A stretch of 64,000 bases of DNA, from positions 181,694-245,693 of the forward strand of contig SVIV01000002.1 of NCBI GenBank assembly GCA_015069325.1, given 5' to 3'. Positions within the stretch are counted from its first letter, which is position 1; the number at the start of each line of letters is the position of its first letter. A program made the translations under genes and the position numbers. Below the pieces are notes generated by a model that saw only the letters and a list, made by a program, of their open reading frames with translations, did not search any database and had not been told where the DNA came from. Shown here in pieces: positions 1-64,000 of this stretch. The stretch comes from Clostridiales bacterium. GTDB lineage: Bacteria; Bacillota; Clostridia; Christensenellales; UBA1242.

Positions 1-975
1 TTCTTCCATAACATTGGCTTTCTTCTTGAGTTCTCTATTTTGTTCTCTCATATTTTCAATTTTAAGATTATGAAGTTCGCCAAGTTCCAACGCATATTCA
101 AGTGCCTTATTAGGTTCGTTTGAATGCACGTGAACTTTTACAAGGTTTAAGTCCCCAATACAGATTACAGAATCACCAAGAGCACACAACTTATCACGAA
201 GTTTGTCAATGTCAGCTTCTGTGGTTTTCTTGTGCATATTAATAATCATATATTCTGTGCAATAACCAAATTCAATTTCTCCAAGGTTTTCAATGTCTGC
301 AAGAACATCATCCATAGTTTGTGGTTGTTTTTCATCGTCAAACTTGAATTCAAAATCTTCTTCACCCATAACAAGTTTATAAAAACCTGTAAAGATAACT
401 AAAATTCCCCTTCCGCCTGCATCAACAACACCAGCTTTTTTAAGCACTGGCAACATTTCAGGAGTTTGACTTAAAATTTCTTCACCTACTTGAAGAACAT
501 TTTTCAAAAACACTTCAAAGTCATCACACTTTTTCGCCATATTAACAGCATTTTCAGCCATAACGCGAATTACAGTGAGAATTGTGCCTTCCTTTGGTTT
601 AGTTACTGCTTTATAAGCAACATTTGCCCCTTCTTGCATCGCTCTTGCAAAATCTTTAGTAGTAATCTCTTCGTGTTTTGCAGTTTCACTGCAGAACCCT
701 TTAAAAATTTGTGAAGTGATAACACCACTGTTTCCCCTTGCACCTTTAAGTGCGCCTTTTGCGAAAGCATTACTGAGTGCTTCAGTTGTATTTTGCCCAC
801 ATTGAGACACTTCATTTACAGCTGACTTCATTGTAAGAAACATATTAGTTCCTGTATCTCCGTCTGGGACAGGAAAAACGTTGAGCGAGTCAACGTATTT
901 TTTATTTTGTTCAAGAAGGCTTGCGCCTGCTACTATCATTTTACGGAAAGTTGTTCCGTTTATTGTTTTAATCAT
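1..975 (-). CDS. DAK2/DhaL-domain protein, YloV-like (N-terminal part; gene runs off the window start)
   Basis: Absent from the ORF track because there is no stop in the window. Reverse translation from the ATG at 975 gives MIKTINGTTFRKMIVAGASLLEQNKKYVDSLNVFPVPDGDTGTNM...GARGNSGVI, the DhaL/DAK2 signature. Synteny yloV-asp23-rpmB matches Bacillus. Confidence 0.8.
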   Translation of the reverse strand, partial: MIKTINGTTFRKMIVAGASLLEQNKKYVDSLNVFPVPDGDTGTNMFLTMKSAVNEVSQCGQNTTEALSNAFAKGALKGARGNSGVITSQIFKGFCSETAKHEEITTKDFARAMQEGANVAYKAVTKPKEGTILTVIRVMAENAVNMAKKCDDFEVFLKNVLQVGEEILSQTPEMLPVLKKAGVVDAGGRGILVIFTGFYKLVMGEEDFEFKFDDEKQPQTMDDVLADIENLGEIEFGYCTEYMIINMHKKTTEADIDKLRDKLCALGDSVICIGDLNLVKVHVHSNEPNKALEYALELGELHNLKIENMREQNRELKKKANVMEE

Positions 976-996
976 AATTTAAATTACCTTTTGCTC

Positions 997-1347
997 CTAT
1001 ACTCTAACTCCGACAACGTGGACATTGACGGCATCAACAAGCATACCTGTAAAATTTTCAACGCTATACTTAACTGCTTTTCTGAGAGATTCAGCTACGG
1101 CACTAATCGATACGCCATATTTTAAAAGACAATAAACATCAATAAATATCCTGTTGTCTATATGATTAATCTTAATTCCTTTTGAATAAGATTCTTTTTT
1201 AAACGTTTCCTTTGCACTATCAATAATAGAACGGCTGACAAGGTCAACCACGCCATAACAATCAAGGGCAGCATAACCCGCAACAACCCTAATAGAGTTG
1301 TCGGAAATTGAAATATTGCCATAATAGTTGTTTGTATCGACTGTCAA
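997..1347 (-). CDS. Asp23/Gls24 family alkaline-shock protein (YloU-like)
   Basis: 116 aa with YGNISISDNSIRVVAGYAALDCYGVVDL, typical of the Asp23 family. It sits beside the DAK2 gene, as yloU-yloV do. Confidence 0.85.
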   Translation of the reverse strand: MTVDTNNYYGNISISDNSIRVVAGYAALDCYGVVDLVSRSIIDSAKETFKKESYSKGIKINHIDNRIFIDVYCLLKYGVSISAVAESLRKAVKYSVENFTGMLVDAVNVHVVGVRV

Positions 1348-1534
1348 ATTAGCCTCCTATCTGATTCTATGCAATTATATAATACTATAAACCGAGAAAA
1401 AAAACAACACTTTTTTAGTCTTTTATCAAAACTTTTTTAGTTTTTATAAGATTTTTTAAAAAAAGAGTTGATTTTTTCAACAAAAAATGATATAGTAGAG
1501 TGCAAAGACAAATATGAAATGGAGGACTATAACT

Positions 1535-1717
1535 ATGAGTAAAGTATGTGATATCTGCGGAAGAGGCAAAATGTCAGGAAAACAAGTATCTTTCTCTAAT
1601 AAGAAATATAACAGAACTTTTGACCTCAACCTTCAAAAAGTAACAGTTGAAGTTGATGGAAAAGAACAAACTGTTAAGGCTTGCACAAACTGCATCAGAA
1701 CTTTAAAGAAAGACTAA
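1535..1717 (+). CDS. rpmB: 50S ribosomal protein L28
   Basis: MSKVCDICGRGKMSGKQVSFSNKKYNRTF matches L28. GGAGGA RBS lies 7 nt before the ATG at 1535. The track start at 1514 is an upstream extension. Confidence 0.9.
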   Translation: MSKVCDICGRGKMSGKQVSFSNKKYNRTFDLNLQKVTVEVDGKEQTVKACTNCIRTLKKD

Positions 1718-1728
1718 TAAAAACAAAA

Positions 1729-1755
1729 AGAGAAGCAACTATGCTTCTCTTTTTT
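1729..1755. terminator. bidirectional rho-independent terminator
   Basis: Stem agagaagc/gcttctct flanked by an A-run and a T-run, between convergent rpmB and the 234-aa gene. Confidence 0.75.
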
Positions 1756-2458
1756 AATAACTTAATGCATTTTCAATCTCTTCTGACGAGACGTCTTTAA
1801 ACCCCACTAAAATGCTTGGCGGAGTTTTAATTTCTTGCTTGACGGGCTTCCAAAGGAGAATGCTATCCGTGTTTTTATCGTTAAATTTAGTTAGCGAGTC
1901 GCCCTTCTCTCCGTGAAAACTTACTGCCACTTCATCTCCAAATACTTCTTGCTTAATTTTACACATTGCGTTCCACGTAGGACGTTTATTAAAACCGCTT
2001 TTAACTTCCACCTGTTCAAATTCTTCGTTTTTTGAATGAGTATATGAATAAATCACCCCATCAATTTGAATTACTTTTTTACATAATAATTGTGGCTTGT
2101 TTTTCTTAAATTCATTTAAGTCCGGGTATGGAATTTTATCTTCTAGCGGAATCCACATATGAAGGCAGTTTTCTTTATTATTAACATAATCTGCTTTTTT
2201 AGGGTGGAATTCAACAACTCGTTCTTCACTTTCAAAAAATTTCTTTTTAATAGTTTCCATTATGTCCCAAGAAGGAATTCCACCTGAATAACTTGACACA
2301 GAAACGTGTTGCCAACCACAACCTACTGAAGCGATAACAAAATATTTATCTCCATTTATATCAAACTTGAATGCACCTGACGTTTGCTTGCTTTCATTAG
2401 TTTCGCTATAACCATCAATATGCACTCTATTAAGATTTAACGCCATTAAATTTTTCAT
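1754..2458 (-). CDS. hypothetical protein with internal two-fold duplication
   Basis: 234-aa ORF. Upstream promoter TTGCAA-N17-TGtgaTATAAT and RBS GGGGG. Two ~75-aa halves share the pattern ...(I/R)P(S/T)W(D/N)...K..(F/V)F...E..V.FH. Confidence 0.55.
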   Translation of the reverse strand: MKNLMALNLNRVHIDGYSETNESKQTSGAFKFDINGDKYFVIASVGCGWQHVSVSSYSGGIPSWDIMETIKKKFFESEERVVEFHPKKADYVNNKENCLHMWIPLEDKIPYPDLNEFKKNKPQLLCKKVIQIDGVIYSYTHSKNEEFEQVEVKSGFNKRPTWNAMCKIKQEVFGDEVAVSFHGEKGDSLTKFNDKNTDSILLWKPVKQEIKTPPSILVGFKDVSSEEIENALSY

Positions 2459-2517
2459 AAAGCCCCCTAAATCAATTCTATTATATCACACTTTAATAGA
2501 ATTGCAATAGGGATCTT

Positions 2518-2619
2518 CTAATCTTTACTTTTACAAAATTTTCTCAATAAAAATGCGAGCCACTTTGGTGCTTTAAAGCACATAATTTTATACTTTCCAT
2601 TTTCTTTTTGTTTAGTCAT
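2518..2619 (-). CDS. candidate SpoVM-like small amphipathic peptide (33 aa; alternative 21-aa form from the ATG at 2583)
   Basis: Below the ORF-track length cut-off. Translation is MTKQKENGKYKIMCFKAPKWLAFLLRKFCKSKD. The core FKAPKWLAFLLR resembles B. subtilis SpoVM IKLPKFLGGIVR. spoVM lies next to rpmB in Bacillus. The RBS is weak. Confidence 0.35.
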   Translation of the reverse strand: MTKQKENGKYKIMCFKAPKWLAFLLRKFCKSKD

Positions 2620-2650
2620 ATTATCTTTTATGAAGGCAATTTTAAAATTG

Positions 2651-4726
2651 TTACTTTTTATTACACTCTTTTAAACAATTTTTACCATATGGACATCTTC
2701 TTTTTTTAAGTTTTTTGAATATCACAACCACAGAAATGATTATAGTAAACATTGCCAACAGCAACAAAACAACTCTTGTAACTCCAAATATTTCGCAGGC
2801 AGAAGAGATTGAATAAACAACAAAAGCACAAATGTAAGCAACAACAAACTCAATTAATACAGATATTGCTGTCCACTTCCTTCCTATTTCCTTATTTAAA
2901 ACCGAGATGGTCGCAAAGCAAGGCATATACAACAGGCAAAATACTAAAAACGAAAGCACCGAACTTGCACTTGCAAAACTGGCAACTGCACTTAAGGACA
3001 AAATGGACGATGCTATCTCACCTGGTGGCACATTATTGAACATTGCTATTGACGAAACTATCACTTCTTTCGCCACAAGCCCCGCAATCAAACTTGCCAC
3101 TAGTGCCCAAGAACCAAACCCTAAAGGAATAAACATCGGCGCGAGCAACCGCCCAAACGTTTCAAGCATACTTTGACCTTTCCCGTTAGGAACATATTTA
3201 AAGGAAATAGTAAAATTTGACAGGAGCCATACAATCACATTCATCGCAATAATAATCCCGCCGACACGTGAAATAAAGAGTTTTATATTTTTCCACAGCA
3301 CTTTAACCGCCGATTTGATACTGGTCATTCTATAAGACGGAAACTCTAAAATAAAGGATTGTTTTTGGCTTTTTAAATATGTTTTTTCAAAAATAAATGA
3401 GATAAGAAGTGCAATAATCACACCAAGTAGGTATAATCCCAAAACCACCCAAATATTGTTTGCTCCAAAGAATGCACCTCCCAAAACTGTGTAAATGGGG
3501 AATTTTGCACTACAACTCATATATGGGGTAAGGAGCGCTGTTTTCATTTTTGATTTTTCATCTTCCATATTTCTTGAAGTCAAGACTGCTGATGTAGAAC
3601 ACCCAAACCCCATCAAAAGTGTATAAATCGCTTTCCCACTAAGCCCCACCTTAGATAAGATATCATCAAACAAAAAGGCTATTCGAGCAAGATATCCGCT
3701 ATCTTCTAAAATAGACAAGAATAAAAAAAGAAGACCAACTTGCGGTAAAAAAGCGAGAATTGCACCAGCACCACCAAAGACCCCATCACAAAATAGGTTT
3801 GTAATCCAACTACCCTGCCCAAACAATGAAATCAGCCCGCATGATAATGGCGAGAAGATGAGTTTTTCAATTGTCAACGCAAGTAAATCAGAAAGCCATC
3901 TGCCTACAGAGAAAAAGGTAATATAAAACACACTTGCAAGAATGCCCAAAAACACAGGAAATGCCAAAATTTTGTTTAAAAACAGGCCATCTAACTTACT
4001 TTTCCCCTGAACTTTTCCATTCGAAACTATTGAATCTTTCAAAACATCATCAATATAGTCATATCGTATTTTCGCAATTTCATCACAAAAGTTGAACATT
4101 TCATTGATTTTAAACTTTTCTTTTACATATTCATCATCTTCCAGTGTTTTTATTTTATAATAACGGCTGTTCTTTTCCCCAAAATCAAACCTTGACACCT
4201 TTTGTAAATCAATTTTTCTTACATAGTGCAAAGCATATTCTCTTTCTTCTTGAAAATTAACAATTGCTCTGTTTATCTCTTGACAGGCGTTTCTATCACC
4301 CGCATTAAGATGTATTATTTTTACTCCCAATAAATTTGATAATTTCAAATAATCACATTTTTGCATAGGCTTTTTATCAATTTGATTTACCACTAAAATC
4401 ACTTTAAGTCCCAGTTCCAAAAGAGAAAGTGTGAGATATAAATTTCTTCGTAAATTGCTTGCATCACAAATATTAATCACAATATCTTGCAAATTTTTGT
4501 ATATATAATCTCTTGCAACCTTTTCTTCAAAACTTAAAGACGAAAGTGAGTAAATCCCCGGAAGATCAATTAACCTTATTTGTTCTTCTTTAAACTGATA
4601 TACTCTTGCCTTTTCTGTGACGGTTACCCCGTGCCAATTTCCCGTTTTTTCATTTGCCCCTGTCAAAGAATTGAAAAGAGTTGTCTTCCCCGTATTTGGG
4701 TTGCCTACTAACATCACATTAATCAT
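2651..4726 (-). CDS. feoB: ferrous iron transporter FeoB (with Cys-rich C-terminal tail)
   Basis: 691 aa. N-terminal G-domain VMLVGNPNTGKTTLFN...DLPG, followed by a polytopic membrane domain. The C-terminus ends RRCPYGKNCLKECNKK. Confidence 0.95.
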   Translation of the reverse strand: MINVMLVGNPNTGKTTLFNSLTGANEKTGNWHGVTVTEKARVYQFKEEQIRLIDLPGIYSLSSLSFEEKVARDYIYKNLQDIVINICDASNLRRNLYLTLSLLELGLKVILVVNQIDKKPMQKCDYLKLSNLLGVKIIHLNAGDRNACQEINRAIVNFQEEREYALHYVRKIDLQKVSRFDFGEKNSRYYKIKTLEDDEYVKEKFKINEMFNFCDEIAKIRYDYIDDVLKDSIVSNGKVQGKSKLDGLFLNKILAFPVFLGILASVFYITFFSVGRWLSDLLALTIEKLIFSPLSCGLISLFGQGSWITNLFCDGVFGGAGAILAFLPQVGLLFLFLSILEDSGYLARIAFLFDDILSKVGLSGKAIYTLLMGFGCSTSAVLTSRNMEDEKSKMKTALLTPYMSCSAKFPIYTVLGGAFFGANNIWVVLGLYLLGVIIALLISFIFEKTYLKSQKQSFILEFPSYRMTSIKSAVKVLWKNIKLFISRVGGIIIAMNVIVWLLSNFTISFKYVPNGKGQSMLETFGRLLAPMFIPLGFGSWALVASLIAGLVAKEVIVSSIAMFNNVPPGEIASSILSLSAVASFASASSVLSFLVFCLLYMPCFATISVLNKEIGRKWTAISVLIEFVVAYICAFVVYSISSACEIFGVTRVVLLLLAMFTIIISVVVIFKKLKKRRCPYGKNCLKECNKK

Positions 4727-4729
4727 AAC

Positions 4730-4957
4730 CTACTCCACCCATACAAATTCTGTTAAACTCTTTCTCATTGAAATATAATACCCTTTGATTTCAAGCAAAT
4801 ATGTTTCTCCTAAAATAGACTTTTTTGCAATTTTTACCAATTGCCCAGCGGTAAAACCTAGTTCCAAAAGCCTTCTTTTTATTTGCATAGGGGCAACTGC
4901 ATCAATCATAACAATTTTTCTATATTTCCCCACCTTGCATTGCATCAGTTTTTCCAT
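4730..4957 (-). CDS. feoA: FeoA family iron transport protein
   Basis: 75 aa, ending 3 nt upstream of the feoB start. Contains RRLLELGFTAGQLVKI, a FeoA/SH3-like motif. Confidence 0.85.
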   Translation of the reverse strand: MEKLMQCKVGKYRKIVMIDAVAPMQIKRRLLELGFTAGQLVKIAKKSILGETYLLEIKGYYISMRKSLTEFVWVE

Positions 4958-5069
4958 ATCTTAAATTACTCTGTCTACCTGTTTTATATGACAAAATTTG
5001 ATAAATTACACTCTTTTGGTTGCAAAACATCGCAAGTTGTGATATCCTATACAAACAAGGAGAACTATT

Positions 5070-5513
5070 ATGAAATGTATTTATTGTGGTGGTGAAGAAA
5101 GCAAAGTGCTTGACTCAAGAAATAGCGATGAAAGCAACGCAATCCGAAGAAGAAGAGAATGCCTTGAATGTGGAAGAAGATATACTACCTATGAAACTAT
5201 TGAAACAACACCCATTTTAGTTGTAAAAAATGATGGCTCAAGACAATCATTTGATCCATTGAAAATTAAAAATGGGATTATTAAAGCTTGCGAAAAAAGA
5301 CCAGTGAGCATAAATCAAATTGAAGAAGTTGTGCAGGCAATAGAAAAACAAATTCAAAATAAACTTACACAAGAAATTAAATCATCAGAGCTTGGCGAAA
5401 TGGTTATGGACGCTTTAAAAGGGCTTGACGAAGTGGCTTATGTCCGCTTTGCATCTGTTTATCGTCAATTTAAAGATATTGAATCTTTCAAAAAACTTCT
5501 GGAAAATATGTAG
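5070..5513 (+). CDS. nrdR: transcriptional repressor NrdR
   Basis: MKCIYCGGEESKVLDSR...CLECGRRYTTYE zinc ribbon followed by an ATP-cone. RBS AAGGAG. Confidence 0.95.
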   Translation: MKCIYCGGEESKVLDSRNSDESNAIRRRRECLECGRRYTTYETIETTPILVVKNDGSRQSFDPLKIKNGIIKACEKRPVSINQIEEVVQAIEKQIQNKLTQEIKSSELGEMVMDALKGLDEVAYVRFASVYRQFKDIESFKKLLENM

Positions 5514-5542
5514 GAAAACTTAGTTTGCATCATTTTATAAAC

Positions 5543-5572
5543 AAAAAAACAGGCCACTATCGCCTGTTTTTT
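5543..5572. terminator. bidirectional rho-independent terminator
   Basis: Stem acaggc/gcctgt with an A-run and a T-run, between convergent nrdR and ylmC. Confidence 0.75.
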
Positions 5573-5849
5573 ATTTATTTCCCAAAACATATGGATTCGT
5601 TGGCACGCCTTGCGAGTGAAGTTCAATTAAAATAGCATCTTCCCCTATTCGCTTTACACAATTATATGGCACGAAAAGTTGGTCGCAAGGCTTAAAAATA
5701 TTCCAACCTGTTTTTTCTCCTGGCAAAATAAAACCCAGCACTCGTGCACAAGAAAGGTCAAAAACAATATCTGTTATATGCCCCAGCCTTCGACCATCTA
5801 AAACATTGACAACTTCTTTGCATCGAAGTTCTAAAAAAGTAGCTTCCAT
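5571..5849 (-). CDS. YlmC/YmxH family sporulation protein (PRC-barrel)
   Basis: 92 aa with LRCKEVVNVLDGRRLGHITDIVFD, typical of YlmC/YmxH. Located downstream of sigG, as in many spore formers. Confidence 0.8.
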   Translation of the reverse strand: MEATFLELRCKEVVNVLDGRRLGHITDIVFDLSCARVLGFILPGEKTGWNIFKPCDQLFVPYNCVKRIGEDAILIELHSQGVPTNPYVLGNK

Positions 5850-5971
5850 AGTGTAAGATATTGTCGAATTTTAAAAAATATTACAAAAAATCAAGTCTTT
5901 TATAAATTTAAATTTTCCAGCTTTTTGCCCAACTTCTATAAATTTTTCATCTCCTTATAAAAGCATTTGTA

Positions 5972-6062
5972 GGAGTTCGGGGCGAGCCTAACGCTCGGCG
6001 ACTTTTTATCACTCTATTACAGTCGTCCAACATTTGGTTGGCCCGAGTCTTTTGGGACTTTT
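5972..6062. ncRNA. GC-rich structured intergenic element (unknown class)
   Basis: GC-rich island in an AT-rich spacer. Nested helices: tcggg(5977-81)/cccga(6042-46), cgagc/gctcg(5983-97), ggcgact/agtcg-cc(5997-6028), ccaac/gttgg(6027-41). Confidence 0.3.
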
Positions 6063-6836
6063 CTAGCATAGAAAAGTTTTAATCACTTTTAATGCATTTT
6101 TTTCAAGTCTTGAAACCTGTGCTTGACTTATCCCTATTTCTTCTGAAACTTCTGTTTGGGTTTTCCCAACATAATATCTCATCAAAAGAATTTCTTTTTC
6201 TCTGCCTGAAAGAGATTTTATTGCATCTTTAATTGAAAGATTTTCAAAAATATTTTCATCTGTATTTTTAGTGTCAGCAATTTGGTCTAAAATATGAATA
6301 GTATCTGCCCCGTCTGTATACACAGGATCATTTAATGAAACGGTATCACTAATTGCATCAAGGGCAAAAGTTACATTTTGAGCGGGGATATCAATAAACT
6401 TCGCAATCTGTTCGATTGTAGGCTCTTCAAAAGAGTTCTTAGAAAGTTCTTCTTTTGCTTGCAACGCTTTATATGCAATATCCCTTAAGCTGCGACTTAC
6501 ACGCATTGAATTGTTGTCCCTTAAATATCTTCTTATTTCTCCTACAATCATCGGCACTGCATATGTTGAAAACTTAACATTTAAAGTGTTGTCAAAATTA
6601 TCGATTGCTTTCATAAGTCCCACGCAACCTACTTGAAACATATCGTCTGCCCTATCTCCCTTTCCGCCAAAGCGGTGAACTACCGAAAGCACCAGCCTAA
6701 GATTTGCAACCACAAAATGCTCTCGCGCCCTTGCATCACCTGACTTTACCTTTTTCATAAGTTCTTCCATATCCTTGCTTGAAAGCTTAGGAAGATGAGT
6801 TGTATCAACACCTGCTATACTTACCTTTGAAGCCAT
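6063..6836 (-). CDS. sigG: RNA polymerase sporulation sigma factor SigG
   Basis: 257 aa. Sigma-70 regions 2-4 (FVVANLRLVLSVVHRF, GCVGLMKAIDNFD, C-terminal HTH). Immediately downstream of sigE, as in the spoIIG-sigG locus. Confidence 0.85.
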   Translation of the reverse strand: MASKVSIAGVDTTHLPKLSSKDMEELMKKVKSGDARAREHFVVANLRLVLSVVHRFGGKGDRADDMFQVGCVGLMKAIDNFDNTLNVKFSTYAVPMIVGEIRRYLRDNNSMRVSRSLRDIAYKALQAKEELSKNSFEEPTIEQIAKFIDIPAQNVTFALDAISDTVSLNDPVYTDGADTIHILDQIADTKNTDENIFENLSIKDAIKSLSGREKEILLMRYYVGKTQTEVSEEIGISQAQVSRLEKNALKVIKTFLC

Positions 6837-6949
6837 AAATCCCCCTTAGATAAAAATATCTTTCGCTTATGACTTTAAAAATATTCAATGCCGACAAAAA
6901 TGGACAAAACTCCACAAAATGATCGTTATATTGCAAAAACAAGCGGGAA

Positions 6950-7681
6950 TTAAACTTGAAACTCCTTAATAAGCTTATCTTTCATCTCCGAAAGTATGCG
7001 TTTTTCAAGTCTAGAAATATAACTTTGACTGATGCCCAGTTTAACGGCAACTTCTCTTTGAGTAAGTTCATCATGTCCTTCGAGTCCATAACGAAGCACC
7101 ATAATCTCTCTTTCTCTTTTCCCCAGTTTTTCTATAATAGAATCTATCACCTGCTTTTCTGAAGGTTTGTCAATTGTTTCTTCCTGCATATCGTCATCTG
7201 ATGGAATAATATCACCAAGCACTAATTGGTTGCCGTCATAGTCTTCGCAAAGGGGATTATCTAAACTCAAATCATTTTTAATTTTGCTTGTTTTTCTTAT
7301 TTGCATCAATATTTCATTCTCTATGCAACGAGACGCATAGGTTGCAAGACGAATGTTTTTGTCGCTTTTAAACGTTTTTACCGCCTTTATAAGTCCAATT
7401 GCACCAATAGCAATTAAATCTTCATATTCAATGTTTGCATTGTCAAACTTGCGGGCAATATAAGCAACCAATCTTAAATTATGTTCAACCAGTTTCTCCA
7501 CAGCAAAAGTATCGCCATTTTCTTTGGCATCTAATAGATTTCTTTCTTCTTCAACTTCTAAAGGTGGCAAAAACTCTTCATTGCCACATACATAACATAC
7601 TATCCCCTTGACTGACAATAACCCTTTTTTGTCAAACAAAGTCTTCAACCAAAGCTTAAAATTAAATAAAAGTTTATTCAT
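6950..7681 (-). CDS. sigE: RNA polymerase sporulation sigma factor SigE (pro-sigma-E)
   Basis: 243 aa with an N-terminal pro-sequence, then YVCGNEEFLPPLEVEEE, then sigma regions 2-4. Follows spoIIGA. Confidence 0.9.
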   Translation of the reverse strand: MNKLLFNFKLWLKTLFDKKGLLSVKGIVCYVCGNEEFLPPLEVEEERNLLDAKENGDTFAVEKLVEHNLRLVAYIARKFDNANIEYEDLIAIGAIGLIKAVKTFKSDKNIRLATYASRCIENEILMQIRKTSKIKNDLSLDNPLCEDYDGNQLVLGDIIPSDDDMQEETIDKPSEKQVIDSIIEKLGKREREIMVLRYGLEGHDELTQREVAVKLGISQSYISRLEKRILSEMKDKLIKEFQV

Positions 7682-7765
7682 ATTTTCTCCTTTTAATTAT
7701 TTTAAAAGATATTAATTTTCTCTTGAAATAAAAATATATTAAAAAAAGTCGAAAAAAGTCGACTT

Positions 7766-8566
7766 TTATATCATCTCATAGTTGAGTAAAACATTTTTAC
7801 CAAAACTCTTTTCAAAACCGGAAAAAGATAGCCCCAGCATTGCATCTTTAAAAAGCTTATTTTCTCCAATCCAAAGTTCATCAACACTGAAAACCAAAAT
7901 TTTATTTCCACTGCCAATCCCTTTAATAGAAACAAAATGTCCCAACTTAAAATCTTTAAAATTGTATTGTTTAGTCAGTGCTGAAACATAATTTACATTC
8001 TCATAAAGTTTATGAAAAACATCAAAAGTAACTAGTATAATAGGCTTGTTTGTAACGCTATCTTTCATCACATTTCCGCTATCTAAATACCCTTGTTCAC
8101 AAATGACTTTTTCGCCATCTTTTATCTTTATTTCAAAGGTAAATTGATTAATTTTATTTGACCGGTCAATTGAATGTAAAAGATATTTAATGCAGAAATA
8201 ACTTACAAGCAAAATCAAACTTGCCACAAACAAAGAAAACTCACCTATCAAGTTTTTAATGCCTTCCATTATTCCACCAAACACACAGGTAGCGAGTAGC
8301 ACCAACGCAATATTACGCAAAAACAACAAAAAATTGTAATATTTAAAAGATATTAAAACAATTAAATTTACACAAAAAATCAAGAGTAAAATTTTCAAAA
8401 TATTACTAAGTTGAAAAATGGGATATATTACACTTACTATGCTTCCTAAAAACGCAGAAAAAAACTTGAATCGAGCTTTTTGTTTTAATACCTTTGACGA
8501 CAATTCTAAAGATAAAAGACAAGATAAAAAAGATATTGCAAGAGTGTGCTCAACAATAATTAGCAT
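7766..8566 (-). CDS. spoIIGA: sigma-E processing peptidase SpoIIGA
   Basis: 266 aa. N-terminal multi-TM domain and C-terminal aspartic protease motif GYLDSGN. Synteny with sigE/sigG. Confidence 0.85.
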   Translation of the reverse strand: MLIIVEHTLAISFLSCLLSLELSSKVLKQKARFKFFSAFLGSIVSVIYPIFQLSNILKILLLIFCVNLIVLISFKYYNFLLFLRNIALVLLATCVFGGIMEGIKNLIGEFSLFVASLILLVSYFCIKYLLHSIDRSNKINQFTFEIKIKDGEKVICEQGYLDSGNVMKDSVTNKPIILVTFDVFHKLYENVNYVSALTKQYNFKDFKLGHFVSIKGIGSGNKILVFSVDELWIGENKLFKDAMLGLSFSGFEKSFGKNVLLNYEMI

Positions 8567-8696
8567 TTTTTCTCCTTATCTTAAATTTATCAAAAATAAA
8601 CATCATTTCAAAAAAATTAATTGTCAAATGTTTGCGAATAAAAAAATAAAACAGAGAAATTCTCTGTTTTATTTTAATAAAATATCAATCATCATT

Positions 8697-9416
8697 TTAT
8701 TTTCCATATTCTTCATCATCTTCTTCATTCACGCAAATCATTTTTCTTTCATCTTCTGACGCATCACCAAACTTATAATTATCTAAAAACTTAATTCCGT
8801 GTTCGTATGCATTTTTTCTTCTCAAAGCTGCTGAGTTCTTTTTTTCTAAATCCTGAAGTGCAACTTTTCTTTTCTCGAAACAAATGTTTTTGATTTTTTG
8901 TAATACTTCTCTAATGGTTTGTTCACAGTCTTGTTGCAAATTATTTTCATAAGCATATTGCACTTCATCACGTAAATATTTGACCATCATTTTGATCATA
9001 CCTTCATAAAATACTTCGTCTGCAAAATATGAATAATCAAAATCTTCTAACGCTGAAATAAGATATTCGTGTGTAACCCTTAAACAATCTTTTGCATAAA
9101 GCAAAGAAAATAATCCATAAGCAGCCGCTCCACTATATGTTGGCGAATCCGATTCTCTTAAAAATATATCTAAATAACGTGGTTTATCACCAGGCTTACT
9201 AATGTTTGCAAAACCACTATCGTCGTAAACAGTTGCATAAGAATAATCTTTGCTTGCCCTATTGCCAAAATGGTCAATAAAACGAACATAATCTCCGTGA
9301 TCTATTCGCAAATACATTGTAGATGGTTTTATGTCAACTGCATAAGTTGAAAAGTGTTTTCCATCAAGCGTTTTAATTCCTTTATTTATATCAAACTCTG
9401 GGTAATAAAATTTCAT
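8697..9416 (-). CDS. hypothetical protein
   Basis: 239-aa ORF. RBS AAGGAGA. Starts 9 nt after the stop of the upstream ORF, so probably co-transcribed. No motif recognised. Confidence 0.5.
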   Translation of the reverse strand: MKFYYPEFDINKGIKTLDGKHFSTYAVDIKPSTMYLRIDHGDYVRFIDHFGNRASKDYSYATVYDDSGFANISKPGDKPRYLDIFLRESDSPTYSGAAAYGLFSLLYAKDCLRVTHEYLISALEDFDYSYFADEVFYEGMIKMMVKYLRDEVQYAYENNLQQDCEQTIREVLQKIKNICFEKRKVALQDLEKKNSAALRRKNAYEHGIKFLDNYKFGDASEDERKMICVNEEDDEEYGK

Positions 9417-9425
9417 ATTGTCTCC

Positions 9426-9830
9426 TTAAATGTTGCAATAACGCTCGTCAGCTTCAAGTTCTACACTTTCATCTTTCTTAAGTTCTTCTTGAAGTCTTTT
9501 TGCCGTTTCAATTTCAGCTAAATCTTTTTCATACGATTTCACTTCACTATAAAGCTCTTCCCAAAATCTATGCCCGCTATGTTTTTTGTCTGCGTGAAGC
9601 AAACTTGCTTGATAATAGATTTTTCTTCTATTGTTTTCTTCTGCAAAAAATTCTTGATTTTCTCTCATTAAACTGCGAGCTAATGATTGAGCATAACCGG
9701 TAGTCTTTTTTTGAATATCTTCAACATTGTCTTCACCCAATTTCCCTAAATAGAAATCAAAATATGCGTTTACTTGAAGTTCTCTCAAATTTGCTAAATC
9801 GATAATCTTTTTTGTATTTCGTGTTGCCAT
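9426..9830 (-). CDS. hypothetical protein
   Basis: 134-aa ORF. Own promoter TTGACA(9872-77)-N16-TGtgaTATAAT(9850-55) and RBS AAGGAGA. No motif recognised. Confidence 0.5.
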   Translation of the reverse strand: MATRNTKKIIDLANLRELQVNAYFDFYLGKLGEDNVEDIQKKTTGYAQSLARSLMRENQEFFAEENNRRKIYYQASLLHADKKHSGHRFWEELYSEVKSYEKDLAEIETAKRLQEELKKDESVELEADERYCNI

Positions 9831-9906
9831 TATAATCTCCTTGCTTTAAATTATATCACACTTACTTTTATTGTCAAGATTAAAATAAAGTGAAATTAAA
9901 TTCACT

Positions 9907-10557
9907 TTATTCTATAATTTGTTCAATTTCTTGGGCAGAAATAAATTGCCAGCCTTTTTCATTTTTTACCATAACTAAATCATGACTTTCAAGCCTATCC
10001 CATACTGTTTTTTGCCATTCATTTGCTTTTGCAATATTGAATTTTGTTTGCGTTTCATCAAATATGTTTAACTGTTCATTCAATTTATTATAAAAGATTG
10101 CACTTTGCATAAACGATTGAACATCTTCCATATCAACATTTTGATTTTTATCATATTGCTTTATTACACCGCCTGTTGAATCAAGTTTTATTTTTAAATT
10201 TTTCAAAATAAATTTAAGTCTGTTTTGAACTTTTTTAAGGTTGCTTTTTACCGTTTTCCCTTCTTTTACAATATCTGTATATCCACCATTTTTGCACGCT
10301 TCTACAACTGCATCAATCATTTTAACAAACAAAAAGGTTCTTTTCATTTCAAGCTCAGTGAGTTTAAAATGACACTTCATCATTTCATAATAGGTATTGT
10401 AATATTCATTGTTATTTTCATTCAAATTACGATTATATTTTTTCTTTAATTGAGAAATTTTTACGCACTTATTTTGATAATCTTTTTGCGCCTGTTGAAT
10501 TTTTTGTGATAAAAATTCACTTTCTATTGAAAATATACTAATAGTTTGTTGCTCCAT
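9907..10557 (-). CDS. hypothetical coiled-coil-rich protein
   Basis: 216-aa ORF. Own promoter TTGACA-N17-TGtgaTATAAA and RBS AAGGAGA. No motif recognised. Confidence 0.5.
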   Translation of the reverse strand: MEQQTISIFSIESEFLSQKIQQAQKDYQNKCVKISQLKKKYNRNLNENNNEYYNTYYEMMKCHFKLTELEMKRTFLFVKMIDAVVEACKNGGYTDIVKEGKTVKSNLKKVQNRLKFILKNLKIKLDSTGGVIKQYDKNQNVDMEDVQSFMQSAIFYNKLNEQLNIFDETQTKFNIAKANEWQKTVWDRLESHDLVMVKNEKGWQFISAQEIEQIIE

Positions 10558-10611
10558 AAATTCTCCTTGAAAACTTTATATCACAATCAAGGTCTTTTGT
10601 CAATAGTCAAC

Positions 10612-10640
10612 AAAAAAAGAGTGCAAGACGCACTCTTTTA
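10612..10640 (-). terminator. rho-independent terminator after ftsZ
   Basis: Stem agagtgc/gcactct with a U-run in the minus sense. Confidence 0.75.
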
Positions 10641-10708
10641 TCATTTTCTTATTAATGTTTAAAATCGCCCATAGTTTTTATTTTTTTAGCGATGCAAACA
10701 AAATCTGC

Positions 10709-11905
10709 CTATTTTCTATTGTTTCTTAATTTTTCAATCCAAGGTGGAACTGCTGTATTTTTCACTTCCACACGAGATGAAAATTCATTTTTCTTTTCAA
10801 AAGAAACTTCTGGCTTCACAGATGCTTCTTCTTCAACCTTCTCTTCTGGTTTTACATAGTTTGAGAAAAGGCTTCTTGCAGAATATTCTGTCTTAGTCGC
10901 CATATTACCCATTGCTTTTGCTTGAGCAATTTCGTTTGCTTTTTCTTCCTTTCTTTTTTCTTCTTCAGGGTTTTTAAATCCTGTAGCGATAAGAGTAATT
11001 TCAACTTCATCATGCATATTTTCATCAATGCTTGTTCCGAGAATGATATTGCAGTTTTCGTCAACAACTTCCCTTACAAGAGAAGCCGCTTCGCTTACGT
11101 CATCTTGAGTAAGATCTGTGCCACCTTTAATGTTGATAAGAAGGCCTGTTGCACCTTCAATTGTAGTTTCAAGAAGTGGTGACGCAACAGCTTGTTTAAC
11201 AGCTTCAAGTGCTTTATTGTCACCAGCACCATAACCAATACCCATATGTGCAAGACCTTTGTCTTTCATAATTGTAGTAACGTCAGCAAAGTCAAGGTTG
11301 ATAAGACCTGGATAAACAATAAGGTCTGAAATTCCTTGCACGCCTTGACGAAGCACATCATCTGCAAATCTGAATGATTCAAGAAGTGGTGTCTTCTTAG
11401 GCACAATTTGAAGAAGTTTTTCATTTGGAATAACCACTAGGGCATCAACATATTTTCTTAACTTTTCAAGCCCTTCTTCTGCATTTTTCTTTCTTACTGG
11501 ACCTTCAAAAAGGAATGGTTTTGTGATAACCGCAATAGTAAGTATGCCAAGTTCTTTTGCAATTTGAGCAATAACAGGAGCCGCACCTGTGCCTGTTCCA
11601 CCACCCATACCAGCAGTAATAAACACAAGATTTGCATCTTTAAGCATTTCTGTAATCGATGTTTTGCTTTCTTCTGCGGCCTTTTGTCCTATCTCGGGCT
11701 TAGCGCCAGCGCCACCACCACCTGTAAGACGTTCGCCAATTTGAAGTCTAACAGGAGCTTTAGATAAAAGCAACGCTTGTTGGTCAGTATTAACAGAAAT
11801 AAACTCAGCTGAACTCACACCTGCTTCTATCATTCTGTTGACAGCATTTCCACCACCACCGCCAACGCCAATAACTTTGATTTTTGTTGCACAATTGTTT
11901 TCCAT
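10709..11905 (-). CDS. ftsZ: cell division protein FtsZ
   Basis: [17 protein letters not shown] and [15 protein letters not shown] tubulin signatures. RBS AAGGAGA before the ATG at 11905. The track start at 11968 is an extension. Confidence 0.97.
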
Positions 11906-12041
11906 AACATTCTCCTTAAAGTTTCTATTAATTGTATTGTAATATATTTGAGTTTTTTTTGCAAACATTTATATAAATTTTTTAAAAAAAGTGATTAAAT
12001 TAACAAAATATCTAATTATTTCATTAATTTTATTGTTTTTG

Positions 12042-13166
12042 TTATCTTCTTTCTAAAGAAGTTAATGCGTAATCAACAAGAGAATAAATTGATGCCATTG
12101 TAGGTTTTTCTTGTCCAGGAATTGGTGGAACACCTAATTTTATATTTCTTCCCAAGCATTTCGCAAGATAATCCTTCCCACCTTTCACTTTTGCAATTCC
12201 ACCACCTGTCAAATAAATAGGTAAGTGCGCAATATATTCTTTTGAATACTCTTGCAGGCAAGTGTTTACAACTTCCGCCAATTCTTCAATTCGATATGCA
12301 ACAACTTCATTTGCACTGTTAAGCACAACTTTTTCAATCTTTCCGTTTTCTAATACTACATCATAACAGTCATTTGGTTTTCCCTTAATTGAAAGCACAA
12401 CTTCGTTTTTAAGCCTTAGCGCATCTTTGATTGATAGTTCAAATGCTTCGGCAAGATCATTTGTAATAAATCCACCGCCACGAGAAAGAGAAGTAAGCAT
12501 TAACAACCCATTACCTTTTACAAGAGATATACTTGTTGAGATATCACCACTATCAAGCAAAAGAGATAGGTCTTCTTTTTTATCTTTAGGAAGAATAAAT
12601 TGTGATTGAGCAAGCACTTCGCTTATATATTCAACATATTGAAATCCTAAAGAAGATGCAATATCATTAAATAAGTCAATAAACATTTTATTTGCATAGA
12701 CAACTGAAAGCTTGCCTACCAGAGTGCTTCCTACATATCCCACTGGTTCAAGCATAGTTTTTCCATCAACGTCAAAAGAAATAGGACTTACTGAAACTAC
12801 TTCAACTTCAGTATTTTTACTTTTTTCGCTGGCCATATAAAAAAGTTCATCAATATCATCTTTTTTAATTTTTCTTCGTTCGGCAAAATTCAAACTGCAT
12901 TCCAATTGCATAACAGAAGAAAACTCTGCAGGCACTCCCACATAAATTTTTTTAATCTTGTTTAAATATGGCGCAAATTCTTGAACGATTTCCTTAAATA
13001 GTTTAGGTAATTCTTCTTTGTTTAAAAATTCGCCTTCATAAAAACCGTCATATTCAATTTCTTTAAATCCTTTAACCGCAAACGTCCTGTTTAATCCCCT
13101 TCCTGCAATCATAGCGCGAAGGCGAGAAGAACCAATGTCAAAAGCTAAAACAAATTTTTCTTTCAT
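12042..13166 (-). CDS. ftsA: cell division protein FtsA
   Basis: 374 aa. Actin-like ATPase with an AFDIGSS phosphate-1 motif. Directly upstream of ftsZ. Confidence 0.9.
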   Translation of the reverse strand: MKEKFVLAFDIGSSRLRAMIAGRGLNRTFAVKGFKEIEYDGFYEGEFLNKEELPKLFKEIVQEFAPYLNKIKKIYVGVPAEFSSVMQLECSLNFAERRKIKKDDIDELFYMASEKSKNTEVEVVSVSPISFDVDGKTMLEPVGYVGSTLVGKLSVVYANKMFIDLFNDIASSLGFQYVEYISEVLAQSQFILPKDKKEDLSLLLDSGDISTSISLVKGNGLLMLTSLSRGGGFITNDLAEAFELSIKDALRLKNEVVLSIKGKPNDCYDVVLENGKIEKVVLNSANEVVAYRIEELAEVVNTCLQEYSKEYIAHLPIYLTGGGIAKVKGGKDYLAKCLGRNIKLGVPPIPGQEKPTMASIYSLVDYALTSLERR

Positions 13167-13209
13167 AATCCACCCTTTAAAACAATTTTAATAAAAAAGC
13201 CCAAAAATG

Positions 13210-14079
13210 TCAAACACCTTGGGCAATAAAAATTTTAAAATAACATTTTTCATTTTCTAGATTAAGAATTCCATCTTCTGTGTAATAGTTATTAATATAA
13301 ATCTCGCAGTTTTTTAAGTTTTCAAGTGTCAATCTCTCATAAGTTCCATCTTTCTGCAAACTTTCCTTGCCTGCCATTTCAAATAAAGACGAATAAACTT
13401 GACTAAACAAATAAACCTTATATGGCAAATTAACTTGATAGTTTGCAATTGAAACGGTTTGTCCACTATAAAGATTTAATTTTAAAACCTTTCTTTCTTG
13501 TGCAATTGAATCATCAAACTCTTTTTCAACTTTAATTTCTTTAATCAAATCTTTACACATTCCTAAACGATAATTGTTTTGATAAAAAGCCTGATAAAGT
13601 TTGACATCAATATCAAGATAATCACCAACTTTTTCATTTTTAATTTGCAAGTCTCCACTTAAAAGAATTGCATTTTCCGTTGTCGATTCAAACGTTTCTT
13701 TTATTTTTAAAACTTTAAATTCTTCATCACAAATATAAAATCCATCTTGTCCTTCAACTGCATACACTTCCTGCCTATATGCAATATGAATTACCATTGT
13801 TGATGGAAATTCGGTTTCAATATTAATAACATTTAAATAAGGATATTCATATTCAATATTGTCAATATATTTTTGTTTATTTCTAAAAAAGACCGTCCCA
13901 CCAAGTTCAATACCACTAGCTTTTATAATATCTTCTTCTGTCGCATTTTCTTCAATAGTGGCACTCGTCCTAAAATCAATTTTGACTTCACCAAGCGAGA
14001 AAAAAGTATATGCTAATAAAACAATAATGCCTACTACAAAAAAAACACTACATACACTGATTATTAATTTCTTTTTCAA
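13210..14079 (-). CDS. cell division protein FtsQ/DivIB-like
   Basis: 289 aa. One N-terminal TM helix followed by an extracytoplasmic domain. Called by its position between murA and ftsA; sequence similarity was judged by eye only. Confidence 0.6.
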   Translation of the reverse strand: MKKKLIISVCSVFFVVGIIVLLAYTFFSLGEVKIDFRTSATIEENATEEDIIKASGIELGGTVFFRNKQKYIDNIEYEYPYLNVINIETEFPSTMVIHIAYRQEVYAVEGQDGFYICDEEFKVLKIKETFESTTENAILLSGDLQIKNEKVGDYLDIDVKLYQAFYQNNYRLGMCKDLIKEIKVEKEFDDSIAQERKVLKLNLYSGQTVSIANYQVNLPYKVYLFSQVYSSLFEMAGKESLQKDGTYERLTLENLKNCEIYINNYYTEDGILNLENEKCYFKIFIAQGV

Positions 14080-15331
14080 CTTTTACCCTCTTAATATCAC
14101 CGCCCAGTGCAGTGAATTTTTCTTCAATGTTTTTGTATCCCCTATCAATATAACAAATGTTATCAATAGTCGTATAGCCTTGAGCAACAAGCCCTGCCAA
14201 AACAAGCGATGCCCCGCCACGCAAATCCCCCGCACTTACATCGGCACCAAAAAGATGTTTTTGTCCCTTTGCAATCACTATCCCATTTCTAGAAATTAGG
14301 TCAGCACCCATTTTTTTTAATTGTCCTATGTGCTTGTTTCTACTTTCAAAAATATTTTCAATAATTAAACTATACCCATCGCTTATGCTTGAAAGCGCTG
14401 TCATCTGAGATTGCAAATCGGTGGGGAATGCAGGATATACACCCGTTTCTATTTCCCCAAAAGATTTCAGTTTTCCATTTCTAGTCAAAATTATTGTATC
14501 ATTTTCACATTTGATTTTGCAAGCAGATTTTATAAGTTTTGACAAAAGTTCTTGATTTTGCTGTGGATTTGCACCTTTAACCACAATTTCGCCCCCTGTC
14601 ATAGCACCTGCAATTAAAAATGTCCCCGCTTCAATCCTATCTGTGATAGGCCTAAATGAAAGAGAATGCAATTTTTTCCCGCCTTGAATCGAAACGACAT
14701 CTGTTCCTGCTCCACAGACTCTTCCGCCTGCTTTATTTATAAAGTTTGCAAGGTCCACTATTTCAGGTTCCTTCGCGCAGTTGATTATCCTAGTTTCTCC
14801 TTCAATGCAAGTTGCAAGCATCATAAGATTTTCAGTAGCCCCTACACTTGCAAAAGAAAGTGCAATATCTTTTGCCTGCATCTTTTCTTTGCGGGCATAA
14901 ATATATCCATTTTTTTCAACAACCTTTGCCCCTAGATTTCTTGCACCCGACAAATGCAGGTCAATTGGGCGAAGACCTATATCGCAACCACCAGGATATG
15001 CAATTTTCACACTTCCCAGCCTTGCAAGAATTGGTCCTAAACAAAAAATAGAAGACCTTAACGGGCTTGCCAGCTCATTTGGGACTTCATTTGAAGAAAG
15101 TGAAGAGTTGTCAATTATTAAATCGTCTTTTTCCCAATAGACTTTACTTCCCAAATTCTCTAAAATGTCTATCATTGCAAACACATCACTATACCCCACC
15201 ACCCTTTCAATTCTCACCTGGCCTTCAATCAAAATACTGCACGCCATTATAGGTAATAATGAGTTTTTTGCACTATCAATTTGAACTTCTCCGTTAAGTT
15301 TATTTCCACCAACAATAAAAAACTGTTCCAT
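14048..15331 (-). CDS. murA: UDP-N-acetylglucosamine 1-carboxyvinyltransferase
   Basis: 427 aa with GNKLNGEVQIDSAKNSLLPIMA and GGCDIGLRPIDLH (catalytic Cys loop), typical of MurA. Confidence 0.95.
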   Translation of the reverse strand: MEQFFIVGGNKLNGEVQIDSAKNSLLPIMACSILIEGQVRIERVVGYSDVFAMIDILENLGSKVYWEKDDLIIDNSSLSSNEVPNELASPLRSSIFCLGPILARLGSVKIAYPGGCDIGLRPIDLHLSGARNLGAKVVEKNGYIYARKEKMQAKDIALSFASVGATENLMMLATCIEGETRIINCAKEPEIVDLANFINKAGGRVCGAGTDVVSIQGGKKLHSLSFRPITDRIEAGTFLIAGAMTGGEIVVKGANPQQNQELLSKLIKSACKIKCENDTIILTRNGKLKSFGEIETGVYPAFPTDLQSQMTALSSISDGYSLIIENIFESRNKHIGQLKKMGADLISRNGIVIAKGQKHLFGADVSAGDLRGGASLVLAGLVAQGYTTIDNICYIDRGYKNIEEKFTALGGDIKRVKVEKEINNQCM

Positions 15332-15489
15332 ATTTTCTCCTGATGATATTTTATATGTGCATATTTTAATCAGAGTTCAAAATAGTTTTTTCGCACAATC
15401 GCCATTCAAATTAACTTTCTTCTTTTAAACGGTTCAACAAACCTTGACAATTAAATATTAAATATGTTAAAATTTTTGCAGGAGAAAAT

Positions 15490-16791
15490 ATGAGAAAAAC
15501 ATCAACAACATTTAGAGAAGTAATTGATACGTATTATAATTTTCGAAGAAATCTTGCAGACTGGAACGACTTTTATAATGATGCATCAGACTTTCTTTCA
15601 ACAATAATTCTCGCATCAAACAATCAATTTCTAGAATCGCTGAGTTTAAATAACAAAATTTCTCTTTGCGAACGTTTAGTCTTTGTAATTGACGGATTTC
15701 CAAGTGCCTTTCCTTATGGAGAAAGCAATTCCTACGCATCTCAAGTAAACAAACTTGACGGACAACAGCATTTAGATGGCTACTATAATTTATGGAAAGA
15801 TTCAAATAAAATTTTTTTAGGCTCTTTCTTTCCATATGGTATAAACGGACCACGCAAAGATATTAAAACAAATATCTATCTTGACAGCACAAATGCAAAC
15901 CTGTTAGTAGATATTAAAACAATGACAAAAAATCAAGAAAAAGTAGCAAGATTTTGTTTTGCAGATCGCTATAGCATTTATGTAAAAAGACCAAGATCAG
16001 TTTTTGTTCAATCTATTACAAATGATATTGAAAACATAATTTTTACAGACCGTTTTGACCCTTTCCACACAGGCAGAGATTCAAAAGATGACCATACAAA
16101 TAATTTTCCACAACATTCAAGTCCACAAATGCTAGAGTTGTTCAACAAATACTTTCAATCAACTGCAAAAACACCACACTTGCACTTTTACTTTGAAAGT
16201 GTATGCGCCGGAGACGTTATCCCTACAAAAGATGGCCATCAACCTAAAGGCAATGATAAATCATTAGCAATAAACCTTGGTGGATTATCGCAATACATAA
16301 ATGACCTTTGCATAGCAATTAAATCCTATGACAACACACAGCCATTGCCAGCTATTTTAAAATACGATTTGGGAATGCCATACCTTTCAATACTATATGG
16401 CTCAACAGCTTTTAATGATAGTTATTTTATATCAAAAATAAAACGACTTCCTAATTTAGATGACGCCATTAAAAGAGATATTCTTGGCAAACTTAGTGCG
16501 ACAAAGTTTTTAAAATTAAACCTTCAATTCTTTGCAAAAGGCAACGACAATTTACCAATTTTCCCAAAAGAAGCAGCTCACATAAAAATTGCTTTAAAAC
16601 AACTAAAACAATTGTCAATCGCATACAAATTCATTGATGACAATGCCGAACGTTTAACATCAGGACAACAAAGATCGCTTGTTTCAGCAATTAATGATGG
16701 ATTAAACCAGCATCAGAAAATATATCTTGAATCCAACAATGAAAAAGATTTCAATGAAAATCGTGAAGACGATTTTGAACCAATACTATAA
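15490..16791 (+). CDS. hypothetical protein (433 aa orphan)
   Basis: Promoter TTGACA-N17-TAAAAT, RBS AGGAGA, terminator at 16811-16842. No motif recognised. Confidence 0.5.
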   Translation: MRKTSTTFREVIDTYYNFRRNLADWNDFYNDASDFLSTIILASNNQFLESLSLNNKISLCERLVFVIDGFPSAFPYGESNSYASQVNKLDGQQHLDGYYNLWKDSNKIFLGSFFPYGINGPRKDIKTNIYLDSTNANLLVDIKTMTKNQEKVARFCFADRYSIYVKRPRSVFVQSITNDIENIIFTDRFDPFHTGRDSKDDHTNNFPQHSSPQMLELFNKYFQSTAKTPHLHFYFESVCAGDVIPTKDGHQPKGNDKSLAINLGGLSQYINDLCIAIKSYDNTQPLPAILKYDLGMPYLSILYGSTAFNDSYFISKIKRLPNLDDAIKRDILGKLSATKFLKLNLQFFAKGNDNLPIFPKEAAHIKIALKQLKQLSIAYKFIDDNAERLTSGQQRSLVSAINDGLNQHQKIYLESNNEKDFNENREDDFEPIL

Positions 16792-16852
16792 AAAATCAAA
16801 TTTATAACATAAAAAAAGATATTCGTAGTTGAATATCTTTTTGTTTTAAATT

Positions 16853-17989
16853 TTACCATAACATTAAACTTAAATATGACAACGGCACTAAAATAAGTGC
16901 TCCTACAACATTGTATAGTGTATCAAGTCCTATATAATACCAAACGCCGTGCTTCTTATCCAATTTTTCATTTCTTGCAACTTTCATATATTCTTTCATT
17001 GCAATAACTCCCGATAACGATGAGAATATAATCCCCAAACTTGCAACATTTACCGATACCAACAAATGTGGCCAGTTCATTGTAAATTTTGAAAGCAAAA
17101 CCGCTGTCGGAACGTTGCTTATTGCTTGACAACTCACATATGCTGTCATATACGTATGTTCATTTATAAGAGATTCAAGAAGATTCACAATTGCAGGAAT
17201 TCTTGCTAAATTCCCTGAAAAGATAAAAAATGCAACAAAAATTAAAGGAATGGTATAATCTACTTTTAAAAAGGCCTTCCAATCACACGCAAGCATTGTA
17301 ATTACAATAAGAATTGTTGAAATCCACCAAGGCACTATCCCTAAAACGACCAATATTGTTAATAAAAACAAAACTCCATAAACTATTGCTCTTGGCACAT
17401 CAAATGCAATAGGTTCGTCATCTTTATACTGCAAAGGCTCTTTTTTCACAAACATACAAACTGCTATAATCAATACAAGCGCAATTGCAGTTGGTATAAG
17501 CATAATTTTAAAAAATTCCCATATTGAAACATCATAAAATGAAAAGATATAAAGATTTTGTGGATTGCCAATAGGAGTAATCATTCCACCAAGATTACTA
17601 GCAATATTTTGCATAATAAAAGTAAATGCAACATACCTTAAGTTGTTTGTATATTTTAAAACTATATAAGAAAGCGGTAGAAATGTCAAAAGAGACATAT
17701 CGTTCGCATTAACAAGCGCTGAAACATAGGTGATAAAAATCAAACACATAATAATGCTTCTTGTATTTTTGAATTTCTTTACAAGCCATTTTGCGACTTT
17801 TTGAAAGAAATTTATGTTTGAAAAACCTGCAATTACCAGCAACAGCAAAGTTATACACACAAGCGTATCAACATCAAAATATCCTAAATATTGTTTATCT
17901 GGCGGCACAAAAAAACAAGAAATTACAGCAATAATTACAGCAATGACAAAAATAAAGTTGTTTTTCAAAAAAGTCCAAACACGTTTCAT
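16853..17989 (-). CDS. ArsB/NhaD-superfamily anion permease (YbiR-like)
   Basis: 378 aa, about 10 TM helices, with GGMITPIGNPQNLYI characteristic of this permease superfamily. Confidence 0.7.
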   Translation of the reverse strand: MKRVWTFLKNNFIFVIAVIIAVISCFFVPPDKQYLGYFDVDTLVCITLLLLVIAGFSNINFFQKVAKWLVKKFKNTRSIIMCLIFITYVSALVNANDMSLLTFLPLSYIVLKYTNNLRYVAFTFIMQNIASNLGGMITPIGNPQNLYIFSFYDVSIWEFFKIMLIPTAIALVLIIAVCMFVKKEPLQYKDDEPIAFDVPRAIVYGVLFLLTILVVLGIVPWWISTILIVITMLACDWKAFLKVDYTIPLIFVAFFIFSGNLARIPAIVNLLESLINEHTYMTAYVSCQAISNVPTAVLLSKFTMNWPHLLVSVNVASLGIIFSSLSGVIAMKEYMKVARNEKLDKKHGVWYYIGLDTLYNVVGALILVPLSYLSLMLW

Positions 17990-18382
17990 TATCTCACCTT
18001 TTTTTATGTTAAGATAATTTTAACACTTTCTACATATAAAATGCAAACAAAATTAACCTACCTTTAAAATTTCACATAAAATCTATTAACTTTTCAATAT
18101 TTTTGAATACAAATAAAAAAATCTACTAAGATCTGATAAAAAAGTCGCATCAACATTTCTCTTTGCAAATATATGCCTATATGATTTTGGATTGATTTTG
18201 CCATTAATTAATATCATCTAATTCAAATCTACCACTCTTGTTAAAAAAAACAAATTTATTTCATATTTTTTATGTCTTCTTGTGTATTTTAAAGCATTAA
18301 TCTTATTATTTAATTGTTATTCAACTTTGATATTGCAAAAATGTTAATACTATGATATATTCATATTATCAAGGAGAAAGCA

Positions 18383-18844
18383 ATGTCAAAGTATATTAAA
18401 AAACTATCTAATGAAGAAATTGAAATATTTTTTAACAATAATGGTTATAAACTTGCTAAAGATATTACGGATGATAATGATTTACCAATCGATTCAATAG
18501 AAAGAGATGATGATTCTATTTTTGTGCGTACACAACAAATGAATGACAATGAAATTGATTTGCACCTAAACTCTATTTCTAGCAAAAAATATGCCGGAAT
18601 CTTGGCATTAACTACACTTTTCTCAATGCACGCCCCATACTCAAGAGATATCCATTTGTTTCATATTACAGATTATTTTTTGTCAAAATTTTGCATTTTC
18701 CCAGAAGATAGTGAAATAGGTAAAACCTTACTTACTTCATATTTCAAATTTATGATAGATAAATTCCCAACATACAAAAAAGATTTAGAAGAATATGTTG
18801 AATCTCTCCCTGATGATGAATCTGAAAGTGAAAATACAATATAA
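18383..18844 (+). CDS. hypothetical protein with acidic C-terminus
   Basis: 153-aa ORF. RBS AAGGAGA. Terminator aaaaaccgcaatcatttgcggttttta follows. No motif recognised. Confidence 0.5.
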   Translation: MSKYIKKLSNEEIEIFFNNNGYKLAKDITDDNDLPIDSIERDDDSIFVRTQQMNDNEIDLHLNSISSKKYAGILALTTLFSMHAPYSRDIHLFHITDYFLSKFCIFPEDSEIGKTLLTSYFKFMIDKFPTYKKDLEEYVESLPDDESESENTI

Positions 18845-18896
18845 AAACCGCAATCATTTGCGGTTTTTATTTCACGTTTCATTAAATTGGCATTGA

Positions 18897-19529
18897 TTAT
18901 TTTATAATTTTATTGTTTTTGACATAATCCGAAACAGCTAAAAAATTTTCATCATAATTATATCTTTCTTGCCCATATGTTAACCACATCTCAGCCCAAG
19001 ACATACCTGTTGTAAGCAATTTTTTTACATCTTCATTCTTTGCAGTTTCATTCTGCTCTTGCATATTCAAATCTACACACCCCTGCTCATCATAAAGCTT
19101 TGCTTGAATATCGCATTCCAATTTATCGCAAAAATATGCAAACTGAGATTCTAGCGTTTGCCGTTTCTCAAATTCAAAAATCAACTCTCGAATTTCATCT
19201 GCGTTACATAATTTTTTGAAAATATCAACAACAGCTTGATGTCCAAGTTTAACTTTTTCCTCTTTCGTCTTTTGAAAACAAGTTATGTCCCCAATTATCG
19301 TTTCTTCCATTTCATGAACAGCAATCATTGTGAGTGTTTTTTTTATGTCCAAATCATATTTAAATTCTGCCCACATTGCAATCGCAAGCATTTGGACGCC
19401 ATAAATATGCTCTGCTACGCTTTCAACCCTATGTCTGTTTACATTCCAATTCTGCCAACCAGTTCTTACAAGATCTTTTAATTTATTGCATAATACATAA
19501 AATTCAATAACCCTTTTTTCTCTTTGCAT
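18897..19529 (-). CDS. HD-domain hydrolase (YfbR-like 5'-deoxynucleotidase family)
   Basis: 210 aa with RTGW...ESVAEHIYGV...HEMEETIIGDIT, the H..HD..D metal ligand pattern. Confidence 0.8.
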   Translation of the reverse strand: MQREKRVIEFYVLCNKLKDLVRTGWQNWNVNRHRVESVAEHIYGVQMLAIAMWAEFKYDLDIKKTLTMIAVHEMEETIIGDITCFQKTKEEKVKLGHQAVVDIFKKLCNADEIRELIFEFEKRQTLESQFAYFCDKLECDIQAKLYDEQGCVDLNMQEQNETAKNEDVKKLLTTGMSWAEMWLTYGQERYNYDENFLAVSDYVKNNKIIK

Positions 19530-19660
19530 TTGCTTCTCCTAATAATCTCATATTATCATATGGGCATTTTTTTTGCAATGAAAATAAACAAAAAATCAAC
19601 TAAATAGTGGACAACAAACAAATTTTATGATATACTGAATATCGTTAATAGGAGAAGATA

Positions 19661-21118
19661 ATGAACGATAAAGCAATAAGAACAAGATTTGCACCAAGCC
19701 CAACTGGATATATGCATATCGGCAACTTAAGGACAGCCTTATATTGTTATTTGTTTGCCAAACATTGCAATGGCAAATTTATTTTAAGAATTGAAGATAC
19801 AGACCAGAAAAGATATGTTGAAGGTGCAACTGATGTCATTTACAGCACATTAAAAAAATCAAAACTCTTTCACGATGAAGGGCCAGATATTGGCGGAAAT
19901 TACGGACCTTATGTTCAAACTGAAAGAATGGAAATTTATAAAAAGTATGCATTAGAATTAGTCGAAAAGGGTTTTGCCTACTATTGTTTCTGTGATAAAA
20001 GCAGTCACGAAGAAAAAGAAGGAGAAGCTTCTATTGGTTATGACCGCCACTGTAGAAATTTATCAGCAGAAGAAATTGAAAACAACTTAAAATTAAATAA
20101 GCCTTATGTAATCAGACAAAAAGTTCCACTTGATGGCACAACTTCTTTTTATGACGAAGTTTATGGAGAAATCACCGTTGAAAACTCAACATTAGATGAT
20201 CAAGTTTTATTGAAAAGCGATGGACTTCCAACCTATAACTTTGCCAATGTAATAGATGATCACTTAATGAATATTACTCATATCTTAAGGGGAAAAGAAT
20301 ATATTTCTTCCACACCAAAATATCAATTATTATATAATGCCTTCGGTTGGGAACCTCCAAAAACGGCTCACCTTTCAACAATTATGGGAAAGAATGCCGA
20401 CGGATCGGTTTCTAAACTTTCTAAAAGACACGGCTCAGTAAGTTTTGAACAATTAATTAAAGATGGCTATTTGGTCGAAGCAGTTATAAATTACATTACT
20501 TTACTCGGCTGGAGCCCTAGACAAGAAAGAGAAATTTTCTCTTTGGAAGAATTGATTGAAATTTTCGATTTAGAAGGTTTAGTAAAGACAAATGCAATAT
20601 TTAGTTATGAAAAACTTGCTTGGATGAATGGAGAATACATTAAAAAACTTGCCCCATCTGAGTTTGAAAAAATTTCATATGACTATGCAACAAATCTTCC
20701 ATCATTTATAAAAGATAAATGGACATATGTTGCTAAGTTGTTGCAGAATAGAATCAATGTTTTCACAGAAGTTGAAGATAAACTTAAGTTTTTATATAAT
20801 TATGGAGAATTTGACTTAGAACTTTTAATAAACAAGAAAAACAAAACAACCATTGAATCAAGCATTCAAGTTTTAAAAGACTCTATTGATTATTTAGGTT
20901 CTATTAATGATTGGACAGATTCAAATATAAACGAAGCAATCACCCAATATTCAAATCAATTAAACTTAAAATTAGGCTTTGTAATGTGGCCTTTGAGAAT
21001 CGCAGTTACAGGCGAAGTTGTTACTCCTGGTGGCTGTGGCGAAATGATGTATATCTTAGGCAAAGAAGAAACATTATCTAGGCTTCAACAAACATTAAAT
21101 AGAATTGAAAACAAATAA
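19661..21118 (+). CDS. gltX: glutamate--tRNA ligase
   Basis: RTRFAPSPTGYMHIGNLRTALY (HIGH) and KLSKRHG (KMSKS), class I GluRS. Confidence 0.95.
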   Translation: MNDKAIRTRFAPSPTGYMHIGNLRTALYCYLFAKHCNGKFILRIEDTDQKRYVEGATDVIYSTLKKSKLFHDEGPDIGGNYGPYVQTERMEIYKKYALELVEKGFAYYCFCDKSSHEEKEGEASIGYDRHCRNLSAEEIENNLKLNKPYVIRQKVPLDGTTSFYDEVYGEITVENSTLDDQVLLKSDGLPTYNFANVIDDHLMNITHILRGKEYISSTPKYQLLYNAFGWEPPKTAHLSTIMGKNADGSVSKLSKRHGSVSFEQLIKDGYLVEAVINYITLLGWSPRQEREIFSLEELIEIFDLEGLVKTNAIFSYEKLAWMNGEYIKKLAPSEFEKISYDYATNLPSFIKDKWTYVAKLLQNRINVFTEVEDKLKFLYNYGEFDLELLINKKNKTTIESSIQVLKDSIDYLGSINDWTDSNINEAITQYSNQLNLKLGFVMWPLRIAVTGEVVTPGGCGEMMYILGKEETLSRLQQTLNRIENK

Positions 21119-21146
21119 AAACCTTGCAAACCTGCAAGGTTTTTAT
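21117..21146 (+). terminator. rho-independent terminator after gltX
   Basis: Stem accttgca/tgcaaggt followed by a T-run. Confidence 0.8.
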
Positions 21147-21281
21147 TTGTTGCTTTGATATTTCTTTACTACACAATCTACACTCATTAAAACATTTAGT
21201 CGTCCAATAAGCACATAAATTTATTAAGTAACCAATCAATTTTTGACAAATAAACAATTAAATTCAATACAAACAACCTAG

Positions 21282-21734
21282 TTAATTGTAATAAGCCATT
21301 GTATCTACATTATTAATAAATATCTCAAGAGCTTTTTTGTGATAAGGCAAAGGCAATAGACTTTCAATATCTTTCATATCAATTTCATCAACAATATGTC
21401 CTTCTTCAGTAGGTTCACAAAGTTTTTCTCCCAAATCAACCAAATAAAAATTTGCAAGTGACTCAAGTGGCCATTTCCCTGCAGCCAGCCAAAAACAATC
21501 AATAGTAATAACAGGAGTTATCTTTTGTATTGAATAACCAGACTCTTCGATAAACTCTCTTTTTAAGCACTCTTCATGAGTTTCTCCTCGTTCTAGTCCA
21601 CCACCAATCAAAGAATACTGTTCATTTTTTTTAACCACTAAAAATTTATTATCTTTCATGCAAATACCAAAACAAGTTTCACGAAAATCGTATTTTGCAT
21701 CAACAATCTTTTCACCAATTATTATCTTTTTCAT
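21282..21734 (-). CDS. NUDIX hydrolase
   Basis: 150 aa. Nudix box GGGLERGETHEECLKREFIEESG. Confidence 0.85.
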   Translation of the reverse strand: MKKIIIGEKIVDAKYDFRETCFGICMKDNKFLVVKKNEQYSLIGGGLERGETHEECLKREFIEESGYSIQKITPVITIDCFWLAAGKWPLESLANFYLVDLGEKLCEPTEEGHIVDEIDMKDIESLLPLPYHKKALEIFINNVDTMAYYN

Positions 21735-21846
21735 AAATCCCTCTTGATCATTATAGCAAAACCAGGCTATTTATACAATTAAAATATTGACTTTCATATT
21801 AAAAAGCTTTACAATATATTGCATAATCACAAAAAGGATAAAAAAG

Positions 21847-22389
21847 ATGACAATATTTGAAACTGAAAGATTAATAATCAGACAATGGAAACCAAACGAT
21901 TATAAAGATCTATTTGAATTTGCAAGTAACCCACAAGTTACAAAATTTTTGCAATATCCTACTTATACAGATATACAAACAGCAAAAAATAGAATTAAAT
22001 TTTTGATTGAAAAATATAAAACACAGGAAATTACACAAGAATACGCAATTGAGTTAAAACAAAACAAAAAAGTAATTGGCTCACTCAATATAGGTTCATT
22101 TAAACCAACTGCTGGTGGAATCATTCGTTTTGGCTATACATTAAATCCCCTTTTTCAAGGCAATGGGTATATGACAGAAACAATTAATTCGTTTTTAAAA
22201 TATATTAAAAATAACAACATTGCAAAAAGAATTGAAGCAACACATGATATATTAAATGAAAAAAGTGGAAATGTTTTAAAACGTGTAGGAATGACATTAG
22301 AAGGAATCCTTAGAAAATCCGGAGAAAACAACCTTCACAGCAGATACGATGTCGCATTGTATTCAATATTATACGAAGAAATCAAATAA
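21847..22389 (+). CDS. GNAT N-acetyltransferase (RimJ/RimL-like)
   Basis: MTIFETERLIIRQW... typical RimJ/L N-terminus, plus QGNGYMTE in the acetyl-CoA loop. The track start at 21787 is an extension. Confidence 0.85.
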   Translation: MTIFETERLIIRQWKPNDYKDLFEFASNPQVTKFLQYPTYTDIQTAKNRIKFLIEKYKTQEITQEYAIELKQNKKVIGSLNIGSFKPTAGGIIRFGYTLNPLFQGNGYMTETINSFLKYIKNNNIAKRIEATHDILNEKSGNVLKRVGMTLEGILRKSGENNLHSRYDVALYSILYEEIK

Positions 22390-22419
22390 AAAATATAACT
22401 TGAAAAAGTTATATTTTTT

Positions 22420-23136
22420 TTATAATAATTCTATTTCTAAAATATCTTTAGTCGTGCTAGACATTGTTTTTAAAAATTTATATGCTTTAAAAGCTTCAAT
22501 TATATGACTATCCCAAATATCCCAACCACCATGTTCAGTTGAATGTGACAGCTTAAAATATTTTCCTTCTCGCATTTCTTGAATAAACATATCTGCAGTT
22601 ATGTCATCACACTGCATAACAATCATTTTAATAAGCTTTTTATAAATTTCTCTCGCGTCAAAAGAATCATTTACATCTGGTATATTTTTCACATCACACT
22701 CATAAAAACAACTCAAAATTTCTCTACGTTTTTTCAATAACCTTATGCAAGAACAAGCATCTTTAAATTCAAAAGCACACATAGCTAAATCTTCTAATGC
22801 TTCTGGAATGCCATTGATATCATATTCTCCTATATGCAACTGTTTATCAACCTTTTCAGCAATTTCTTTAAATAGCTGTTGTTTCTCTTGAATATCCTTG
22901 CAATCTTCTAAAATTTGAATTTCTTTCAATAATTGTTTTGTTTTTAATACATCGCTTTTTGCATATTTTGCATAAATACCACCAAAATACGCTTTAGAAA
23001 ACATTTCCATAAATTCAGACGGATATAATTCATCAAGTTCTTGCATCATCACCAAAATTTTTTCTTTTGACATTTTTGATACGTCTTCAGCAAGTTGCTC
23101 GAAATATCGTTTTTTCAATATACTTTCTTGTTTCAT
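22420..23136 (-). CDS. hypothetical protein
   Basis: 238-aa ORF starting 14 nt after asnA, probably co-transcribed. No motif recognised. Confidence 0.5.
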   Translation of the reverse strand: MKQESILKKRYFEQLAEDVSKMSKEKILVMMQELDELYPSEFMEMFSKAYFGGIYAKYAKSDVLKTKQLLKEIQILEDCKDIQEKQQLFKEIAEKVDKQLHIGEYDINGIPEALEDLAMCAFEFKDACSCIRLLKKRREILSCFYECDVKNIPDVNDSFDAREIYKKLIKMIVMQCDDITADMFIQEMREGKYFKLSHSTEHGGWDIWDSHIIEAFKAYKFLKTMSSTTKDILEIELL

Positions 23137-23149
23137 GCTATGCTTCCCC

Positions 23150-24145
23150 CTATAACAACTCTATCTGTAATTCTTCACACTGTTTGAGTGTGTCTTTATC
23201 CCAATAACTTGCTTGAACTTCTCCAATATGTGCACGACCAAGAAGCAACATACATAATCTGCTTTGACCTATTCCACCACCAATTGTAAGCGGCAACTCT
23301 TCTTTGACAATTGATTGATGATAAGCATATTCTAATCGTTCTTGCTTACCTGATTTTTCAAGTTGCTTAATTAAAGTATCTTTATCAACCCTAATTCCCA
23401 TACTTGAAATTTCAATAGCCATATCCAACACTTCGTGATAGAAAAGTAAATCTCCGTCTAAACTCCAATCATCATAGTCTGGCGCTCTCGTATCGTGCGG
23501 TTTGCCATCGCTTAAATCATCACCAATGCCAATAATAAATACAGTTTTATATTGTTTTGTAATCAAATATTCTCTTTCTTTATCTGTTTTATCTGGATAC
23601 AAATCCAAAAGTTCTTGACTTGTTATAAAGAAAACATCTTTGCATATTTCCACACCATCAAACCCTTTTGTCTTTAAAAATTCACTAGTGTCCGCAATTG
23701 CTTTAACAATCTTTTTGACAGTTTTCTTTAAAAAATCTACAGTTCTATCTTTTCTAACTATAACTTTTTCCCAATCCCATTGATCAACATAAATTGAATG
23801 AGTTTCATCCATTTTATCATCTCTTCGAATTGCAGTCATATCAGTGTATAAACCCTTATGAATAGGAAAATCATATTTTTTTAGTGCCATACGCTTCCAT
23901 TTAGCAAGAGATTGAACTATTTCGAGCTGTTTACCATCTTTCAAAATATCAAACGATACTTTACGCTCAACTCCACTTAAATCATCTTGCAAACCACTTT
24001 CTTTCGTTACAAGTAATGGTGCTGAAACTCTTGTTAAATCTAATGCTCCAGCCAATTTTCTTTCAAACTTATCTTTGATAAATTTTATATATTTTTGTTT
24101 ATCTAATATTCTTAAATGTGTATATTTTTCTTTAATAAATTTCAT
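23150..24145 (-). CDS. asnA: aspartate--ammonia ligase (asparagine synthetase A)
   Basis: 331 aa with LDLTRVSAPLLV..SGLQDDLSG.ERKVSF and a class-II aaRS-like core ending GGGIGQSRLCMLLL. Confidence 0.9.
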   Translation of the reverse strand: MKFIKEKYTHLRILDKQKYIKFIKDKFERKLAGALDLTRVSAPLLVTKESGLQDDLSGVERKVSFDILKDGKQLEIVQSLAKWKRMALKKYDFPIHKGLYTDMTAIRRDDKMDETHSIYVDQWDWEKVIVRKDRTVDFLKKTVKKIVKAIADTSEFLKTKGFDGVEICKDVFFITSQELLDLYPDKTDKEREYLITKQYKTVFIIGIGDDLSDGKPHDTRAPDYDDWSLDGDLLFYHEVLDMAIEISSMGIRVDKDTLIKQLEKSGKQERLEYAYHQSIVKEELPLTIGGGIGQSRLCMLLLGRAHIGEVQASYWDKDTLKQCEELQIELL

Positions 24146-24213
24146 AATTTTTCTCCTTCAACTTAATATTTTGGCAAATTTTGAAATTACAATATATTTA
24201 AGGAACATCAAAT

Positions 24214-24288
24214 TCACCTAAAAACTCTCCTTAAATATTTATTATTGTTATTATCATCTTCGCCCGCTACGGCGTTTGTCTTTTTCAT
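24214..24288 (-). promoter_or_regulatory. second Asn-rich mini-ORF in the asnA leader (MKKTNAVAGEDDNNNNKYLRRVFR)
   Basis: RBS AAAGGAG 5 nt before the ATG at 24288. Four consecutive Asn codons. Stop at 24216-24214. Confidence 0.4.
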
Positions 24289-24330
24289 AACATCTCCTTT
24301 TTTCAATTTTTTTTATAGTTAACAACACTA

Positions 24331-24429
24331 AGTAAAAATAGCACACCCTTTAGAGAGTGTGCTGTGATATGTGTTATTTTAATAACATCAATATAAACAA
24401 AACACTCTCTTGGATTTCAAGAGAGTGTT
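24331..24429 (-). promoter_or_regulatory. asnA leader attenuator: hairpin 24401-24429, terminator 24331-24362, alternative pairing between them
   Basis: Minus-sense AACACTCTCTTG-aaatc-CAAGAGAGTGTT followed by UUUUGUUUAU, then GCACAC-ucucuaaag-GGUGUGC followed by UAUUUUU. AGAGAGUGU of the first hairpin can instead pair with ACACUCUCU, which overlaps the terminator 5' arm. Confidence 0.55.
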
Positions 24430-24450
24430 GATTATCTATTTTAAATATGC

Positions 24451-24534
24451 TTAGATTTTTTCAACAACAAAAATGAAACCCATATTAAATGCGTTTAAAT
24501 TATTATTGTTGTTATTATTTATAACTCTAAACAT
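24451..24534 (-). promoter_or_regulatory. Asn-run leader peptide (MFRVINNNNNNNLNAFNMGFIFVVEKI) upstream of asnA
   Basis: Promoter TTGACA-N17-TGtgaTAAAAT at about 24565-24590. RBS AAAGGAGAAGG. Seven consecutive AAT/AAC codons plus two more Asn. Confidence 0.55.
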
Positions 24535-24666
24535 ACCTTCTCCTTTCATTTAGATGTCTCTATTTTATCACATAATTCACCATATGTCAATACATTTTGA
24601 AAAATTTTTAAATTCATAACAACCCAGTCAATCAATTACACATTTTAGAGGAGTTATAGTATCTTA

Positions 24667-25095
24667 TTATGGTTTATATTTTAAAATAAAGTGTGAATGA
24701 TTTTCTCCATCAACAATAAAACCATGCCTTTCGTAAAATCTTTTAGCTGGATTTGTTTTAAATGTGTCTAAATAAATTGGTTTATTAAGTTGATTTGCTT
24801 GTTTTATAAAATGTTGCATTATCTCAGAACCCAAACCATTGTTTCTAAAGTTTGGAAATAAACACAAAACATCAACAGTAATTTTTGTCTCTTCTTCTTT
24901 AAAATAAACAAACCCCGCGATCTCGTTTCCCACCATTATTTTAAACAAACTTGATTTTAATCTCTCCAAATGTTGTTCCATTATACTTTGATCAAACTGT
25001 CCAAAAAATTCTATAACATATTTTTCAAAAGCATCTTTTTGCATTTTTAAATATAAATCTCGATCTTTTTGTTCATATAATTTCAATTCAAACAT
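24667..25095 (-). CDS. GNAT N-acetyltransferase (array unit 6)
   Basis: 142 aa from the ATG at 25095 (MFELKLYEQ...). RNNGLGSEIM acetyl-CoA loop. The track start at 25179 translates the promoter region. Confidence 0.8.
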   Translation of the reverse strand: MFELKLYEQKDRDLYLKMQKDAFEKYVIEFFGQFDQSIMEQHLERLKSSLFKIMVGNEIAGFVYFKEEETKITVDVLCLFPNFRNNGLGSEIMQHFIKQANQLNKPIYLDTFKTNPAKRFYERHGFIVDGENHSHFILKYKP

Positions 25096-25117
25096 ATTTT
25101 TATCCCTTAATAATTTC

Positions 25118-25170
25118 ATTATACCACACAAATAAAAAAATGTATACACTTTGAATGCAAAATGTATACA
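25118..25170 (-). promoter_or_regulatory. unit-6 promoter with twin TGTATACA palindromes
   Basis: TGTATACA at 25141-48 and 25163-70, 22 bp apart. Extended -10 TGtGgTATAAT with TATAAT at 25118-23. Confidence 0.65.
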
Positions 25171-25184
25171 TTTTATCAAAAAAA

Positions 25185-25435
25185 TTAAATTTTACTTTTC
25201 CTACTCTGTCTATCCACATTCAAAACCACCCCTATTGCACTCATAAAAACAAGGAGCGCAGTTGAACCTGCAGAGTTTTGGGGCCCCCGCAAATCGTGAG
25301 AATTGCGGGGAAAAGGAAAAACGGAGCGTCAAATTTTGTGCAAGCAAAGCGAGCACAACTCACAAAGCGAGTGTTTTGACGCAGGTAGTGGCAAACCCGT
25401 TGGTGGTATGCTACCTGTTACCACGAGTTATTGCA
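25185..25435 (-). repeat. decoy copy A of the ftsW 3' tail (with structured insert)
   Basis: Encodes ..PPTGLPLP | insert | AGSTALLVFMSAIGVVLNVDRQSRKSKI* and aligns to ftsW 29534-29680. An in-frame TGA lies inside the insert. Confidence 0.85.
25272..25382 (+). ncRNA. structured insert, copy A (111 nt)
   Basis: Hairpin CCCCGCAA/TTGCGGGG, outer stem GCGTCAAA/TTTGACGC, inner hairpin TTGTGC/GCACAA, purine linker GGGGAAAAGGAAAAAC. The strand call is tentative and rests on G-T pairs. Confidence 0.45.
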
Positions 25436-25446
25436 CTATGGATTTC

Positions 25447-25965
25447 TTATTTAATTTTTTCATCTTCAAGTGGTTCACATTCAATTAATTTACTTTCATA
25501 AGCCAAATAATTAAACAATTGCATAAAAACCTGTTCAACCTTAGGCACCCTGCTACCACTGTTGCAAAAACAAATTGCGCAACCCATATGTGGATAACTC
25601 CAACTTTCTTTATCTTCATTTTTTATGAATTTTATTGTAAAAGCATCTTCAGTTTTTATAATATTTAAAACATTCGCTTCATCTTCTGGCCAATCTTCAC
25701 TAATATAAGATATTATGTTCCCTTGTAATACTGGACGATATTTGTCATCATTCTTCCCTACAGCATTAAATAATTGATTAAAAACACCATACGTTATTTT
25801 ATCGCTTTTATCTATTTCAAAAATTTTATTTTCTTTATGATTCTCTGGCAACCAATATAAATCCAAATTGCCACCAACTGTCATTACAAATGACTTACCA
25901 TTTTTATCGGTAATTTTTACATCATAATATCCTTCTTTATTGTTTCTTAGTTGTTTTGTAATCAC
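25447..25965 (-). CDS. hypothetical protein (array unit 5)
   Basis: 172-aa ORF with a GTG start after RBS AGGAGAA. Own promoter TTTACA-N17-TGgTAATAT. The stop abuts decoy tail A. Confidence 0.55.
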   Translation of the reverse strand: MITKQLRNNKEGYYDVKITDKNGKSFVMTVGGNLDLYWLPENHKENKIFEIDKSDKITYGVFNQLFNAVGKNDDKYRPVLQGNIISYISEDWPEDEANVLNIIKTEDAFTIKFIKNEDKESWSYPHMGCAICFCNSGSRVPKVEQVFMQLFNYLAYESKLIECEPLEDEKIK

Positions 25966-25981
25966 TATTTTCTCCTAAAAA

Positions 25982-26057
25982 ATATTACCACATTTTCAAA
26001 CAATTGTAAATAGAATGAAATAAAAAATGTATACACTTTGATTACAATATGTATACA
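25982..26057 (-). promoter_or_regulatory. unit-5 promoter region with twin TGTATACA palindromes
   Basis: TGTATACA at 26028-35 and 26050-57, 22 bp apart. Divergent -10 TAATAT at 25982-87. Confidence 0.6.
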
Positions 26058-26070
26058 TTTCATTAAAAAA

Positions 26071-26327
26071 TTAAATTTTACTCTCTCTACTCTGTCTATC
26101 CACATTCAGCACCACCCCTATCGCACTCATAAAAACAAGGAGCGCAGTTGAACCTGCAGAGTTTTGGGGCCCACGCAAATCGTGAGATTTGTGGGGAAAA
26201 GGAAAAACAGAGCGTCAAATTTTGTGCAAGCAGAGCGAGCACAAATCACAAAGCGAGTGTTTTGACGCAGGTAGTTGCAAACCTGTTGGTGGGATTGAGC
26301 CTCTTAACATCAGTTATTGTATTATAA
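26071..26327 (-). repeat. decoy copy B of the ftsW 3' tail (with structured insert)
   Basis: Same architecture as copy A. Insert at 26158-26268. Confidence 0.85.
26158..26268 (+). ncRNA. structured insert, copy B (111 nt)
   Basis: Same helices as copy A. The P1 3' arm reads ATTTGTGGGG, which makes a G-T pair on the plus strand. Confidence 0.45.
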
Positions 26328-26846
26328 AGTTACCCAATACCTTTCTAAATTTATTCCCTCTCTTTCAAGTGTTCTAGTATCCTCATATTGTCCACCATTT
26401 GCTAAAATACATTTTCTTGATGCAATGTTGGTGTCTTTACAAGACAATAGCACTTTATCAATTCCCAACTCTTTGCATTTCTTTAACCCAAGAGCAAGTA
26501 ATTTTTTACCATAACCTTTCCTTCTTTCATCAACAGCAACACTATCTCCACAATGCCCGCCATAATTCAATAAGAAATCACTTAATTTATGTCTAATTTG
26601 AAACATTCCTATTAACTTGTTATCAGACTTCCTTATACAAATGTATTGCGTTGAAGGAACATATCCTGCAGGTAAATTTTTTCCCTCTCTCCAATCATTA
26701 TTTTTTTGTAGCCATGTTTCAAAATCATCTTTTCTTAAATCTCCACAGCCATCCATACTAGAACCCGATTCAATCATATCTTTTTTATATCTTTCTACTT
26801 GCTCTTTATATTCAGCTGTTGGTATTATTAACTCTAATTCATCCAT
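26322..26846 (-). CDS. GNAT acetyltransferase (COG3981-like; array unit 4)
   Basis: 174 aa with VAVDERRKGYGKKLLALGLKKCKELG, the acetyl-CoA binding motif. The stop codon lies inside the conserved repeat boundary ttattgtattataa. Confidence 0.8.
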   Translation of the reverse strand: MDELELIIPTAEYKEQVERYKKDMIESGSSMDGCGDLRKDDFETWLQKNNDWREGKNLPAGYVPSTQYICIRKSDNKLIGMFQIRHKLSDFLLNYGGHCGDSVAVDERRKGYGKKLLALGLKKCKELGIDKVLLSCKDTNIASRKCILANGGQYEDTRTLEREGINLERYWVTL

Positions 26847-26875
26847 AAATTACACCCCACGCTATCACTATATCA

Positions 26876-26928
26876 ATTATACCACACAAATAAAAAAATG
26901 TATACACTTTTCTTACAATTTGTATACA
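26876..26928 (-). promoter_or_regulatory. unit-4 promoter with twin TGTATACA palindromes
   Basis: TGTATACA at 26899-906 and 26921-28, 22 bp apart. TGtGgTATAAT with TATAAT at 26876-81. Confidence 0.65.
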
Positions 26929-26942
26929 TTTCTATAAAAATT

Positions 26943-27130
26943 TTATTTGAGATTCACTCCACTCATTTCTCTCGGTCGGAATGACAGTGTTTTACTTTGT
27001 TTATCTACGTTGAGAACAACTCCGATGGCAGACATAAAGACAAGCAAACTTGTTGACCCTGCAGAGATGAACAGAAGTAGTAATCCTGTTGGTGGGATTG
27101 AGCCCCTTAACATCAGTTATTGTATTATAA
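26943..27130 (-). repeat. decoy copy C of the ftsW 3' tail (no insert; intact alternative C-terminus)
   Basis: Reads in frame as IPPTGLLLLFISAGSTSLLVFMSAIGVVLNVDKQSKTLSFRPREMSGVNLK*. It lacks the ~110-nt insert. Confidence 0.85.
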
Positions 27131-27140
27131 AATTTCACAC

Positions 27141-27170
27141 AAAAAAAGAGCAAAATTTATTGCTCTTTTT
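27141..27170 (-). terminator. terminator of the PnuC unit
   Basis: Stem agagcaa/ttgctct with A and T runs. Nearly identical to the hairpin at 29064-29091. Overlaps the pnuC stop. Confidence 0.7.
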
Positions 27171-27864
27171 GCTTATATTGTTTTTTCTCTTCTAACTTCC
27201 AATGAATCAGACCATAGGTATCATTGGTTAAAAAAACAAAAAACGTAACAACGGTTGGCAAATAACCAATTCCGCTATTCACAACAACAATCGACCATAA
27301 AACGATTAAAATAATATCATTAAGAATAAAAGCTAAAGCATAATAGCTACATCTTCTAAGCATTAAATATGAAGCAACTAAAGATGTAATTAAAGACAAT
27401 GTGCTTATAATCAACTCACTAGTGTTTAATGCTTTTAATAAAAAATAAAATCCAATTGTTGCAAAAACTGTTGCAACAGACAAATATGCATATTCCTTTC
27501 CTTTTATCTTATTAACTTCAACAACTTGTGTATTTTCCTTATTTTTATTTCTCAACCAAGTAATTATTGAAAAGAAATAAATAGGAATCATTAATACAAT
27601 ATAAATTATTGCTTCACCATAATAACGTTGAACTATTGATATAATGGCATATAAAACACAATATATAATATTAAGAAATGGCGAAACAATTAAACCCTTA
27701 GCCAAAGTAAAAACAGCAATAATGCCAACTAATGAAGTAATTAACGAAAAAGCATTTTTATCTAAACTAAAAACAAAACACAAAACAATTGCCAACAAAC
27801 TAACAAATAAAAATAAAATTTCAAACAAATTCCAATTCTTAAAAAATTTTTTAAGCATAAGCAT
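27157..27864 (-). CDS. pnuC: nicotinamide riboside transporter PnuC family (array unit 3)
   Basis: 235 aa, 7-8 TM helices. N-terminal WNLFEILFL...LAKG...YGEAI..., a PnuC-like pattern. Confidence 0.75.
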   Translation of the reverse strand: MLMLKKFFKNWNLFEILFLFVSLLAIVLCFVFSLDKNAFSLITSLVGIIAVFTLAKGLIVSPFLNIIYCVLYAIISIVQRYYGEAIIYIVLMIPIYFFSIITWLRNKNKENTQVVEVNKIKGKEYAYLSVATVFATIGFYFLLKALNTSELIISTLSLITSLVASYLMLRRCSYYALAFILNDIILIVLWSIVVVNSGIGYLPTVVTFFVFLTNDTYGLIHWKLEEKKQYKQKEQ

Positions 27865-27878
27865 TCTCCAATGAGTTA

Positions 27879-27931
27879 ATTATACAATAAAAATAACAAA
27901 ATGTATACAAATTGCATGCAAAATGTATACA
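27879..27931 (-). promoter_or_regulatory. unit-3 promoter with twin TGTATACA palindromes
   Basis: TGTATACA at 27902-09 and 27924-31, 22 bp apart, flanking a TTGCATGCAA centre. TATAAT at 27879-84. Confidence 0.65.
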
Positions 27932-27947
27932 CTTTAACAAAAAAAAT

Positions 27948-28198
27948 TTAAATACTACTTTTTCTACTCTGCCTATCTACATTAAGCACAACCCCTATTG
28001 CACTCATGAATACTAGCAAACTTGTTGAGCCTGCATTTTGGCCCCCGCAAATCGTGAGATTTGTGGGGAAAAGGAAAAACAGAGCGTCAAATTTTGTGCA
28101 AGCAGAGCGAGCACAAATCACAAAGCGAGAGTTTTGACGCAGGTAGTGGCAATCCTGTTGGTGGGATTGACCCATTAACATCAGTTATTGTATTATAA
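27948..28198 (-). repeat. decoy copy D of the ftsW 3' tail (with structured insert)
   Basis: GSIPPTGLPLP and AGSTSLLVFMSAIGVVLNVDRQSRKSSI* are separated by the insert at 28035-28140. The upstream part is in a different frame. Confidence 0.85.
28035..28140 (+). ncRNA. structured insert, copy D (106 nt)
   Basis: P1 CCCCGCAAAT/ATTTGTGGGG (one G-T pair), P2 GCGTCAAA/TTTGACGC, P3 TTGTGC/GCACAA. Confidence 0.45.
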
Positions 28199-28219
28199 AA
28201 AAGCACAAAAAAAGAGTCT

Positions 28220-28699
28220 TTACAACTCTTTTTCCTCACTTTCTTGAATAACGTCTTGCTTGTGCAAGACCTCCAAACATTCTTGTTTAAACTTAGCAAT
28301 TTCCTCTTTATCTTCACCAAAATAAAGTTCACCTGCTATATCTAATAATTCATCTATAGTCATTAAATTATCATCATCTTTATAATAATTTATACCACTT
28401 CGTCTATTGGTATAATCTTGAGCAAGCAAACATGCCTCATCATATCTTGTCACACCATGATTTTTGCTTAAATCAGTATTCCTCAATGCCTTAATAAAAT
28501 ATTTTGGTTCTTTATATGGATCAAAAACATATTCACCAGTTTTACTTCTAGATAAATGTATTCGTGCACTCTCACTCAATCTTGTCATAAAAGTTTGAAA
28601 TGCATTTTTATTGTCGATAACAAATTCAATATGATAAAAATGATGACCTACACACTCATTACCACAAAAAACTCTAATTTCCTTAAATCGTTTTTTCAT
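28220..28699 (-). CDS. hypothetical protein (array unit 2)
   Basis: 159 aa from the ATG at 28699 (MKKRFKEIRVF...), preceded by RBS TAGGAGAAAG. The track start at 28780 translates the promoter. No motif recognised. Confidence 0.55.
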   Translation of the reverse strand: MKKRFKEIRVFCGNECVGHHFYHIEFVIDNKNAFQTFMTRLSESARIHLSRSKTGEYVFDPYKEPKYFIKALRNTDLSKNHGVTRYDEACLLAQDYTNRRSGINYYKDDDNLMTIDELLDIAGELYFGEDKEEIAKFKQECLEVLHKQDVIQESEEKEL

Positions 28700-28720
28700 A
28701 CATCTTTCTCCTATGCTTGC

Positions 28721-28773
28721 ATTATACCACACAAACAAAAAAATGTATACACATTGATTATAATTTGTATACA
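28721..28773 (-). promoter_or_regulatory. unit-2 promoter with twin TGTATACA palindromes
   Basis: TGTATACA at 28744-51 and 28766-73, 22 bp apart. TGtGgTATAAT with TATAAT at 28721-26. Confidence 0.65.
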
Positions 28774-28791
28774 TTTGCATTAAAATTTTTT

Positions 28792-29050
28792 TTAGATTTT
28801 ACTCTTCCTACTCTGTCTATCTATATTTAGAACAATCCCTATCGCACTCATAAAAACTAGCAAAGAAGTTGAGCCGGCATTCTGGGGCACCCCGCAAGTT
28901 GCAGGAGCGAAACTTGTGGGGATAAGGAAAAACCAAGCGTCAATTTTTGTGCGACCAACAGCGAGCACAAACTTAAAAGCGAGTGTTTTGACGCAGGTAG
29001 TGGCAAGCATGTTGGTGGAATTGAACCTCTTAACATCAGTTATTGTATTA
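28792..29050 (-). repeat. decoy copy E of the ftsW 3' tail (with structured insert)
   Basis: Tail AGSTSLLVFMSAIGIVLNIDRQSRKSKI*. Insert at 28879-28994. This is the most diverged copy. Confidence 0.85.
28879..28994 (+). ncRNA. structured insert, copy E (116 nt)
   Basis: P1 CCCCGCAAGTT/AACTTGTGGGG carries a compensatory A-T to G-C change relative to copies B and D. The loops differ but the stems are kept. Confidence 0.45.
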
Positions 29051-29063
29051 CAAATTTTTGCAT

Positions 29064-29091
29064 TAAAAAAAGAGCAAATTTATTGCTCTTT
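29064..29091 (-). terminator. terminator of the LytTR unit
   Basis: Stem agagcaa/ttgctct with A and T runs. Confidence 0.7.
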
Positions 29092-29093
29092 AC

Positions 29094-29444
29094 CTAAAAT
29101 TCTCTTTCATGTTCTCGATTTAATTTGGGGATGACATTTCTTTCAAAATCCACCACAGATAATTTTTTTAGTTGCATACCATTTCTAAATTTAACAGTAA
29201 CAAAAGACCCATTACTTAAATATGAATTCATTTCATTTGGATTTATATAAACAACGCAATTGTGTTTATAGCAAAATACTTTAGGCAACTTGTTTAATAA
29301 GTTTTCCATATCGCCCCATTGCAATGTAACGGTTTCTCCATCGATAAAATGTGTATCACATTTAAAACCATCTTCAACTATATACAAAATATCTCTTGAA
29401 TTAAATTCAATTCTTTTCCATGATCCAAATGGCGTAGCTTGCAT
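29094..29444 (-). CDS. stand-alone LytTR-type DNA-binding domain protein (array unit 1)
   Basis: 116 aa. RIEFNSRDILYIVEDGFKCDTHFIDGETVTLQWGDMENLLNKLPKVFCYKHNCVVYINPNEM fits the LytTR pattern (..I.yie......i.t.......sl..le..Lp..F.r.hrs.iVN...i). No receiver domain. Confidence 0.65.
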   Translation of the reverse strand: MQATPFGSWKRIEFNSRDILYIVEDGFKCDTHFIDGETVTLQWGDMENLLNKLPKVFCYKHNCVVYINPNEMNSYLSNGSFVTVKFRNGMQLKKLSVVDFERNVIPKLNREHEREF

Positions 29445-29464
29445 ATTGTTTCTCCTACTTTTTC

Positions 29465-29518
29465 ATTATACCACAAAAATAAAAAAAATGTATACACTTT
29501 GATTACGATTTGTATACA
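29465..29518 (-). promoter_or_regulatory. unit-1 promoter with twin TGTATACA palindromes, directly after the ftsW stop
   Basis: TGTATACA at 29489-96 and 29511-18, 22 bp apart. TGtGgTATAAT with TATAAT at 29465-70. Confidence 0.65.
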
Positions 29519-29533
29519 TTTATATTGAAAATA

Positions 29534-30649
29534 TTAAATTCTACCTTTTCGAGATTGTCTATCAACATTCAACACCACCCCTATCGCCGACATAAAAACA
29601 AGCAAACTTGTACTGCCGGCACTTATGAAAGGCAACGGCAGTCCTGTTGGTGGGATCGAACCTGTTACAACAGCGACATTAAGAAGGGTTTGCACTGCAA
29701 TAACAAATGCGACTCCGCAAGAAAGCATACTGCCAAAGCGGTCTTTTGCATTAAGACCTATTTTTATAATTTGCAAACATAAAAATAAGACAAACGAAAG
29801 ATATAAAACCACTCCCACAAATCCTATTTCTTCTCCCATAATTGAAAGAATAAAATCTGATTCAGCAAATGGAAGAAATAAATATTTTTGACGAGAGTTG
29901 AAAAGCCCAACACCAAACCATCCACCATCACCAAGAGAATAAAGCGATTGAATAAGCTGAAAACCTTCACCCTGCGGAGACGCCCAAGGATCAATAAACG
30001 CTAACAATCTTTTCATTCGATATGGCTCTGCAATAATTAGTAGTGGCACTGCAAGACCTGCAGGAATTGAAAACATAAGCGTATGCTTTTTGCTCATTCC
30101 ACCTATAATAAGCATACACAGCAAAACAAAACATATGCACATAGTTACACTCATACTAGGCTCCAACATAATCAGCAAAGCCATAACACCGCCTACCACA
30201 AGCACAGGAAATAACCCTTTTAAAGTTTTTACCTTATGATTATTATCTGCCAAATATGATGCTGTAAAAATCACCAATGCAAATTTTGCCACTTCTGATG
30301 GTTGAATTGAAAAGCCTAAAAGAGAAATCCATCTTTTTGCACCATATATTTCAACGCCCAAACCTGGAATAAAAACAAGGGATAAAAGCACACACGTTCC
30401 AACTACAATCCACCACTTAAGCTTTGCTAAGATATGATAATCCACCATTGAAAAGAAAATTAATCCACATATGCCCAAAATAAAACCAAAAAGTTGTTTA
30501 AAAAGAAAAAATTCGCTATTTCCATAATGATGCTGAGCAGAATAAAAACTTGCACTGTAAACCATAACACAGCCAAACAGTGCTAAGATTGCCACTATTG
30601 AAAAAATTAAAAGATATTCACCCTTGAAATTCAATTTTTTCAGTTTCAC
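29534..30649 (-). CDS. ftsW: SEDS-family peptidoglycan polymerase FtsW/SpoVE
   Basis: 371 aa, about 10 TM helices. C-terminal GSIPPTGLPLPFISAGSTSLLVFMSAIGVVLNVDRQ matches the SEDS signature. Located after murD in the dcw cluster. Confidence 0.9.
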   Translation of the reverse strand: MKLKKLNFKGEYLLIFSIVAILALFGCVMVYSASFYSAQHHYGNSEFFLFKQLFGFILGICGLIFFSMVDYHILAKLKWWIVVGTCVLLSLVFIPGLGVEIYGAKRWISLLGFSIQPSEVAKFALVIFTASYLADNNHKVKTLKGLFPVLVVGGVMALLIMLEPSMSVTMCICFVLLCMLIIGGMSKKHTLMFSIPAGLAVPLLIIAEPYRMKRLLAFIDPWASPQGEGFQLIQSLYSLGDGGWFGVGLFNSRQKYLFLPFAESDFILSIMGEEIGFVGVVLYLSFVLFLCLQIIKIGLNAKDRFGSMLSCGVAFVIAVQTLLNVAVVTGSIPPTGLPLPFISAGSTSLLVFMSAIGVVLNVDRQSRKGRI

Positions 30650-31934
30650 CCAAAATTATCTCCTTAAACACCTGACCGCGCACCGCATAATTATCAAACT
30701 CATCAAAACTCGCACAAGAAGGCGACAACAAAATCTTTTGACCTTCTTTTGCATTATCACGTGCATATCGCACCGCTTCTTTCATAGTCACAAAAAATTT
30801 TGGACTATAGCCATATTTAACAGCACAATCAAAAATCTCTTGCCCACAAGCCCCAAAACACAAAACAGTTTCAAAAGAATACCCTTTGTCAAAAATTTCG
30901 TCAAATTCAAAATCTTTGTTTTGCCCACCAAGAAGCAAAACCAATCCACGCTCTCCCACCGACTCAATTGCACCAAGCGTAGATGCAATATTCGTCGCCT
31001 TTGAATCATCAAAAACTATAGCTCCATTTATTTCCCCCAAATATTCAAGCCTATGAGCAGGAGCCTTAAACGACATAATTGCTTCTTTAATCACGTTAGG
31101 TTTTACTTTATTTATTACAGCCAAAGCCACAGCAGCCATTACATTTTCGATGTTCTTTTCTCCAAATAGCGGGATATCTAAAAGAGAAATTATCTTTGTT
31201 TTATTGTGATAAATCGCGTTATTTTTAATAAAAATACCCTTTTTTAGCATATTTTTTGAAAAATAAAGAACATTTTTGCTAATTATTAAATTTCTAGTAT
31301 TTTTATCATCATAATTAAGCACCACTCTTTGTTTGCGTTTCCCTGAAATTATCTTCTTTTTCACACGCACATACTCGTCAAAACTTTCGTGCCTATCTAA
31401 ATGATCAGGGGCAAGATTCAACACTGCACAAATATCTGCTTGAAAAATTGAAGATAACTCTAATTGCAAATTACTCACTTCACAAACAATATTGCTTACC
31501 TTTGTAGAGTTTTTCACAATCGAGGAAAACGGCAGACCGATATTTCCACAAACAAAAGTTTCGCGGCCCGCCTTTTTAAAAATCTCACCAACAAGAGAAG
31601 TAACTGTCGTTTTTCCGTTCGTGCCAGTAATGCCAATAATCTTGCCTTTATTAAAAAGATACGCCAAATCCAGCTCTGAAATCACCTTGGTTTTTGAAAG
31701 AATAAAGTAAGACAATATTTTATTTCCTAAAACTTTTACCCCCGGACTTACAACAACTATGTCATATTTTTTTGACATAGGACTGCTTTCAAAAGGAAAA
31801 AACGCGCCAAACCTATTCTCATCATCATACACACTTACACAAGCACCTTCTTCGTGTAAAAGCTTTGACGCCGACTGACCACTTACTCCCATACCATACA
31901 CAAGAACCTTCTTTCCCCTAAAATTTATTTTCAT
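30618..31934 (-). CDS. murD: UDP-N-acetylmuramoylalanine--D-glutamate ligase
   Basis: 438 aa with GITGTNGKTT P-loop and an N-terminal Rossmann GMGVSG. Located between mraY and ftsW. Confidence 0.9.
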   Translation of the reverse strand: MKINFRGKKVLVYGMGVSGQSASKLLHEEGACVSVYDDENRFGAFFPFESSPMSKKYDIVVVSPGVKVLGNKILSYFILSKTKVISELDLAYLFNKGKIIGITGTNGKTTVTSLVGEIFKKAGRETFVCGNIGLPFSSIVKNSTKVSNIVCEVSNLQLELSSIFQADICAVLNLAPDHLDRHESFDEYVRVKKKIISGKRKQRVVLNYDDKNTRNLIISKNVLYFSKNMLKKGIFIKNNAIYHNKTKIISLLDIPLFGEKNIENVMAAVALAVINKVKPNVIKEAIMSFKAPAHRLEYLGEINGAIVFDDSKATNIASTLGAIESVGERGLVLLLGGQNKDFEFDEIFDKGYSFETVLCFGACGQEIFDCAVKYGYSPKFFVTMKEAVRYARDNAKEGQKILLSPSCASFDEFDNYAVRGQVFKEIILGETEKIEFQG

Positions 31935-32893
31935 AAAACTCCTTTCATAGTTAAATATCCTAGCAAAACAATTAACCCCGCAATTAAAGTTGCAACAATA
32001 TAACTTATGACGATTTTATTTTCGTGAACACCGCTTTTTTCAAAATGATGATGAAGCGGTGCCATTTTAAAGATTCTTTTCCCTTTTGTTAACTTAAAAT
32101 ACCCCACCTGCAATACATCACTTAAAACAGAGAGCACAAACATAACCCCAATTATCGGCATAATCAGTTCAAGCCCACTAAAAGACGCCAGCGACGCAAT
32201 CACACCGCCCAAAGCAAGCGATCCAGTATCCCCCATAAATATTTTAGCAGGAAAACCATTGAATAGCAAAAAACCTAAAACAGCCCCCGCCATCGCAAAT
32301 GAAATTATGGCAAAATTATCAAAACCGCCAATAACTGCAAGAAGCACACCAAAAATGATAAAATAAACAAAACTCACTCCGCCCGCAAGACCATCAAGCC
32401 CGTCAGTTAAGTTCACCGCATTCGTCACAGCAACAAAAAAAATGACAACAAAAGGAATTATCCACCACTCCAAATTAATAGAAAAACCAAACAAATCCAA
32501 TCTGCCACCAAAATTTAAATATACATAAATCGCAACAATAAGCGCTATGCCAACTTGTCCAATGATTTTTTGATAAGGTTTAAGCCCTTCATTTTGTCGA
32601 TATTTAATTTTGATAAAATCATCTAAAAATCCCAGAAATCCATAGGAAAAAGAAATTAACAAAACAAAACACCCCTGCAAAACTTCCCCAGAAAGAAAAA
32701 ATAGCGAACTAAGCGACGCAATTAAAAATATCCAACCGCCCATTGTAGGAGTCCCCGCTTTCCCAGAATGATTGTCCACATAATGAAGAATCGTCTGAGA
32801 CAAATGAAACTTTTTACAGATTTTTAAAACAGGAAAACCTATCACCACTGCTACTACAAACGAAACTATAAAAACAAGAAAAAAATTCAACAT
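31931..32893 (-). CDS. mraY: phospho-N-acetylmuramoyl-pentapeptide transferase
   Basis: 320 aa with GTPTMGG, NAVNLTDGLDGLA and HHHFE motifs. Confidence 0.95.
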   Translation of the reverse strand: MLNFFLVFIVSFVVAVVIGFPVLKICKKFHLSQTILHYVDNHSGKAGTPTMGGWIFLIASLSSLFFLSGEVLQGCFVLLISFSYGFLGFLDDFIKIKYRQNEGLKPYQKIIGQVGIALIVAIYVYLNFGGRLDLFGFSINLEWWIIPFVVIFFVAVTNAVNLTDGLDGLAGGVSFVYFIIFGVLLAVIGGFDNFAIISFAMAGAVLGFLLFNGFPAKIFMGDTGSLALGGVIASLASFSGLELIMPIIGVMFVLSVLSDVLQVGYFKLTKGKRIFKMAPLHHHFEKSGVHENKIVISYIVATLIAGLIVLLGYLTMKGVL

Positions 32894-33042
32894 ATCCCCT
32901 CTCCTTAAATCTATGATTAGTTTTTGTAATTTATTAAAAAAACTTGCATCACAAAATAAAAAAACAATTTGAAGGTTTTATTTTTCAACTCAAATAAAAC
33001 ATTTGCAAAAATAAAAACAGGCAGAAAATCACCTGTTGTTTT

Positions 33043-34569
33043 TTATTTTATCTCATTTTCTTCGCAAAAATCGTTATTTTCTTTGTTTTTTATTATATTT
33101 GCATTTGTTTTTTGCAAATTATTAATCGGTTTTATGTTTTTTCTAAAATAATTATACACCACATCAAAATCATTATAAGGATATTTTATTCCATTTATGT
33201 CCTGATACTTTTCTCCACCTTTACCAGCGATAATTATCGTTTCGTTGTTACAAAAATTAGAAAGCGTCCATTCAATCGCCTTTTTCCTGTCTTCTTCACA
33301 AATGTAATCCCCTTTTATCCCTTGACCTATTTCTTTAATGATTTCTTTTGGATTCTCAAATCGTGGGTTATCACTTGTCAGCACGATAAAATCTGCATAT
33401 TTTTCTGCAATATGCCCCATAATCGGCCTTTTAAATCGGTCCCTATTTCCGCCACAACCAAATACCACGACTATTTTATCGCCAGTAAGCTCTTTTGCGG
33501 TTTTAAGCACCTTTTCAAGCCCATCTGGCGTATGAGCAAAGTCAATGACGATATTTCTGCCACTTATATTTATCACATTAAACCTTCCTTCGACAGTTGG
33601 AAGGCAATTCATTCCTAATTGAATTAATTTTTTATCTATCCCCAAGCTTCGACAAACTGCAATACTTGCAAGTGCATTTTCAACATTATATGCCCCCACT
33701 AACGGCATATCTATTTCGCTTTTTTCACCAATATAATCACAAACAAAATGGCTATTTTGAAAAGTCATATTAACATTTTTTGCACAAACATCATAATCGC
33801 CATCTATGCCATAAGTAATAATAGGCACTTGAGCATTCTCAGCTGCCTGCACCGAATATTCCTTGCCGCCGCAAATTATACCCAATTTAATCCTACCCTG
33901 CTCAAATAATTTAAACTTTGTCTTTGCATAACAGTCCATATCTTCAAAAAAATCCAAGTGGTCTTCTGTTATGTTGGTCAAAACCCCAATTTCAAACTTT
34001 ATGCCATCAACTTTACTTAATGCAAGAGCGTGAGCTGACACTTCCATAACAACAAATTCCGCCCCTTCTCCAGCCATTTTGTTTAAAATTTTATGCAAAA
34101 TATAAGGATCGGGCGTAGTAAAGCCTGTTTCTATATTTTTACCATTAAAACTTGCACCCAATGTGCCAATCACTCCCGCCTTAGCCCCCGCAGTTTTAAG
34201 CAAACTCGCAATAGAGTTTGCGGTGGTAGTTTTGCCATTAGTGCCGGTAATTGCAATCATTCGCAAATTATCACAAGCATCTGAAAAATAATGTTTTGAC
34301 ATTATCGCATATGCACTACGTGCATTTTCCACCTGCACACTATTTTTAAAGGGCAATTTGTCTTCAGATATTACACAGCTTGCACCATTATTAATTGCTT
34401 CCCCTGCAAAGTCATTCCCATTATGACTCACGCCTTTTAACGCAATAAAGACATCGCCCTTTTTAACACTTCTATGATCAATTTTAATATCCGCAACTTC
34501 TGTAGTCATTAAATTTTCATTAATAGACACAACATTCACATCTTTTAAAAGTTCACCCAGCCACATCAT
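33043..34569 (-). CDS. murE: UDP-N-acetylmuramoyl-L-alanyl-D-glutamate--2,6-diaminopimelate (or lysine) ligase
   Basis: 508 aa with ITGTNGKTTT P-loop and a Mur ligase central and C-terminal domain. Extra ~35-aa Asn/Lys-rich tail. Confidence 0.9.
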   Translation of the reverse strand: MMWLGELLKDVNVVSINENLMTTEVADIKIDHRSVKKGDVFIALKGVSHNGNDFAGEAINNGASCVISEDKLPFKNSVQVENARSAYAIMSKHYFSDACDNLRMIAITGTNGKTTTANSIASLLKTAGAKAGVIGTLGASFNGKNIETGFTTPDPYILHKILNKMAGEGAEFVVMEVSAHALALSKVDGIKFEIGVLTNITEDHLDFFEDMDCYAKTKFKLFEQGRIKLGIICGGKEYSVQAAENAQVPIITYGIDGDYDVCAKNVNMTFQNSHFVCDYIGEKSEIDMPLVGAYNVENALASIAVCRSLGIDKKLIQLGMNCLPTVEGRFNVINISGRNIVIDFAHTPDGLEKVLKTAKELTGDKIVVVFGCGGNRDRFKRPIMGHIAEKYADFIVLTSDNPRFENPKEIIKEIGQGIKGDYICEEDRKKAIEWTLSNFCNNETIIIAGKGGEKYQDINGIKYPYNDFDVVYNYFRKNIKPINNLQKTNANIIKNKENNDFCEENEIK

Positions 34570-34646
34570 TCTCTCCTTTACAACATTGTAATTGTTTTAA
34601 TTTTTAATTTGACTATACCGACAAAAGTAGTTTACTTTCGACAATT

Positions 34647-35759
34647 TTATTTTTGAAGTTTTCCACTTTTCCCCATTTCAATATACCTTTCAATTGCCTG
34701 AGAGTTGAATCTATAAACTATCCGCCTGTCATTTCGCTTTTGTGCATTAATAATTAGCGAGTGCAATAAATCGCTAAATTTGCTTTCAAATAAATTAAAA
34801 GCAAGCGAACCGGGGATTGTGTTCACTTCATTTACATAAAGTTGGCCATCTTTTGACATAAGAAAGTCAACTCTTACCACTCCAGCACACTCTAAACACT
34901 TATATGCGCATTTTGCCATTTGTTTGACTTTATCCGTCAATGCTTTATCTACTTTAACTTCTTTTCGTTTCTTTTGCTCGAGATATTTTTCTTCAAAAGT
35001 GTAAAACTTATCTTTGCTCGCTTCATCAATCTTGCTAGTCAGCAGCGTCCCATCAACGCTAACAACTGCACAAAAAAATTCTCTTGCATTTTCAATAAAT
35101 TCTTCAACAATTACTTTATCATCATAAAGTAGTGCGCCTTTAATGCATTCATCTAACTTTTCCGGATATTCACATATGCTGATACCAACACTACTGCCGC
35201 ATCGTGCAGGTTTTACTATACAAGGGAAACTCAGTTCACTTGCAATCTTTTGTTTTATCTCATTGTTCATTTGTTCATATTCGCATCTTTTAAAATACAA
35301 ACATAGCGGGGTGGGCAAATCATTTTCAAGCAAAACCGTTTTGGTCAAAACCTTATCCATACAAACCGCACTAGATGCCACTCCCGGAGAAGTATAAGGA
35401 ATGTTGCAAAGTTCCAACAGGCCTTGTAAACTTCCATCTTCTCCACCATTGCCGTGATTGCAAAGCACCGCCCCATCAATTTTGATTGTCTCTTTTATTT
35501 TCCCCTTGCCTTGAAAATAAACAAACGGGCTTCCTACCCTAAAAAATACTTTCCTTTCGTTTTTGACATTTTTCGCATAGTTTAAATATAGTTTTTCATC
35601 ACTCAAATTTTCCCCATTGACCATAATCCCATCAATGCGAACATACAAAGGAATCATATTATACCCTTTCGGAAAAGCCTTCATAACCTGAAGTGCGGTA
35701 ATGATTGAAATATCGTGTTCAACGCTTTTCCCACCAAAAATTACTGCAATATTTTCCAT
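34647..35759 (-). CDS. ddl: D-alanine--D-alanine ligase
   Basis: 370 aa with VIFGGKSVEHDISI, an ATP-grasp fold and EVNTIPG. Confidence 0.9.
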   Translation of the reverse strand: MENIAVIFGGKSVEHDISIITALQVMKAFPKGYNMIPLYVRIDGIMVNGENLSDEKLYLNYAKNVKNERKVFFRVGSPFVYFQGKGKIKETIKIDGAVLCNHGNGGEDGSLQGLLELCNIPYTSPGVASSAVCMDKVLTKTVLLENDLPTPLCLYFKRCEYEQMNNEIKQKIASELSFPCIVKPARCGSSVGISICEYPEKLDECIKGALLYDDKVIVEEFIENAREFFCAVVSVDGTLLTSKIDEASKDKFYTFEEKYLEQKKRKEVKVDKALTDKVKQMAKCAYKCLECAGVVRVDFLMSKDGQLYVNEVNTIPGSLAFNLFESKFSDLLHSLIINAQKRNDRRIVYRFNSQAIERYIEMGKSGKLQK

Positions 35760-35768
35760 ATTTTCTCC

Positions 35769-37184
35769 TTATTTATAATTATCCGGCAAATCATTTTCAA
35801 AAAGTATTACCGCACCTTGACAGGTAAGCATTTTTACCAGGTCCATCTGCTCCGCCCTAGTGCTAGCAAAAAATATATTTTCTCGTTTAAAGTTATGCGC
35901 AATCGCCCCACTCAATAAATCATTTTTATTTTCTGCATTCATAATAATCAAAAAATCACAAACATCTGCAATTTTTCCGCCCAGTTTAAAGTTGGCATCT
36001 GACTGTTTCTTGCCAAGCTCAACAATGCCAGGCGTAATAACAATTTTTCGCCCTTCAAACATATTAAGCACATTTAAGGCTTCTTGAAAACCTATCTCAT
36101 TTGAATTATAGCTATCATCAATAATGGTGCACCCTTGTCTTTCAATCACTTCAAGTCTGTGAGCTGGTGAGATTAGCGACGAAATTGCAGATTGAATATC
36201 CTTTAAAGATACCCCTATTTTATAAGCTACCGCACTTGCAAGAACGATATTTTCAACATTAAATCTCCCAAGGAGTTTTGTTTTAACTTGCGCCTTCTCC
36301 CCATTTATCACCAAAGTAAACTCGCAACCTTGTTTAGATGCAACTATATTTTCAGCATAAGCAAATGCATTTTCTTGGCAAACAACAATTTTATTCCCCG
36401 CATACTTTTTAAAAAGTTTTTTGCACCCTTCGTCTCCCCCAAAAAACATTACTCCACTAGGAGAAATATTTTCTGCAAGTTCAAATTTTGTATCTTCGAT
36501 ATTCTGAATACTTTTGAAACTTTCGATATGACAGTCGCCAATCGCCGTAATAACACCATAATCAGGACGCACAATTTTGGTCAACTTCTCAATATCCCGT
36601 CTATGTCTTGCCCCCATTTCAGAAATAAAAACGTCGTGATCTTCAAGATTTTTCAAGATAGTCAATGTTGTGCCCATTTCTGTATTATAATTTTTAGGCG
36701 TTGCGCACACTTTGTATTCTTTCTCTAAAATATGCTTCAAAATGTTTTTAGTTGATGTTTTACCAAAACTTCCCGTAATTGCAATTTTTATCACATTTTT
36801 CTTTGCTAGTTTATTTTTAGCTTTGATAATATAAATCTTTTTTATTGCCACTTCAATTGGCAAAACAATATAATGACTTAATACAATCCAAATAGGAGTC
36901 AAAACAAAGACAACACAACAATCAAACGCTACCAAAAATGGACTAGTTAAAAATTTCATAGGAAGGAAAAACAATCCAGCGCAAATCAACAACAAAACAA
37001 TATAAAACCTAATAATACGCTTTGTAAAAACAAGTTTATTTTTATCGCCAAACGCAAGGCGAAAGCAAGCACAACAATTTATAAATTTTTTGATGTTATA
37101 ACCACTAAGCTGATAAGTTTTTACAAAAATACAACTAAAAAGCCCTAATAAAATAACATTTACACATATCAGAAAATACAACAT
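35769..37184 (-). CDS. murF: MurF-type Mur ligase with N-terminal transmembrane region
   Basis: 471 aa with ITGSFGKTSTKNIL P-loop and Mur ligase middle and C-terminal domains. The first ~110 aa are 3-4 hydrophobic helices rather than the usual MurF domain 1. Confidence 0.75.
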   Translation of the reverse strand: MLYFLICVNVILLGLFSCIFVKTYQLSGYNIKKFINCCACFRLAFGDKNKLVFTKRIIRFYIVLLLICAGLFFLPMKFLTSPFLVAFDCCVVFVLTPIWIVLSHYIVLPIEVAIKKIYIIKAKNKLAKKNVIKIAITGSFGKTSTKNILKHILEKEYKVCATPKNYNTEMGTTLTILKNLEDHDVFISEMGARHRRDIEKLTKIVRPDYGVITAIGDCHIESFKSIQNIEDTKFELAENISPSGVMFFGGDEGCKKLFKKYAGNKIVVCQENAFAYAENIVASKQGCEFTLVINGEKAQVKTKLLGRFNVENIVLASAVAYKIGVSLKDIQSAISSLISPAHRLEVIERQGCTIIDDSYNSNEIGFQEALNVLNMFEGRKIVITPGIVELGKKQSDANFKLGGKIADVCDFLIIMNAENKNDLLSGAIAHNFKRENIFFASTRAEQMDLVKMLTCQGAVILFENDLPDNYK

Positions 37185-37928
37185 TTATTTCTCCTTTAAA
37201 AAATTTAAAACAATACTAGAGAATGCAAGCGGACAATCTAAAAATGAGAAATGGCCTGCGTTTTTAAGCACTACAAGTTCAGAATCAGAAATTAGCCTAT
37301 TTAATCTTTTCGCCATATACAAAGGTGTTTCCTTATCTTCTTCTCCCCAAACAATCAACGAAGGACAAACTATTTCTTTTGCAAAAGCTTCAAGATGGGT
37401 GTTGACAATATTGTTAAACAACGATCTCATTTCAGGCGATAACGCTCTATAATCACGTGATCCTCCTTGAGCATTTTTCCCAAGCTTTTTGCAAAGTTTA
37501 TATTTGAAAACTTTATAGTGATAGCCAATTCTCCGTTTCGGCTTCATTCCTGCACTATCCACATATATGCATTTATGCACAAGCGATGGCTTTATTGCAG
37601 ACAAAAGTATACATATTCTTCCGCCAAATGAATGCCCCAAGAAATCCGCCGAAGATATGCCCAAATGTTCACATAAACCTATCACAATATTTACATAAGA
37701 AAAAACACTAAACCTTTCATGATTAAACTTGCTCTTCCCAAACGGCGGAAAATCAATAGTCAAAATATTAAAATCAGAAAAAACATCTTCAAATTTTTCA
37801 AAATCTTCACTGCTCCTTCCCCACCCGTGCAAAAAAACCAATGTCTTGTCGCTATAGCCTTTTATCAATTTATAATTGATTTCTGCCCCACAAAAATTAA
37901 AAATCATATCATTTTGTATGAAAAACAT
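37185..37928 (-). CDS. alpha/beta-fold hydrolase
   Basis: 247 aa with HGWGRS and the nucleophile elbow GHSFGG, plus a C-terminal GH. Confidence 0.8.
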   Translation of the reverse strand: MFFIQNDMIFNFCGAEINYKLIKGYSDKTLVFLHGWGRSSEDFEKFEDVFSDFNILTIDFPPFGKSKFNHERFSVFSYVNIVIGLCEHLGISSADFLGHSFGGRICILLSAIKPSLVHKCIYVDSAGMKPKRRIGYHYKVFKYKLCKKLGKNAQGGSRDYRALSPEMRSLFNNIVNTHLEAFAKEIVCPSLIVWGEEDKETPLYMAKRLNRLISDSELVVLKNAGHFSFLDCPLAFSSIVLNFLKEK

Positions 37929-38046
37929 TCAAAATTGTTGAAAATAAATAAAAAATATGTGAAAATTATTTTGATTTTTTATATGTTTTGTCTAAAATAA
38001 AGATAAGTCATCAAGACTAAAACAAATAAAAGGAAGGTATAGACAC

Positions 38047-38313
38047 TTGAAAATCACAGACGTTAGAATCAGACTCAAAGAAGAAGAAAAATTAAAAGGA
38101 ATTGCATCAATCACTATTGACGAATGCTTCGTAGTTCACGACATTAAAGTAATTGATGGAAAAGACGGTCTTTTCGTTTCAATGCCAAGCAAAAAACATG
38201 CTGATGGAGAACACAGAGACATCGCTCACCCAATCAAAACTGAAACTAGAGAGTATATCAAAACTGAAGTTCTCGCTGCTTACAACCAAGCACTTGAAAC
38301 AAAAGCTGAATAA
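38047..38313 (+). CDS. spoVG: septation/sporulation regulator SpoVG
   Basis: [10 protein letters not shown]...[35 protein letters not shown] start. Confidence 0.93.
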
Positions 38314-38321
38314 TATACAAA

Positions 38322-38349
38322 AAAAAGAGCCTTCCGGCTCTTTTTTTTT
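38322..38349 (+). terminator. rho-independent terminator after spoVG
   Basis: Stem gagcc/ggctc followed by a run of nine T. Confidence 0.8.
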
Positions 38350-38415
38350 ATCAAATCCCATAATCGTCCATTCTACCATATCCACAAACAAAAAAAACAA
38401 TCTTTCGATTGTCTT

Positions 38416-39792
38416 TTACATTATTAAATTTCCATTATCCGTTTCAATAACTTTTTGCACGTTTTCTAGTTCCCCAGTTTCGCCATTAAAGAAGAAATAA
38501 TATTTCCCATCTTCACCATTTGCTTCAACTTCCATACAAACAACTTCTCTGTTATAATCAAGCGGAGAAAGAACCCAGCGAGAATTGATAATTTCAAAAG
38601 TTGAATGTAAATATCCAACTGCTTGAGATTTCGTCAAACTTCCCTTTGTCAACACTCTATTTGTATGATTAGTAAAATATGAAGTCGCGTCATAGCCCAC
38701 AATTGTCCCTGTTGCCATATTTATCTTTACTTTGACAAGGTCTGGATATAAAATTATACCATTTTGAATTGGAGCAATATTAAAATAAACATCTCCTTTT
38801 ATGCTATCCGACCAGACAACTTGACCATCTTGAATGCCATTTTCTTTTGCAAATCTTAAAGCCAAATCTTTTGCTTCTGATTCATCAATTGATGCGTCTC
38901 CTTCTTCTCCCGTTCCACTTATTGTCAAAATATGCCCACCTATTTTAGAAACTTGCAAATACAGCATTTCATCATCTGAATTTGTCAATCTAAAATTATA
39001 GGTTTCAAATCGCCCGTTGGTTTCTCCTTCAAAGTCCGTTCGGACAAGATTAGGAAAGAGTTTTTCAATTTTTGCCAAAACATCTTCTTGGCCAACCGCT
39101 TTCCCTTTAAGCCCCTTAACAGTAACATTGACAACCGAATCTGAAAACGGACCATCATAAATCATTGTTGGATATTCAATCTCTGTTGACTTTAACGATG
39201 TTAAATTTGTGCTAAACTCATTGCTACCACTGTCAACATTCATACTTGAATCAATTATTGAATAACCTTTATTTAATTTTCGTGCAAATTCATTCAGTTG
39301 ATTTTGCAAATCCAACACACTTTGATGAACATTTACAAGCGTTGACTTTTCTTCCCCTGTCAAAGATTCTCCTTGAGCAAGTTTTTCCGCCAAAATGGAA
39401 GTGTAACCTGAAATTTGATTCACAAGTTTAACAGTATCTTGAACATCATTTTGAGATAACGGTAATGCAGAAAGAGAAATCCCCGCTTCACTAGCATTTT
39501 TTGACGCTTCAAGTAATGTTTTTCGTTGATAAGTTCCACTTGAATGAATAGTTTTAGCAAGTTTAGTTTCTAAATTATTTACACTTTCTAAAAGATTATA
39601 AAAATTATCATTATACACATTTTCGAGTTCGGTTTTATACCCCTGCGCTTGACTCTCACTCACACCATACGAAATTGCCAGCACTGTTGTCGAAAGTGCC
39701 AAAACTCCTGCTGAAACAGCAAGTGCAGTAATAACTCTATTTTTTCTTTTTTTATCTTCTTTTTTTAAAAATTGCGTTTTTCGCCCTTCCAT
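38416..39792 (-). CDS. ypeB: germination protein YpeB
   Basis: About 458 aa from the ATG at 39792 (RBS AAGGGGG). N-terminal TM helix and C-terminal PepSY-like repeats. Immediately downstream of sleB. Confidence 0.75.
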   Translation of the reverse strand: MEGRKTQFLKKEDKKRKNRVITALAVSAGVLALSTTVLAISYGVSESQAQGYKTELENVYNDNFYNLLESVNNLETKLAKTIHSSGTYQRKTLLEASKNASEAGISLSALPLSQNDVQDTVKLVNQISGYTSILAEKLAQGESLTGEEKSTLVNVHQSVLDLQNQLNEFARKLNKGYSIIDSSMNVDSGSNEFSTNLTSLKSTEIEYPTMIYDGPFSDSVVNVTVKGLKGKAVGQEDVLAKIEKLFPNLVRTDFEGETNGRFETYNFRLTNSDDEMLYLQVSKIGGHILTISGTGEEGDASIDESEAKDLALRFAKENGIQDGQVVWSDSIKGDVYFNIAPIQNGIILYPDLVKVKINMATGTIVGYDATSYFTNHTNRVLTKGSLTKSQAVGYLHSTFEIINSRWVLSPLDYNREVVCMEVEANGEDGKYYFFFNGETGELENVQKVIETDNGNLIM

Positions 39793-39802
39793 TTTCGCCC
39801 CC

Positions 39803-40483
39803 TTATAATGCAAATACGTGCTTACCAATAGTTACCACCGTTTGTCTTGACCAAATCCAAGAACTTGTTGCGGTTGCAGGATTATAATAATATAAACATC
39901 CATACGTAGGATCCCAACCATTCAACGCATCTTGAGCTGCTTTATATGCAGTTGAATTAGGGCTTAAATTTATCTGACCATCATTAACTGCAGTAAATGC
40001 CCAAGGTTGATAAATCACCCCCGAAATAGTATTAGGGAAAGCTGAATTTTTTACCCTGTTTAAAACGACAGCCGCAACGGCAACTTGCCCGGTGTAAGGT
40101 TCTCCACGCGCTTCAGCATACACGCACCTTGCAAGCAAGTTTAAATCACTGGAACTTACCTTACTACTTGAAGAACCTGATGATAATGTTATCCCCATTG
40201 CAGCCGCAGTTTTAGGACCAACAATGCCATCTACAGCAAGTCCATTTTTTCTTTGAAAATACCGGACAGCTTCTTTTGTTTTTGGACCATATATGCCATC
40301 AATAGCACCAGTATAATAACCCCAACGCTTTAACTTGGTCTGAATTTTCACACTCTCTGAATATGTAGTTGCCGCTTCTGCCACCACTTCTTGATGAGAT
40401 AAATCATTTGCAACTGCAACCCCAACTAAAGATGATGGAGCAAGAATAGATAGTGCAAGCAACGAAATCAACTTTTTCTTCAT
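39803..40483 (-). CDS. sleB: spore cortex-lytic enzyme SleB
   Basis: 226 aa. Signal peptide, then a PG-binding repeat (LKRWGYYTGAIDGIYGPKT...), then a hydrolase-2 domain (ARGEPYTGQVAVAAVVLNRV). Confidence 0.88.
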   Translation of the reverse strand: MKKKLISLLALSILAPSSLVGVAVANDLSHQEVVAEAATTYSESVKIQTKLKRWGYYTGAIDGIYGPKTKEAVRYFQRKNGLAVDGIVGPKTAAAMGITLSSGSSSSKVSSSDLNLLARCVYAEARGEPYTGQVAVAAVVLNRVKNSAFPNTISGVIYQPWAFTAVNDGQINLSPNSTAYKAAQDALNGWDPTYGCLYYYNPATATSSWIWSRQTVVTIGKHVFAL

Positions 40484-41008
40484 TTAATCCCCCTTTGTTA
40501 TATTTTTAATTATCTCCAAAATTTTAGAAATATATACAACATTGTCAGAATTTGTTGAAGAAGTAAAACAAAATGCAGGATAAACAAGACACCACCAATT
40601 ATTTCCTTGCCCACTTCCCAAATTGATAATCAGCGATTCATAATCGCCTTCTTGCAAAACAATTTCATCATATTGACGCGTAGGAAAATGTTCGGTATTA
40701 ATCAATGCACTGCTTTTATAATTGAATCCATAATTTTGCAACACACCATTCGCCACACTTTCAATTTCACTATAATTTTGCTCAACACAATTTTTGGCAT
40801 CTTCAAAAGAATTAACTTCACTTAACAGCGGAATAAGAAAATCTACTACCGCATCTTTCACAATATATTTTACCATTTGATCGGCCTGTGAATCTGAATT
40901 TGCCCTGATATGTATTCTTAAATATTTTGTTTCATTCACATTAGTAGGACCACAAATAAAAATTAAAATTATGCCTATAGTCGAAATAAAAGATATCACC
41001 CATTTCAT
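40484..41008 (-). CDS. spoIIR: stage II sporulation protein R
   Basis: 174 aa. Signal or TM segment, then YLRIHIRANSDSQADQMVKYIVKDAV and NWWCLVYP, typical of SpoIIR. Confidence 0.85.
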   Translation of the reverse strand: MKWVISFISTIGIILIFICGPTNVNETKYLRIHIRANSDSQADQMVKYIVKDAVVDFLIPLLSEVNSFEDAKNCVEQNYSEIESVANGVLQNYGFNYKSSALINTEHFPTRQYDEIVLQEGDYESLIINLGSGQGNNWWCLVYPAFCFTSSTNSDNVVYISKILEIIKNITKGD

Positions 41009-41109
41009 ATTTTTTCTCCTTCGATATGTTTATTTGCATATTTTTGAAAGCAAAAACAAAGAAAAAACGCAAAAATCAATTTTTTTTGCGTTTTTTAATA
41101 TATTTTTAA

Positions 41110-42639
41110 TTAATTATTTTCTCGATCTGACTTTCTTTGATAAAAAAGAATCAACGGAGTGTCCTTTTCAACAGGGAAAGTTACATCTGGGTTTTGCAAT
41201 CTTATAAGACCTTCTTGCACGTGTGCAGACTTTGCAATATCCCACAAATCTTTTCCTTTAGGAGCAAAAATAACTTCCATTGCGCAATCTTTTTTATCAA
41301 ACTCTTCCGCAAAAACAGCGTCCGAAATAATTGCCCCATTAATACTTCTGCAACAATTTACACCAACTTTCACCTTCGCATCATATATAAGTTCTCTTCC
41401 TTTTTTCACCACAACATCGGCATCTGTTATCACCGCACTAAGAGACAGCATTGAATCGCTTGGGCACTTAATTTTATCTGATATCACAAAAGGGACATCT
41501 AAAACTACACTATAAAGCGAAGAAGTGTCATCGTTTAAATATACTACTGTTGTTTGGGCAATACCTTCAACAAAAAGTTCTCCTTCATTTATATAATGAT
41601 TTATTATGCTAACTTTATTGCCACCGCTAAATAGAAGTTTGTCAACTCTTGGTTTTTCATCGTCAAGTGTAAGCGAACCTTCAATTTTTCCTTCAATAAG
41701 TTCTATTCCACACATATCACTCATTTCATAAGAATTCATAGCAATATTTACATTTGCTTTAACACTATATAAATCTTTAATTACAGACGTTACGCCTTTT
41801 TCATAAGCAAATACGCTTAGGTTGATTGGAACTTTAATCACAAGTTTTCCGCCCTTCTCATCTTGCACAATATCGCAAGCCACACCTTCTTGACAAATAC
41901 CCACATATCCTTCCGCTAAAGAATCTCTAGTGCTTCCAGCAAGTTCAACTTCCTGTTTAAAAGTATCGTGAATATACCCACTTTCAAACTTATCATTTTC
42001 TGTAAGATATAATACTCGACTGATCACATCTCCGCTTGCCGCAACATAATTCGCACCCGCTTCCACCGATTTTACAATTGCATTACTTTCAACAAGCAAA
42101 ATCTTTTTAATATTTTCTCTTAAATTGACATCGCTTTCACTTACAAACGAATCTTTTGCACAATCAACAAATTTTACAATCTCAACATCTTCATTTTGAT
42201 AACAAACATCTTCATCATCACAATATAATGAATAATTGCTATTGTTATTAACAACAAAGCCACTTTGAGAAAGCACTACATTCACTCTAATACTATCACT
42301 GCCAACAATTTCACTTGTATAATCAATTACATCAACTTTTACAAAAGCACAAGCACTTGATGAAATTTCATCACTTTCAAATTTAGAAGAAAAAGGACAA
42401 CTTGAATTAATTGAAATAATTTCTCCTTCTTCATTCGTAAATACAGCCTTAATATCAATAATTCCAGAATAAGTTATGATTTTATCCACAACTTCTTGCC
42501 CTTGCACACAAACTTGTGCTGATATAGCAAGAATTTTCCCGCAACTAACACCTGCAGAAATGTTACACTCTACATTAAATTCGCTTTTTTCAAGCAACCT
42601 TTTTCTTGCCGTTAAAAAAGTTTTCTTCTCAAATGCCAT
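41110..42639 (-). CDS. DUF3794-like repeat protein (spore-associated family), function unknown
   Basis: About 509 aa from the ATG at 42639 (RBS GGAGGG). Repetitive beta-rich sequence. The family assignment is from memory of neighbours of veg/spoVG in Clostridia. Confidence 0.4.
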   Translation of the reverse strand: MAFEKKTFLTARKRLLEKSEFNVECNISAGVSCGKILAISAQVCVQGQEVVDKIITYSGIIDIKAVFTNEEGEIISINSSCPFSSKFESDEISSSACAFVKVDVIDYTSEIVGSDSIRVNVVLSQSGFVVNNNSNYSLYCDDEDVCYQNEDVEIVKFVDCAKDSFVSESDVNLRENIKKILLVESNAIVKSVEAGANYVAASGDVISRVLYLTENDKFESGYIHDTFKQEVELAGSTRDSLAEGYVGICQEGVACDIVQDEKGGKLVIKVPINLSVFAYEKGVTSVIKDLYSVKANVNIAMNSYEMSDMCGIELIEGKIEGSLTLDDEKPRVDKLLFSGGNKVSIINHYINEGELFVEGIAQTTVVYLNDDTSSLYSVVLDVPFVISDKIKCPSDSMLSLSAVITDADVVVKKGRELIYDAKVKVGVNCCRSINGAIISDAVFAEEFDKKDCAMEVIFAPKGKDLWDIAKSAHVQEGLIRLQNPDVTFPVEKDTPLILFYQRKSDRENN

Positions 42640-42741
42640 AAACCCTCCAAACATTTACGAGATATACATACTCGCAAATGACAGATTTTATTCCTAAAGT
42701 TTAAATATTTTTAAAATGGATATAAACTATTAGGAGGAAAT

Positions 42742-42975
42742 ATGAGAAAAGCAGGATTAGGCCTAAACGAAATAAAAACAAAGATACTTTCACTTAAAGG
42801 CACAGAAGTAGAAATGAATATAAATAGGGGAAGAAAAAAAATTGACTTTTTCAGTGGAATAGTTACCGATGTTTATCCAAGCGTTTTTACAGTTGTTGAA
42901 AAAGATGGAAACAAAAACATTCAAACATTCTCGTATTATGATGTGCTTTGCGGCAATGTAGTTTTCCTTAAATAA
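42742..42975 (+). CDS. veg: Veg protein
   Basis: 77 aa with LKGTEVEMNINRGRKKIDFFSGIVTDVYPSVFTV, matching Veg. Confidence 0.85.
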   Translation: MRKAGLGLNEIKTKILSLKGTEVEMNINRGRKKIDFFSGIVTDVYPSVFTVVEKDGNKNIQTFSYYDVLCGNVVFLK

Positions 42976-43144
42976 AAAAGACAACCTAACCCATTGCCTT
43001 GTTTTCATTTCTAAAAACATTTATAAATAATTAATACAATTTAATTGATTGTTTGTTTATTTTTGTAATTTTTGATAAAAAACATCTATAAACTTGACAT
43101 TTTGTTTGGTTTTTGATAAAATATACACATACTTAGGGGGATGT

Positions 43145-43372
43145 ATGAAAGAAGTTAAAATTAATGGCGCTACCCAAATCGACATCTTTGGAAAGACAAA
43201 AGAAAATCAAGAAGATTTAGTTGATGAAGTTGTTGAAATTTACGATGCTAGCACCGAAAAAACAAAAATCACAAGCCATAAAGTTAATGACGCAGGCCAA
43301 GAAATTTCGGTAGAAAATGGTTATGCCCCTGCTGACATTGAAGAAATGGCAAACGAAGAAAAAGAAATTTAA
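43145..43372 (+). CDS. hypothetical acidic protein
   Basis: 75 aa from the ATG at 43145 (RBS GGGGGA). No motif recognised. Confidence 0.45.
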   Translation: MKEVKINGATQIDIFGKTKENQEDLVDEVVEIYDASTEKTKITSHKVNDAGQEISVENGYAPADIEEMANEEKEI

Positions 43373-43383
43373 AGGAGACAATA

Positions 43384-43779
43384 ATGGCAAACGTAATCAG
43401 AAATATGAATTTTAAACCAATTTTAGAAAAAATCACTTATCAAAGACTATCAGAACCAGAACAAAACTCAAATGTAAATGTTCAAGTATGGGACGAAATG
43501 GAAGTAAAAAGACTTCGCTCTGATGCTGTGAAAGTTGAACTTCAAAGAAACATTAAACCAGATCCTTCTTGCCTTTTCACTGTTGAAGCAAGAATCGGTG
43601 TTGAAGTAATTGTAAACACAAGTGAATTTGATGCACTTGATGATGCTGTTGAATTTTTTAAAACAAGCCCTGTTACTAGAGTATTAGTAAACAACTTAGT
43701 TACAATACTTGCAAACCTTACTACGCACTCTCAACTTGGTCCTATTATCACTGCACCTATGTGCCAATTCCCTAAATAA
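43384..43779 (+). CDS. hypothetical protein
   Basis: 131 aa. RBS AAAGGAGA. Terminator at 43789-43818. No motif recognised. Confidence 0.5.
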   Translation: MANVIRNMNFKPILEKITYQRLSEPEQNSNVNVQVWDEMEVKRLRSDAVKVELQRNIKPDPSCLFTVEARIGVEVIVNTSEFDALDDAVEFFKTSPVTRVLVNNLVTILANLTTHSQLGPIITAPMCQFPK

Positions 43780-43876
43780 GTTACAATAAAAAAGCATATC
43801 AAATTGATATGCTTTTTTATTCATATATTTAGTTATTTCAGTATTACAAAATCGCAAATTGCATTTTTATGTGTTT

Positions 43877-44128
43877 CTAATAATCATATTCTACATCATC
43901 ATCTTCTTCTTCAAAATCACCATCGTTAAAATTCGTCAAATTGTCTGTTGCTGTATTAGGTTCATCATAATAATCTTCAGCCGCACCATATCCCTTGTCA
44001 AATTTCCATTGTTCATAATCTTCATCCGCATCAAGAGTTTCTTCATCAATAACCGGTATATGATGGCCGCTTTTGATTGAATTTTCATAACGATCCCTGA
44101 TCTCTGCTTCAGGTAAAATTTTTGTCAT
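43877..44128 (-). CDS. hypothetical highly acidic small protein
   Basis: 83-aa ORF, Asp/Glu/Tyr-rich. RBS AGGAGAGAG. Confidence 0.4.
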   Translation of the reverse strand: MTKILPEAEIRDRYENSIKSGHHIPVIDEETLDADEDYEQWKFDKGYGAAEDYYDEPNTATDNLTNFNDGDFEEEDDDVEYDY

Positions 44129-44198
44129 ACTCTCTCCTATTAATAAAAAAGTTAATATAACTCTGATTTGTCATTTTGTGCATTATAAACATAACAAA

Positions 44199-45053
44199 TT
44201 ATGCTGCTTTGTATGTCAAATATCCTGTTTCCCAGTTTGCCATTGACGCATCTGTTTTGCTATCATCAAATGCAACAGCTCCTACTAATTTATTATTTCG
44301 TCTAAAAATATCATATGAGCGATCTGCCAAGTTACTTGTTGACCATTTATCACCAACATAAATTGTTTCCAGTTCAAAACAATCAGCAAACATATAAAAC
44401 ATAGTTGCCACTTTTGAAGTATCAAAACCAGATAAATCCACAACCTTCAAGCTTTTACAACCTGAAAAAATTTGATCTATTTCTGTTACATTTTCCGTTG
44501 CAAAACCAGTCAAATCTAACTCTGACAATTTTAAGCATTGACAAAACATCGCCGCCATAGTTGTCACTTTTGAAGTATTAAATTCAGATATATCCAACAC
44601 TTCTAAGTTTGTGCACCCCAAAAACATATAATCCATTCTTACTACATTTGATGTATCAACATTGTTAAACTTCATTGTCGTAACTTTATCCTTGTCAACA
44701 AAGAAAAGGCAACAATCTTCAGGCAATTCAATTTTAAGATTAGATAAAACAAACATTTGCGTGCCATTAGAATAAAGCTTTATACTTTCATCTTTAGCAT
44801 CGCTAACATCAACAAATGAAAGCCCTTCAATTACATTAACATCTCCGCCATTATAAAATACATTTTCATCATCAAATGCGTTAAAATATATTTCTGTTTC
44901 ATTATTATATGCATTTTTAAAAGCCCTCCCATTCAACAAACTGGTGGTAGGCTGATTTAACACAAATAGTCCCAGCACAACTACAATTGCAGCAGCAATT
45001 AATACCGCAGCTATGCTAACAGCCACTACTTTGATTTTTTTCGATTTATCCAT
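44199..45053 (-). CDS. DUF285 (BspA-like leucine-rich repeat) surface protein, membrane anchored
   Basis: 284 aa. N-terminal TM helix. Repeats of the form L..LD.S.F(N/D)TS.V..M..MF..C. The C-terminus LVGAVAFDDSKTDASMANWETGYLTYK is paralogous to the end of the 50324-52450 gene. Confidence 0.75.
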   Translation of the reverse strand: MDKSKKIKVVAVSIAAVLIAAAIVVVLGLFVLNQPTTSLLNGRAFKNAYNNETEIYFNAFDDENVFYNGGDVNVIEGLSFVDVSDAKDESIKLYSNGTQMFVLSNLKIELPEDCCLFFVDKDKVTTMKFNNVDTSNVVRMDYMFLGCTNLEVLDISEFNTSKVTTMAAMFCQCLKLSELDLTGFATENVTEIDQIFSGCKSLKVVDLSGFDTSKVATMFYMFADCFELETIYVGDKWSTSNLADRSYDIFRRNNKLVGAVAFDDSKTDASMANWETGYLTYKAA

Positions 45054-45184
45054 ATTCTTTTCTCCTTTTTTACAGATAATCCTCTCGCAAAAACAACAAC
45101 CTTATTTGCTTCCATTCTATCATATATGGGGTGGGGAAAGTCAAACAAATTAAGAAAAAAACATATCAATTTGATATGTTTTTT

Positions 45185-46075
45185 TTATTTTTCAAATACA
45201 GCAACAACCCTTGCTTCAATTTCAACTTCGCCCACATAGTCAGCAAGTTTAACATCACTACAACATCTTGCAAAAAAATTACTACAGTGCAACGATTCCT
45301 CTTTAACATTGACTAGTGAAAGTCCTTCTCCTGCAATAGCTTGTGCCTTGTTTTTTGCATTTTCAATAGCACTTGTTAAGGCAGTATTGTATTGCAAATC
45401 CATATCTGCCACTTTATAACAAATATTCTCAATTGACGTTATTCCATTTTCAGTCAACACGTCAATATATTCTTGCAAAGAATCCATTTGAACAACTTCA
45501 ATAGACATAGTGCAAGATGAAGAATAACCGGAAATAGATTTTGCTAAAGAAAATTCATAACAAGGAAAACAATTAAAGCAATCAAGTTTCACATTTTCTT
45601 TTGTCAACCCCTTGTCTAAAAGTGAAGAAGTTACATTATCAAAAATTTCAAGTGCACTTTCTTTAGATGCATCAATGTCTCCTTCTAATGTTTCAATTCT
45701 GGCTTTAATAACCGCACTATCTGGCGCGACTTTAACTTTTGCACAGCCCACAACCATAACCGACAATTCGTCATCTAATTGATACTCAACTACTTCAGAC
45801 TCACTTGTTGTATCAAAGGCATTTGTTGAATAATCAACAAAATCTTTTGTGATATTTTCTTCAGTCTTAAAAGGAAATTCTTTCCCCATTTCAACAGTTT
45901 CACTTTCTTCCACCGATAACGACGAGTCGGCATTAAATTCTACCACTTCTTCAGCTACCGCCATTTGTTTCATAATAATTGGTTTTTTGCTCCCTTCTTC
46001 CGTCTTAACCACACAAAACAGAGCAAGGGTTAAGCAACCCAAAGCAACCGTTCTTTTCAAAATTTGTTTATTCAT
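45185..46075 (-). CDS. SIMPL/DUF541-like secreted protein
   Basis: 296 aa. Signal peptide. AKVKVAPDSAVIKARIE...DASKESA resembles SIMPL-domain proteins. Assignment by eye. Confidence 0.5.
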   Translation of the reverse strand: MNKQILKRTVALGCLTLALFCVVKTEEGSKKPIIMKQMAVAEEVVEFNADSSLSVEESETVEMGKEFPFKTEENITKDFVDYSTNAFDTTSESEVVEYQLDDELSVMVVGCAKVKVAPDSAVIKARIETLEGDIDASKESALEIFDNVTSSLLDKGLTKENVKLDCFNCFPCYEFSLAKSISGYSSSCTMSIEVVQMDSLQEYIDVLTENGITSIENICYKVADMDLQYNTALTSAIENAKNKAQAIAGEGLSLVNVKEESLHCSNFFARCCSDVKLADYVGEVEIEARVVAVFEK

Positions 46076-46205
46076 TTTTATCCTCCGCTTTTAAGTTGAG
46101 TAAAGTTTTCAAAATTATTTATATTTTTTAAAGAAAGACAAAATTCAACATAATACAACAAAAAAAAGTCCGATTTTGATTCGGACTTTTTGTTTTTTTC
46201 ATTTT

Positions 46206-46859
46206 CTATAAGATAGTAGAATATGCGATTGCCATTGGAAAGCTTAAAGCAATAAACAATAATACCGCAAACACAATTAATGGCTTATTAGAATCTGTAT
46301 GTTTTAATTCTAGTGAATGATAGAGATTAGTAACTAAACCAATTAAAATTCTTACAGCAAAAGTATAAGCGAATGAAGTTTCTAAGTTTGGAACTAAACC
46401 AGTAATTGTTAAAAGTGTGATTAAACCAAAAACTAGCATTTCAAAAGCAAAGAAGTATGGTGCTTTTTCTTCGCTTTTAAATTTTTTAACAAATAGCGTA
46501 AAAATCCAAAGAATTGCCCCAAAAATTAACGCCCCCGCAAAAACGTAATACAAAATTTGTTCAAACTCGCCTATTCCCACTTTTAAATTATTCAACACTG
46601 TTAAAGCTAAAATTGCTAATATTCCTATCCCCATAAATATTTGAGCAATTTTTTTAATTACGCCTTTAACTAAAAAGATAGACATAATTATTGTCGCTAA
46701 TAAAAATGCCATAACTGCAACATTTACCCAACGAGAAACAACACCTGGAATTTCTACATCAGCTAAAATTTGTACTGGCACCAAAATAGCACTAGCGAAA
46801 GCTAAAATAACACCTATTAACGAAACAATAAAATAAGCCTTGTTTAATGTTTTATTCAT
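46206..46859 (-). CDS. hypothetical integral membrane protein
   Basis: 217 aa, about 6 TM helices. RBS AAGGAGGAAA. Confidence 0.55.
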   Translation of the reverse strand: MNKTLNKAYFIVSLIGVILAFASAILVPVQILADVEIPGVVSRWVNVAVMAFLLATIIMSIFLVKGVIKKIAQIFMGIGILAILALTVLNNLKVGIGEFEQILYYVFAGALIFGAILWIFTLFVKKFKSEEKAPYFFAFEMLVFGLITLLTITGLVPNLETSFAYTFAVRILIGLVTNLYHSLELKHTDSNKPLIVFAVLLFIALSFPMAIAYSTIL

Positions 46860-47086
46860 AATATTTCCTCCTTATAATAAGGATACATAAAAATGCATTT
46901 TAAGTCAAGTAAAATCACGCATAAAACAAATCGCATAATTCTTTCGTAAACTTGTCGATAATTCTTTCGCCTTTTGGTTTAAAACCAAGTTTTCAGGGCG
47001 TAATTAAAAAAAGTTAAGACTTTTTGAATCCCAACTTTTTTATCCATAATACTCATTTAACATTAATCAGTCCTTCATTCGGTCTT

Positions 47087-47812
47087 TTATTTTACATATT
47101 TCGTCTGTAAAATCTCAAGATATTTGCCGTCTTTATCATTTGTTGTCAGTTGTGGCAAAACGGTTACCCCACTTTTCCCGCCCTTTACAGCTTCTATAAC
47201 AACTAAAACCACTCGACCTTTTCCATTCTCAGTAAAGAACATTTTTTTGGGTTGAAGATTGTTGCTTAAAAGATTCGCTATAAGTTCTGCACTTCGTTCT
47301 GAAGTATAAACAACATAAAATTTCCCACCAACTTTAAGCATTTTCCCCGCAACCGAGCAAAGTGTTTGTATAGGCAAATATGAAGAATGCCTTGCAATAT
47401 CTCTCACTTGATTTTGATTTCTTGAGATATCCTCTTTCATATAAGGCGGATTTGAGAAAACCACATCAATCTCTCCGCTTTTTATATATTTATCAAAGTT
47501 TGCAATATCATCATTTATGGCTACGAGTTTTTCATTTAAATTGTTTAAAGAAATATTTTTATTAAGCAAATTAAACATTTGTTCTTGTATTTCAAAGCAC
47601 AAACATTTTTGAAATTTAGATTTGGCACTTAAAAGAATTGATATAACCCCACTTCCGCTTCCAACTTCTACACAAAAATCACTTTTTTTTGTTTTTACAA
47701 AGTTTGCTAAAACCACTGAATCTGAAGTAAAAGTATATAATGATTTATCTTGAATAATTTTCAAGCCATCGCATTGCAAATCGTCTATTCGTTCATTTTC
47801 TGCAAGTTTCAT
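47087..47812 (-). CDS. SAM-dependent N6-adenine methyltransferase (YabB/TrmN6-like)
   Basis: 241 aa with VEVGSGSGV SAM motif I and catalytic NPPY (FSNPPYMK). Synteny holB-ricT-yabB. Confidence 0.8.
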   Translation of the reverse strand: MKLAENERIDDLQCDGLKIIQDKSLYTFTSDSVVLANFVKTKKSDFCVEVGSGSGVISILLSAKSKFQKCLCFEIQEQMFNLLNKNISLNNLNEKLVAINDDIANFDKYIKSGEIDVVFSNPPYMKEDISRNQNQVRDIARHSSYLPIQTLCSVAGKMLKVGGKFYVVYTSERSAELIANLLSNNLQPKKMFFTENGKGRVVLVVIEAVKGGKSGVTVLPQLTTNDKDGKYLEILQTKYVK

Positions 47813-47820
47813 ATTCCTGC

Positions 47821-48642
47821 CTACTTGTTGTCATTTTTAAATTTAATTTGATCCAGCGGAAAAGATTTCACTTCGCTTGATGAATCATTTTCAAATTTAA
47901 CTGAAACTGTTTTATTAAGAAGATCATTATAAATTGCCACACCTTCACCTTCTTCTGTAGTAACTTTACTATTGATTTTTGGCATTACTTTTAATGCTTC
48001 AACATAATAAGGATTTTCATAAGCAAGACAGCACAACAGTTTTCCACATAAACCACTTATATTGTTTGGATTTAATGACAATCCTTGATTTTTCGCCATT
48101 TTTATTGACACATAATCATTAATACCAAAGCCTTCTTTACAACAACAAACTTTCCCGCAAATACCAAGTCCACCAATAAGCCTTGTTGCATCTCTAGGCC
48201 CAATTTGGCGAAGCTCTATTCTTGTCTTATATTTATCTGCAAGTTTCTTAACAAGTTCTCTAAAATCAACTCTATCTTCACTTGTAAAATTTATCGTTAG
48301 ACGTGAGAAGTTGTAATTTGACTCAACGTTTACAACTTTCATATCTAAGCCTTCTTTATTTACAATTGCCTTTATTTCAGGATAAAGCGAATTTGCCTTT
48401 TTATAGTTTTCTTCCCCTTCATCAAGTTCTTTTTGTGATGCGATTTTTAAAACATTTTTAAGAGCACCTTCAATTTTACTTTCATCAACCAAAGAAGCAC
48501 CTTTTGTAATTCGCACAATATCTTTTCCCTTCTCTGTATCCACAATTACATAATTGCCCACATTAAGCACAAGACCATTCGGACTAAACCAATAATCGTG
48601 CACCCCATTTCTAAACCTCGCAGAAACAACTTCTATCTGCAT
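47821..48642 (-). CDS. ricT: PSP1-domain protein RicT (YaaT)
   Basis: 273 aa with GLCGKLLCCLAYE and GICGKVCCC Cys clusters, typical of YaaT/PSP1. Downstream of holB. Confidence 0.85.
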   Translation of the reverse strand: MQIEVVSARFRNGVHDYWFSPNGLVLNVGNYVIVDTEKGKDIVRITKGASLVDESKIEGALKNVLKIASQKELDEGEENYKKANSLYPEIKAIVNKEGLDMKVVNVESNYNFSRLTINFTSEDRVDFRELVKKLADKYKTRIELRQIGPRDATRLIGGLGICGKVCCCKEGFGINDYVSIKMAKNQGLSLNPNNISGLCGKLLCCLAYENPYYVEALKVMPKINSKVTTEEGEGVAIYNDLLNKTVSVKFENDSSSEVKSFPLDQIKFKNDNK

Positions 48643-49580
48643 ATATATTTTACCTCCAAAATGTTTAATAATAAGTTTTCAATAACAATAATAAAATTGC
48701 AATTATACATCATTTCTTTGACCGCTTTGGCAAATAATTTTCGTATTTCATTTATAGCAGATATAGTAAATTCGCTTTCAATCATCTGCAATTGCTGAAT
48801 ATACCCTTTAAGTTTAACTTTATTGATTTTTCCCGTCTTGATAAAAAGCATATCTTCAAAAATCAAAGAAAACATTTCTATTAAAAGATTAAACTCATCT
48901 TTATAAGAAGACAGTTTTTTTGAATAAAGAATCAAGTTTTTACTGTTTTTAAGACCTGTAATACAAGACAGCACATCATCAAACATAAACTTTAAATTTT
49001 CTTTTTGACTTAATCTTAATGCCTTTCCCGCATAGCCATCACACAAAGAAACTGCCAGTTCGTTTCCTTCGCATAACTGCCTTGCAACTTCAACAGGCAG
49101 TTTTTCAAGAACTGTTTTATTGCAGCGGGAACGAATTGTTGGCAGAACTTGCTCAATCAATGTTGTAGTTAAAATAAAATATACATTATTTGCTGGTTCT
49201 TCCAACGTTTTTAAAAGTTTATTTTGCGCCTGCTCCATCGCATTATCAATATTTCTAATAATTATAACTTTTTTATCTGCAAATATCGGCTTAATTGATG
49301 CTTCTTCTACAATACTATCGCTATCAGCGACCATAAGCTTTTCTTTTTGTGGATAAATCTTTAAGTCTGGGTGAGATAAATTTTCAACCTTCAAATAGTT
49401 TTCGTTTTTTATAAAATCTCCATTATTAAAAATTACAGATGCTAAGCTCAGTGCAAATTCATAACTATAATTCCCGTCTTGAGTAACAAGCAAAATAGAC
49501 TTTGCAAGAGATCCTTTTTGCATTTCTTCTTGCAATTTTAAAAAGTCACTGCTTTTTGTAATAATATTCTGTAGTTCCAT
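48633..49580 (-). CDS. holB: DNA polymerase III delta' subunit
   Basis: 315 aa. AAA-like clamp-loader fold with LLKTLEEP and TIRSRC (SRC motif). Confidence 0.85.
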   Translation of the reverse strand: MELQNIITKSSDFLKLQEEMQKGSLAKSILLVTQDGNYSYEFALSLASVIFNNGDFIKNENYLKVENLSHPDLKIYPQKEKLMVADSDSIVEEASIKPIFADKKVIIIRNIDNAMEQAQNKLLKTLEEPANNVYFILTTTLIEQVLPTIRSRCNKTVLEKLPVEVARQLCEGNELAVSLCDGYAGKALRLSQKENLKFMFDDVLSCITGLKNSKNLILYSKKLSSYKDEFNLLIEMFSLIFEDMLFIKTGKINKVKLKGYIQQLQMIESEFTISAINEIRKLFAKAVKEMMYNCNFIIVIENLLLNILEVKYICR

Positions 49581-49654
49581 AACTTTATTTTATCACAAAC
49601 TAAACAAGAATGCAAATATATTTTTTAAATAAAAAAGACATCATTTTTGATGTC

Positions 49655-50224
49655 TTAATATCCTGTCCTAATTTCAATTATTGCAACATTATCTTTTTTA
49701 ACCCCTACCTTAATAGAATAAACCACAAATTCAATTATCACATCATAAAGTTCATTGTCGGAAATATATCTCATAAGTTTGCTAAAGCCAGGTATATCCC
49801 AAAGCCTGTCATCGTCTAAAGATGCGTGAAAATTATACTTTGGATTTTCGTAAATATTTCTATGATTTGCATTTTCATCATCTCTTGCAGTAATATCCAC
49901 CATTTCACTTGTGCTATCACGTTTTACAGTAATATCGCCAAGCAAAACAATATCTTCTTGATATGGTCTCATTGAAACAGATATTGTCAGTTCATCGTCA
50001 AACTCAGAAAACTTTTCTTTTGCTTCTTCAAAACTCTTTACATAAAAAAATGCCCCGTTTGTTTTGCTAGTGCTTCTAAGCACATATTCGTCAGCAGGAT
50101 TTAGCTTAAAAAACTCTTCAATTGCATTTTCATCATCAATGTCAAAAACATCTTGTGGAAAATGATTTAATCCCATTTGTTTTATTTTTGCAATGCTATC
50201 TTTTTTATCTTTAATAATAATCAT
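49655..50224 (-). CDS. hypothetical protein
   Basis: 189-aa ORF. Terminator-like palindrome upstream and downstream. No motif recognised. Confidence 0.45.
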   Translation of the reverse strand: MIIIKDKKDSIAKIKQMGLNHFPQDVFDIDDENAIEEFFKLNPADEYVLRSTSKTNGAFFYVKSFEEAKEKFSEFDDELTISVSMRPYQEDIVLLGDITVKRDSTSEMVDITARDDENANHRNIYENPKYNFHASLDDDRLWDIPGFSKLMRYISDNELYDVIIEFVVYSIKVGVKKDNVAIIEIRTGY

Positions 50225-50323
50225 ATCTTCACCTTTAATTCATTTTATCATAAAACATTATATTTATTCAATTAAAATAGTGTGAAAAATAAAAAAGATG
50301 CAAAATTTGCATCTTTTTTTTGT

Positions 50324-52450
50324 TTATTTTAAAGTCAAATATCCAGTTGTGTAATTTGCCATTGACTTGTCTGTTTTACTTGAATTATACGCAACAGCAC
50401 CTACAAGACTTGTGCAATTAGTAAACATATACTCACTAATTGAAACCTTAGCTGTTGACCAAGCACTGCCAACATAAATTGTTGTAAGATTACTGCTGTT
50501 GTAAAACATATATGACATATCTTTTACATTTGATGTGGAAAAACCAGATAAATCTAAAACGGTAAGGACATCACACTTCCCAAACATATATGACATATTT
50601 GTTACATTTGACGTATCAAAATTAGATACATCTATACTTGTAAGACTTTCGCAACCTGCAAACATATTAGCAATATCTGTTACACGCGATGTATCAAAAT
50701 TGACCACATCTATACTTGCAAGACTTTTGCAACCGTTAAACATAAATGACATATCTATTACACGTGATGTGTCAAAACTAGATATATCTAGACTTGTAAT
50801 GGCATAGCAAGATCGAAACATCAGTGACATATCTATTACGAATGATGTATTAAAACTAGATATATCTAAACTTAAAAGCTTAAAGCACTGATTAAACATA
50901 CCGGACATATCTGTTACACGTGATGTATCCCATTCAGATAAATCTAGACTAGTAAGACTTTCGCAATTCCAAAACATAGATGACATATCTGTTACATTTG
51001 AGGTATCAAAACTAGATAAATCTAGACTTTTTATGGCATCACAAGAAGAAAACATTCCTGACATATTTGTTACGTTTGATGTATCCCAGTCAGATAAATC
51101 TAGACTAGCAAGCCTTTTGCAATTCCAAAACATACGTGACATATCTGTTGCACACGATGTATCAAAATTGGACACATTTATACTTCTAAGACTGTTGCAA
51201 CCTGAAAACATAGATGATATATTTGTTACACTTGATGTGTCCCAGTCCGATAAATCCAGACTAGCGAGACTTTCGCAATTCAAAAACATTCCTGACATAT
51301 CTGTTACATTTGAGGTATCAAAACTAGATAAATCTAGACTTGTAAGTTTGCATTCTGAAAACATAGATGACATTTCTTCGACGCTTGATGTGTTTAAATT
51401 TTTAAATATTAAGCTGGTCATATGCGGATAATACCCCTGTTCTATTATATACGGGGAATCATCATATAGATTGCCGTAATCTGCATCAAATTCCATAGAA
51501 CACTCAAACAAGTAAGAAGAGTCTGCGGGCAAACAAATAGTGCCTTCTGAAAGAATATAAGTTTTGCCATCATTCTTAACGACCCAAATGCTGCCGTCTC
51601 CGGCATCAGATACATCGGGTCCTGTTTTCGCAAGTGATGGGTTGTTTTGTGCATAGTCAAAAATCAAATCACCAACTTTATCTTCTTCTAAAACGGTTCC
51701 TGCCCCATAACCCTCTAAATAATACCAAAAATTATTTCTCAATGCTGTCTTTGAAAGCGTTGATACACTTTGTTCTGCTTCACTAAAGTATAACCCTAAC
51801 GCAATGTCTCCTTCAATCGTTGCTTGCTTGTTTATATCAATTACCGAAAGTTCAAAACAAATGATTTTTACGCCAAGTCCTGATACATTGTCATATTGTT
51901 TATTTACATAATCATCAGCTGACATTATTGACGCTGAAGATGAAAGCGCAAATGATTCTGTATTTAAATATGTTGTTTTAACTGTTACATTGTTTCTTGT
52001 TTCATAGTTCCCATTTACAATAACCTGAATAAAATTTCCGTCTGTTTCAATGAGATTATGAATTGTAAAATAAAAATATACCTTTGGAGTTTGTGGAGTA
52101 AGTTTAATATTGCCTATATATACTTCTTTTTCTGTTGACTCATCACTTGAATTAAATGTTATATAGCCGTTACCATCGTGTTCAACATCATTGCCTGCTT
52201 CATTTGTAGTAACTGTAATCGCACCGTCTTCTTTGCCATCACCATCACTATCTTGATTTGGCACGTAATATTCTGTGCGCACCTTCGCTGCAACGTTGTC
52301 GCCTACTGAATAACTTACATTAAATCCTGCCTTATAGTTTTGAGTAGTTGCAGCCCATACTCCGATTACAGCACCAACAACCATTAAAAAACCAAGACAC
52401 ATTGAAATAACGGTAGTTTTAAATTTTTTGCTTGAAACTTGATTTGACAT
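50324..52450 (-). CDS. large DUF285 (BspA-like LRR) surface protein
   Basis: 708 aa. N-terminal TM or signal segment. About 11 tandem 26-aa repeats L.SLDLS.(F/W)DTS.VT.MS.MF..C. C-terminus AVAYNSSKTDKSMANYTTGYLTLK. Confidence 0.8.
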   Translation of the reverse strand: MSNQVSSKKFKTTVISMCLGFLMVVGAVIGVWAATTQNYKAGFNVSYSVGDNVAAKVRTEYYVPNQDSDGDGKEDGAITVTTNEAGNDVEHDGNGYITFNSSDESTEKEVYIGNIKLTPQTPKVYFYFTIHNLIETDGNFIQVIVNGNYETRNNVTVKTTYLNTESFALSSSASIMSADDYVNKQYDNVSGLGVKIICFELSVIDINKQATIEGDIALGLYFSEAEQSVSTLSKTALRNNFWYYLEGYGAGTVLEEDKVGDLIFDYAQNNPSLAKTGPDVSDAGDGSIWVVKNDGKTYILSEGTICLPADSSYLFECSMEFDADYGNLYDDSPYIIEQGYYPHMTSLIFKNLNTSSVEEMSSMFSECKLTSLDLSSFDTSNVTDMSGMFLNCESLASLDLSDWDTSSVTNISSMFSGCNSLRSINVSNFDTSCATDMSRMFWNCKRLASLDLSDWDTSNVTNMSGMFSSCDAIKSLDLSSFDTSNVTDMSSMFWNCESLTSLDLSEWDTSRVTDMSGMFNQCFKLLSLDISSFNTSFVIDMSLMFRSCYAITSLDISSFDTSRVIDMSFMFNGCKSLASIDVVNFDTSRVTDIANMFAGCESLTSIDVSNFDTSNVTNMSYMFGKCDVLTVLDLSGFSTSNVKDMSYMFYNSSNLTTIYVGSAWSTAKVSISEYMFTNCTSLVGAVAYNSSKTDKSMANYTTGYLTLK
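50470..51420 (-). repeat. 78-bp-period coding tandem repeats (DUF285 units)
   Basis: About 11-12 imperfect 78-bp units. They also create long spurious antisense ORFs (50535-50807 and 51033-51431). Confidence 0.85.
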
Positions 52451-52640
52451 TCAATTAATCCCCATTATATTATTTTTAAAATCGAAAAATTTCTCTTATC
52501 TCTTTTATTATAAAGAGAACATCGAAAATAAGTCAAGCAATTTGATTATAAATTCATCTTTGTAGCCTTCTTTTACTTCAATAGCCAATTATACTTACTT
52601 ATTTAAACAAAAAAGAGAGAGCTATTCTCTCTTTCCCCGA

Positions 52641-54668
52641 TTAAAATCCAAAATCGTCGTCTGGTTTATTTCCAAAAACAATATTATTTCTCTTATCAAT
52701 GTCATAGAAAATTCTGCTTACATCTAATGGCTTTGACGTTCTTGCCGGCATTTTTGCCGAACTCTTTTCCATAAATTCACATTCAAAGAATGGAGTCATA
52801 ATATCTTTCATAATGCTCTTTCTGAAAATTTTTGCAATAACAGTCCAACGTGGAAGCTGACGAAGTTCTTGCTTATCGATAAGCGGTTTTCTTGTGCGTT
52901 GAGTTGAAGTCGAAATGTTTTCTCCTTGATTTGTATCTTTTGTATTTCTTGATCTATTTTCTTCTTCGTGGAAGACTGTAGTTTCACCGCAGGCTTCAGA
53001 GAAGGCTTGAATTGTTGAAGGATCTTCCGAACCTAAGAACACTTCCATTTGGAAGTTTCCGCGAATATTCTTCGCTTCTTCTGAACCATATTTAATATCA
53101 AGCTGAGTATAAGATTGTAAGATAATTTCAAAGAAAACATTTCTCGAACGAGCAACAGTAACCATAGTCCCAAATCCAGGAATTGCAGGCATATTACCAA
53201 ATTCATCAAGGATAAAGTAAACAGGACGTTTAAGTTTTCCTTTCTTGCCATTTTTAGGATTAACTGTTTTATTTGCCACATCTACAAGCACTTTATATAG
53301 TTGGCTTATGCAAAGGACACCAATTGGGTGTCTTTCTGTTTTATGGTCAGGAATTCTAATAAAGAATGCTGTTGGTTGATCTGCAAATTTAGTAAAGTCA
53401 ATTTCCGTTCCGCTTGTAACATACAAAATACCGTCATCACCAAGAGTTTTACCTACTGATGAACCAAGAGTTGAAAGGAATGATCTTTGTGTAACTGATG
53501 CCGCACCGCAAACAGTTGACATGAGTTGTTGAACATTTCCGTTGATTGTATCTCTGCCTTCCGCGTATTTTGCAAGAGTTTTCAGTTGACTTTCTCTTTC
53601 CCCTGCAGGATCTCTTTTCATAGCCATTTTGTAAAGGTTGAAGAAGTTGAATTTTTCTTTTGTCATACCAAGTCTTGGATCGCGAGTATCTTCAAGCATC
53701 GCATACATAAGACCTGTAATAAAGTCTCTACAACCATTTGGCCAAGTTGGATCTTTGCATTGTGGATCATCTGGAATAAGAGAAAGCGCAATATTTCTTA
53801 AGTCGCTTTTTGCTTCATCTTCAAGTTTGATTTTTGTCGCAAGAAGTTCTCGCTTAATCATATCGTGAGTTGGGAATGCCTTTCCTTCGAAACCATACCA
53901 AGTATTGCCATAAGTAGCACCATTAAGGTCTGCTTCTGAAATTCGAGTAAATCCCATATCTTCAGGAGTGCAATCAATATACTTTTTCACTTCTTTCGCA
54001 AGATTGCCTGCTCTTTGATAAGTATTGTAAGCAATTTCCATTGGGTTCCACATAGAAGACTCGTAAGGATCGTTAAGGTTTAAAACAATTACGTTATACC
54101 CTTCCTTTCTAAGCACATCTGCGTTGTCTTCATAAAGTTCTCCCTTAGGGTCAGTCATAACAATACTTGGTTTCTCTGCCGAGTGAGATAAAATTCTGAT
54201 TGTTGGGTTTGCGAGAAGTTGTGTTTTACCAGTTCCTGTAGTTCCCAAAACGAGAGCGTGAGTTTCTGGTTTCATATTAACTTCAAACTTACTGCCTACT
54301 CTTTTATTTCTAAAAATGAAACCTGTTTTATTGCACATTGGAAGATCTTTCCAAGTAGAATAAATAAGTTCTTTATCAGTCCTTAAAGTTTCAGCCGAAA
54401 TGAATTTAGAGTCAAATGCAATATCAGTCTCTTCCCCTTCGGTAGTAACACCTTTATTTTTGTGTTTTTCTTCCTTTTTGCCTTTTGTGCATAATCCCAA
54501 AATAAATCCGCCCCCAGCAGCGCACCCCATTATCATAAGTGCAAGATCTGACGTGAGTGAAGCTTGAATATCTTGAGCATTCATATAATTAAGCCCGAAA
54601 CCCGCAGCATAGCCTAGGATTCCAAAAAGTATCATGAATACTATAGCCATTTTGAATTTTCTTCCCAT
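52641..54668 (-). CDS. type IV secretion coupling protein (TraG/VirD4 family)
   Basis: 675 aa. Two N-terminal TM helices. Walker A LGTTGTGKTQ and Walker B-like YFILDEFGN. Confidence 0.8.
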   Translation of the reverse strand: MGRKFKMAIVFMILFGILGYAAGFGLNYMNAQDIQASLTSDLALMIMGCAAGGGFILGLCTKGKKEEKHKNKGVTTEGEETDIAFDSKFISAETLRTDKELIYSTWKDLPMCNKTGFIFRNKRVGSKFEVNMKPETHALVLGTTGTGKTQLLANPTIRILSHSAEKPSIVMTDPKGELYEDNADVLRKEGYNVIVLNLNDPYESSMWNPMEIAYNTYQRAGNLAKEVKKYIDCTPEDMGFTRISEADLNGATYGNTWYGFEGKAFPTHDMIKRELLATKIKLEDEAKSDLRNIALSLIPDDPQCKDPTWPNGCRDFITGLMYAMLEDTRDPRLGMTKEKFNFFNLYKMAMKRDPAGERESQLKTLAKYAEGRDTINGNVQQLMSTVCGAASVTQRSFLSTLGSSVGKTLGDDGILYVTSGTEIDFTKFADQPTAFFIRIPDHKTERHPIGVLCISQLYKVLVDVANKTVNPKNGKKGKLKRPVYFILDEFGNMPAIPGFGTMVTVARSRNVFFEIILQSYTQLDIKYGSEEAKNIRGNFQMEVFLGSEDPSTIQAFSEACGETTVFHEEENRSRNTKDTNQGENISTSTQRTRKPLIDKQELRQLPRWTVIAKIFRKSIMKDIMTPFFECEFMEKSSAKMPARTSKPLDVSRIFYDIDKRNNIVFGNKPDDDFGF

Positions 54669-54851
54669 AAAAATCTCCTTAATTTTAAAATACCACTTTT
54701 AATACTAGTATGTCAAATAATTTGAAGATTTTTCATAATTTATATTACTAATAATATGATTAACACGCACAGGGACGTTTCAAACAAAGTGCTTTTTATT
54801 CAAATTAAAACACCTTGAAGCTGCAATATTTAAAAAACATTTTCTTATTTA

Positions 54852-56690
54852 TTATTCAACCGTTACACTTTTTGCAAGCGACCTTGGCTTATCGGGATTT
54901 ATTCCTAATGCAAGCGACGTATAGTAGGCAATTTTTTGCATATACACAACTGCATATACAGGAAAATACTTTTCTAGCAAGTTATCCACTTTTACACATT
55001 CCGCACCGCACGACACCCCAAAACGACTTATAGCAACTACGTCTGCCCCACGACTCTGAACTTCTTTTATATTCGCTTCCATTAAACCCGCCACTTCATC
55101 AACCGAACAAAAAGCGAAAACTTTACTTCCATTCTCTATTAATGAAATCGTCCCGTGCTTAAGTTCCCCCGCCGGCATCGCTTCACAGTGAATATAAGAA
55201 ATCTCTTTAAGTTTTAGTGCACTTTCTTTTGCAAGAAGATAATCCAGTCCCCGCCCAATCATATAAATACTTTTTTCATTTTTGATTTTTTCAGCAATTT
55301 TTTTACACCACAAATCATTGTTTGTTTGCCTGATTTTTTCAGCAACTTTTTTCAATTGTTCCCCTTCTTCCCGCAAATAATCCTTCCCTTCTTTAACAGA
55401 TTTTAAGAATGCCGAAAAAAGATAGATAAGGGCAACTTGACAGTTGAACGCCTTTGTGCTTGCAACCGCAATTTCTTTGCCAGCATAAGTATAAATTACA
55501 TAATCACACACTCTTGTAATTGTGCTGTTTTTCACATTTGTAATTGCTAGTGTTGATATGCCATTTTCTTTACATCGCGATATCGCCTTCAATGTATCTG
55601 CCGTTTCCCCACTTTGACTTATAAAGACTGCAAGCGTCTTTTGGTCATACAAAAACTCTTTTGAAATAAACTCAGATGCCAGCATAGTTTCAGTTTTAAT
55701 TTTGCACTCTTTTTCAATAATTTCTCCGCCTATTTTCCCTGCATGATATGCTGTTCCGCAACCAATTATCAACAATTTATCGATGCTTTTTAAGTCAATT
55801 TTATCAAAAACACACAAAAAATCATCAATTTTTTCGTATTTTTCAATAGTTTTTAATAAAACTTTAGGAGTTTCGTTTATTTCCTTACACATATAATGTG
55901 GATGATTTTCAACTTCAAAACTATCATTTTCCCTTTCTATATTGATAGATTTTTTTACTTGCTTATTTAGTTTATAATCATATATCTCTACGCAATTTCG
56001 TCCAACAACTGCAAGGTTTTCTTCGTCAAGAATAAATATTTTTTCACACTCTTCAATACTATTTAAATCCGAACATACAACGCCAAATCCTTCCCCACAA
56101 CCAACAACAACCGGACTTTCTTTCTTTGCCACAAAAATTTCATTTGGCCAGTCACTACAAATCACCGCTAGTGCATAACTACCTTCCAAAAGCTCACATA
56201 CATTTCTCAACGTTTCTAAAGGATTTCCGTTATCCATTTTTTCTAAAAGATGAACCACAACTTCAGTATCTGTTTGGCTAACAAAATCACTATCATTAAA
56301 TGAAGATTTTAAATCTATGTAATTTTGAATTATTCCATTGTGAACAAGTGTCCACTTCCCATTTTTACTTATGTGCGGGTGCGAATTTTCAATGCTTACC
56401 TTTCCGTGTGTCACCCACCTGGTATGACAAACTGCAATTTCAGATTCCGCTTCAACGCCTGCCATAACTTTCATTAGCTCTTTTATTTCGCCAGTTTGCT
56501 TAATACAAACAATGTTTTTATCATATATTTTGATATTTTTATTTAATTTTTCATCTCTAATCTGCAAATTTTTGTTTTTATTCAAAAAAGCAATCCCAGC
56601 AGAATCATACCCCCTATATTCTAATCGAGATATTCCCTTCAATGTTTTTTCAATTGCATTGTTTCCTATATAACCATAAACTCCGCACAT
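54852..56690 (-). CDS. glmS: glutamine--fructose-6-phosphate aminotransferase
   Basis: 612 aa. MCGVYGYIG N-terminal nucleophile, two SIS domains, C-terminal KSVTVE. Confidence 0.97.
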   Translation of the reverse strand: MCGVYGYIGNNAIEKTLKGISRLEYRGYDSAGIAFLNKNKNLQIRDEKLNKNIKIYDKNIVCIKQTGEIKELMKVMAGVEAESEIAVCHTRWVTHGKVSIENSHPHISKNGKWTLVHNGIIQNYIDLKSSFNDSDFVSQTDTEVVVHLLEKMDNGNPLETLRNVCELLEGSYALAVICSDWPNEIFVAKKESPVVVGCGEGFGVVCSDLNSIEECEKIFILDEENLAVVGRNCVEIYDYKLNKQVKKSINIERENDSFEVENHPHYMCKEINETPKVLLKTIEKYEKIDDFLCVFDKIDLKSIDKLLIIGCGTAYHAGKIGGEIIEKECKIKTETMLASEFISKEFLYDQKTLAVFISQSGETADTLKAISRCKENGISTLAITNVKNSTITRVCDYVIYTYAGKEIAVASTKAFNCQVALIYLFSAFLKSVKEGKDYLREEGEQLKKVAEKIRQTNNDLWCKKIAEKIKNEKSIYMIGRGLDYLLAKESALKLKEISYIHCEAMPAGELKHGTISLIENGSKVFAFCSVDEVAGLMEANIKEVQSRGADVVAISRFGVSCGAECVKVDNLLEKYFPVYAVVYMQKIAYYTSLALGINPDKPRSLAKSVTVE

Positions 56691-56691
56691 A

Positions 56692-57645
56692 CTATTCTCC
56701 CTTTTCGTAAATCTTTAAAATCTTTTCTTTCAACTCTTCCTTTCGCACAAACATTCTATTATTAGACGACACTATCAAAACACCCTTTTTATTTTCTTTA
56801 TAACACACGAAAAAACTCTTCTCTGCAAAATCATCAACAGTTGTTTTTTCGCCATTTATATTAAAAATATTTGCAACAAGCAGCTCAATGCCTTTACCCT
56901 TTAAAATATCTGCGCAATCTTTATGAATCACTTTGGCGTCCATACTTGTCATCAATTTCAGCTGAGAATAATTCATTTTCCTGATTGTATTTGAATGACT
57001 AAAAATAGGATTAATTTCTTTAACCCCATCAACATCTGTCCAATTTTCATATATGCAGGATTTTAAAATTTTAGCAAAAATCGCCCCAGTAACATCACTT
57101 CCCCCACGAGAGAATAATTTCAACTTATTATTCTCATCTATCCCATAAAAACCCGGAACAATTATTTGCTGATATTTATTTAAATAATAGCTTAATTTTC
57201 TTCTGATTTTTCTATAATCAATTTTTTCATTTTTAAAATACACTATTTTTTCAGCAGGCACAAAAGGAATATTTAAATATTTACTAAGCAAATAACTTGT
57301 TAAATATTCTCCCCTGGAAATCAAATAATTAAAATCTTTATTTTTATTATATTTAGCAATTGTTTTGTTGATTTTTTCATTAATATTGACGTTTTTGTCG
57401 ATTTTTAAAGAAATTTTATCAAATTTATCTTTTATTTTGTTAATTATCAAAACCTTGTCATTTTCTTTTGTCAACGCAATCAACAAATCAGTGATTTTAA
57501 AATCATTTTGAAATTCTTTGCCAATAGCAGAAAAAACTAAAATCCTCCTAGTTTTATCCTGTGTCAACAACCGGATATTTTCAATGGATTGTTCACTAGT
57601 CGTCGCGCTTCCTCCAAATTTACAAACTACTATTTTTTCTTTCAA
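56692..57645 (-). CDS. aspartate kinase catalytic domain protein (no ACT domains)
   Basis: 317 aa with VVCKFGGSA and FSRGGSDVTGAIFAKIL...WTDVDGV, the aspartokinase amino-acid-kinase fold. It ends before any ACT regulatory domain. Confidence 0.7.
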   Translation of the reverse strand: MKEKIVVCKFGGSATTSEQSIENIRLLTQDKTRRILVFSAIGKEFQNDFKITDLLIALTKENDKVLIINKIKDKFDKISLKIDKNVNINEKINKTIAKYNKNKDFNYLISRGEYLTSYLLSKYLNIPFVPAEKIVYFKNEKIDYRKIRRKLSYYLNKYQQIIVPGFYGIDENNKLKLFSRGGSDVTGAIFAKILKSCIYENWTDVDGVKEINPIFSHSNTIRKMNYSQLKLMTSMDAKVIHKDCADILKGKGIELLVANIFNINGEKTTVDDFAEKSFFVCYKENKKGVLIVSSNNRMFVRKEELKEKILKIYEKGE

Positions 57646-58591
57646 TCAACTTCTCCAATATTTGCACACCATTTTGACCTGCCCCTTTCCTTAAATTGTC
57701 AGACGACAAAAACAGTGAAAAACTTTTATCATTAAACTCGTCTTTTTTAAGCCTTCCAACCAAAACATAATCTTGCTCTCTGCTAAGCATTGGCATTGGG
57801 TGAGTAATATATTTCACTCCTTCGCTTTCATCTAACACTTTTCGCAATTCGTCCACACTTACATTCTGTTTAGTTTCAAAAAAAATTGAAATGCTATGCC
57901 CAATATCAACAGGAACCCTCACCGTCATCGCAGAAATTTTTATATCAAAATCATTTAAAATTTTCTTCGTCTCAAACAGCATTTTCTTTTCTTCGGTGCA
58001 ACAGCCATTTCCATCAATACTGCCGATATATGGAATTAAATTATTCTTAATAGGATAATCCAAAAATTGAAGATGCATTGAATTTGTTTCGTCAAATTCA
58101 GACATTGCACCTTTTCCTGCTCCGCTTACAGCTTGATAAGTTGAATAGACTATTCTTTCAAGCCCAAATCTTTTATGTATCTCATTAAGCGCAACAACGC
58201 TAGCAATTGTTGAGCAATTTGGATTGCAAATAATATTCCCTTGCGCATCTGCCATATTCACTTCTGGGACAATCAACGGATAATCCTTTCGATACGCCGA
58301 AGAAAAATCAATCACTTGGCAACCTGCTTTAGCTAGCAAGTCAATATACTTCCTTGAAATATCTTCGCCAGTGCAAAACAGCGCAAAGTCATATACTCTT
58401 TGATAAAGAGTTTCTTCGCAAAGGCTGATTATTTTTTTGCTTTTTCCCGCAAACAAAACTTTTTCGCCTTCACTTTTTGACGACGCAAATAAAAATATAT
58501 TATGCCTGCAAAGCCCCCTTTCTTCTAAAATCTTTAAAGTAGTCCTGCCAACCAATCCTGTTGCACCTATAATTGCAATATTAAATTTCAT
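57620..58591 (-). CDS. asd: aspartate-semialdehyde dehydrogenase
   Basis: 323 aa from the ATG at 58591 (RBS AGGGGGGA). IAIIGATGLVGR Rossmann motif and NPNCSTI active-site Cys. The track start at 58690 is an extension. Confidence 0.9.
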   Translation of the reverse strand: MKFNIAIIGATGLVGRTTLKILEERGLCRHNIFLFASSKSEGEKVLFAGKSKKIISLCEETLYQRVYDFALFCTGEDISRKYIDLLAKAGCQVIDFSSAYRKDYPLIVPEVNMADAQGNIICNPNCSTIASVVALNEIHKRFGLERIVYSTYQAVSGAGKGAMSEFDETNSMHLQFLDYPIKNNLIPYIGSIDGNGCCTEEKKMLFETKKILNDFDIKISAMTVRVPVDIGHSISIFFETKQNVSVDELRKVLDESEGVKYITHPMPMLSREQDYVLVGRLKKDEFNDKSFSLFLSSDNLRKGAGQNGVQILEKLIERKNSSL

Positions 58592-58717
58592 AATCCCCCC
58601 TATATTTTTAAATGAAATAAAATATAAAAATGTGAACTTTATCAACAAATATATTTTTACAAATAAAAAAAAGACATTTTGAAAATTCAAAATATCTTCT
58701 TTTTTATGATTTTATTA

Positions 58718-59245
58718 TTAATATTTTCGGATTTTCTTGATAATCGCTAAATATCCCCAAGCAATCAATCCCCCTACAGTTACACTCAGGCAATTTAAAA
58801 GGACATCACTTAATTGCACTGAACGCGGGATAGGTAAAACAAACTGACAAGTTTCAATCAATAAGCCTGTTAGCAATCCAAAACCAATTAAAATCAAAAG
58901 CTTTGCCCACCACTGCTTTTTTCTCGCAAAATAATAAATCATCATTCCTACAGGAATTAACATTAAAAGATTGATAACCAAATCAAATGTCGCAATGTGA
59001 GAAAGCGACCACTTAATTGTTTTACTACACCATTGCCCACCGAAATCAAAATCCACTATTATTTGATTTTCAGATATCGCAAGACTTCCAAACACCCCGC
59101 AAAATAGAACAATCAAATACATACAAAAAAATACTATTGTAAGAATATTTCTTACCCTATCCTTTCTAATACACCAAATTGCGATTGGCAAAGCAAAATA
59201 ACAAAGCACGCCAACGCACAACACTAGCCAAGTTGGTAAAATCAT
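58718..59245 (-). CDS. VanZ-like membrane protein
   Basis: 175 aa, 4-5 TM helices. R.VQLSDVLLN..... motif of the VanZ family. Confidence 0.7.
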   Translation of the reverse strand: MILPTWLVLCVGVLCYFALPIAIWCIRKDRVRNILTIVFFCMYLIVLFCGVFGSLAISENQIIVDFDFGGQWCSKTIKWSLSHIATFDLVINLLMLIPVGMMIYYFARKKQWWAKLLILIGFGLLTGLLIETCQFVLPIPRSVQLSDVLLNCLSVTVGGLIAWGYLAIIKKIRKY

Positions 59246-59270
59246 ATTTTCTCCTTTGCGATCAATTTTA

Positions 59271-60488
59271 TTACAAGATATATCCGTTGAGTTCTAATAA
59301 TTTTTGTGCACTTTCAACCGAATCAACACCTTCTTTGTTTTTAATAGGTGCAAATTCTTCTTCTCGGATAACTTCAAAAGGCAAAACAGACGAAGCAAAT
59401 TCAACCAAATCAACATTAAGATATTCAAATTTATGTGCATTTGGCTCTTGCGGTTTTACAAGTTCACCTTCATCATTTACAAAAGAAACCTTTTTGGTAA
59501 CTATATGAAGTGGGAGTTTTTCATCTTTAATTTTATAAAGTAAATCGATATCATACAGATAATTGAAAATCACACCAAAATTATAAAGTCTTTCACCTTG
59601 CTCATCCACTGCTGTTGCCATATCTTCTGTCAAGTCAACATATTCTATTACACTTGGACTGCCGCCACGTTTACATATAACCCCAACTTTTTCATAAGGA
59701 TTTGCTTTGCGAATTACCTTTGCACCAACTTGATATTGTCCCTTGATAGTAGCACCTACAAAAACCGGATCACCAACTTTTTGTAAAACATTATCAACCG
59801 CAAAAATATTCAGCCACTTTACCCCGCTTGATTGCAAAAGCTTGTATGCTTCTTTATTTTTAAGCAAGGATTTAAACATTCCGCCATTCCCATTAGGCGA
59901 CGACGCAACTCTTCCTTTTTCTTCAAGCAAAACTTTGCCATTAAAATCTACACAAGGTGCCATCTCTTGAACAAAAAATCTTATATAGTTTTTATCATAT
60001 CCAAAATAATTTTTTTCTTCTAAAAATGCTTTTGTTTCTTCGTCATTTTTTTCACTCGTCATAATGAAAAATGGCATCATTCTTCCGCACTCTTTTACAA
60101 CTTCTAGCGCATTTTCAAAAAGACGCTGAAAAATAAAAACATCTTTTGTTTTACCTATATTATAAACTCCTTTTGGGTGATCAGAGCCAAGTCTTGTGCC
60201 CATACCACCAGCCACTAAAAGAAGCCCTACGTCTCCTTTTCTTAATGCGTCAAGCCCAACTTTCTTAAACTCAAGTTTCCTTTCTTCAATTTCTTTTCTT
60301 GTCATTGCCTTTATTGGTGAAACTTCTCTTATGTCAGGTTCAGCTTTTTTATTCAATTCATCTAAATATGAAAAATCAATCGTTTCAAGTTGTTTTTCAA
60401 GAATACTTAACTCTTCTTTCGTAAGATCTTTTTCAAACTTTAATAATTGCTCTTGCCCTAATTCTTTTAATTTTTCTCTTATATTCAT
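59271..60488 (-). CDS. UDP-sugar (UDP-N-acetylhexosamine/UTP-hexose-1-P) pyrophosphorylase, UDPGP family
   Basis: 405 aa from the ATG at 60488 (RBS AAAGGAG). LLVAGGMGTRLGSDHPKG signature. Confidence 0.8.
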   Translation of the reverse strand: MNIREKLKELGQEQLLKFEKDLTKEELSILEKQLETIDFSYLDELNKKAEPDIREVSPIKAMTRKEIEERKLEFKKVGLDALRKGDVGLLLVAGGMGTRLGSDHPKGVYNIGKTKDVFIFQRLFENALEVVKECGRMMPFFIMTSEKNDEETKAFLEEKNYFGYDKNYIRFFVQEMAPCVDFNGKVLLEEKGRVASSPNGNGGMFKSLLKNKEAYKLLQSSGVKWLNIFAVDNVLQKVGDPVFVGATIKGQYQVGAKVIRKANPYEKVGVICKRGGSPSVIEYVDLTEDMATAVDEQGERLYNFGVIFNYLYDIDLLYKIKDEKLPLHIVTKKVSFVNDEGELVKPQEPNAHKFEYLNVDLVEFASSVLPFEVIREEEFAPIKNKEGVDSVESAQKLLELNGYIL

Positions 60489-60573
60489 AAACGCTCCTTT
60501 TGATTTATTATAACATATCACAAAAACATAACAAACTATTATTAAACAAAACAGGGCAAACAAAAACACTGCC

Positions 60574-60996
60574 CTATTTATTTAATTTATCTTCTCGCTT
60601 ATACGGATATGGCAAAAGTTTATCTGATGAAACTTTTAATATTTTCTTATTTTCAATATCTTCTACAACAACATTTAAATTCAATCCAAACTTTTCGAAA
60701 ATATATCTACATAACCCGCAAGGCGAAACAACCCTTGTTTTACCTTCTTTATCCATTTTGACTGCAACAATACTATCAAGCGCTCTTTCTCCACAAGCGT
60801 ATGCTTGCCCTATTGCTACCTGTTCGGCACACACAGAGTGAGACGTTTTTAAATTTACTCCAATATACACCTTGCCTGATTTTGCACGAACAGCACAACC
60901 TACGTGCATAGAAGGATCATTATAAATATCACTATTTTTAAGCACAACTTCGCGAGCAATCTCAATTAATTCTTCATCTTGCTTTGTCAGTTTCAT
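60574..60996 (-). CDS. cdd: cytidine/deoxycytidine deaminase family protein
   Basis: 140 aa with zinc ligands CAEQ...PCGLCR. Confidence 0.8.
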   Translation of the reverse strand: MKLTKQDEELIEIAREVVLKNSDIYNDPSMHVGCAVRAKSGKVYIGVNLKTSHSVCAEQVAIGQAYACGERALDSIVAVKMDKEGKTRVVSPCGLCRYIFEKFGLNLNVVVEDIENKKILKVSSDKLLPYPYKREDKLNK

Positions 60997-61004
60997 TCTT
61001 TCTC

Positions 61005-61463
61005 CTATTCACTAAATGTATATGTGATTTCTTTGCAGTTGATCATCAATCTTGCTTCAACTCCTGCCTTACCTTCAAAAACAATATGCACCTTTTCGAC
61101 GCCAACCATTGTGCGAGCAAAATATAATGGATAGCCTTTATAAATTTTCAAGAAATCTCTTATTGCATAAATATTTGATTTTTTTCCATATCCAAGCTTA
61201 CTTCTTTCCTTAAGCATTTTTTTATGGAATGTTTTTGAAATTTCAATATCACAATCTGCATCATCTAAAAGATTTGTTGAAATAGTCAGTCTGTTTGCAT
61301 CAAAATCCACAACAGAATTTATATATCCTTTGCTACCAGATAAACTGCAAGACAAAATAAGCTTATCTCCTTCCATCTTAATATCTTCCAATACTTCACC
61401 GTGAATATACGGAAGAAGTGGCAATGTTTTATTTGTTAATTTAAATTTTATTTCTTTATTCAT
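61005..61463 (-). CDS. hypothetical protein
   Basis: 152-aa ORF. RBS AGGGAGAAA. No motif recognised. Confidence 0.45.
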   Translation of the reverse strand: MNKEIKFKLTNKTLPLLPYIHGEVLEDIKMEGDKLILSCSLSGSKGYINSVVDFDANRLTISTNLLDDADCDIEISKTFHKKMLKERSKLGYGKKSNIYAIRDFLKIYKGYPLYFARTMVGVEKVHIVFEGKAGVEARLMINCKEITYTFSE

Positions 61464-61678
61464 TATTTCTCCCTATTGTTTTAACTAAGTATAACACAAA
61501 AATCTTCTTTTTCGAAATAAATATACAATGTTTTTGGGTTATTATAAGTGTCAAATAATTTTTTTTGTCAAAATATCGCTACAAATAGGAATAAATCTAT
61601 ATTTCAAATAAAAACAAAATTATAATTTGGTTTGCAAACTAAAAAAACAAAAAACACTGGAGTATATGAACCCAATTT

Positions 61679-61888
61679 TTATTCAAAATAAAACAAATGC
61701 TCAAAATCCACGTCAAGGGCAATACATAATAGAATTGCAAGTTTTACTGACGGATTAAATATCCCCTTCTCAATGGAAATAATTGTTTGTCTAGTTGTTC
61801 CAACCGTTTTCGCCAAGTCTTCTTGGGATAAGTTTTTTTCTTTACGAAGCTGTCTGACCTTGTTTTTTAAAATCAATCTATTGTTCAT
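61679..61888 (-). CDS. XRE-family HTH transcriptional regulator (YozG-like)
   Basis: 69 aa with NKVRQLRKEKNLSQEDLAKTVGTTRQTIISIEKG. Confidence 0.85.
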   Translation of the reverse strand: MNNRLILKNKVRQLRKEKNLSQEDLAKTVGTTRQTIISIEKGIFNPSVKLAILLCIALDVDFEHLFYFE

Positions 61889-62220
61889 TAAATCACTCCA
61901 GATAAGTCAAGAATAAAATTAATAATCATAATACATGCACCAAAACCTTCTAAAACAGCTCCAATCAAAACTCCGACTAGACGTTTCGCAATAAAATACT
62001 GACAAAAATAAAACGCACTCGCCCAAGTAAAACAAATCGCACCAATTGCCCAAATGCATTCTCTGAGTCCCAAAGCACCTAAAACAATCATAAAAACAAC
62101 TGCCATAACGCCTGCACAAATCACTGCTATCCAATTTGACTTATCAATTTTTGTCTTTTCCATCTCCCCAATAACCACTTTTTTGCTTTGTGATTTTTTT
62201 AATATTTCGTCTTTTTCCAT
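61888..62220 (-). CDS. small membrane protein co-transcribed with the XRE regulator
   Basis: 110 aa, 3 TM helices. Its stop overlaps the XRE gene start. Confidence 0.55.
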   Translation of the reverse strand: MEKDEILKKSQSKKVVIGEMEKTKIDKSNWIAVICAGVMAVVFMIVLGALGLRECIWAIGAICFTWASAFYFCQYFIAKRLVGVLIGAVLEGFGACIMIINFILDLSGVI

Positions 62221-62234
62221 ACTTTTTCCCTTTT

Positions 62235-62254
62235 ATGTAAAGTAAACTTTACAT
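62235..62254. promoter_or_regulatory. 20-bp perfect palindrome operator ATGTAAAGT-TT-ACTTTACAT just downstream of a TTGACA-N18-TATAAT promoter
   Basis: -35 at 62283-88 and -10 at 62259-64 (minus strand). The palindrome overlaps the expected transcription start of the membrane-protein/XRE operon. Confidence 0.55.
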
Positions 62255-62327
62255 TGTTATTATACGCAAAGAAAAAACAAAATGTCAAGTATTATTTACA
62301 AAAAAAGAAAGTCTTTTCAACTTTCTT

Positions 62328-62780
62328 TTAATTTAATATCCATAAAGCCATATTTAAGCTTGTAGCTATGCAAAGCCAAATAGGATAAAGAGAGATGATA
62401 AATCCGTTCATTGCATCATCTTTGCATATTTCTAAATACAATCTGATGGCAAATAGAGCATTTATGATAATGACAACATTTCCCAAAAACAATTGATTAA
62501 GGGTAAAGAATACCAAACACCAAAGAATATTTAAAACCCCATTGACAATCAAAAGGATGATATTTTCCTTTGAAATTGGTCTTCTTGATTGCCATTTGAT
62601 AAGCACATATGCAAACAGCCCATATATCACCGTCCACACAATGGGAATAATCCAAGACGGAATCCACTCTGTTGGCTTATCTAAACCGTCAAACCACCCC
62701 ATTCCAAGTTGAGTAAAAAGAGTCCCCAGCCCTGCAACAATTAAAATTGAAACTACAATATAAATCACATTCTTTTTCAT
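62328..62780 (-). CDS. tspO: TspO/MBR family tryptophan-rich sensory protein
   Basis: 150 aa, 5 TM helices, with W..L.KP.W.P....PIVWTVIY. Confidence 0.8.
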   Translation of the reverse strand: MKKNVIYIVVSILIVAGLGTLFTQLGMGWFDGLDKPTEWIPSWIIPIVWTVIYGLFAYVLIKWQSRRPISKENIILLIVNGVLNILWCLVFFTLNQLFLGNVVIIINALFAIRLYLEICKDDAMNGFIISLYPIWLCIATSLNMALWILN

Positions 62781-62941
62781 AATGCTATTATATGCCTTAT
62801 TTGTTCAATTTATACATAATAATATGCACAAAATTAACTAAGCCAATACAAATGCTTTTGAAAGACACAAAACTTAAACTAGCATAATAATTAAACTTAA
62901 CATCTCGGAAAAATAAAACAGATTACGTATGTAAGCCTTTT

Positions 62942-63796
62942 TTATTTTATAAAATCTGCAATAGACGATTCTTTATCCACATAATTTTTTGCATAGACTC
63001 CCGGATTTTGAACATTTTGAACTGCCAACCCTTTCCCTGACAACATATTATCTACACAATCATTTTCCAACATACAAAAATTGTTCATCGACACATCATA
63101 CAATCTAAACTTATTATCATACTCCACTATGGTAAAATGATGAGAATCCCGTTCATACGACATGGAGCCACCTGCTAAATTTTCACTTTTAGATAAACAA
63201 TGATAAGATGTCGCCCCTGTAAGAAGCCACAGATTGTGCGCTATTGCCGATTTCTCCGTGCAAAGCAAACAACAATGTCCCCTTTGCCTATCAATTGATT
63301 GACAAATAAAATCATCACTTTCCTGATCATAAGTTTTTTCAGTCAAAAGCAATCTTAACTCTCGGCGTCGCCCTTCGATATCGTCTTCTGAGGTTTTATA
63401 CTCTACTTTATAGTCATACTTTTTTTCTTTAGCGTTATAATCATCAATTGTTAAACGAATTGCTTTGTTAATTATAGCACCATCAGTCGGTTTGGCTTCT
63501 AAATTATTTTCGATTATTTGTTTTAAATAATCAAAAAATATATAATAAATTTCCTTATCATCTATTTTAAACCCACGATTAGCACCACAATCAACAATAT
63601 CTTGATTTCCATAAAATCCATTTTTTTCTGAGTTCTGTTCAAGAATGCCGACAAGATTGTCAATCAAAACTTTTCTTTGTTCAACATCAGGTTCTTGTGA
63701 GATCTCTTTCCAAATATTTTCAATGTTTTCTTGTTTCCCATATCTAATTTCAACATCTGGCAAAACTTCTTTTGGCGGTGTATATTTCCCTTTCAT
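62942..63796 (-). CDS. hypothetical protein, possible papain/transglutaminase-like Cys-His-Asp fold
   Basis: 284 aa. RGHCCLLCTEKSAIAHNL (Cys) ... SHHFTIVEY (His) ... YDVS (Asp) in the usual order. Weak assignment by eye. Confidence 0.4.
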   Translation of the reverse strand: MKGKYTPPKEVLPDVEIRYGKQENIENIWKEISQEPDVEQRKVLIDNLVGILEQNSEKNGFYGNQDIVDCGANRGFKIDDKEIYYIFFDYLKQIIENNLEAKPTDGAIINKAIRLTIDDYNAKEKKYDYKVEYKTSEDDIEGRRRELRLLLTEKTYDQESDDFICQSIDRQRGHCCLLCTEKSAIAHNLWLLTGATSYHCLSKSENLAGGSMSYERDSHHFTIVEYDNKFRLYDVSMNNFCMLENDCVDNMLSGKGLAVQNVQNPGVYAKNYVDKESSIADFIK

Positions 63797-63821
63797 GTAA
63801 TCTCCTTTTCAATCATTTATA

Positions 63822-63896
63822 TGGTGCACCCAGAAGGACTCGAACCCTCGATAATCGTTCCGAAGACGATTGTGATATCCACTTCACTATGAGTGC
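63822..63896 (-). tRNA. tRNA-Arg (anticodon UCG)
   Basis: 75-nt cloverleaf. Acceptor GCACTCA/TGGGTGC, D arm GTGA/TCAC, anticodon stem ATCGT/ACGAT with loop CTTCGGA, T arm GAGGG-TTCGAGT-CCTTC, encoded CCA. Confidence 0.9.
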
Positions 63897-63951
63897 ATTA
63901 TTGATTCACAAAAGGTAATTTGGTTTCATATATATTCAAAAAAGGAATTGT

Positions 63952-64000
63952 ATGAATTTTATTGACGACAAACTTTTATCGATTAAAGAATATGAAGTTA
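63952..64000 (+). CDS. start of an unidentified ORF running off the window end
   Basis: ATG at 63952 after RBS AAAGGAA. Only 16 codons are visible (MNFIDDKLLSIKEYEV). Confidence 0.25.
   Translation, partial: MNFIDDKLLSIKEYEV

Follow-up and report, generated by a model that had tools for sequence, protein, structure and literature searches.

The 3′ ends of conserved genes can gather mobile DNA in series: in the tandem accretion reviewed in PMC5704250, integrative elements and CIMEs accumulate at such an end, as do ICESt1/ICESt3 at fda in Streptococcus thermophilus. In Prochlorococcus, islands seeded at tRNA and tmRNA genes have been described as tycheposons (bioRxiv 10.1101/2020.12.28.424599), and the ssrA islands of Dehalococcoides appear to be a similar case (PMC3146451).

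We analysed a stretch of 64,000 nt from an uncultured gut Clostridiales bacterium (referred to below as the window), in which partial copies of the 3′ end of ftsW alternate with single genes. We found no description in the literature of ftsW-linked cassette arrays, or of ftsW as a target of this kind. In naturally transformable bacteria, minimal mobile elements are cassettes swapped between conserved flanking genes by homologous recombination. One of the partial copies, copy C, had been taken in an earlier note for an intact FtsW end that may have been displaced from its gene or carried in by a cassette. Our comparisons make it probable, though well short of certain, that copy C is one attachment-site-like direct repeat resulting from the serial insertion of single-gene cassettes at the ftsW 3′ end.

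Results

The window contains six ftsW tails, one in use and five decoys, which bound six promoter-bearing single-gene units (Table 1). The resident FtsW aligns end to end with the solved FtsW structures 8p1u and 8bh1 (E ~1e-60). Each unit consists, in this order, of a ~26-nt non-coding flank with an in-frame stop, a tail copy, a promoter, one cargo gene and, usually, a terminator. The tail copy corresponds to the last ~38 codons of ftsW, which encode the PPTG-LPLPF-ISxGxTS loop and the last transmembrane helix, and in the window five of the six tails have the same non-coding flank just before them. A promoter-like site, TATACA-17-TATAAT, stands before five of the six units and TTTACA-17-TAATAT before the sixth; the promoter module that follows copy C is also found after the resident tail and after decoys A, B (whose own −10 differs), D and E. 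The cargo genes of the array are mutually unrelated, and no decoy follows cargo 6, the last of them. The dcw genes lie upstream, and cargo, asnA or murA downstream; in relatives murA is the usual immediate or near neighbour of ftsW, but in the window the two are 14 kb apart. An independent JGI metagenome contig (L092) carries the array without a single difference over 20,001 nt (100% identity), and L093 and L094, also JGI contigs, match it at 100% across the portions that they cover. Since it recurs in independent metagenome assemblies, the array is real and not an artefact. PADLOC gave no match for the cargo as defence genes, and a 433-aa orphan ORF (15490-16791) had no homologue adjoining other arrays.

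Table 1. Coordinates of the ftsW array and its parts in the window
Feature	Coordinates	Strand	Remarks
Resident ftsW	29534..30649	(-)	from the ORF list; downstream of murF, ddl, murE, mraY and murD, all on one strand
In-use ftsW tail	29534-29667	(-)	final ~134 nt of resident ftsW; homologous to the decoys
Cargo 1	29094..29444	(-)	116 aa, no family; terminator 29069-29091
Decoy E	28793-29057	(-)	insert ~28890-28994
Cargo 2	28220..28699	(-)	159 aa, no family
Decoy D	27948-28199	(-)	insert 28040-28140
Cargo 3	27157..27864	(-)	PnuC nicotinamide riboside transporter; PF04973 E = 1.5e-28, TIGR01528; terminator 27143-27170
Copy C	26943-27134	(-)	between the pnuC and GNAT cassettes; nhmmer E = 7.6e-41
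Copy C 5′ flank TTTATAATACAATAACTGATGTTAA	27107..27131	(-)	conserved, non-coding; holds the TAA and the ATG; exact 22-mer 27107-27128
Copy C ftsW-homologous codons GSIPPTGLLLLFISAGSTSLLVFMSAIGVVLNVDKQSK	26990..27104	(-)	72% nt identity to the resident tail
Copy C extra segment TLSFRPREMSGVNLK	26946..26989	(-)	makes the C-terminal extension; stop codon 26943-26945
Promoter of next cassette	26876..26929	(-)	inverted repeat ATGTATACA-N14-TGTATACAT (26898-26929) overlapping TATACA-17-TATAAT
Cargo 4	26322..26846	(-)	GNAT acetyltransferase; downstream of copy C
Decoy B	26071-26331	(-)	insert 26166-26268
Cargo 5	25447..25965	(-)	172 aa, no family
Decoy A	25185-25445	(-)	insert 25280-25382
Cargo 6	24667..25095	(-)	GNAT acetyltransferase; last cassette of the array
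murA	14048..15331	(-)	14 kb from ftsW

An insert of ~103 nt lies between the LPLP and SAGS codons of decoys A, B, D and E. It is optional, being absent from copy C and from many other decoys, and this two-hairpin sequence is the only hairpin element of the units. We rejected its reading as a genome-wide MITE, as within 1.2–1.3 Mb of related DNA it occurs solely inside ftsW tails, and its reading as a guide or bridge-type RNA, as no match or complement of at least 9 nt to the block or the ftsW end was seen. A scan of positions 20000-31000 against Rfam (E up to 1) left the insert and copy C unmatched and returned terminator look-alikes only; the insert pattern is also absent from IMG/VR. The flank and the TGTATACA repeat were also compared by eye with Xer/dif sites, and the likeness was too weak to support such a reading.

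We then compared copy C with the other tails. On the minus strand, positions 26943-27131 translate as FIIQ*LMLRGSIPPTGLLLLFISAGSTSLLVFMSAIGVVLNVDKQSKTLSFRPREMSGVNLK*, exactly the single-frame peptide reported earlier. The six-copy comparison also agrees with the earlier observation that copy C is free of the insert and retains the F-I-S codons, unlike the four other decoys, from which the F-I codons are missing. The description of copy C as an ‘intact’ FtsW end nevertheless needs qualifying. Ahead of the tail codons lie an in-frame TAA (27117-27119) and an ATG (27111-27113), and the segment is discontinuous with any SEDS body, with this TAA and the pnuC terminator upstream. The loop motif reads LLLL, in contrast to the (L/V/I)PLP of the resident tail and of most other copies; both prolines of LPLPF are now leucines (LLLLF), and copy C thereby lacks the conserved motif PxTG-x-P/T-LPF-xSxG, whose LPF proline aligns with that of P. 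aeruginosa FtsW. Among FtsW C-terminal fragments almost all have xPLP(F/L), with LHLPF and LSLPL as rare exceptions, and the LPLP motif is mutated, besides copy C, in the decoys P0008, P0029, P0052, P0066, P0073 and P0086. Copy C is a decaying tail, with two Pro-to-Leu changes in a conserved loop motif.

The longer C-terminal extension, which the earlier note had seen as that of a natural FtsW, arises from an insertion of ~30–44 nt ahead of the usual stop and promoter. The extra segment resembles only one other sequence, a silent decoy of L087 (L087/P0002; 86% identity over 42 nt), and was absent from the 5 other tails of the window, from 66 genome loci and from 217 other FtsW fragments or decoys, a comparison that covers 66 genome loci and 219 fragments and decoys. 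Over this sample, the proposal of a natural C-terminus is not supported. The extension was also rejected as a structured element, its predicted fold being no better than those of shuffled sequences.

The 56-aa ORF that starts at the ATG of copy C (26943-27113) is annotated in GenBank as a hypothetical protein (MBE7074094.1, Clostridiales bacterium MAG). It is possible in principle that this ORF, and similar ones of 45–60 aa, are expressed as a one-helix membrane protein mimicking the FtsW end: blocks of the window-type family keep the ATG in their flank, there is a TATAAT 10 nt upstream and the sequence is conserved at the protein level. We regard this as highly improbable, however, as a ribosome-binding site is missing, blocks of the L088 subfamily lack a start codon at that position, the insert breaks four of the five local copies, and use as an FtsW end accounts for the conservation.

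Copy C and the resident tail differ at 32 of 111 nt, distributed 6/6/20 over the codon positions (pS 0.71, pN 0.14, pN/pS 0.19), with 3 of 37 residues changed, which bears out the expectation that copy C had been under purifying selection in the past. Its last transmembrane helix, STSLLVFMSAIGVVLNV, is that of the resident tail despite saturated synonymous change. The same pattern extends to the tails in general: across tail pairs the differences are mostly synonymous (median pN/pS ~0.2), and in 11 blocks from different contigs codon positions 1/2/3 of the tail are conserved at 0.85/0.88/0.58. More than 100 decoy ORFs in public data retain ML(R/T)GSIPPTGLPLPFISAGSTSLLVFMSAIGVVLNVD(R/K)QS; the terminal decoy of L104/L105 is nearly unrecognisable.

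These figures bear on whether the decoys form a reservoir of silent cassettes from which gene conversion varies the C-terminus of FtsW, as in the pilS/pilE or vls systems. The decoys are indeed silent and lack the 5′ part of the gene, hybrid tails exist, and C-terminal extensions of FtsW are hypervariable in this clade. Yet silent copies of the pilS or vls type would be expected to differ from the expressed copy mainly at the protein level, in a variable region, whereas the ftsW tails differ mostly synonymously and the 37 encoded residues are near-invariant. Moreover, each decoy comes with a cargo gene that has a promoter of its own, the insert interrupts many decoys, and no selective agent is obvious for the part that does vary, a short cytoplasmic tail. 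We therefore give such a reservoir very little credence.

Many uncultured Christensenellales-like genomes have arrays of cargo genes, separated by ftsW tails, in the ftsW–murA interval, and units bounded by ftsW-tail repeats were found in L001, L002, L081, L083, L088, L089, L101, L102 and L103. The arrays reach at least 11–12 units, each a single gene of 0.6–1.3 kb in all with its own promoter. Cargo seen at the site includes GNAT acetyltransferases, NUDIX hydrolases, PnuC transporters, an APH-type kinase, a spare aminoacyl-tRNA synthetase, metallo-β-lactamase-fold enzymes and methyltransferases; relatives also have empty sites, with murA or unrelated DNA directly after ftsW.

The tail segment STSLLVFMSAIGVVLNVDRQS is 95–100% identical in loci where the preceding 300 FtsW residues are 49–52% identical (L083-86, L089, L095 and L101), and all the FtsW loci that share it to this degree despite bodies of ~50% identity adjoin cassettes. 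In nearer, cassette-free relatives (73–79% body identity) the same segment is just 43–67% identical. Hybrid host/mobile tails, with a mid-tail break between AIG and VV, occur in L055, L081, L103 and P0125. The disagreement between body and tail identities, together with the hybrids and the intact resident ORF, indicates that the incoming unit supplies a replacement end and ftsW stays functional. Judged by these comparisons, tail replacement at the ftsW 3′ end is real; the resident tail of L035, which has a host-typical look, is an exception.

Movement is also apparent for individual cassettes. The gene of cargo 2, which in the window occupies the second position, behind decoy E, lies directly beside ftsW in L089, L103, L104 and L105; compared with the first cassette there, it shows ~90% DNA identity in L089 and 80–89% protein identity in L103-105. 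There the tail before the gene is the in-use ftsW end, with the same ...QSRKSK 3′ end.

The closest relative of copy C itself is the in-use ftsW tail of another lineage, L083-86, with 86–88% nucleotide identity; the in-use tail of L001 reaches 83%, as against 64–72% for the other tails in the genome of copy C, in line with the earlier suggestion that it came from another lineage and that the units did not all derive from one local duplication. Had the six tails arisen by local tandem duplication of the ftsW end and the region downstream, followed by divergence and gene replacement, copy C should not be closer to foreign tails than to local ones. Saturated synonymous sites, mutually unrelated cargo genes and the presence of the same cassette and block types at other positions in unrelated genomes likewise speak against this origin. 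Decoys A and B, which are 90–94% identical, make at least one recent local duplication or conversion plausible, but as an account of all six tails local duplication is, on the sequence comparisons, already contradicted, and we put it at next to no probability.

How the cassettes enter can be outlined for serial insertion as follows. Genome comparison shows the tail of the ftsW-adjacent cassette to be fused in frame with the gene and to act as the real FtsW C-terminus. The next insertion would then move this older tail downstream, behind the stop of the flank, where it would be silent and free to decay. Copy C would be a displaced tail of a sequence type that still serves as the ftsW end in another lineage, and since its displacement would have gained the two Pro-to-Leu changes and the small frame-lengthening insertion. 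The likeliest catalyst may be a site-specific recombinase encoded elsewhere in the genome. Its candidate target would be the conserved flank plus the start of the tail and/or a mid-tail core near TTTATG...GGxGTxGT, and RecA recombination between repeats may add secondary shuffling on top.

We searched for such an enzyme and for a carrier. Pfam scans and gene tables of the annotated neighbourhoods (20 kb) around any array contained no recombinase families, regular-expression scans of 1.31 Mb of related loci gave no ORFs with tyrosine- or serine-recombinase motifs, and more than 15 arrays were without an integrase-bearing element. No circular cassette contig was seen among the assembled contigs. 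A phage or plasmid carrier of the block was rejected, there being no blastn match in phage or plasmid collections; IMG/VR held no copy of the block, and the pattern matches there were unrelated repeat proteins.

The lack of a recombinase near any array is what would be expected if RecA-dependent homologous recombination alone were responsible, with circles entering by Campbell-type insertion, or linear DNA taken up by transformation entering by double crossover. Islands of homology would be provided by the very conserved part of ftsW that encodes the motif, by the repeated blocks and by core genes downstream, and the perfectly conserved 26-nt flank with ~20 nt of tail start could serve as minimal pairing segments; the tails or repeats within one array are 64–94% identical. 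Junction positions point the same way. Between L089 and L090, identity is 100% from CAATAAC onwards, across the tail, the promoter and the next genes, but the cassettes upstream are unrelated, a sign of cassette exchange. In L102 the junction lies past the stop codon, and the resident ftsW retains a host-type tail and extension. Junctions thus vary between flank, mid-tail and after the stop, in a small set of independent events in which primary and secondary ones are not separable, and this spread fits homologous recombination more easily than one fixed crossover.

Other observations are harder to reconcile with RecA acting alone. The same blocks are shared by genomes with FtsW bodies of ~50% identity, where host and mobile tails have only short identical runs in common, and such runs are poor RecA substrates. 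Drift should wear the non-coding flank like synonymous sites; yet in 11 blocks from different contigs the flank is 97.5% conserved, and third codon positions in the tail are 58% conserved. Conservation beyond that of any adjacent coding position argues for a protein-binding or recombination role of the flank. Several hybrids of independent origin have their break inside one stretch of ~25 nt (TTTATG...GGxGTxGT); L076 and L088 have small insertions there, and the antisense insert has its junction in it too. Cargo units are trimmed closely to a single ORF. We therefore consider RecA alone a possible but rather doubtful explanation. As to the earlier claim of site-specific insertion with tail replacement, the replacement stands; site-specificity, given variable junctions and no recombinase gene, is not demonstrated.

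It is conceivable, though we put it forward only tentatively, that the ftsW–murA arrays constitute an undescribed, integron-like platform for gene capture in gut Clostridia, with a recombinase acting in trans, a mobile FtsW C-terminus and the 103-nt accessory element. The recombinase would place single-gene cassettes, together with their promoters, in the 3′ coding end of a gene essential for the cell wall, and, each cassette carrying a replacement transmembrane tail, the C-terminus of FtsW would become horizontally mobile. The tail-specific two-hairpin element might then be an accessory part of this machinery, such as a recombination site that folds or an RNA with a regulatory role.

Discussion

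If serial insertion at ftsW is true, a segment of an essential, highly conserved peptidoglycan polymerase (the loop motif and the last transmembrane helix) would be routinely swapped across bacterial families, as a side effect of cargo-gene traffic at a site that holds up to a dozen or more accessory genes. It would also account for the many 35–100-aa ‘FtsW/RodA/SpoVE family’ fragments in MAG annotations and for assembly breaks there. The arrays belong to Clostridia of the gut and rumen that are abundant but uncultured, and very little is known of their mobile elements. The conserved flank and the mid-tail hot region offer a concrete target for an enzyme hunt, and the arrays are a natural test of the tolerance of a SEDS protein for sequence exchange. 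Taken by itself, copy C is a modest object, one decaying repeat, yet it is the clearest evidence of the independent, foreign origins of the tails.

Among known systems, minimal mobile elements are similar in that cargo lies between two core genes, here ftsW and murA, and that exchange is possible without an element-encoded enzyme; unlike the ftsW arrays, they make no internal repeats of the end of a flanking gene and no multi-unit arrays. Integrons share with the ftsW arrays the long, ordered, mostly co-oriented series of single-ORF cassettes with repeated, recombination-site-like separators, the occurrence of one cassette at various positions and in various genomes, and growth apparently beside a fixed site. 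However, no intI or attI adjoins the ftsW array, its repeats are copies of coding sequence and not attC hairpins, which are imperfect inverted repeats with R''/L''-L'/R' boxes, every cassette has its own promoter in place of a common Pc, and the fixed site is inside an essential gene.

In CIME accretion, as at ftsW, the target gene remains intact since the incoming element brings a new end, older units are displaced from the gene, and units without an integrase persist between att-like repeats. The ftsW arrays (more than 15) differ in having no integrase-bearing element, in being built of single-gene units of 0.6–1.3 kb with promoters of their own, and in their repeat, which is ~130 nt of coding sequence with a conserved flank. 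Tycheposons, too, have partial copies of the target 3′ end distributed through the cargo island, successive integrations that push earlier ones inward, and adaptive metabolic genes as cargo. They carry tyrosine recombinases and target RNA genes, whereas the ftsW arrays have no linked recombinase and are seated at a gene that codes for a protein, an essential membrane enzyme, of which a functional protein segment, the loop motif with a transmembrane helix, is swapped.

Six ftsW tails in one array

Repeat finding, alignment and a profile search revealed six copies of the last ~130 nt of ftsW, namely the resident tail, which is the 3' end in use, and the silent decoys A to E. Decoys A, B, D and E are split between the LPLP and SAGS codons by an insert of ~103 nt, and have lost the F-I codons. 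In the direction of ftsW, each unit consists of a tail with its stop, a promoter, one cargo gene, often a terminator, and a flank, after which the next tail begins. The conserved non-coding flank, TTTATAATACAATAACTGATGTTAAG, contains a TAA in the reading frame of the tail, so no decoy is continuous with anything upstream. The array is not an assembly artefact, as an independent JGI metagenome contig reproduces the whole of it, over 20 kb, at 100% identity (L092; L numbers denote stored loci or contigs compared with the window, P numbers stored FtsW fragment or decoy proteins), and two more JGI contigs (L093 and L094) match at 100% over the parts covered. None of the cargo genes of the window matched defence families.

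The cassette promoter (TATACA-17-TATAAT) is overlapped, at the -35 element of each copy, by the inverted repeat ATGTATACA-N14-TGTATACAT, which looks like a shared operator. A 22-nt variant of the repeat, ATGTATGCGATTTCGTATACAT, occurs in L002, L055, L081 and L102.

Features of the ftsW array and of related loci
Feature	Location	Strand	Remarks
Resident ftsW	29534-30649	minus	after murF, ddl, murE, mraY and murD on the same strand; ends ...PFISAGSTSLLVFMSAIGVVLNVDRQSRKGRI, stop
Resident tail	29534-29667	minus	
Decoy E	28793-29057	minus	insert ~28890-28994
Decoy D	27948-28199	minus	insert 28040-28140
Decoy C (copy C)	26943-27134	minus	no insert
Decoy B	26071-26331	minus	insert 26166-26268
Decoy A	25185-25445	minus	insert 25280-25382
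Inverted repeat	29488-29519, 28743-28774, ~27899-27930, 26898-26929, 26027-26058, 25140-25171		
Cargo genes	array		116-aa orphan, 159-aa orphan, PnuC, GNAT acetyltransferase, 172-aa orphan, second GNAT
~103-nt insert in L083	L083 8868-8975 and 10128-10235		
L083-86			one APH cassette
L089, L095, L101-L103			cargo and decoy tails
L104/L105			same first cassette; decayed tail remnant only
L088	1-11450		GCA_017650795.1, JAGCEE010000115.1; the whole 11.4-kb contig is array, at least 11-12 cassettes
Public FtsW-labelled decoy entries			P0025, P0026, P0049, P0050, P0062, P0066, P0071, P0077, P0082, P0086, P0090, P0099

In relatives, murA, ftsQ, ftsA and ftsZ lie directly or closely 3' of ftsW, whereas in the window they are found 14 kb further on, at 10.7-15.3 kb. 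Beyond the recognisable array, positions 15332-24660 hold further genes of accessory type, namely a CitMHS transporter, an HD hydrolase, gltX, NUDIX, GNAT, asnA and orphan ORFs, one of which (433 aa, 15490-16791, plus strand) had no Pfam, NCBIfam or PADLOC match. These genes may be older accreted cargo whose repeats have since been lost. Two short leader ORFs rich in Asn codons, MFRVINNNNNNNLNAFNMGFIFVVEKI and MKKTNAVAGEDDNNNNKYLRRVFR (~24451-24534 and ~24214-24288, minus strand), each ending in a stop, lie upstream of asnA (23150-24145), with terminator-like hairpins after them at 24401-24429 and 24340-24363. This layout, kept in L001 (~13168-13250), looks like that of an asparagine synthetase A gene under ribosome-mediated attenuation.

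Copy C is a foreign member of a repeat family

Positions 26943-27131 of the minus strand translate to FIIQ, a stop, LMLRGSIPPTGLLLLFISAGSTSLLVFMSAIGVVLNVDKQSKTLSFRPREMSGVNLK and a stop, the same peptide as in an earlier note on this DNA. In the alignment of the six tails copy C lacks the insert and retains the F-I codons, in contrast to decoys A, B, D and E. Over the 37 codons shared with the resident tail, 32 of 111 nt differ, distributed 6/6/20 over the codon positions, with 3 residues changed (pS 0.71, pN 0.14). Such a pattern is what long purifying selection on the protein leaves behind. Copy C is not a local duplicate, because its identity to every other tail of its own genome is 64-72%, against 86% (103 nt) to 88% (3' 90 nt) to the ftsW tail in use in the L083-86 lineage; for the in-use tail of L001 the figure is 83%. 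This agrees with the note's view that the units did not all arise from one local duplication, and a tail of this sequence type does serve as a real ftsW end in other lineages.

The description of copy C as an intact FtsW C-terminus, however, was too generous; it holds for the missing insert and the F-I codons, but the 3 residue differences include both prolines of LPLPF (LLLL in copy C), and extra nucleotides precede the stop. Among 219 retrieved FtsW fragments and decoys, xPLP(F/L) is kept in almost all C-terminal FtsW-gene fragments, the two rare exceptions being LHLPF and LSLPL, and it is chiefly short decoy ORFs that have the LPLP prolines replaced; the LPF proline aligns with solved FtsW. 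The note was wrong in taking the longer C-terminus for a natural alternative one. This extension stems from ~30-44 extra nt (26946-26989), which follow ...QSK and precede the usual stop and promoter. The segment is shared (86% identity) with only one other silent decoy, L087/P0002 (...RMLSFRPSEASGDNLKKQFLK), whose tail otherwise has no more than 78% identity to copy C. It was found in none of 66 genome loci and in no other stored protein, and is without significant fold. Insert-free decoys like copy C are common among arrays; within its repeat family the copy is nothing unusual.

The same arrays in other genomes

A search for FtsW in one genome per species gave the 66 loci, all from uncultured Clostridia/Christensenellales-like MAGs; extra tails are present in L001, L002 and L035, and a hybrid tail plus one cassette in L055. 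With the copy C ORF as query, a protein search gave 104 matches, nearly all of them ORFs of 35-98 aa reading ML(R/T)GSIPPTGLPLPFISAGSTSLLVFMSAIGVVLNVD(R/K)QS... whose ends vary; the annotation of several is that of an 'FtsW/RodA/SpoVE family' fragment. Their contigs carry arrays between ftsW and murA. Many proteins of 35-60 aa that MAG annotations label 'FtsW/RodA/SpoVE family cell cycle protein' are silent decoy tails, and assemblies often break at arrays, leaving many contigs of 0.5-3 kb.

The repeat blocks of L088 form a different subfamily, which shares with the others no more than the tail and the CAATAAC core of the flank; its promoter is unrelated, with a hairpin AGCAGAGT..ACTCTGCT. Its cargo includes two PnuC, two NUDIX, one GNAT, an opposite-strand ASCH gene, an Apyc1-like protein of the metallo-beta-lactamase fold, and a second aminoacyl-tRNA synthetase of class I (tRNA-synt_1b); the synthetase has a long leader and may be a spare copy of the antibiotic-resistance type.

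Within the related loci searched, the ~103-nt insert occurs solely inside ftsW tails. Its fold consists of two hairpins with GUUUUUCCUUUUCCCC between them (z = -4.7) and shows a few compensatory pairs; the insert belongs to no Rfam family and has no complementarity to the block. In the sense configuration (the window, L001, L002 and L076) it lies at the LPLP/SAGS position; in the antisense configuration it follows VDRQ and precedes a second FMSAIGVVLNVDRQSRKSKI segment, even within the in-use ftsW of L083-86, where it supplies a C-terminal extension.

Tail replacement and cassette exchange

Identity to the window was worked out separately for the variable part of the tail (21 residues, STSLLVFMSAIGVVLNVDRQS) and for the 300 FtsW residues before it. 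In L083-86, L089, L095 and L101, all with cassettes, the body is 49-52% identical to that of the window and the tail 95-100%, whereas in L003-L048, which except for L035 have no cassette array, the body is 73-79% identical and the tail only 43-67% (typically GTSVMVFMAGIGICLNVLRQS). Tails in which a host-type 5' half is joined to a mobile-type 3' half are found in L055, the middle decoy of L081, L103 and P0125. Cargo 2 of the window has ~90% DNA identity to the first cassette of L089, and its protein is 80-89% identical to those of L103, L104 and L105. The tail preceding it, with the 3' terminus ...QSRKSK, is the in-use ftsW end in L089, but silent decoy E in the window. Between L089 and L090 the sequence from CAATAAC onwards, which takes in the tail, the promoter and the genes after it, matches at 100%, while their upstream cassettes are unrelated; the terminal decoy of L104/L105 has decayed almost beyond recognition. 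Taken together, these alignments show that cassettes move between genomes and positions, the adjacent tail becoming the FtsW end and displaced tails drifting. The core of the note's interpretation, a foreign, once-selected tail left by tail replacement, was right. L102 (8780-9030) is an exception to tail replacement: it bears an array, yet its FtsW tail is of host type and carries a long basic extension, and the first cassette begins right after the stop codon with the hairpin/promoter CGCATACGATTTCGTATGCG.

Route of insertion

The loci themselves show the repeats, the replacement of tails, the exchange of cassettes and the decay of copies once displaced; new units would enter next to ftsW, and a dedicated site-specific recombinase would catalyse their insertion. 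The 22-nt non-coding flank shows 97.5% conservation in a set of 11 blocks taken from different contigs, against 58% at the neighbouring third codon positions and 66% in the 12 nt upstream, which argues for such an enzyme, as does the spread of blocks over hosts too divergent for efficient homologous pairing. The clustering of events argues likewise: several independent hybrids, the insertions in L076 and L088 and the antisense-insert junction all fall within ~25 nt around TTTATG...GGxGTxGT. These two insertions (L076 120-200, minus strand, 81 nt; L088 10270-10320, ~28 nt) are unrelated and interrupt decoy tails at the same spot within the F-M-S codons, after TTT(T)A and before TGAGTGC/TGATGC, hinting at a cleavage or crossover hot spot. 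RecA alone, acting with no dedicated recombinase, would fit the absence of a recombinase gene from the gene tables in or near any array and from 1.31 Mb of neighbourhoods, and also the junctions at the flank (L089/L090) and after the stop codon (L102), but is less likely. The site-specific route, favoured though unproven, is somewhat more likely.

Comparison with known systems

A limited keyword search of the open-access literature turned up no publication that describes such arrays or ftsW as a target. The cassette-accretion system around ftsW tails, to which the repeat family of copy C belongs, appears undescribed and merits follow-up. Integrons are alike in array logic, but the ftsW arrays have neither intI nor attC, and their cassettes are not promoterless. 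Islands seeded at tRNA/tmRNA genes, such as tycheposons (10.1101/2020.12.28.424599), form another of the three closest analogues. The third is the tandem accretion of integrative elements and their integrase-less remnants (CIMEs) at gene 3' ends (PMC5704250); the ftsW arrays, although no integrase was found in them, share with these accreted elements both the repeats and the restoration of the gene.

Follow-up and report, generated by a model that had tools for sequence, protein, structure and literature searches.

What is the role of the twin palindromes that precede each of the six genes following ftsW in this genome, and why are they always held at the same distance? The motif TGTATACA occurs 13 times in the window (the whole stretch of DNA that was analysed, 64 kb), compared with 0.91 copies expected from shuffled sequences, whose maximum was 4. 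Twelve of the 13 copies are arranged in six pairs with a start-to-start distance of exactly 22 bp (25141/25163, 26028/26050, 26899/26921, 27902/27924, 28744/28766 and 29489/29511 by motif count). These coordinates are those of a sequence-only reading of this DNA, which had seen in the pairs the operators of a stand-alone LytTR protein or, alternatively, recombinase sites. The strict conservation that it had described was also found: the arms are invariant across the six aligned units, and the 14-nt spacer between them is variable.

The region has all its genes on the minus strand, and the six units are located downstream of ftsW. The working ftsW gene (SEDS family, positions 29534 to 30649, minus strand), present in the ORF list, matches Pfam FTSW_RODA_SPOVE with an E-value of 2.9e-94. 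Its last ~45 codons (GSIPPTGLPLPFISAGSTSLLVFMSAIGVVLNVDRQSRKGRI and the stop) are the sequence that is duplicated in every unit; indeed, the conserved 'structured' part that the units have in common is a duplicated ftsW 3' end, a point that had previously been missed. Read along the minus strand, a unit starts with a conserved arm, TTTATAATACAATAACTGATGTTAAGAGG, followed by CTCAATCCCACCAACAGG and the remainder of the ftsW tail up to the stop codon; then come a spacer of ~15 nt, the palindrome pair, a T-run, a promoter, a single gene and, usually, that gene's own terminator.

Five ftsW 3'-end remnants, all on the minus strand, are present in the window. Remnant 5, located by tblastn with the FtsW tail (28789 to 29054, approximate limits), shows the cassette-side arm TTTGTAATACAATAACTGATGTTAAGAGG first and then the core TCAATTCCACCAACATG. 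Like remnants 4, 2 and 1 (approximately 27948 to 28200, 26071 to 26328 and 25185 to 25442, respectively), it contains an insert of ~110 nt, so that four of the five remnants are interrupted. Remnant 3 (26943 to 27131) is uninterrupted and corresponds to a 56-aa ORF starting with MLRGSIPPTGLLLLFISAGSTSLLVFMSAIGVVLNVDKQSK, with an additional piece of ~45 nt in its tail. The cassette genes themselves, also on the minus strand, are of varied nature. The gene closest to ftsW, that of cassette 6 (29094 to 29444), encodes a stand-alone protein of 116 aa with a LytTR-like predicted fold, and is followed by its own terminator (AAAGAGCAATAAATTTGCTCTTT and a T-run, 29069 to 29091, minus strand) upstream of the next remnant. 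Cassettes 5 (28220 to 28702, 160 aa) and 2 (25447 to 25965, 172 aa) encode proteins with no family match, cassette 4 (27157 to 27864) a PnuC-type nicotinamide riboside/NMN transporter, and cassettes 3 (26322 to 26846, assigned by Pfam) and 1 (24667 to 25095, the last unit before asnA) GNAT acetyltransferases.

We then looked at the promoters. As had been claimed, the promoter-proximal copy of the palindrome overlaps the −35 position: it provides the hexamer TATACA, 17-18 nt upstream of TATAAT on the minus strand. In unit 6 the T-run and promoter extend from 29465 to 29494 (minus strand), with TATACA inside the 3' arm, 18 nt and then TGTGGTATAAT; equivalent cassette promoters are found on the same strand at 28721-28749, 27879-27907, 26876-26904 and 25118-25146. 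The proposal of an extended −10 in five units has to be narrowed, since TATAAT is indeed present in five of the six units but the TG extension in only four of these: unit 4 has TATAAT without it, and unit 2 has a different promoter, TTTACA-N17-TAATAT (25982-26010, minus strand). A divergent plus-strand promoter had also been suggested between the palindromes; it matches the consensus at 9 of 12 positions, in a single unit, and with 34 promoter-like matches for 31 expected the region does not depart from chance.

We propose that the two TGTATACA copies probably pair as the arms of a single terminator hairpin, to which the cassette promoter is fused. On the ftsW-sense strand the junction reads AAA-TGTATACA-14 nt-TGTATACA-TTT followed by 7-8 T, which would make up an intrinsic (Rho-independent) terminator sitting 15-25 nt after the ftsW stop codon, and the 14-nt 'loop' would often form an inner stem of 3-6 bp. 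The fixed 22-bp spacing would then simply result from the geometry of the hairpin, and the twin-palindrome look of the arms from the self-complementarity of the stem core GTATAC. The T-run would double as the promoter spacer, and the 3' arm would serve as a weak −35 (TATACA) for the extended −10. Such a module would stop transcripts that arrive from ftsW or the preceding unit, and would start transcription anew for the cassette gene. This reading draws on the anatomy of the junctions, their conservation across species, the covariation between the arms and the asymmetry between the strands, all of which are observed; from these we infer that transcription actually terminates at the hairpin.

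As for the anatomy, all six junctions of the window fold arm to arm as minus-strand RNA, with energies of −9 to −18 kcal/mol. Junction 6 (29489 to 29518), directly 3' of the ftsW stop, has its arms at 29511-29518 and 29489-29496 with the AAA/TTT extension and a 14-nt loop, and folds at −9 kcal/mol with the arms paired. Junctions 5 (28744 to 28773, twin palindromes) and 3 (26899 to 26928) fold at −10.3 and −12 kcal/mol, respectively. Junction 4 (27902 to 27931), whose loop TTTTGCATGCAATT forms an inner stem, reaches −15.1 kcal/mol with a z-score of −3.9, and junction 2 (26028 to 26057) −15 kcal/mol with a z-score of −4.4. The most stable hairpin, that of junction 1 (25141 to 25170, −18 kcal/mol), has a 17-bp stem closed by a 4-nt loop and was terminator-like in an independent scan. 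It counts against the terminator reading that two of the six hairpins are not clearly above shuffled stability (z-scores of −0.7 and −1.7), and also that the stem is AT-rich, with two G-C pairs in its 8-bp core. The likeness to intrinsic terminators lies in a stem-loop with a U-tract of 7-8 nt just past a stop codon, on the coding strand, and in wobble or compensatory changes that keep the pairing; in contrast with ordinary ones, the array stem is very AT-rich, long and has an internal loop, and its 3' arm and U-tract are reused as −35 and spacer.

To place the window among its relatives, one genome per species was scanned for TGTATACA-N14-TGTATACATTTT, which gave 51 loci. About 30 of them belong to gut MAGs named 'Clostridia bacterium' or 'Candidatus Onthoplasma' (Christensenellales), and the remaining matches to unrelated bacteria. 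In the ~30 species 15-25 nt separate the pair from the preceding stop codon, which is that of a full-length ftsW or of an ftsW 3' remnant on the same strand; the full-length ftsW is 53-85% identical to that of the window. In the four MAGs with more than one locus, all exact matches are within the array or adjoin a remnant; one of them (L008) lies after thrS. The conservation of the hairpin sequence across these ~30 species would be accounted for by its travelling within a mobile junction module.

Junctions were found to be of four kinds: the twin form; a short form, in which a loop of 4-7 nt closes the same stem, for example AAAATGTATGCG-ATTT-CGTATACATTTTTTT; unrelated canonical terminators occupying the same place (for instance in loci L030 and L006); and none, with a plain promoter directly following. 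We collected 61 junctions whose arms were located by motif matching, not by folding. The gap between the arm motifs is 16 nt in 45 of them and 4-7 nt in the other form, about 17 of the 61, and the short forms fold at −13 to −14 kcal/mol with z-scores of about −4 to −5. One and the same cassette (92% amino-acid identity) is preceded by the twin form in locus L054 and by the short form in locus L011. In 44 of the 61 junctions, across species, 17-18 nt separate the end of the arm from the −10 box.

Covariation was counted on the 18 distinct arm pairs among these junctions, which is a modest base; in these 18 combinations 95.6% of the cells are paired. Double-sided changes (A-U to G-C, U-A to C-G) occur at three pairs, in 7 cells, and G·U wobbles recur. 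None of 500 shuffles matched the observed covariation score or the paired fraction, and when the register was slid the paired fraction fell to 14-62%. Of the cells that depart from the consensus, 21 out of 29 remain paired, compared with about 1 in 6 expected from random single substitutions. At the same time 33 of the 34 variant arms are no longer palindromic, and variants such as ATGCATAC/GTATGCAT and GTGCATGC/GTATGCGC have kept inverted complementarity and not direct identity. Since most related loci were retrieved by the exact twin motif plus TTTT, perfect copies are over-represented in this set; the arm variants come from the additional junctions of the loci so retrieved.

The two strands of the junction are not equivalent. 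In the 55 junctions that could be oriented by ftsW, the ten positions after the 3' arm contain 8.7 T on average, compared with 5.3 A in the ten before the 5' arm (p ~1e-10), and the sense-strand RNA is the more stable one in 38 of the 55 cases (p ~8e-5). Conservation by position also differs within the hairpin, amounting to 90-100% in the arms and to ~50-90% in the loop, next to ftsW copies in which synonymous sites have reached saturation (dS ~1.3). Conserved arms, a drifting loop and saturated synonymous sites are together the pattern expected for a stem. The dN/dS of the remnants, 0.08, equals that of the working copies; because of the filter for intact FtsW-like copies this value is biased, and we used it for the saturation only.

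These data bear on the idea that the hairpin is a passive relic, that is, an ancestral ftsW terminator copied along with the ftsW tail and without function in the inner units. The hairpin does always accompany the ftsW 3' copy, and the inner units have their own cassette terminators upstream (e.g. 29069-29091), meaning that a second terminator looks redundant there, which also counts against the terminator reading. Nevertheless, inner-unit arms are conserved as well as the ftsW-proximal ones, and arms that stay 90-100% conserved despite saturated synonymous sites and a drifting loop, with changes that preserve the pairing, point to continuing selection. We consequently give the relic little credence.

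The hairpin does not by itself preclude that a protein also reads the palindromes as DNA. A host repressor could bind both of them on the duplex, on the same face of the helix, and block the −35 throughout the array; this is compatible with the hairpin, and we consider it unlikely, though it is the main rival of the terminator reading. The palindrome matches at 9-10 of 10 positions the sequence ATGTATACAT, of the type (N)yGT(N)xAC(N)y, which is the experimentally proven operator of the GntR/FCD regulator Atu1419 of Agrobacterium, a tetramer that binds two palindromes (PMC7797058). In addition, some Bacillaceae loci carry 3-4 sites of the form TTGTATAC(A) with 22-bp phasing upstream of a GntR/FCD gene. 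This operator identity and this phasing leave room for a DNA-level protein site beside the hairpin, and the overlap of the proximal arm with the −35 position and the near invariance of the arms in the twin form go in the same direction. As with GntR/FCD operators, two palindromic sites that a tetramer could bind are present per promoter region. In contrast, no GntR-family gene lies within the 64-kb window, near the array or elsewhere, and the variants break the palindrome: the 33 non-palindromic arms still pair with their partner arm, and strand-specific G·U wobbles are not what a reader of duplex DNA would favour. Short-loop junctions lack a second site and cannot hold two sites 22 bp apart, and some cassettes have plain, palindrome-free promoters. 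The T-run and the stop-codon context likewise point to RNA. If there is a protein reader, it is more plausibly a dimer or tetramer of the GntR/FCD type than a LytTR protein.

The LytTR proposal concerned the product of cassette 6, described as a LytTR-domain protein without a receiver. Its predicted fold is of the LytTR type, but the gathering score of Pfam LytTR (PF04397) is not reached. Searches with the 116-aa sequence against Pfam and the PDB gave nothing significant, and the window protein has no Pfam match even at E<=10; 4 of the 19 family members match Pfam LytTR weakly, with a best E-value of 0.038. An AlphaFold model based on five close sequences only had a pLDDT of 35, and a deeper alignment from a search of all representatives was used instead (19 sequences, pLDDT 93). 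The eight best PDB matches of this model are all LytTR domains, among them AgrA and the B. cereus structure 3d6w, with a probability of 1.0 and target-normalised TM-scores of 0.54-0.72. As far as the model tells, the 116-aa protein thus has a LytTR-type fold, but as a cassette cargo it is one among many. It belongs to a very small family: 1.84 billion representatives contain 14 clusters at E<=1e-10.

Could this protein bind the two 9-mers, 9 bp each with a 13-bp spacer, and gate all unit promoters? The geometry that had been pointed out is present in all six units of the window, and AgrA/ComE-type sites have a spacing that fits 9 + 13. The sites of AgrA, of ComE and of stand-alone regulators of the HdrR/BrsR type also resemble the array in having 9-bp elements 12-13 bp apart upstream of a promoter, and here a stand-alone protein with a LytTR-type predicted fold is encoded nearby. 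Moreover, a 57%-identical homologue is again found behind twin palindromes, as the only cassette, in locus L059. However, the motif and the protein do not co-occur: the module is present in ~30 species, no homologue was found in the 25 other array loci that were fetched, where other cassettes come first, and a family of only ~14 clusters stands against such a role. In locus L061 a 71%-identical homologue follows a remnant and is preceded by a plain TTGACT-N17-TATAAT promoter without palindromes. LytTR sites are direct repeats. The array repeats instead evolve as inverted complementary arms, as variants of the ATGCATAC...GTATGCAT kind, which keep the inverted symmetry, demonstrate, and have short-loop versions. 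With the inter-arm pairing kept, the palindromes lost, arrays devoid of the gene and a homologue under a palindrome-free promoter, the operator pair for the LytTR protein is not supported; we regard it as most improbable.

The terminator reading leaves aside how the cassettes came to lie behind ftsW, and the other species are informative in this respect. The start of the remnant is constant, at FtsW amino acids 327-330, in more than 50 copies, forming a ladder of direct repeats with a fixed 5' limit. The module repeated before every array gene measures ~290 bp and comprises the cassette-side arm, the copy of the ftsW 3' end, the hairpin, the T-run and the promoter; its sharp conserved edge is at TTTATAATACAATAAC, upstream of the ftsW-like core. 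The largest arrays have at least six remnants (L011, L030, L036, L054). Arrays are flanked by ftsW and murA in many species, and asnA follows the array in the window and in its sister species. Contigs with an identical FtsW carry the same array, and the sister species (85% FtsW identity) differs solely by a scaffold gap of Ns; an abundant species with 75% FtsW identity has neither remnants nor palindromes. A 550-aa FtsW match considered as a fresh insertion was rejected because its architecture is unrelated. The 55 array ORFs, judged by the best 25 of 52 Pfam families listed, include at least 12 GNAT acetyltransferases, four HD hydrolases, two APH-type kinases, two methyltransferases, a barstar, a PnuC and others. 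At the nucleotide level, shared cassettes are 97% identical in genomes with ftsW genes of just 65-71% identity.

Two features, the fixed point at which the remnants start and the conservation of the cassette-side arm, suggest that Campbell-type insertion took place repeatedly at the ftsW tail, with a replacement tail supplied by every incoming cassette; we infer that each repeated tail is the trace of a past insertion event. Insertion may have occurred by site-specific recombination or by homologous recombination between the repeats of about 250 bp. No recombinase or integrase was found among the Pfam-annotated gene calls across the 64-kb window, nor any recombinase family among the best 25 of 52 Pfam families listed for the 55 array ORFs. 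The junction module had no match in plasmid or phage collections and the cassette-side arm none in viral contigs; the bare twin motif is present in three viral contigs, which is the level expected by chance.

The hairpin itself might be thought to be the recombination site, either folded as a single strand in the manner of attC or read as a duplex by a recombinase for cassette excision and insertion. Integron attC sites are imperfect inverted repeats bounding single-gene cassettes, which the array resembles, with one hairpin per window unit at the unit boundary, and the similarity between loci L011 and L054 over their shared cassettes begins at the 3' side of the hairpin. Yet the cassettes shared at 97% identity between genomes with 65-71% identical ftsW include hairpin-less ones, which led us to set aside the recombinase-site alternative of the sequence-only reading. 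The hairpin is absent or swapped for unrelated terminators at many junctions, the module has its sharp conserved edge at TTTATAATACAATAAC and not at the hairpin, and the window has no integrase. Altogether, a role of the hairpin as recombination site appears very unlikely.

If the hairpin is a terminator fused to a promoter, the palindromes taken alone are an ordinary regulatory part, and their value is that of a signpost: searching for them exposed, behind the ftsW gene of ~30 uncultured species of gut Clostridia, arrays whose self-expressed cassettes number up to at least six. The array, with cassettes far less diverged than the host genomes, is more interesting than the palindromes. A literature search for ftsW cassette arrays, an ftsW attB and integron-like arrays in Clostridia retrieved nothing relevant, and a cassette array behind ftsW in gut Clostridia is apparently undescribed so far. 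We tentatively regard it as possible that the palindromes mark the junction module of an undescribed, integron-like gene-capture platform of Gram-positive gut Clostridia (Christensenellales and relatives). In such a platform self-expressed single-gene cassettes would be added at the 3' end of the essential ftsW gene, each supplying a replacement ftsW tail, a terminator and a promoter, and cassettes would be exchanged between species through a recombination system encoded away from the array.

Chromosomal integrons (IntI/attI/attC) likewise have single-gene cassettes lined up in tandem, all oriented alike and at a fixed site of the chromosome, a conserved repeat with an inverted repeat bounding each cassette, cassettes common to distant hosts, and a cargo rich in GNAT acetyltransferases and small uncharacterised proteins. 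The ftsW array differs from them in that no integrase adjoins it, each cassette has its own promoter and terminator instead of being promoterless, the repeat is the 3' end of an essential gene and not an attC, and the hosts are Gram-positive Clostridia. It also resembles the tandem accretion seen at the 3' ends of housekeeping or tRNA genes, for example with cis-mobilisable elements left by ICEs: there too a ladder of gene-tail repeats is formed, as every insertion completes the target gene with a 3' end carried by the element and pushes the previous 3' end aside. Here, in contrast, the units are just 0.6-1.3 kb long with one cargo gene and no recombination genes, and the repeat is long (~135 nt coding plus ~100 nt regulatory), with a highly uniform architecture. 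We regard the locus as a whole as a novel form of cassette accretion in tandem. We know of no report of complete integrons in Firmicutes; a dedicated cassette platform anchored on an essential cell-division gene would therefore, if real, open a new path for genes to move within the gut microbiome, and would offer a compact natural 'terminator-promoter-gene' insulation design. If the arrays form only by homologous recombination between ftsW tails, they would represent a notable hot spot and no new mechanism.

The ~110-nt element that interrupts the remnants is possibly involved in the capture process; it is found at the joints of duplicated gene tails. Its copy inside remnant 1 (25271 to 25385) is on the plus strand, antisense to ftsW, and additional copies lie at 26157-26271, 28040-28143 and about 28890-29000. 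The layout is GGGG-N-CCCC[P1 hairpin]GGGG-AAAGGAAAAAC-[P2 variable hairpin]-GCGAG-GTTTTGACGC. Both hairpins differ in sequence between copies and are self-complementary by eye; formal pair counts are weakly supportive, and RNAalifold on a MAFFT alignment recovered part of the by-eye structure. Rfam gave no match for the element or the junctions (whole window, the array at a relaxed E-value, 14 metagenome loci and a clean copy). Candidate roles for the element are those of a mobile small-RNA gene, of a miniature transposable element and of a part of the insertion process. In loci L022, L027, L028 and L049 it is in the ftsW sense, with ...VDR of the working gene immediately before it and, behind it, a second ftsW tail that is not identical to the first. 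A metagenome scan also revealed it outside the arrays: at one locus, in another organism, it is flanked on one side by a complete tRNA-Arg and on the other by 26 nt that exactly repeat the 3' end of this tRNA, at another it follows a tRNA-Leu, and high-GC gut contigs have it as a free-standing unit between genes.

The region from 24667 to 29533 of the window is, as a whole, a cassette array behind ftsW, and such arrays occupy this place in about 30 gut Clostridia species (related loci L006-L054). In the window and in these loci the cargo is rich in GNAT genes, and no recombinase adjoining the array was found. Cassettes with 97% identity are present in genomes whose ftsW identity is 65-71%. We found no published description of ftsW cassette arrays.

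In many relatives murA follows immediately after the array (compared in L006, L020, L028, L048 and L059). In the window (compared region 13210-24145) and in the sister species, asnA, a gene for a 238-aa product, GNAT, NUDIX and gltX genes and others separate the array from murA-ftsQ-ftsA-ftsZ, so that the division cluster is split in the window. The stretch separating asnA from the last cassette (24240-24560, minus strand) contains two tiny Asn-rich ORFs, which are flanked by terminator-like hairpins. In an abundant related species (L077-L079), whose FtsW of 391 aa is 75% identical, the interval from ftsW to murA holds two small, fixed genes and a terminator of the ordinary kind, with no remnants of the ftsW 3' end and no palindromes; this species would serve well as a non-carrier control in a search for the gene that makes the arrays.

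The cassette-side arm, with the consensus TTTATAATACAATAACT(G/C)(A/G)TGTTAA(G/C)(A/G)GG, is kept in more than 50 remnants from about 25 species, and the 5' edge of its conservation is sharp. Its copies in the window lie on the minus strand at 29022-29054, 28168-28200, 27099-27131, 26296-26328 and 25410-25442. Since the arm retains TATAAT as well as an ATG or GTG in frame, uninterrupted remnants are potential mini-ORFs of about 46-56 aa encoding the FtsW tail, for example at 26943-27113. Some remnant tails hold an extra insert of about 35-45 nt, CTGTCATTCCGACCGAGAGAAATGAGTGGAGTGAATCTCAAA or, elsewhere, GTCATTCTGAGCGAAGTCGAAGAATCTC, which resembles a small repeat element of the palindromic type; it is present at about 26945-26990 of the window (minus strand) and, between remnant and hairpin, in L008, L029 and L035.

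Some ftsW remnants are interrupted, in either orientation, by a structured element of about 110 nt of the form GGGG-N-CCCC(hairpin)GGGG-AAAGGAAAAAC-(variable hairpin)-GCGAG-GTTTTGACGC, for which there was no Rfam family. Its window copies are on the plus strand (25271-25385, 26157-26271, 28040-28143 and about 28890-29000), and it recurs in L022 (4178-4281), L027 (6408-6593), L028 (5008-5108), L049 (7120-7227), L067 (9846-9950), L064, L069 and L063/L066/L070. In L067 it has a tRNA-Arg gene on one side and, on the other, a second, exact copy of the last 26 nt at the 3' end of this tRNA. In high-GC gut contigs it occurs by itself, with cobW-like genes and tpiA as its neighbours on either side.

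Five Bacillaceae loci (L009, L017, L024, L032 and L044) carry three to four TTGTATAC(A) sites with 22-bp phasing in the divergent region before a GntR/FCD regulator gene (5439-5530 in L044). They probably form a true operator array, of the same ATGTATACAT type as that reported for Atu1419, an Agrobacterium GntR/FCD regulator. An ftsW 3' remnant with twin palindromes is also found apart from ftsW, immediately behind thrS (L008, 4571-4789), in MAG JAZOOJ01, the source of the long array L011 as well.
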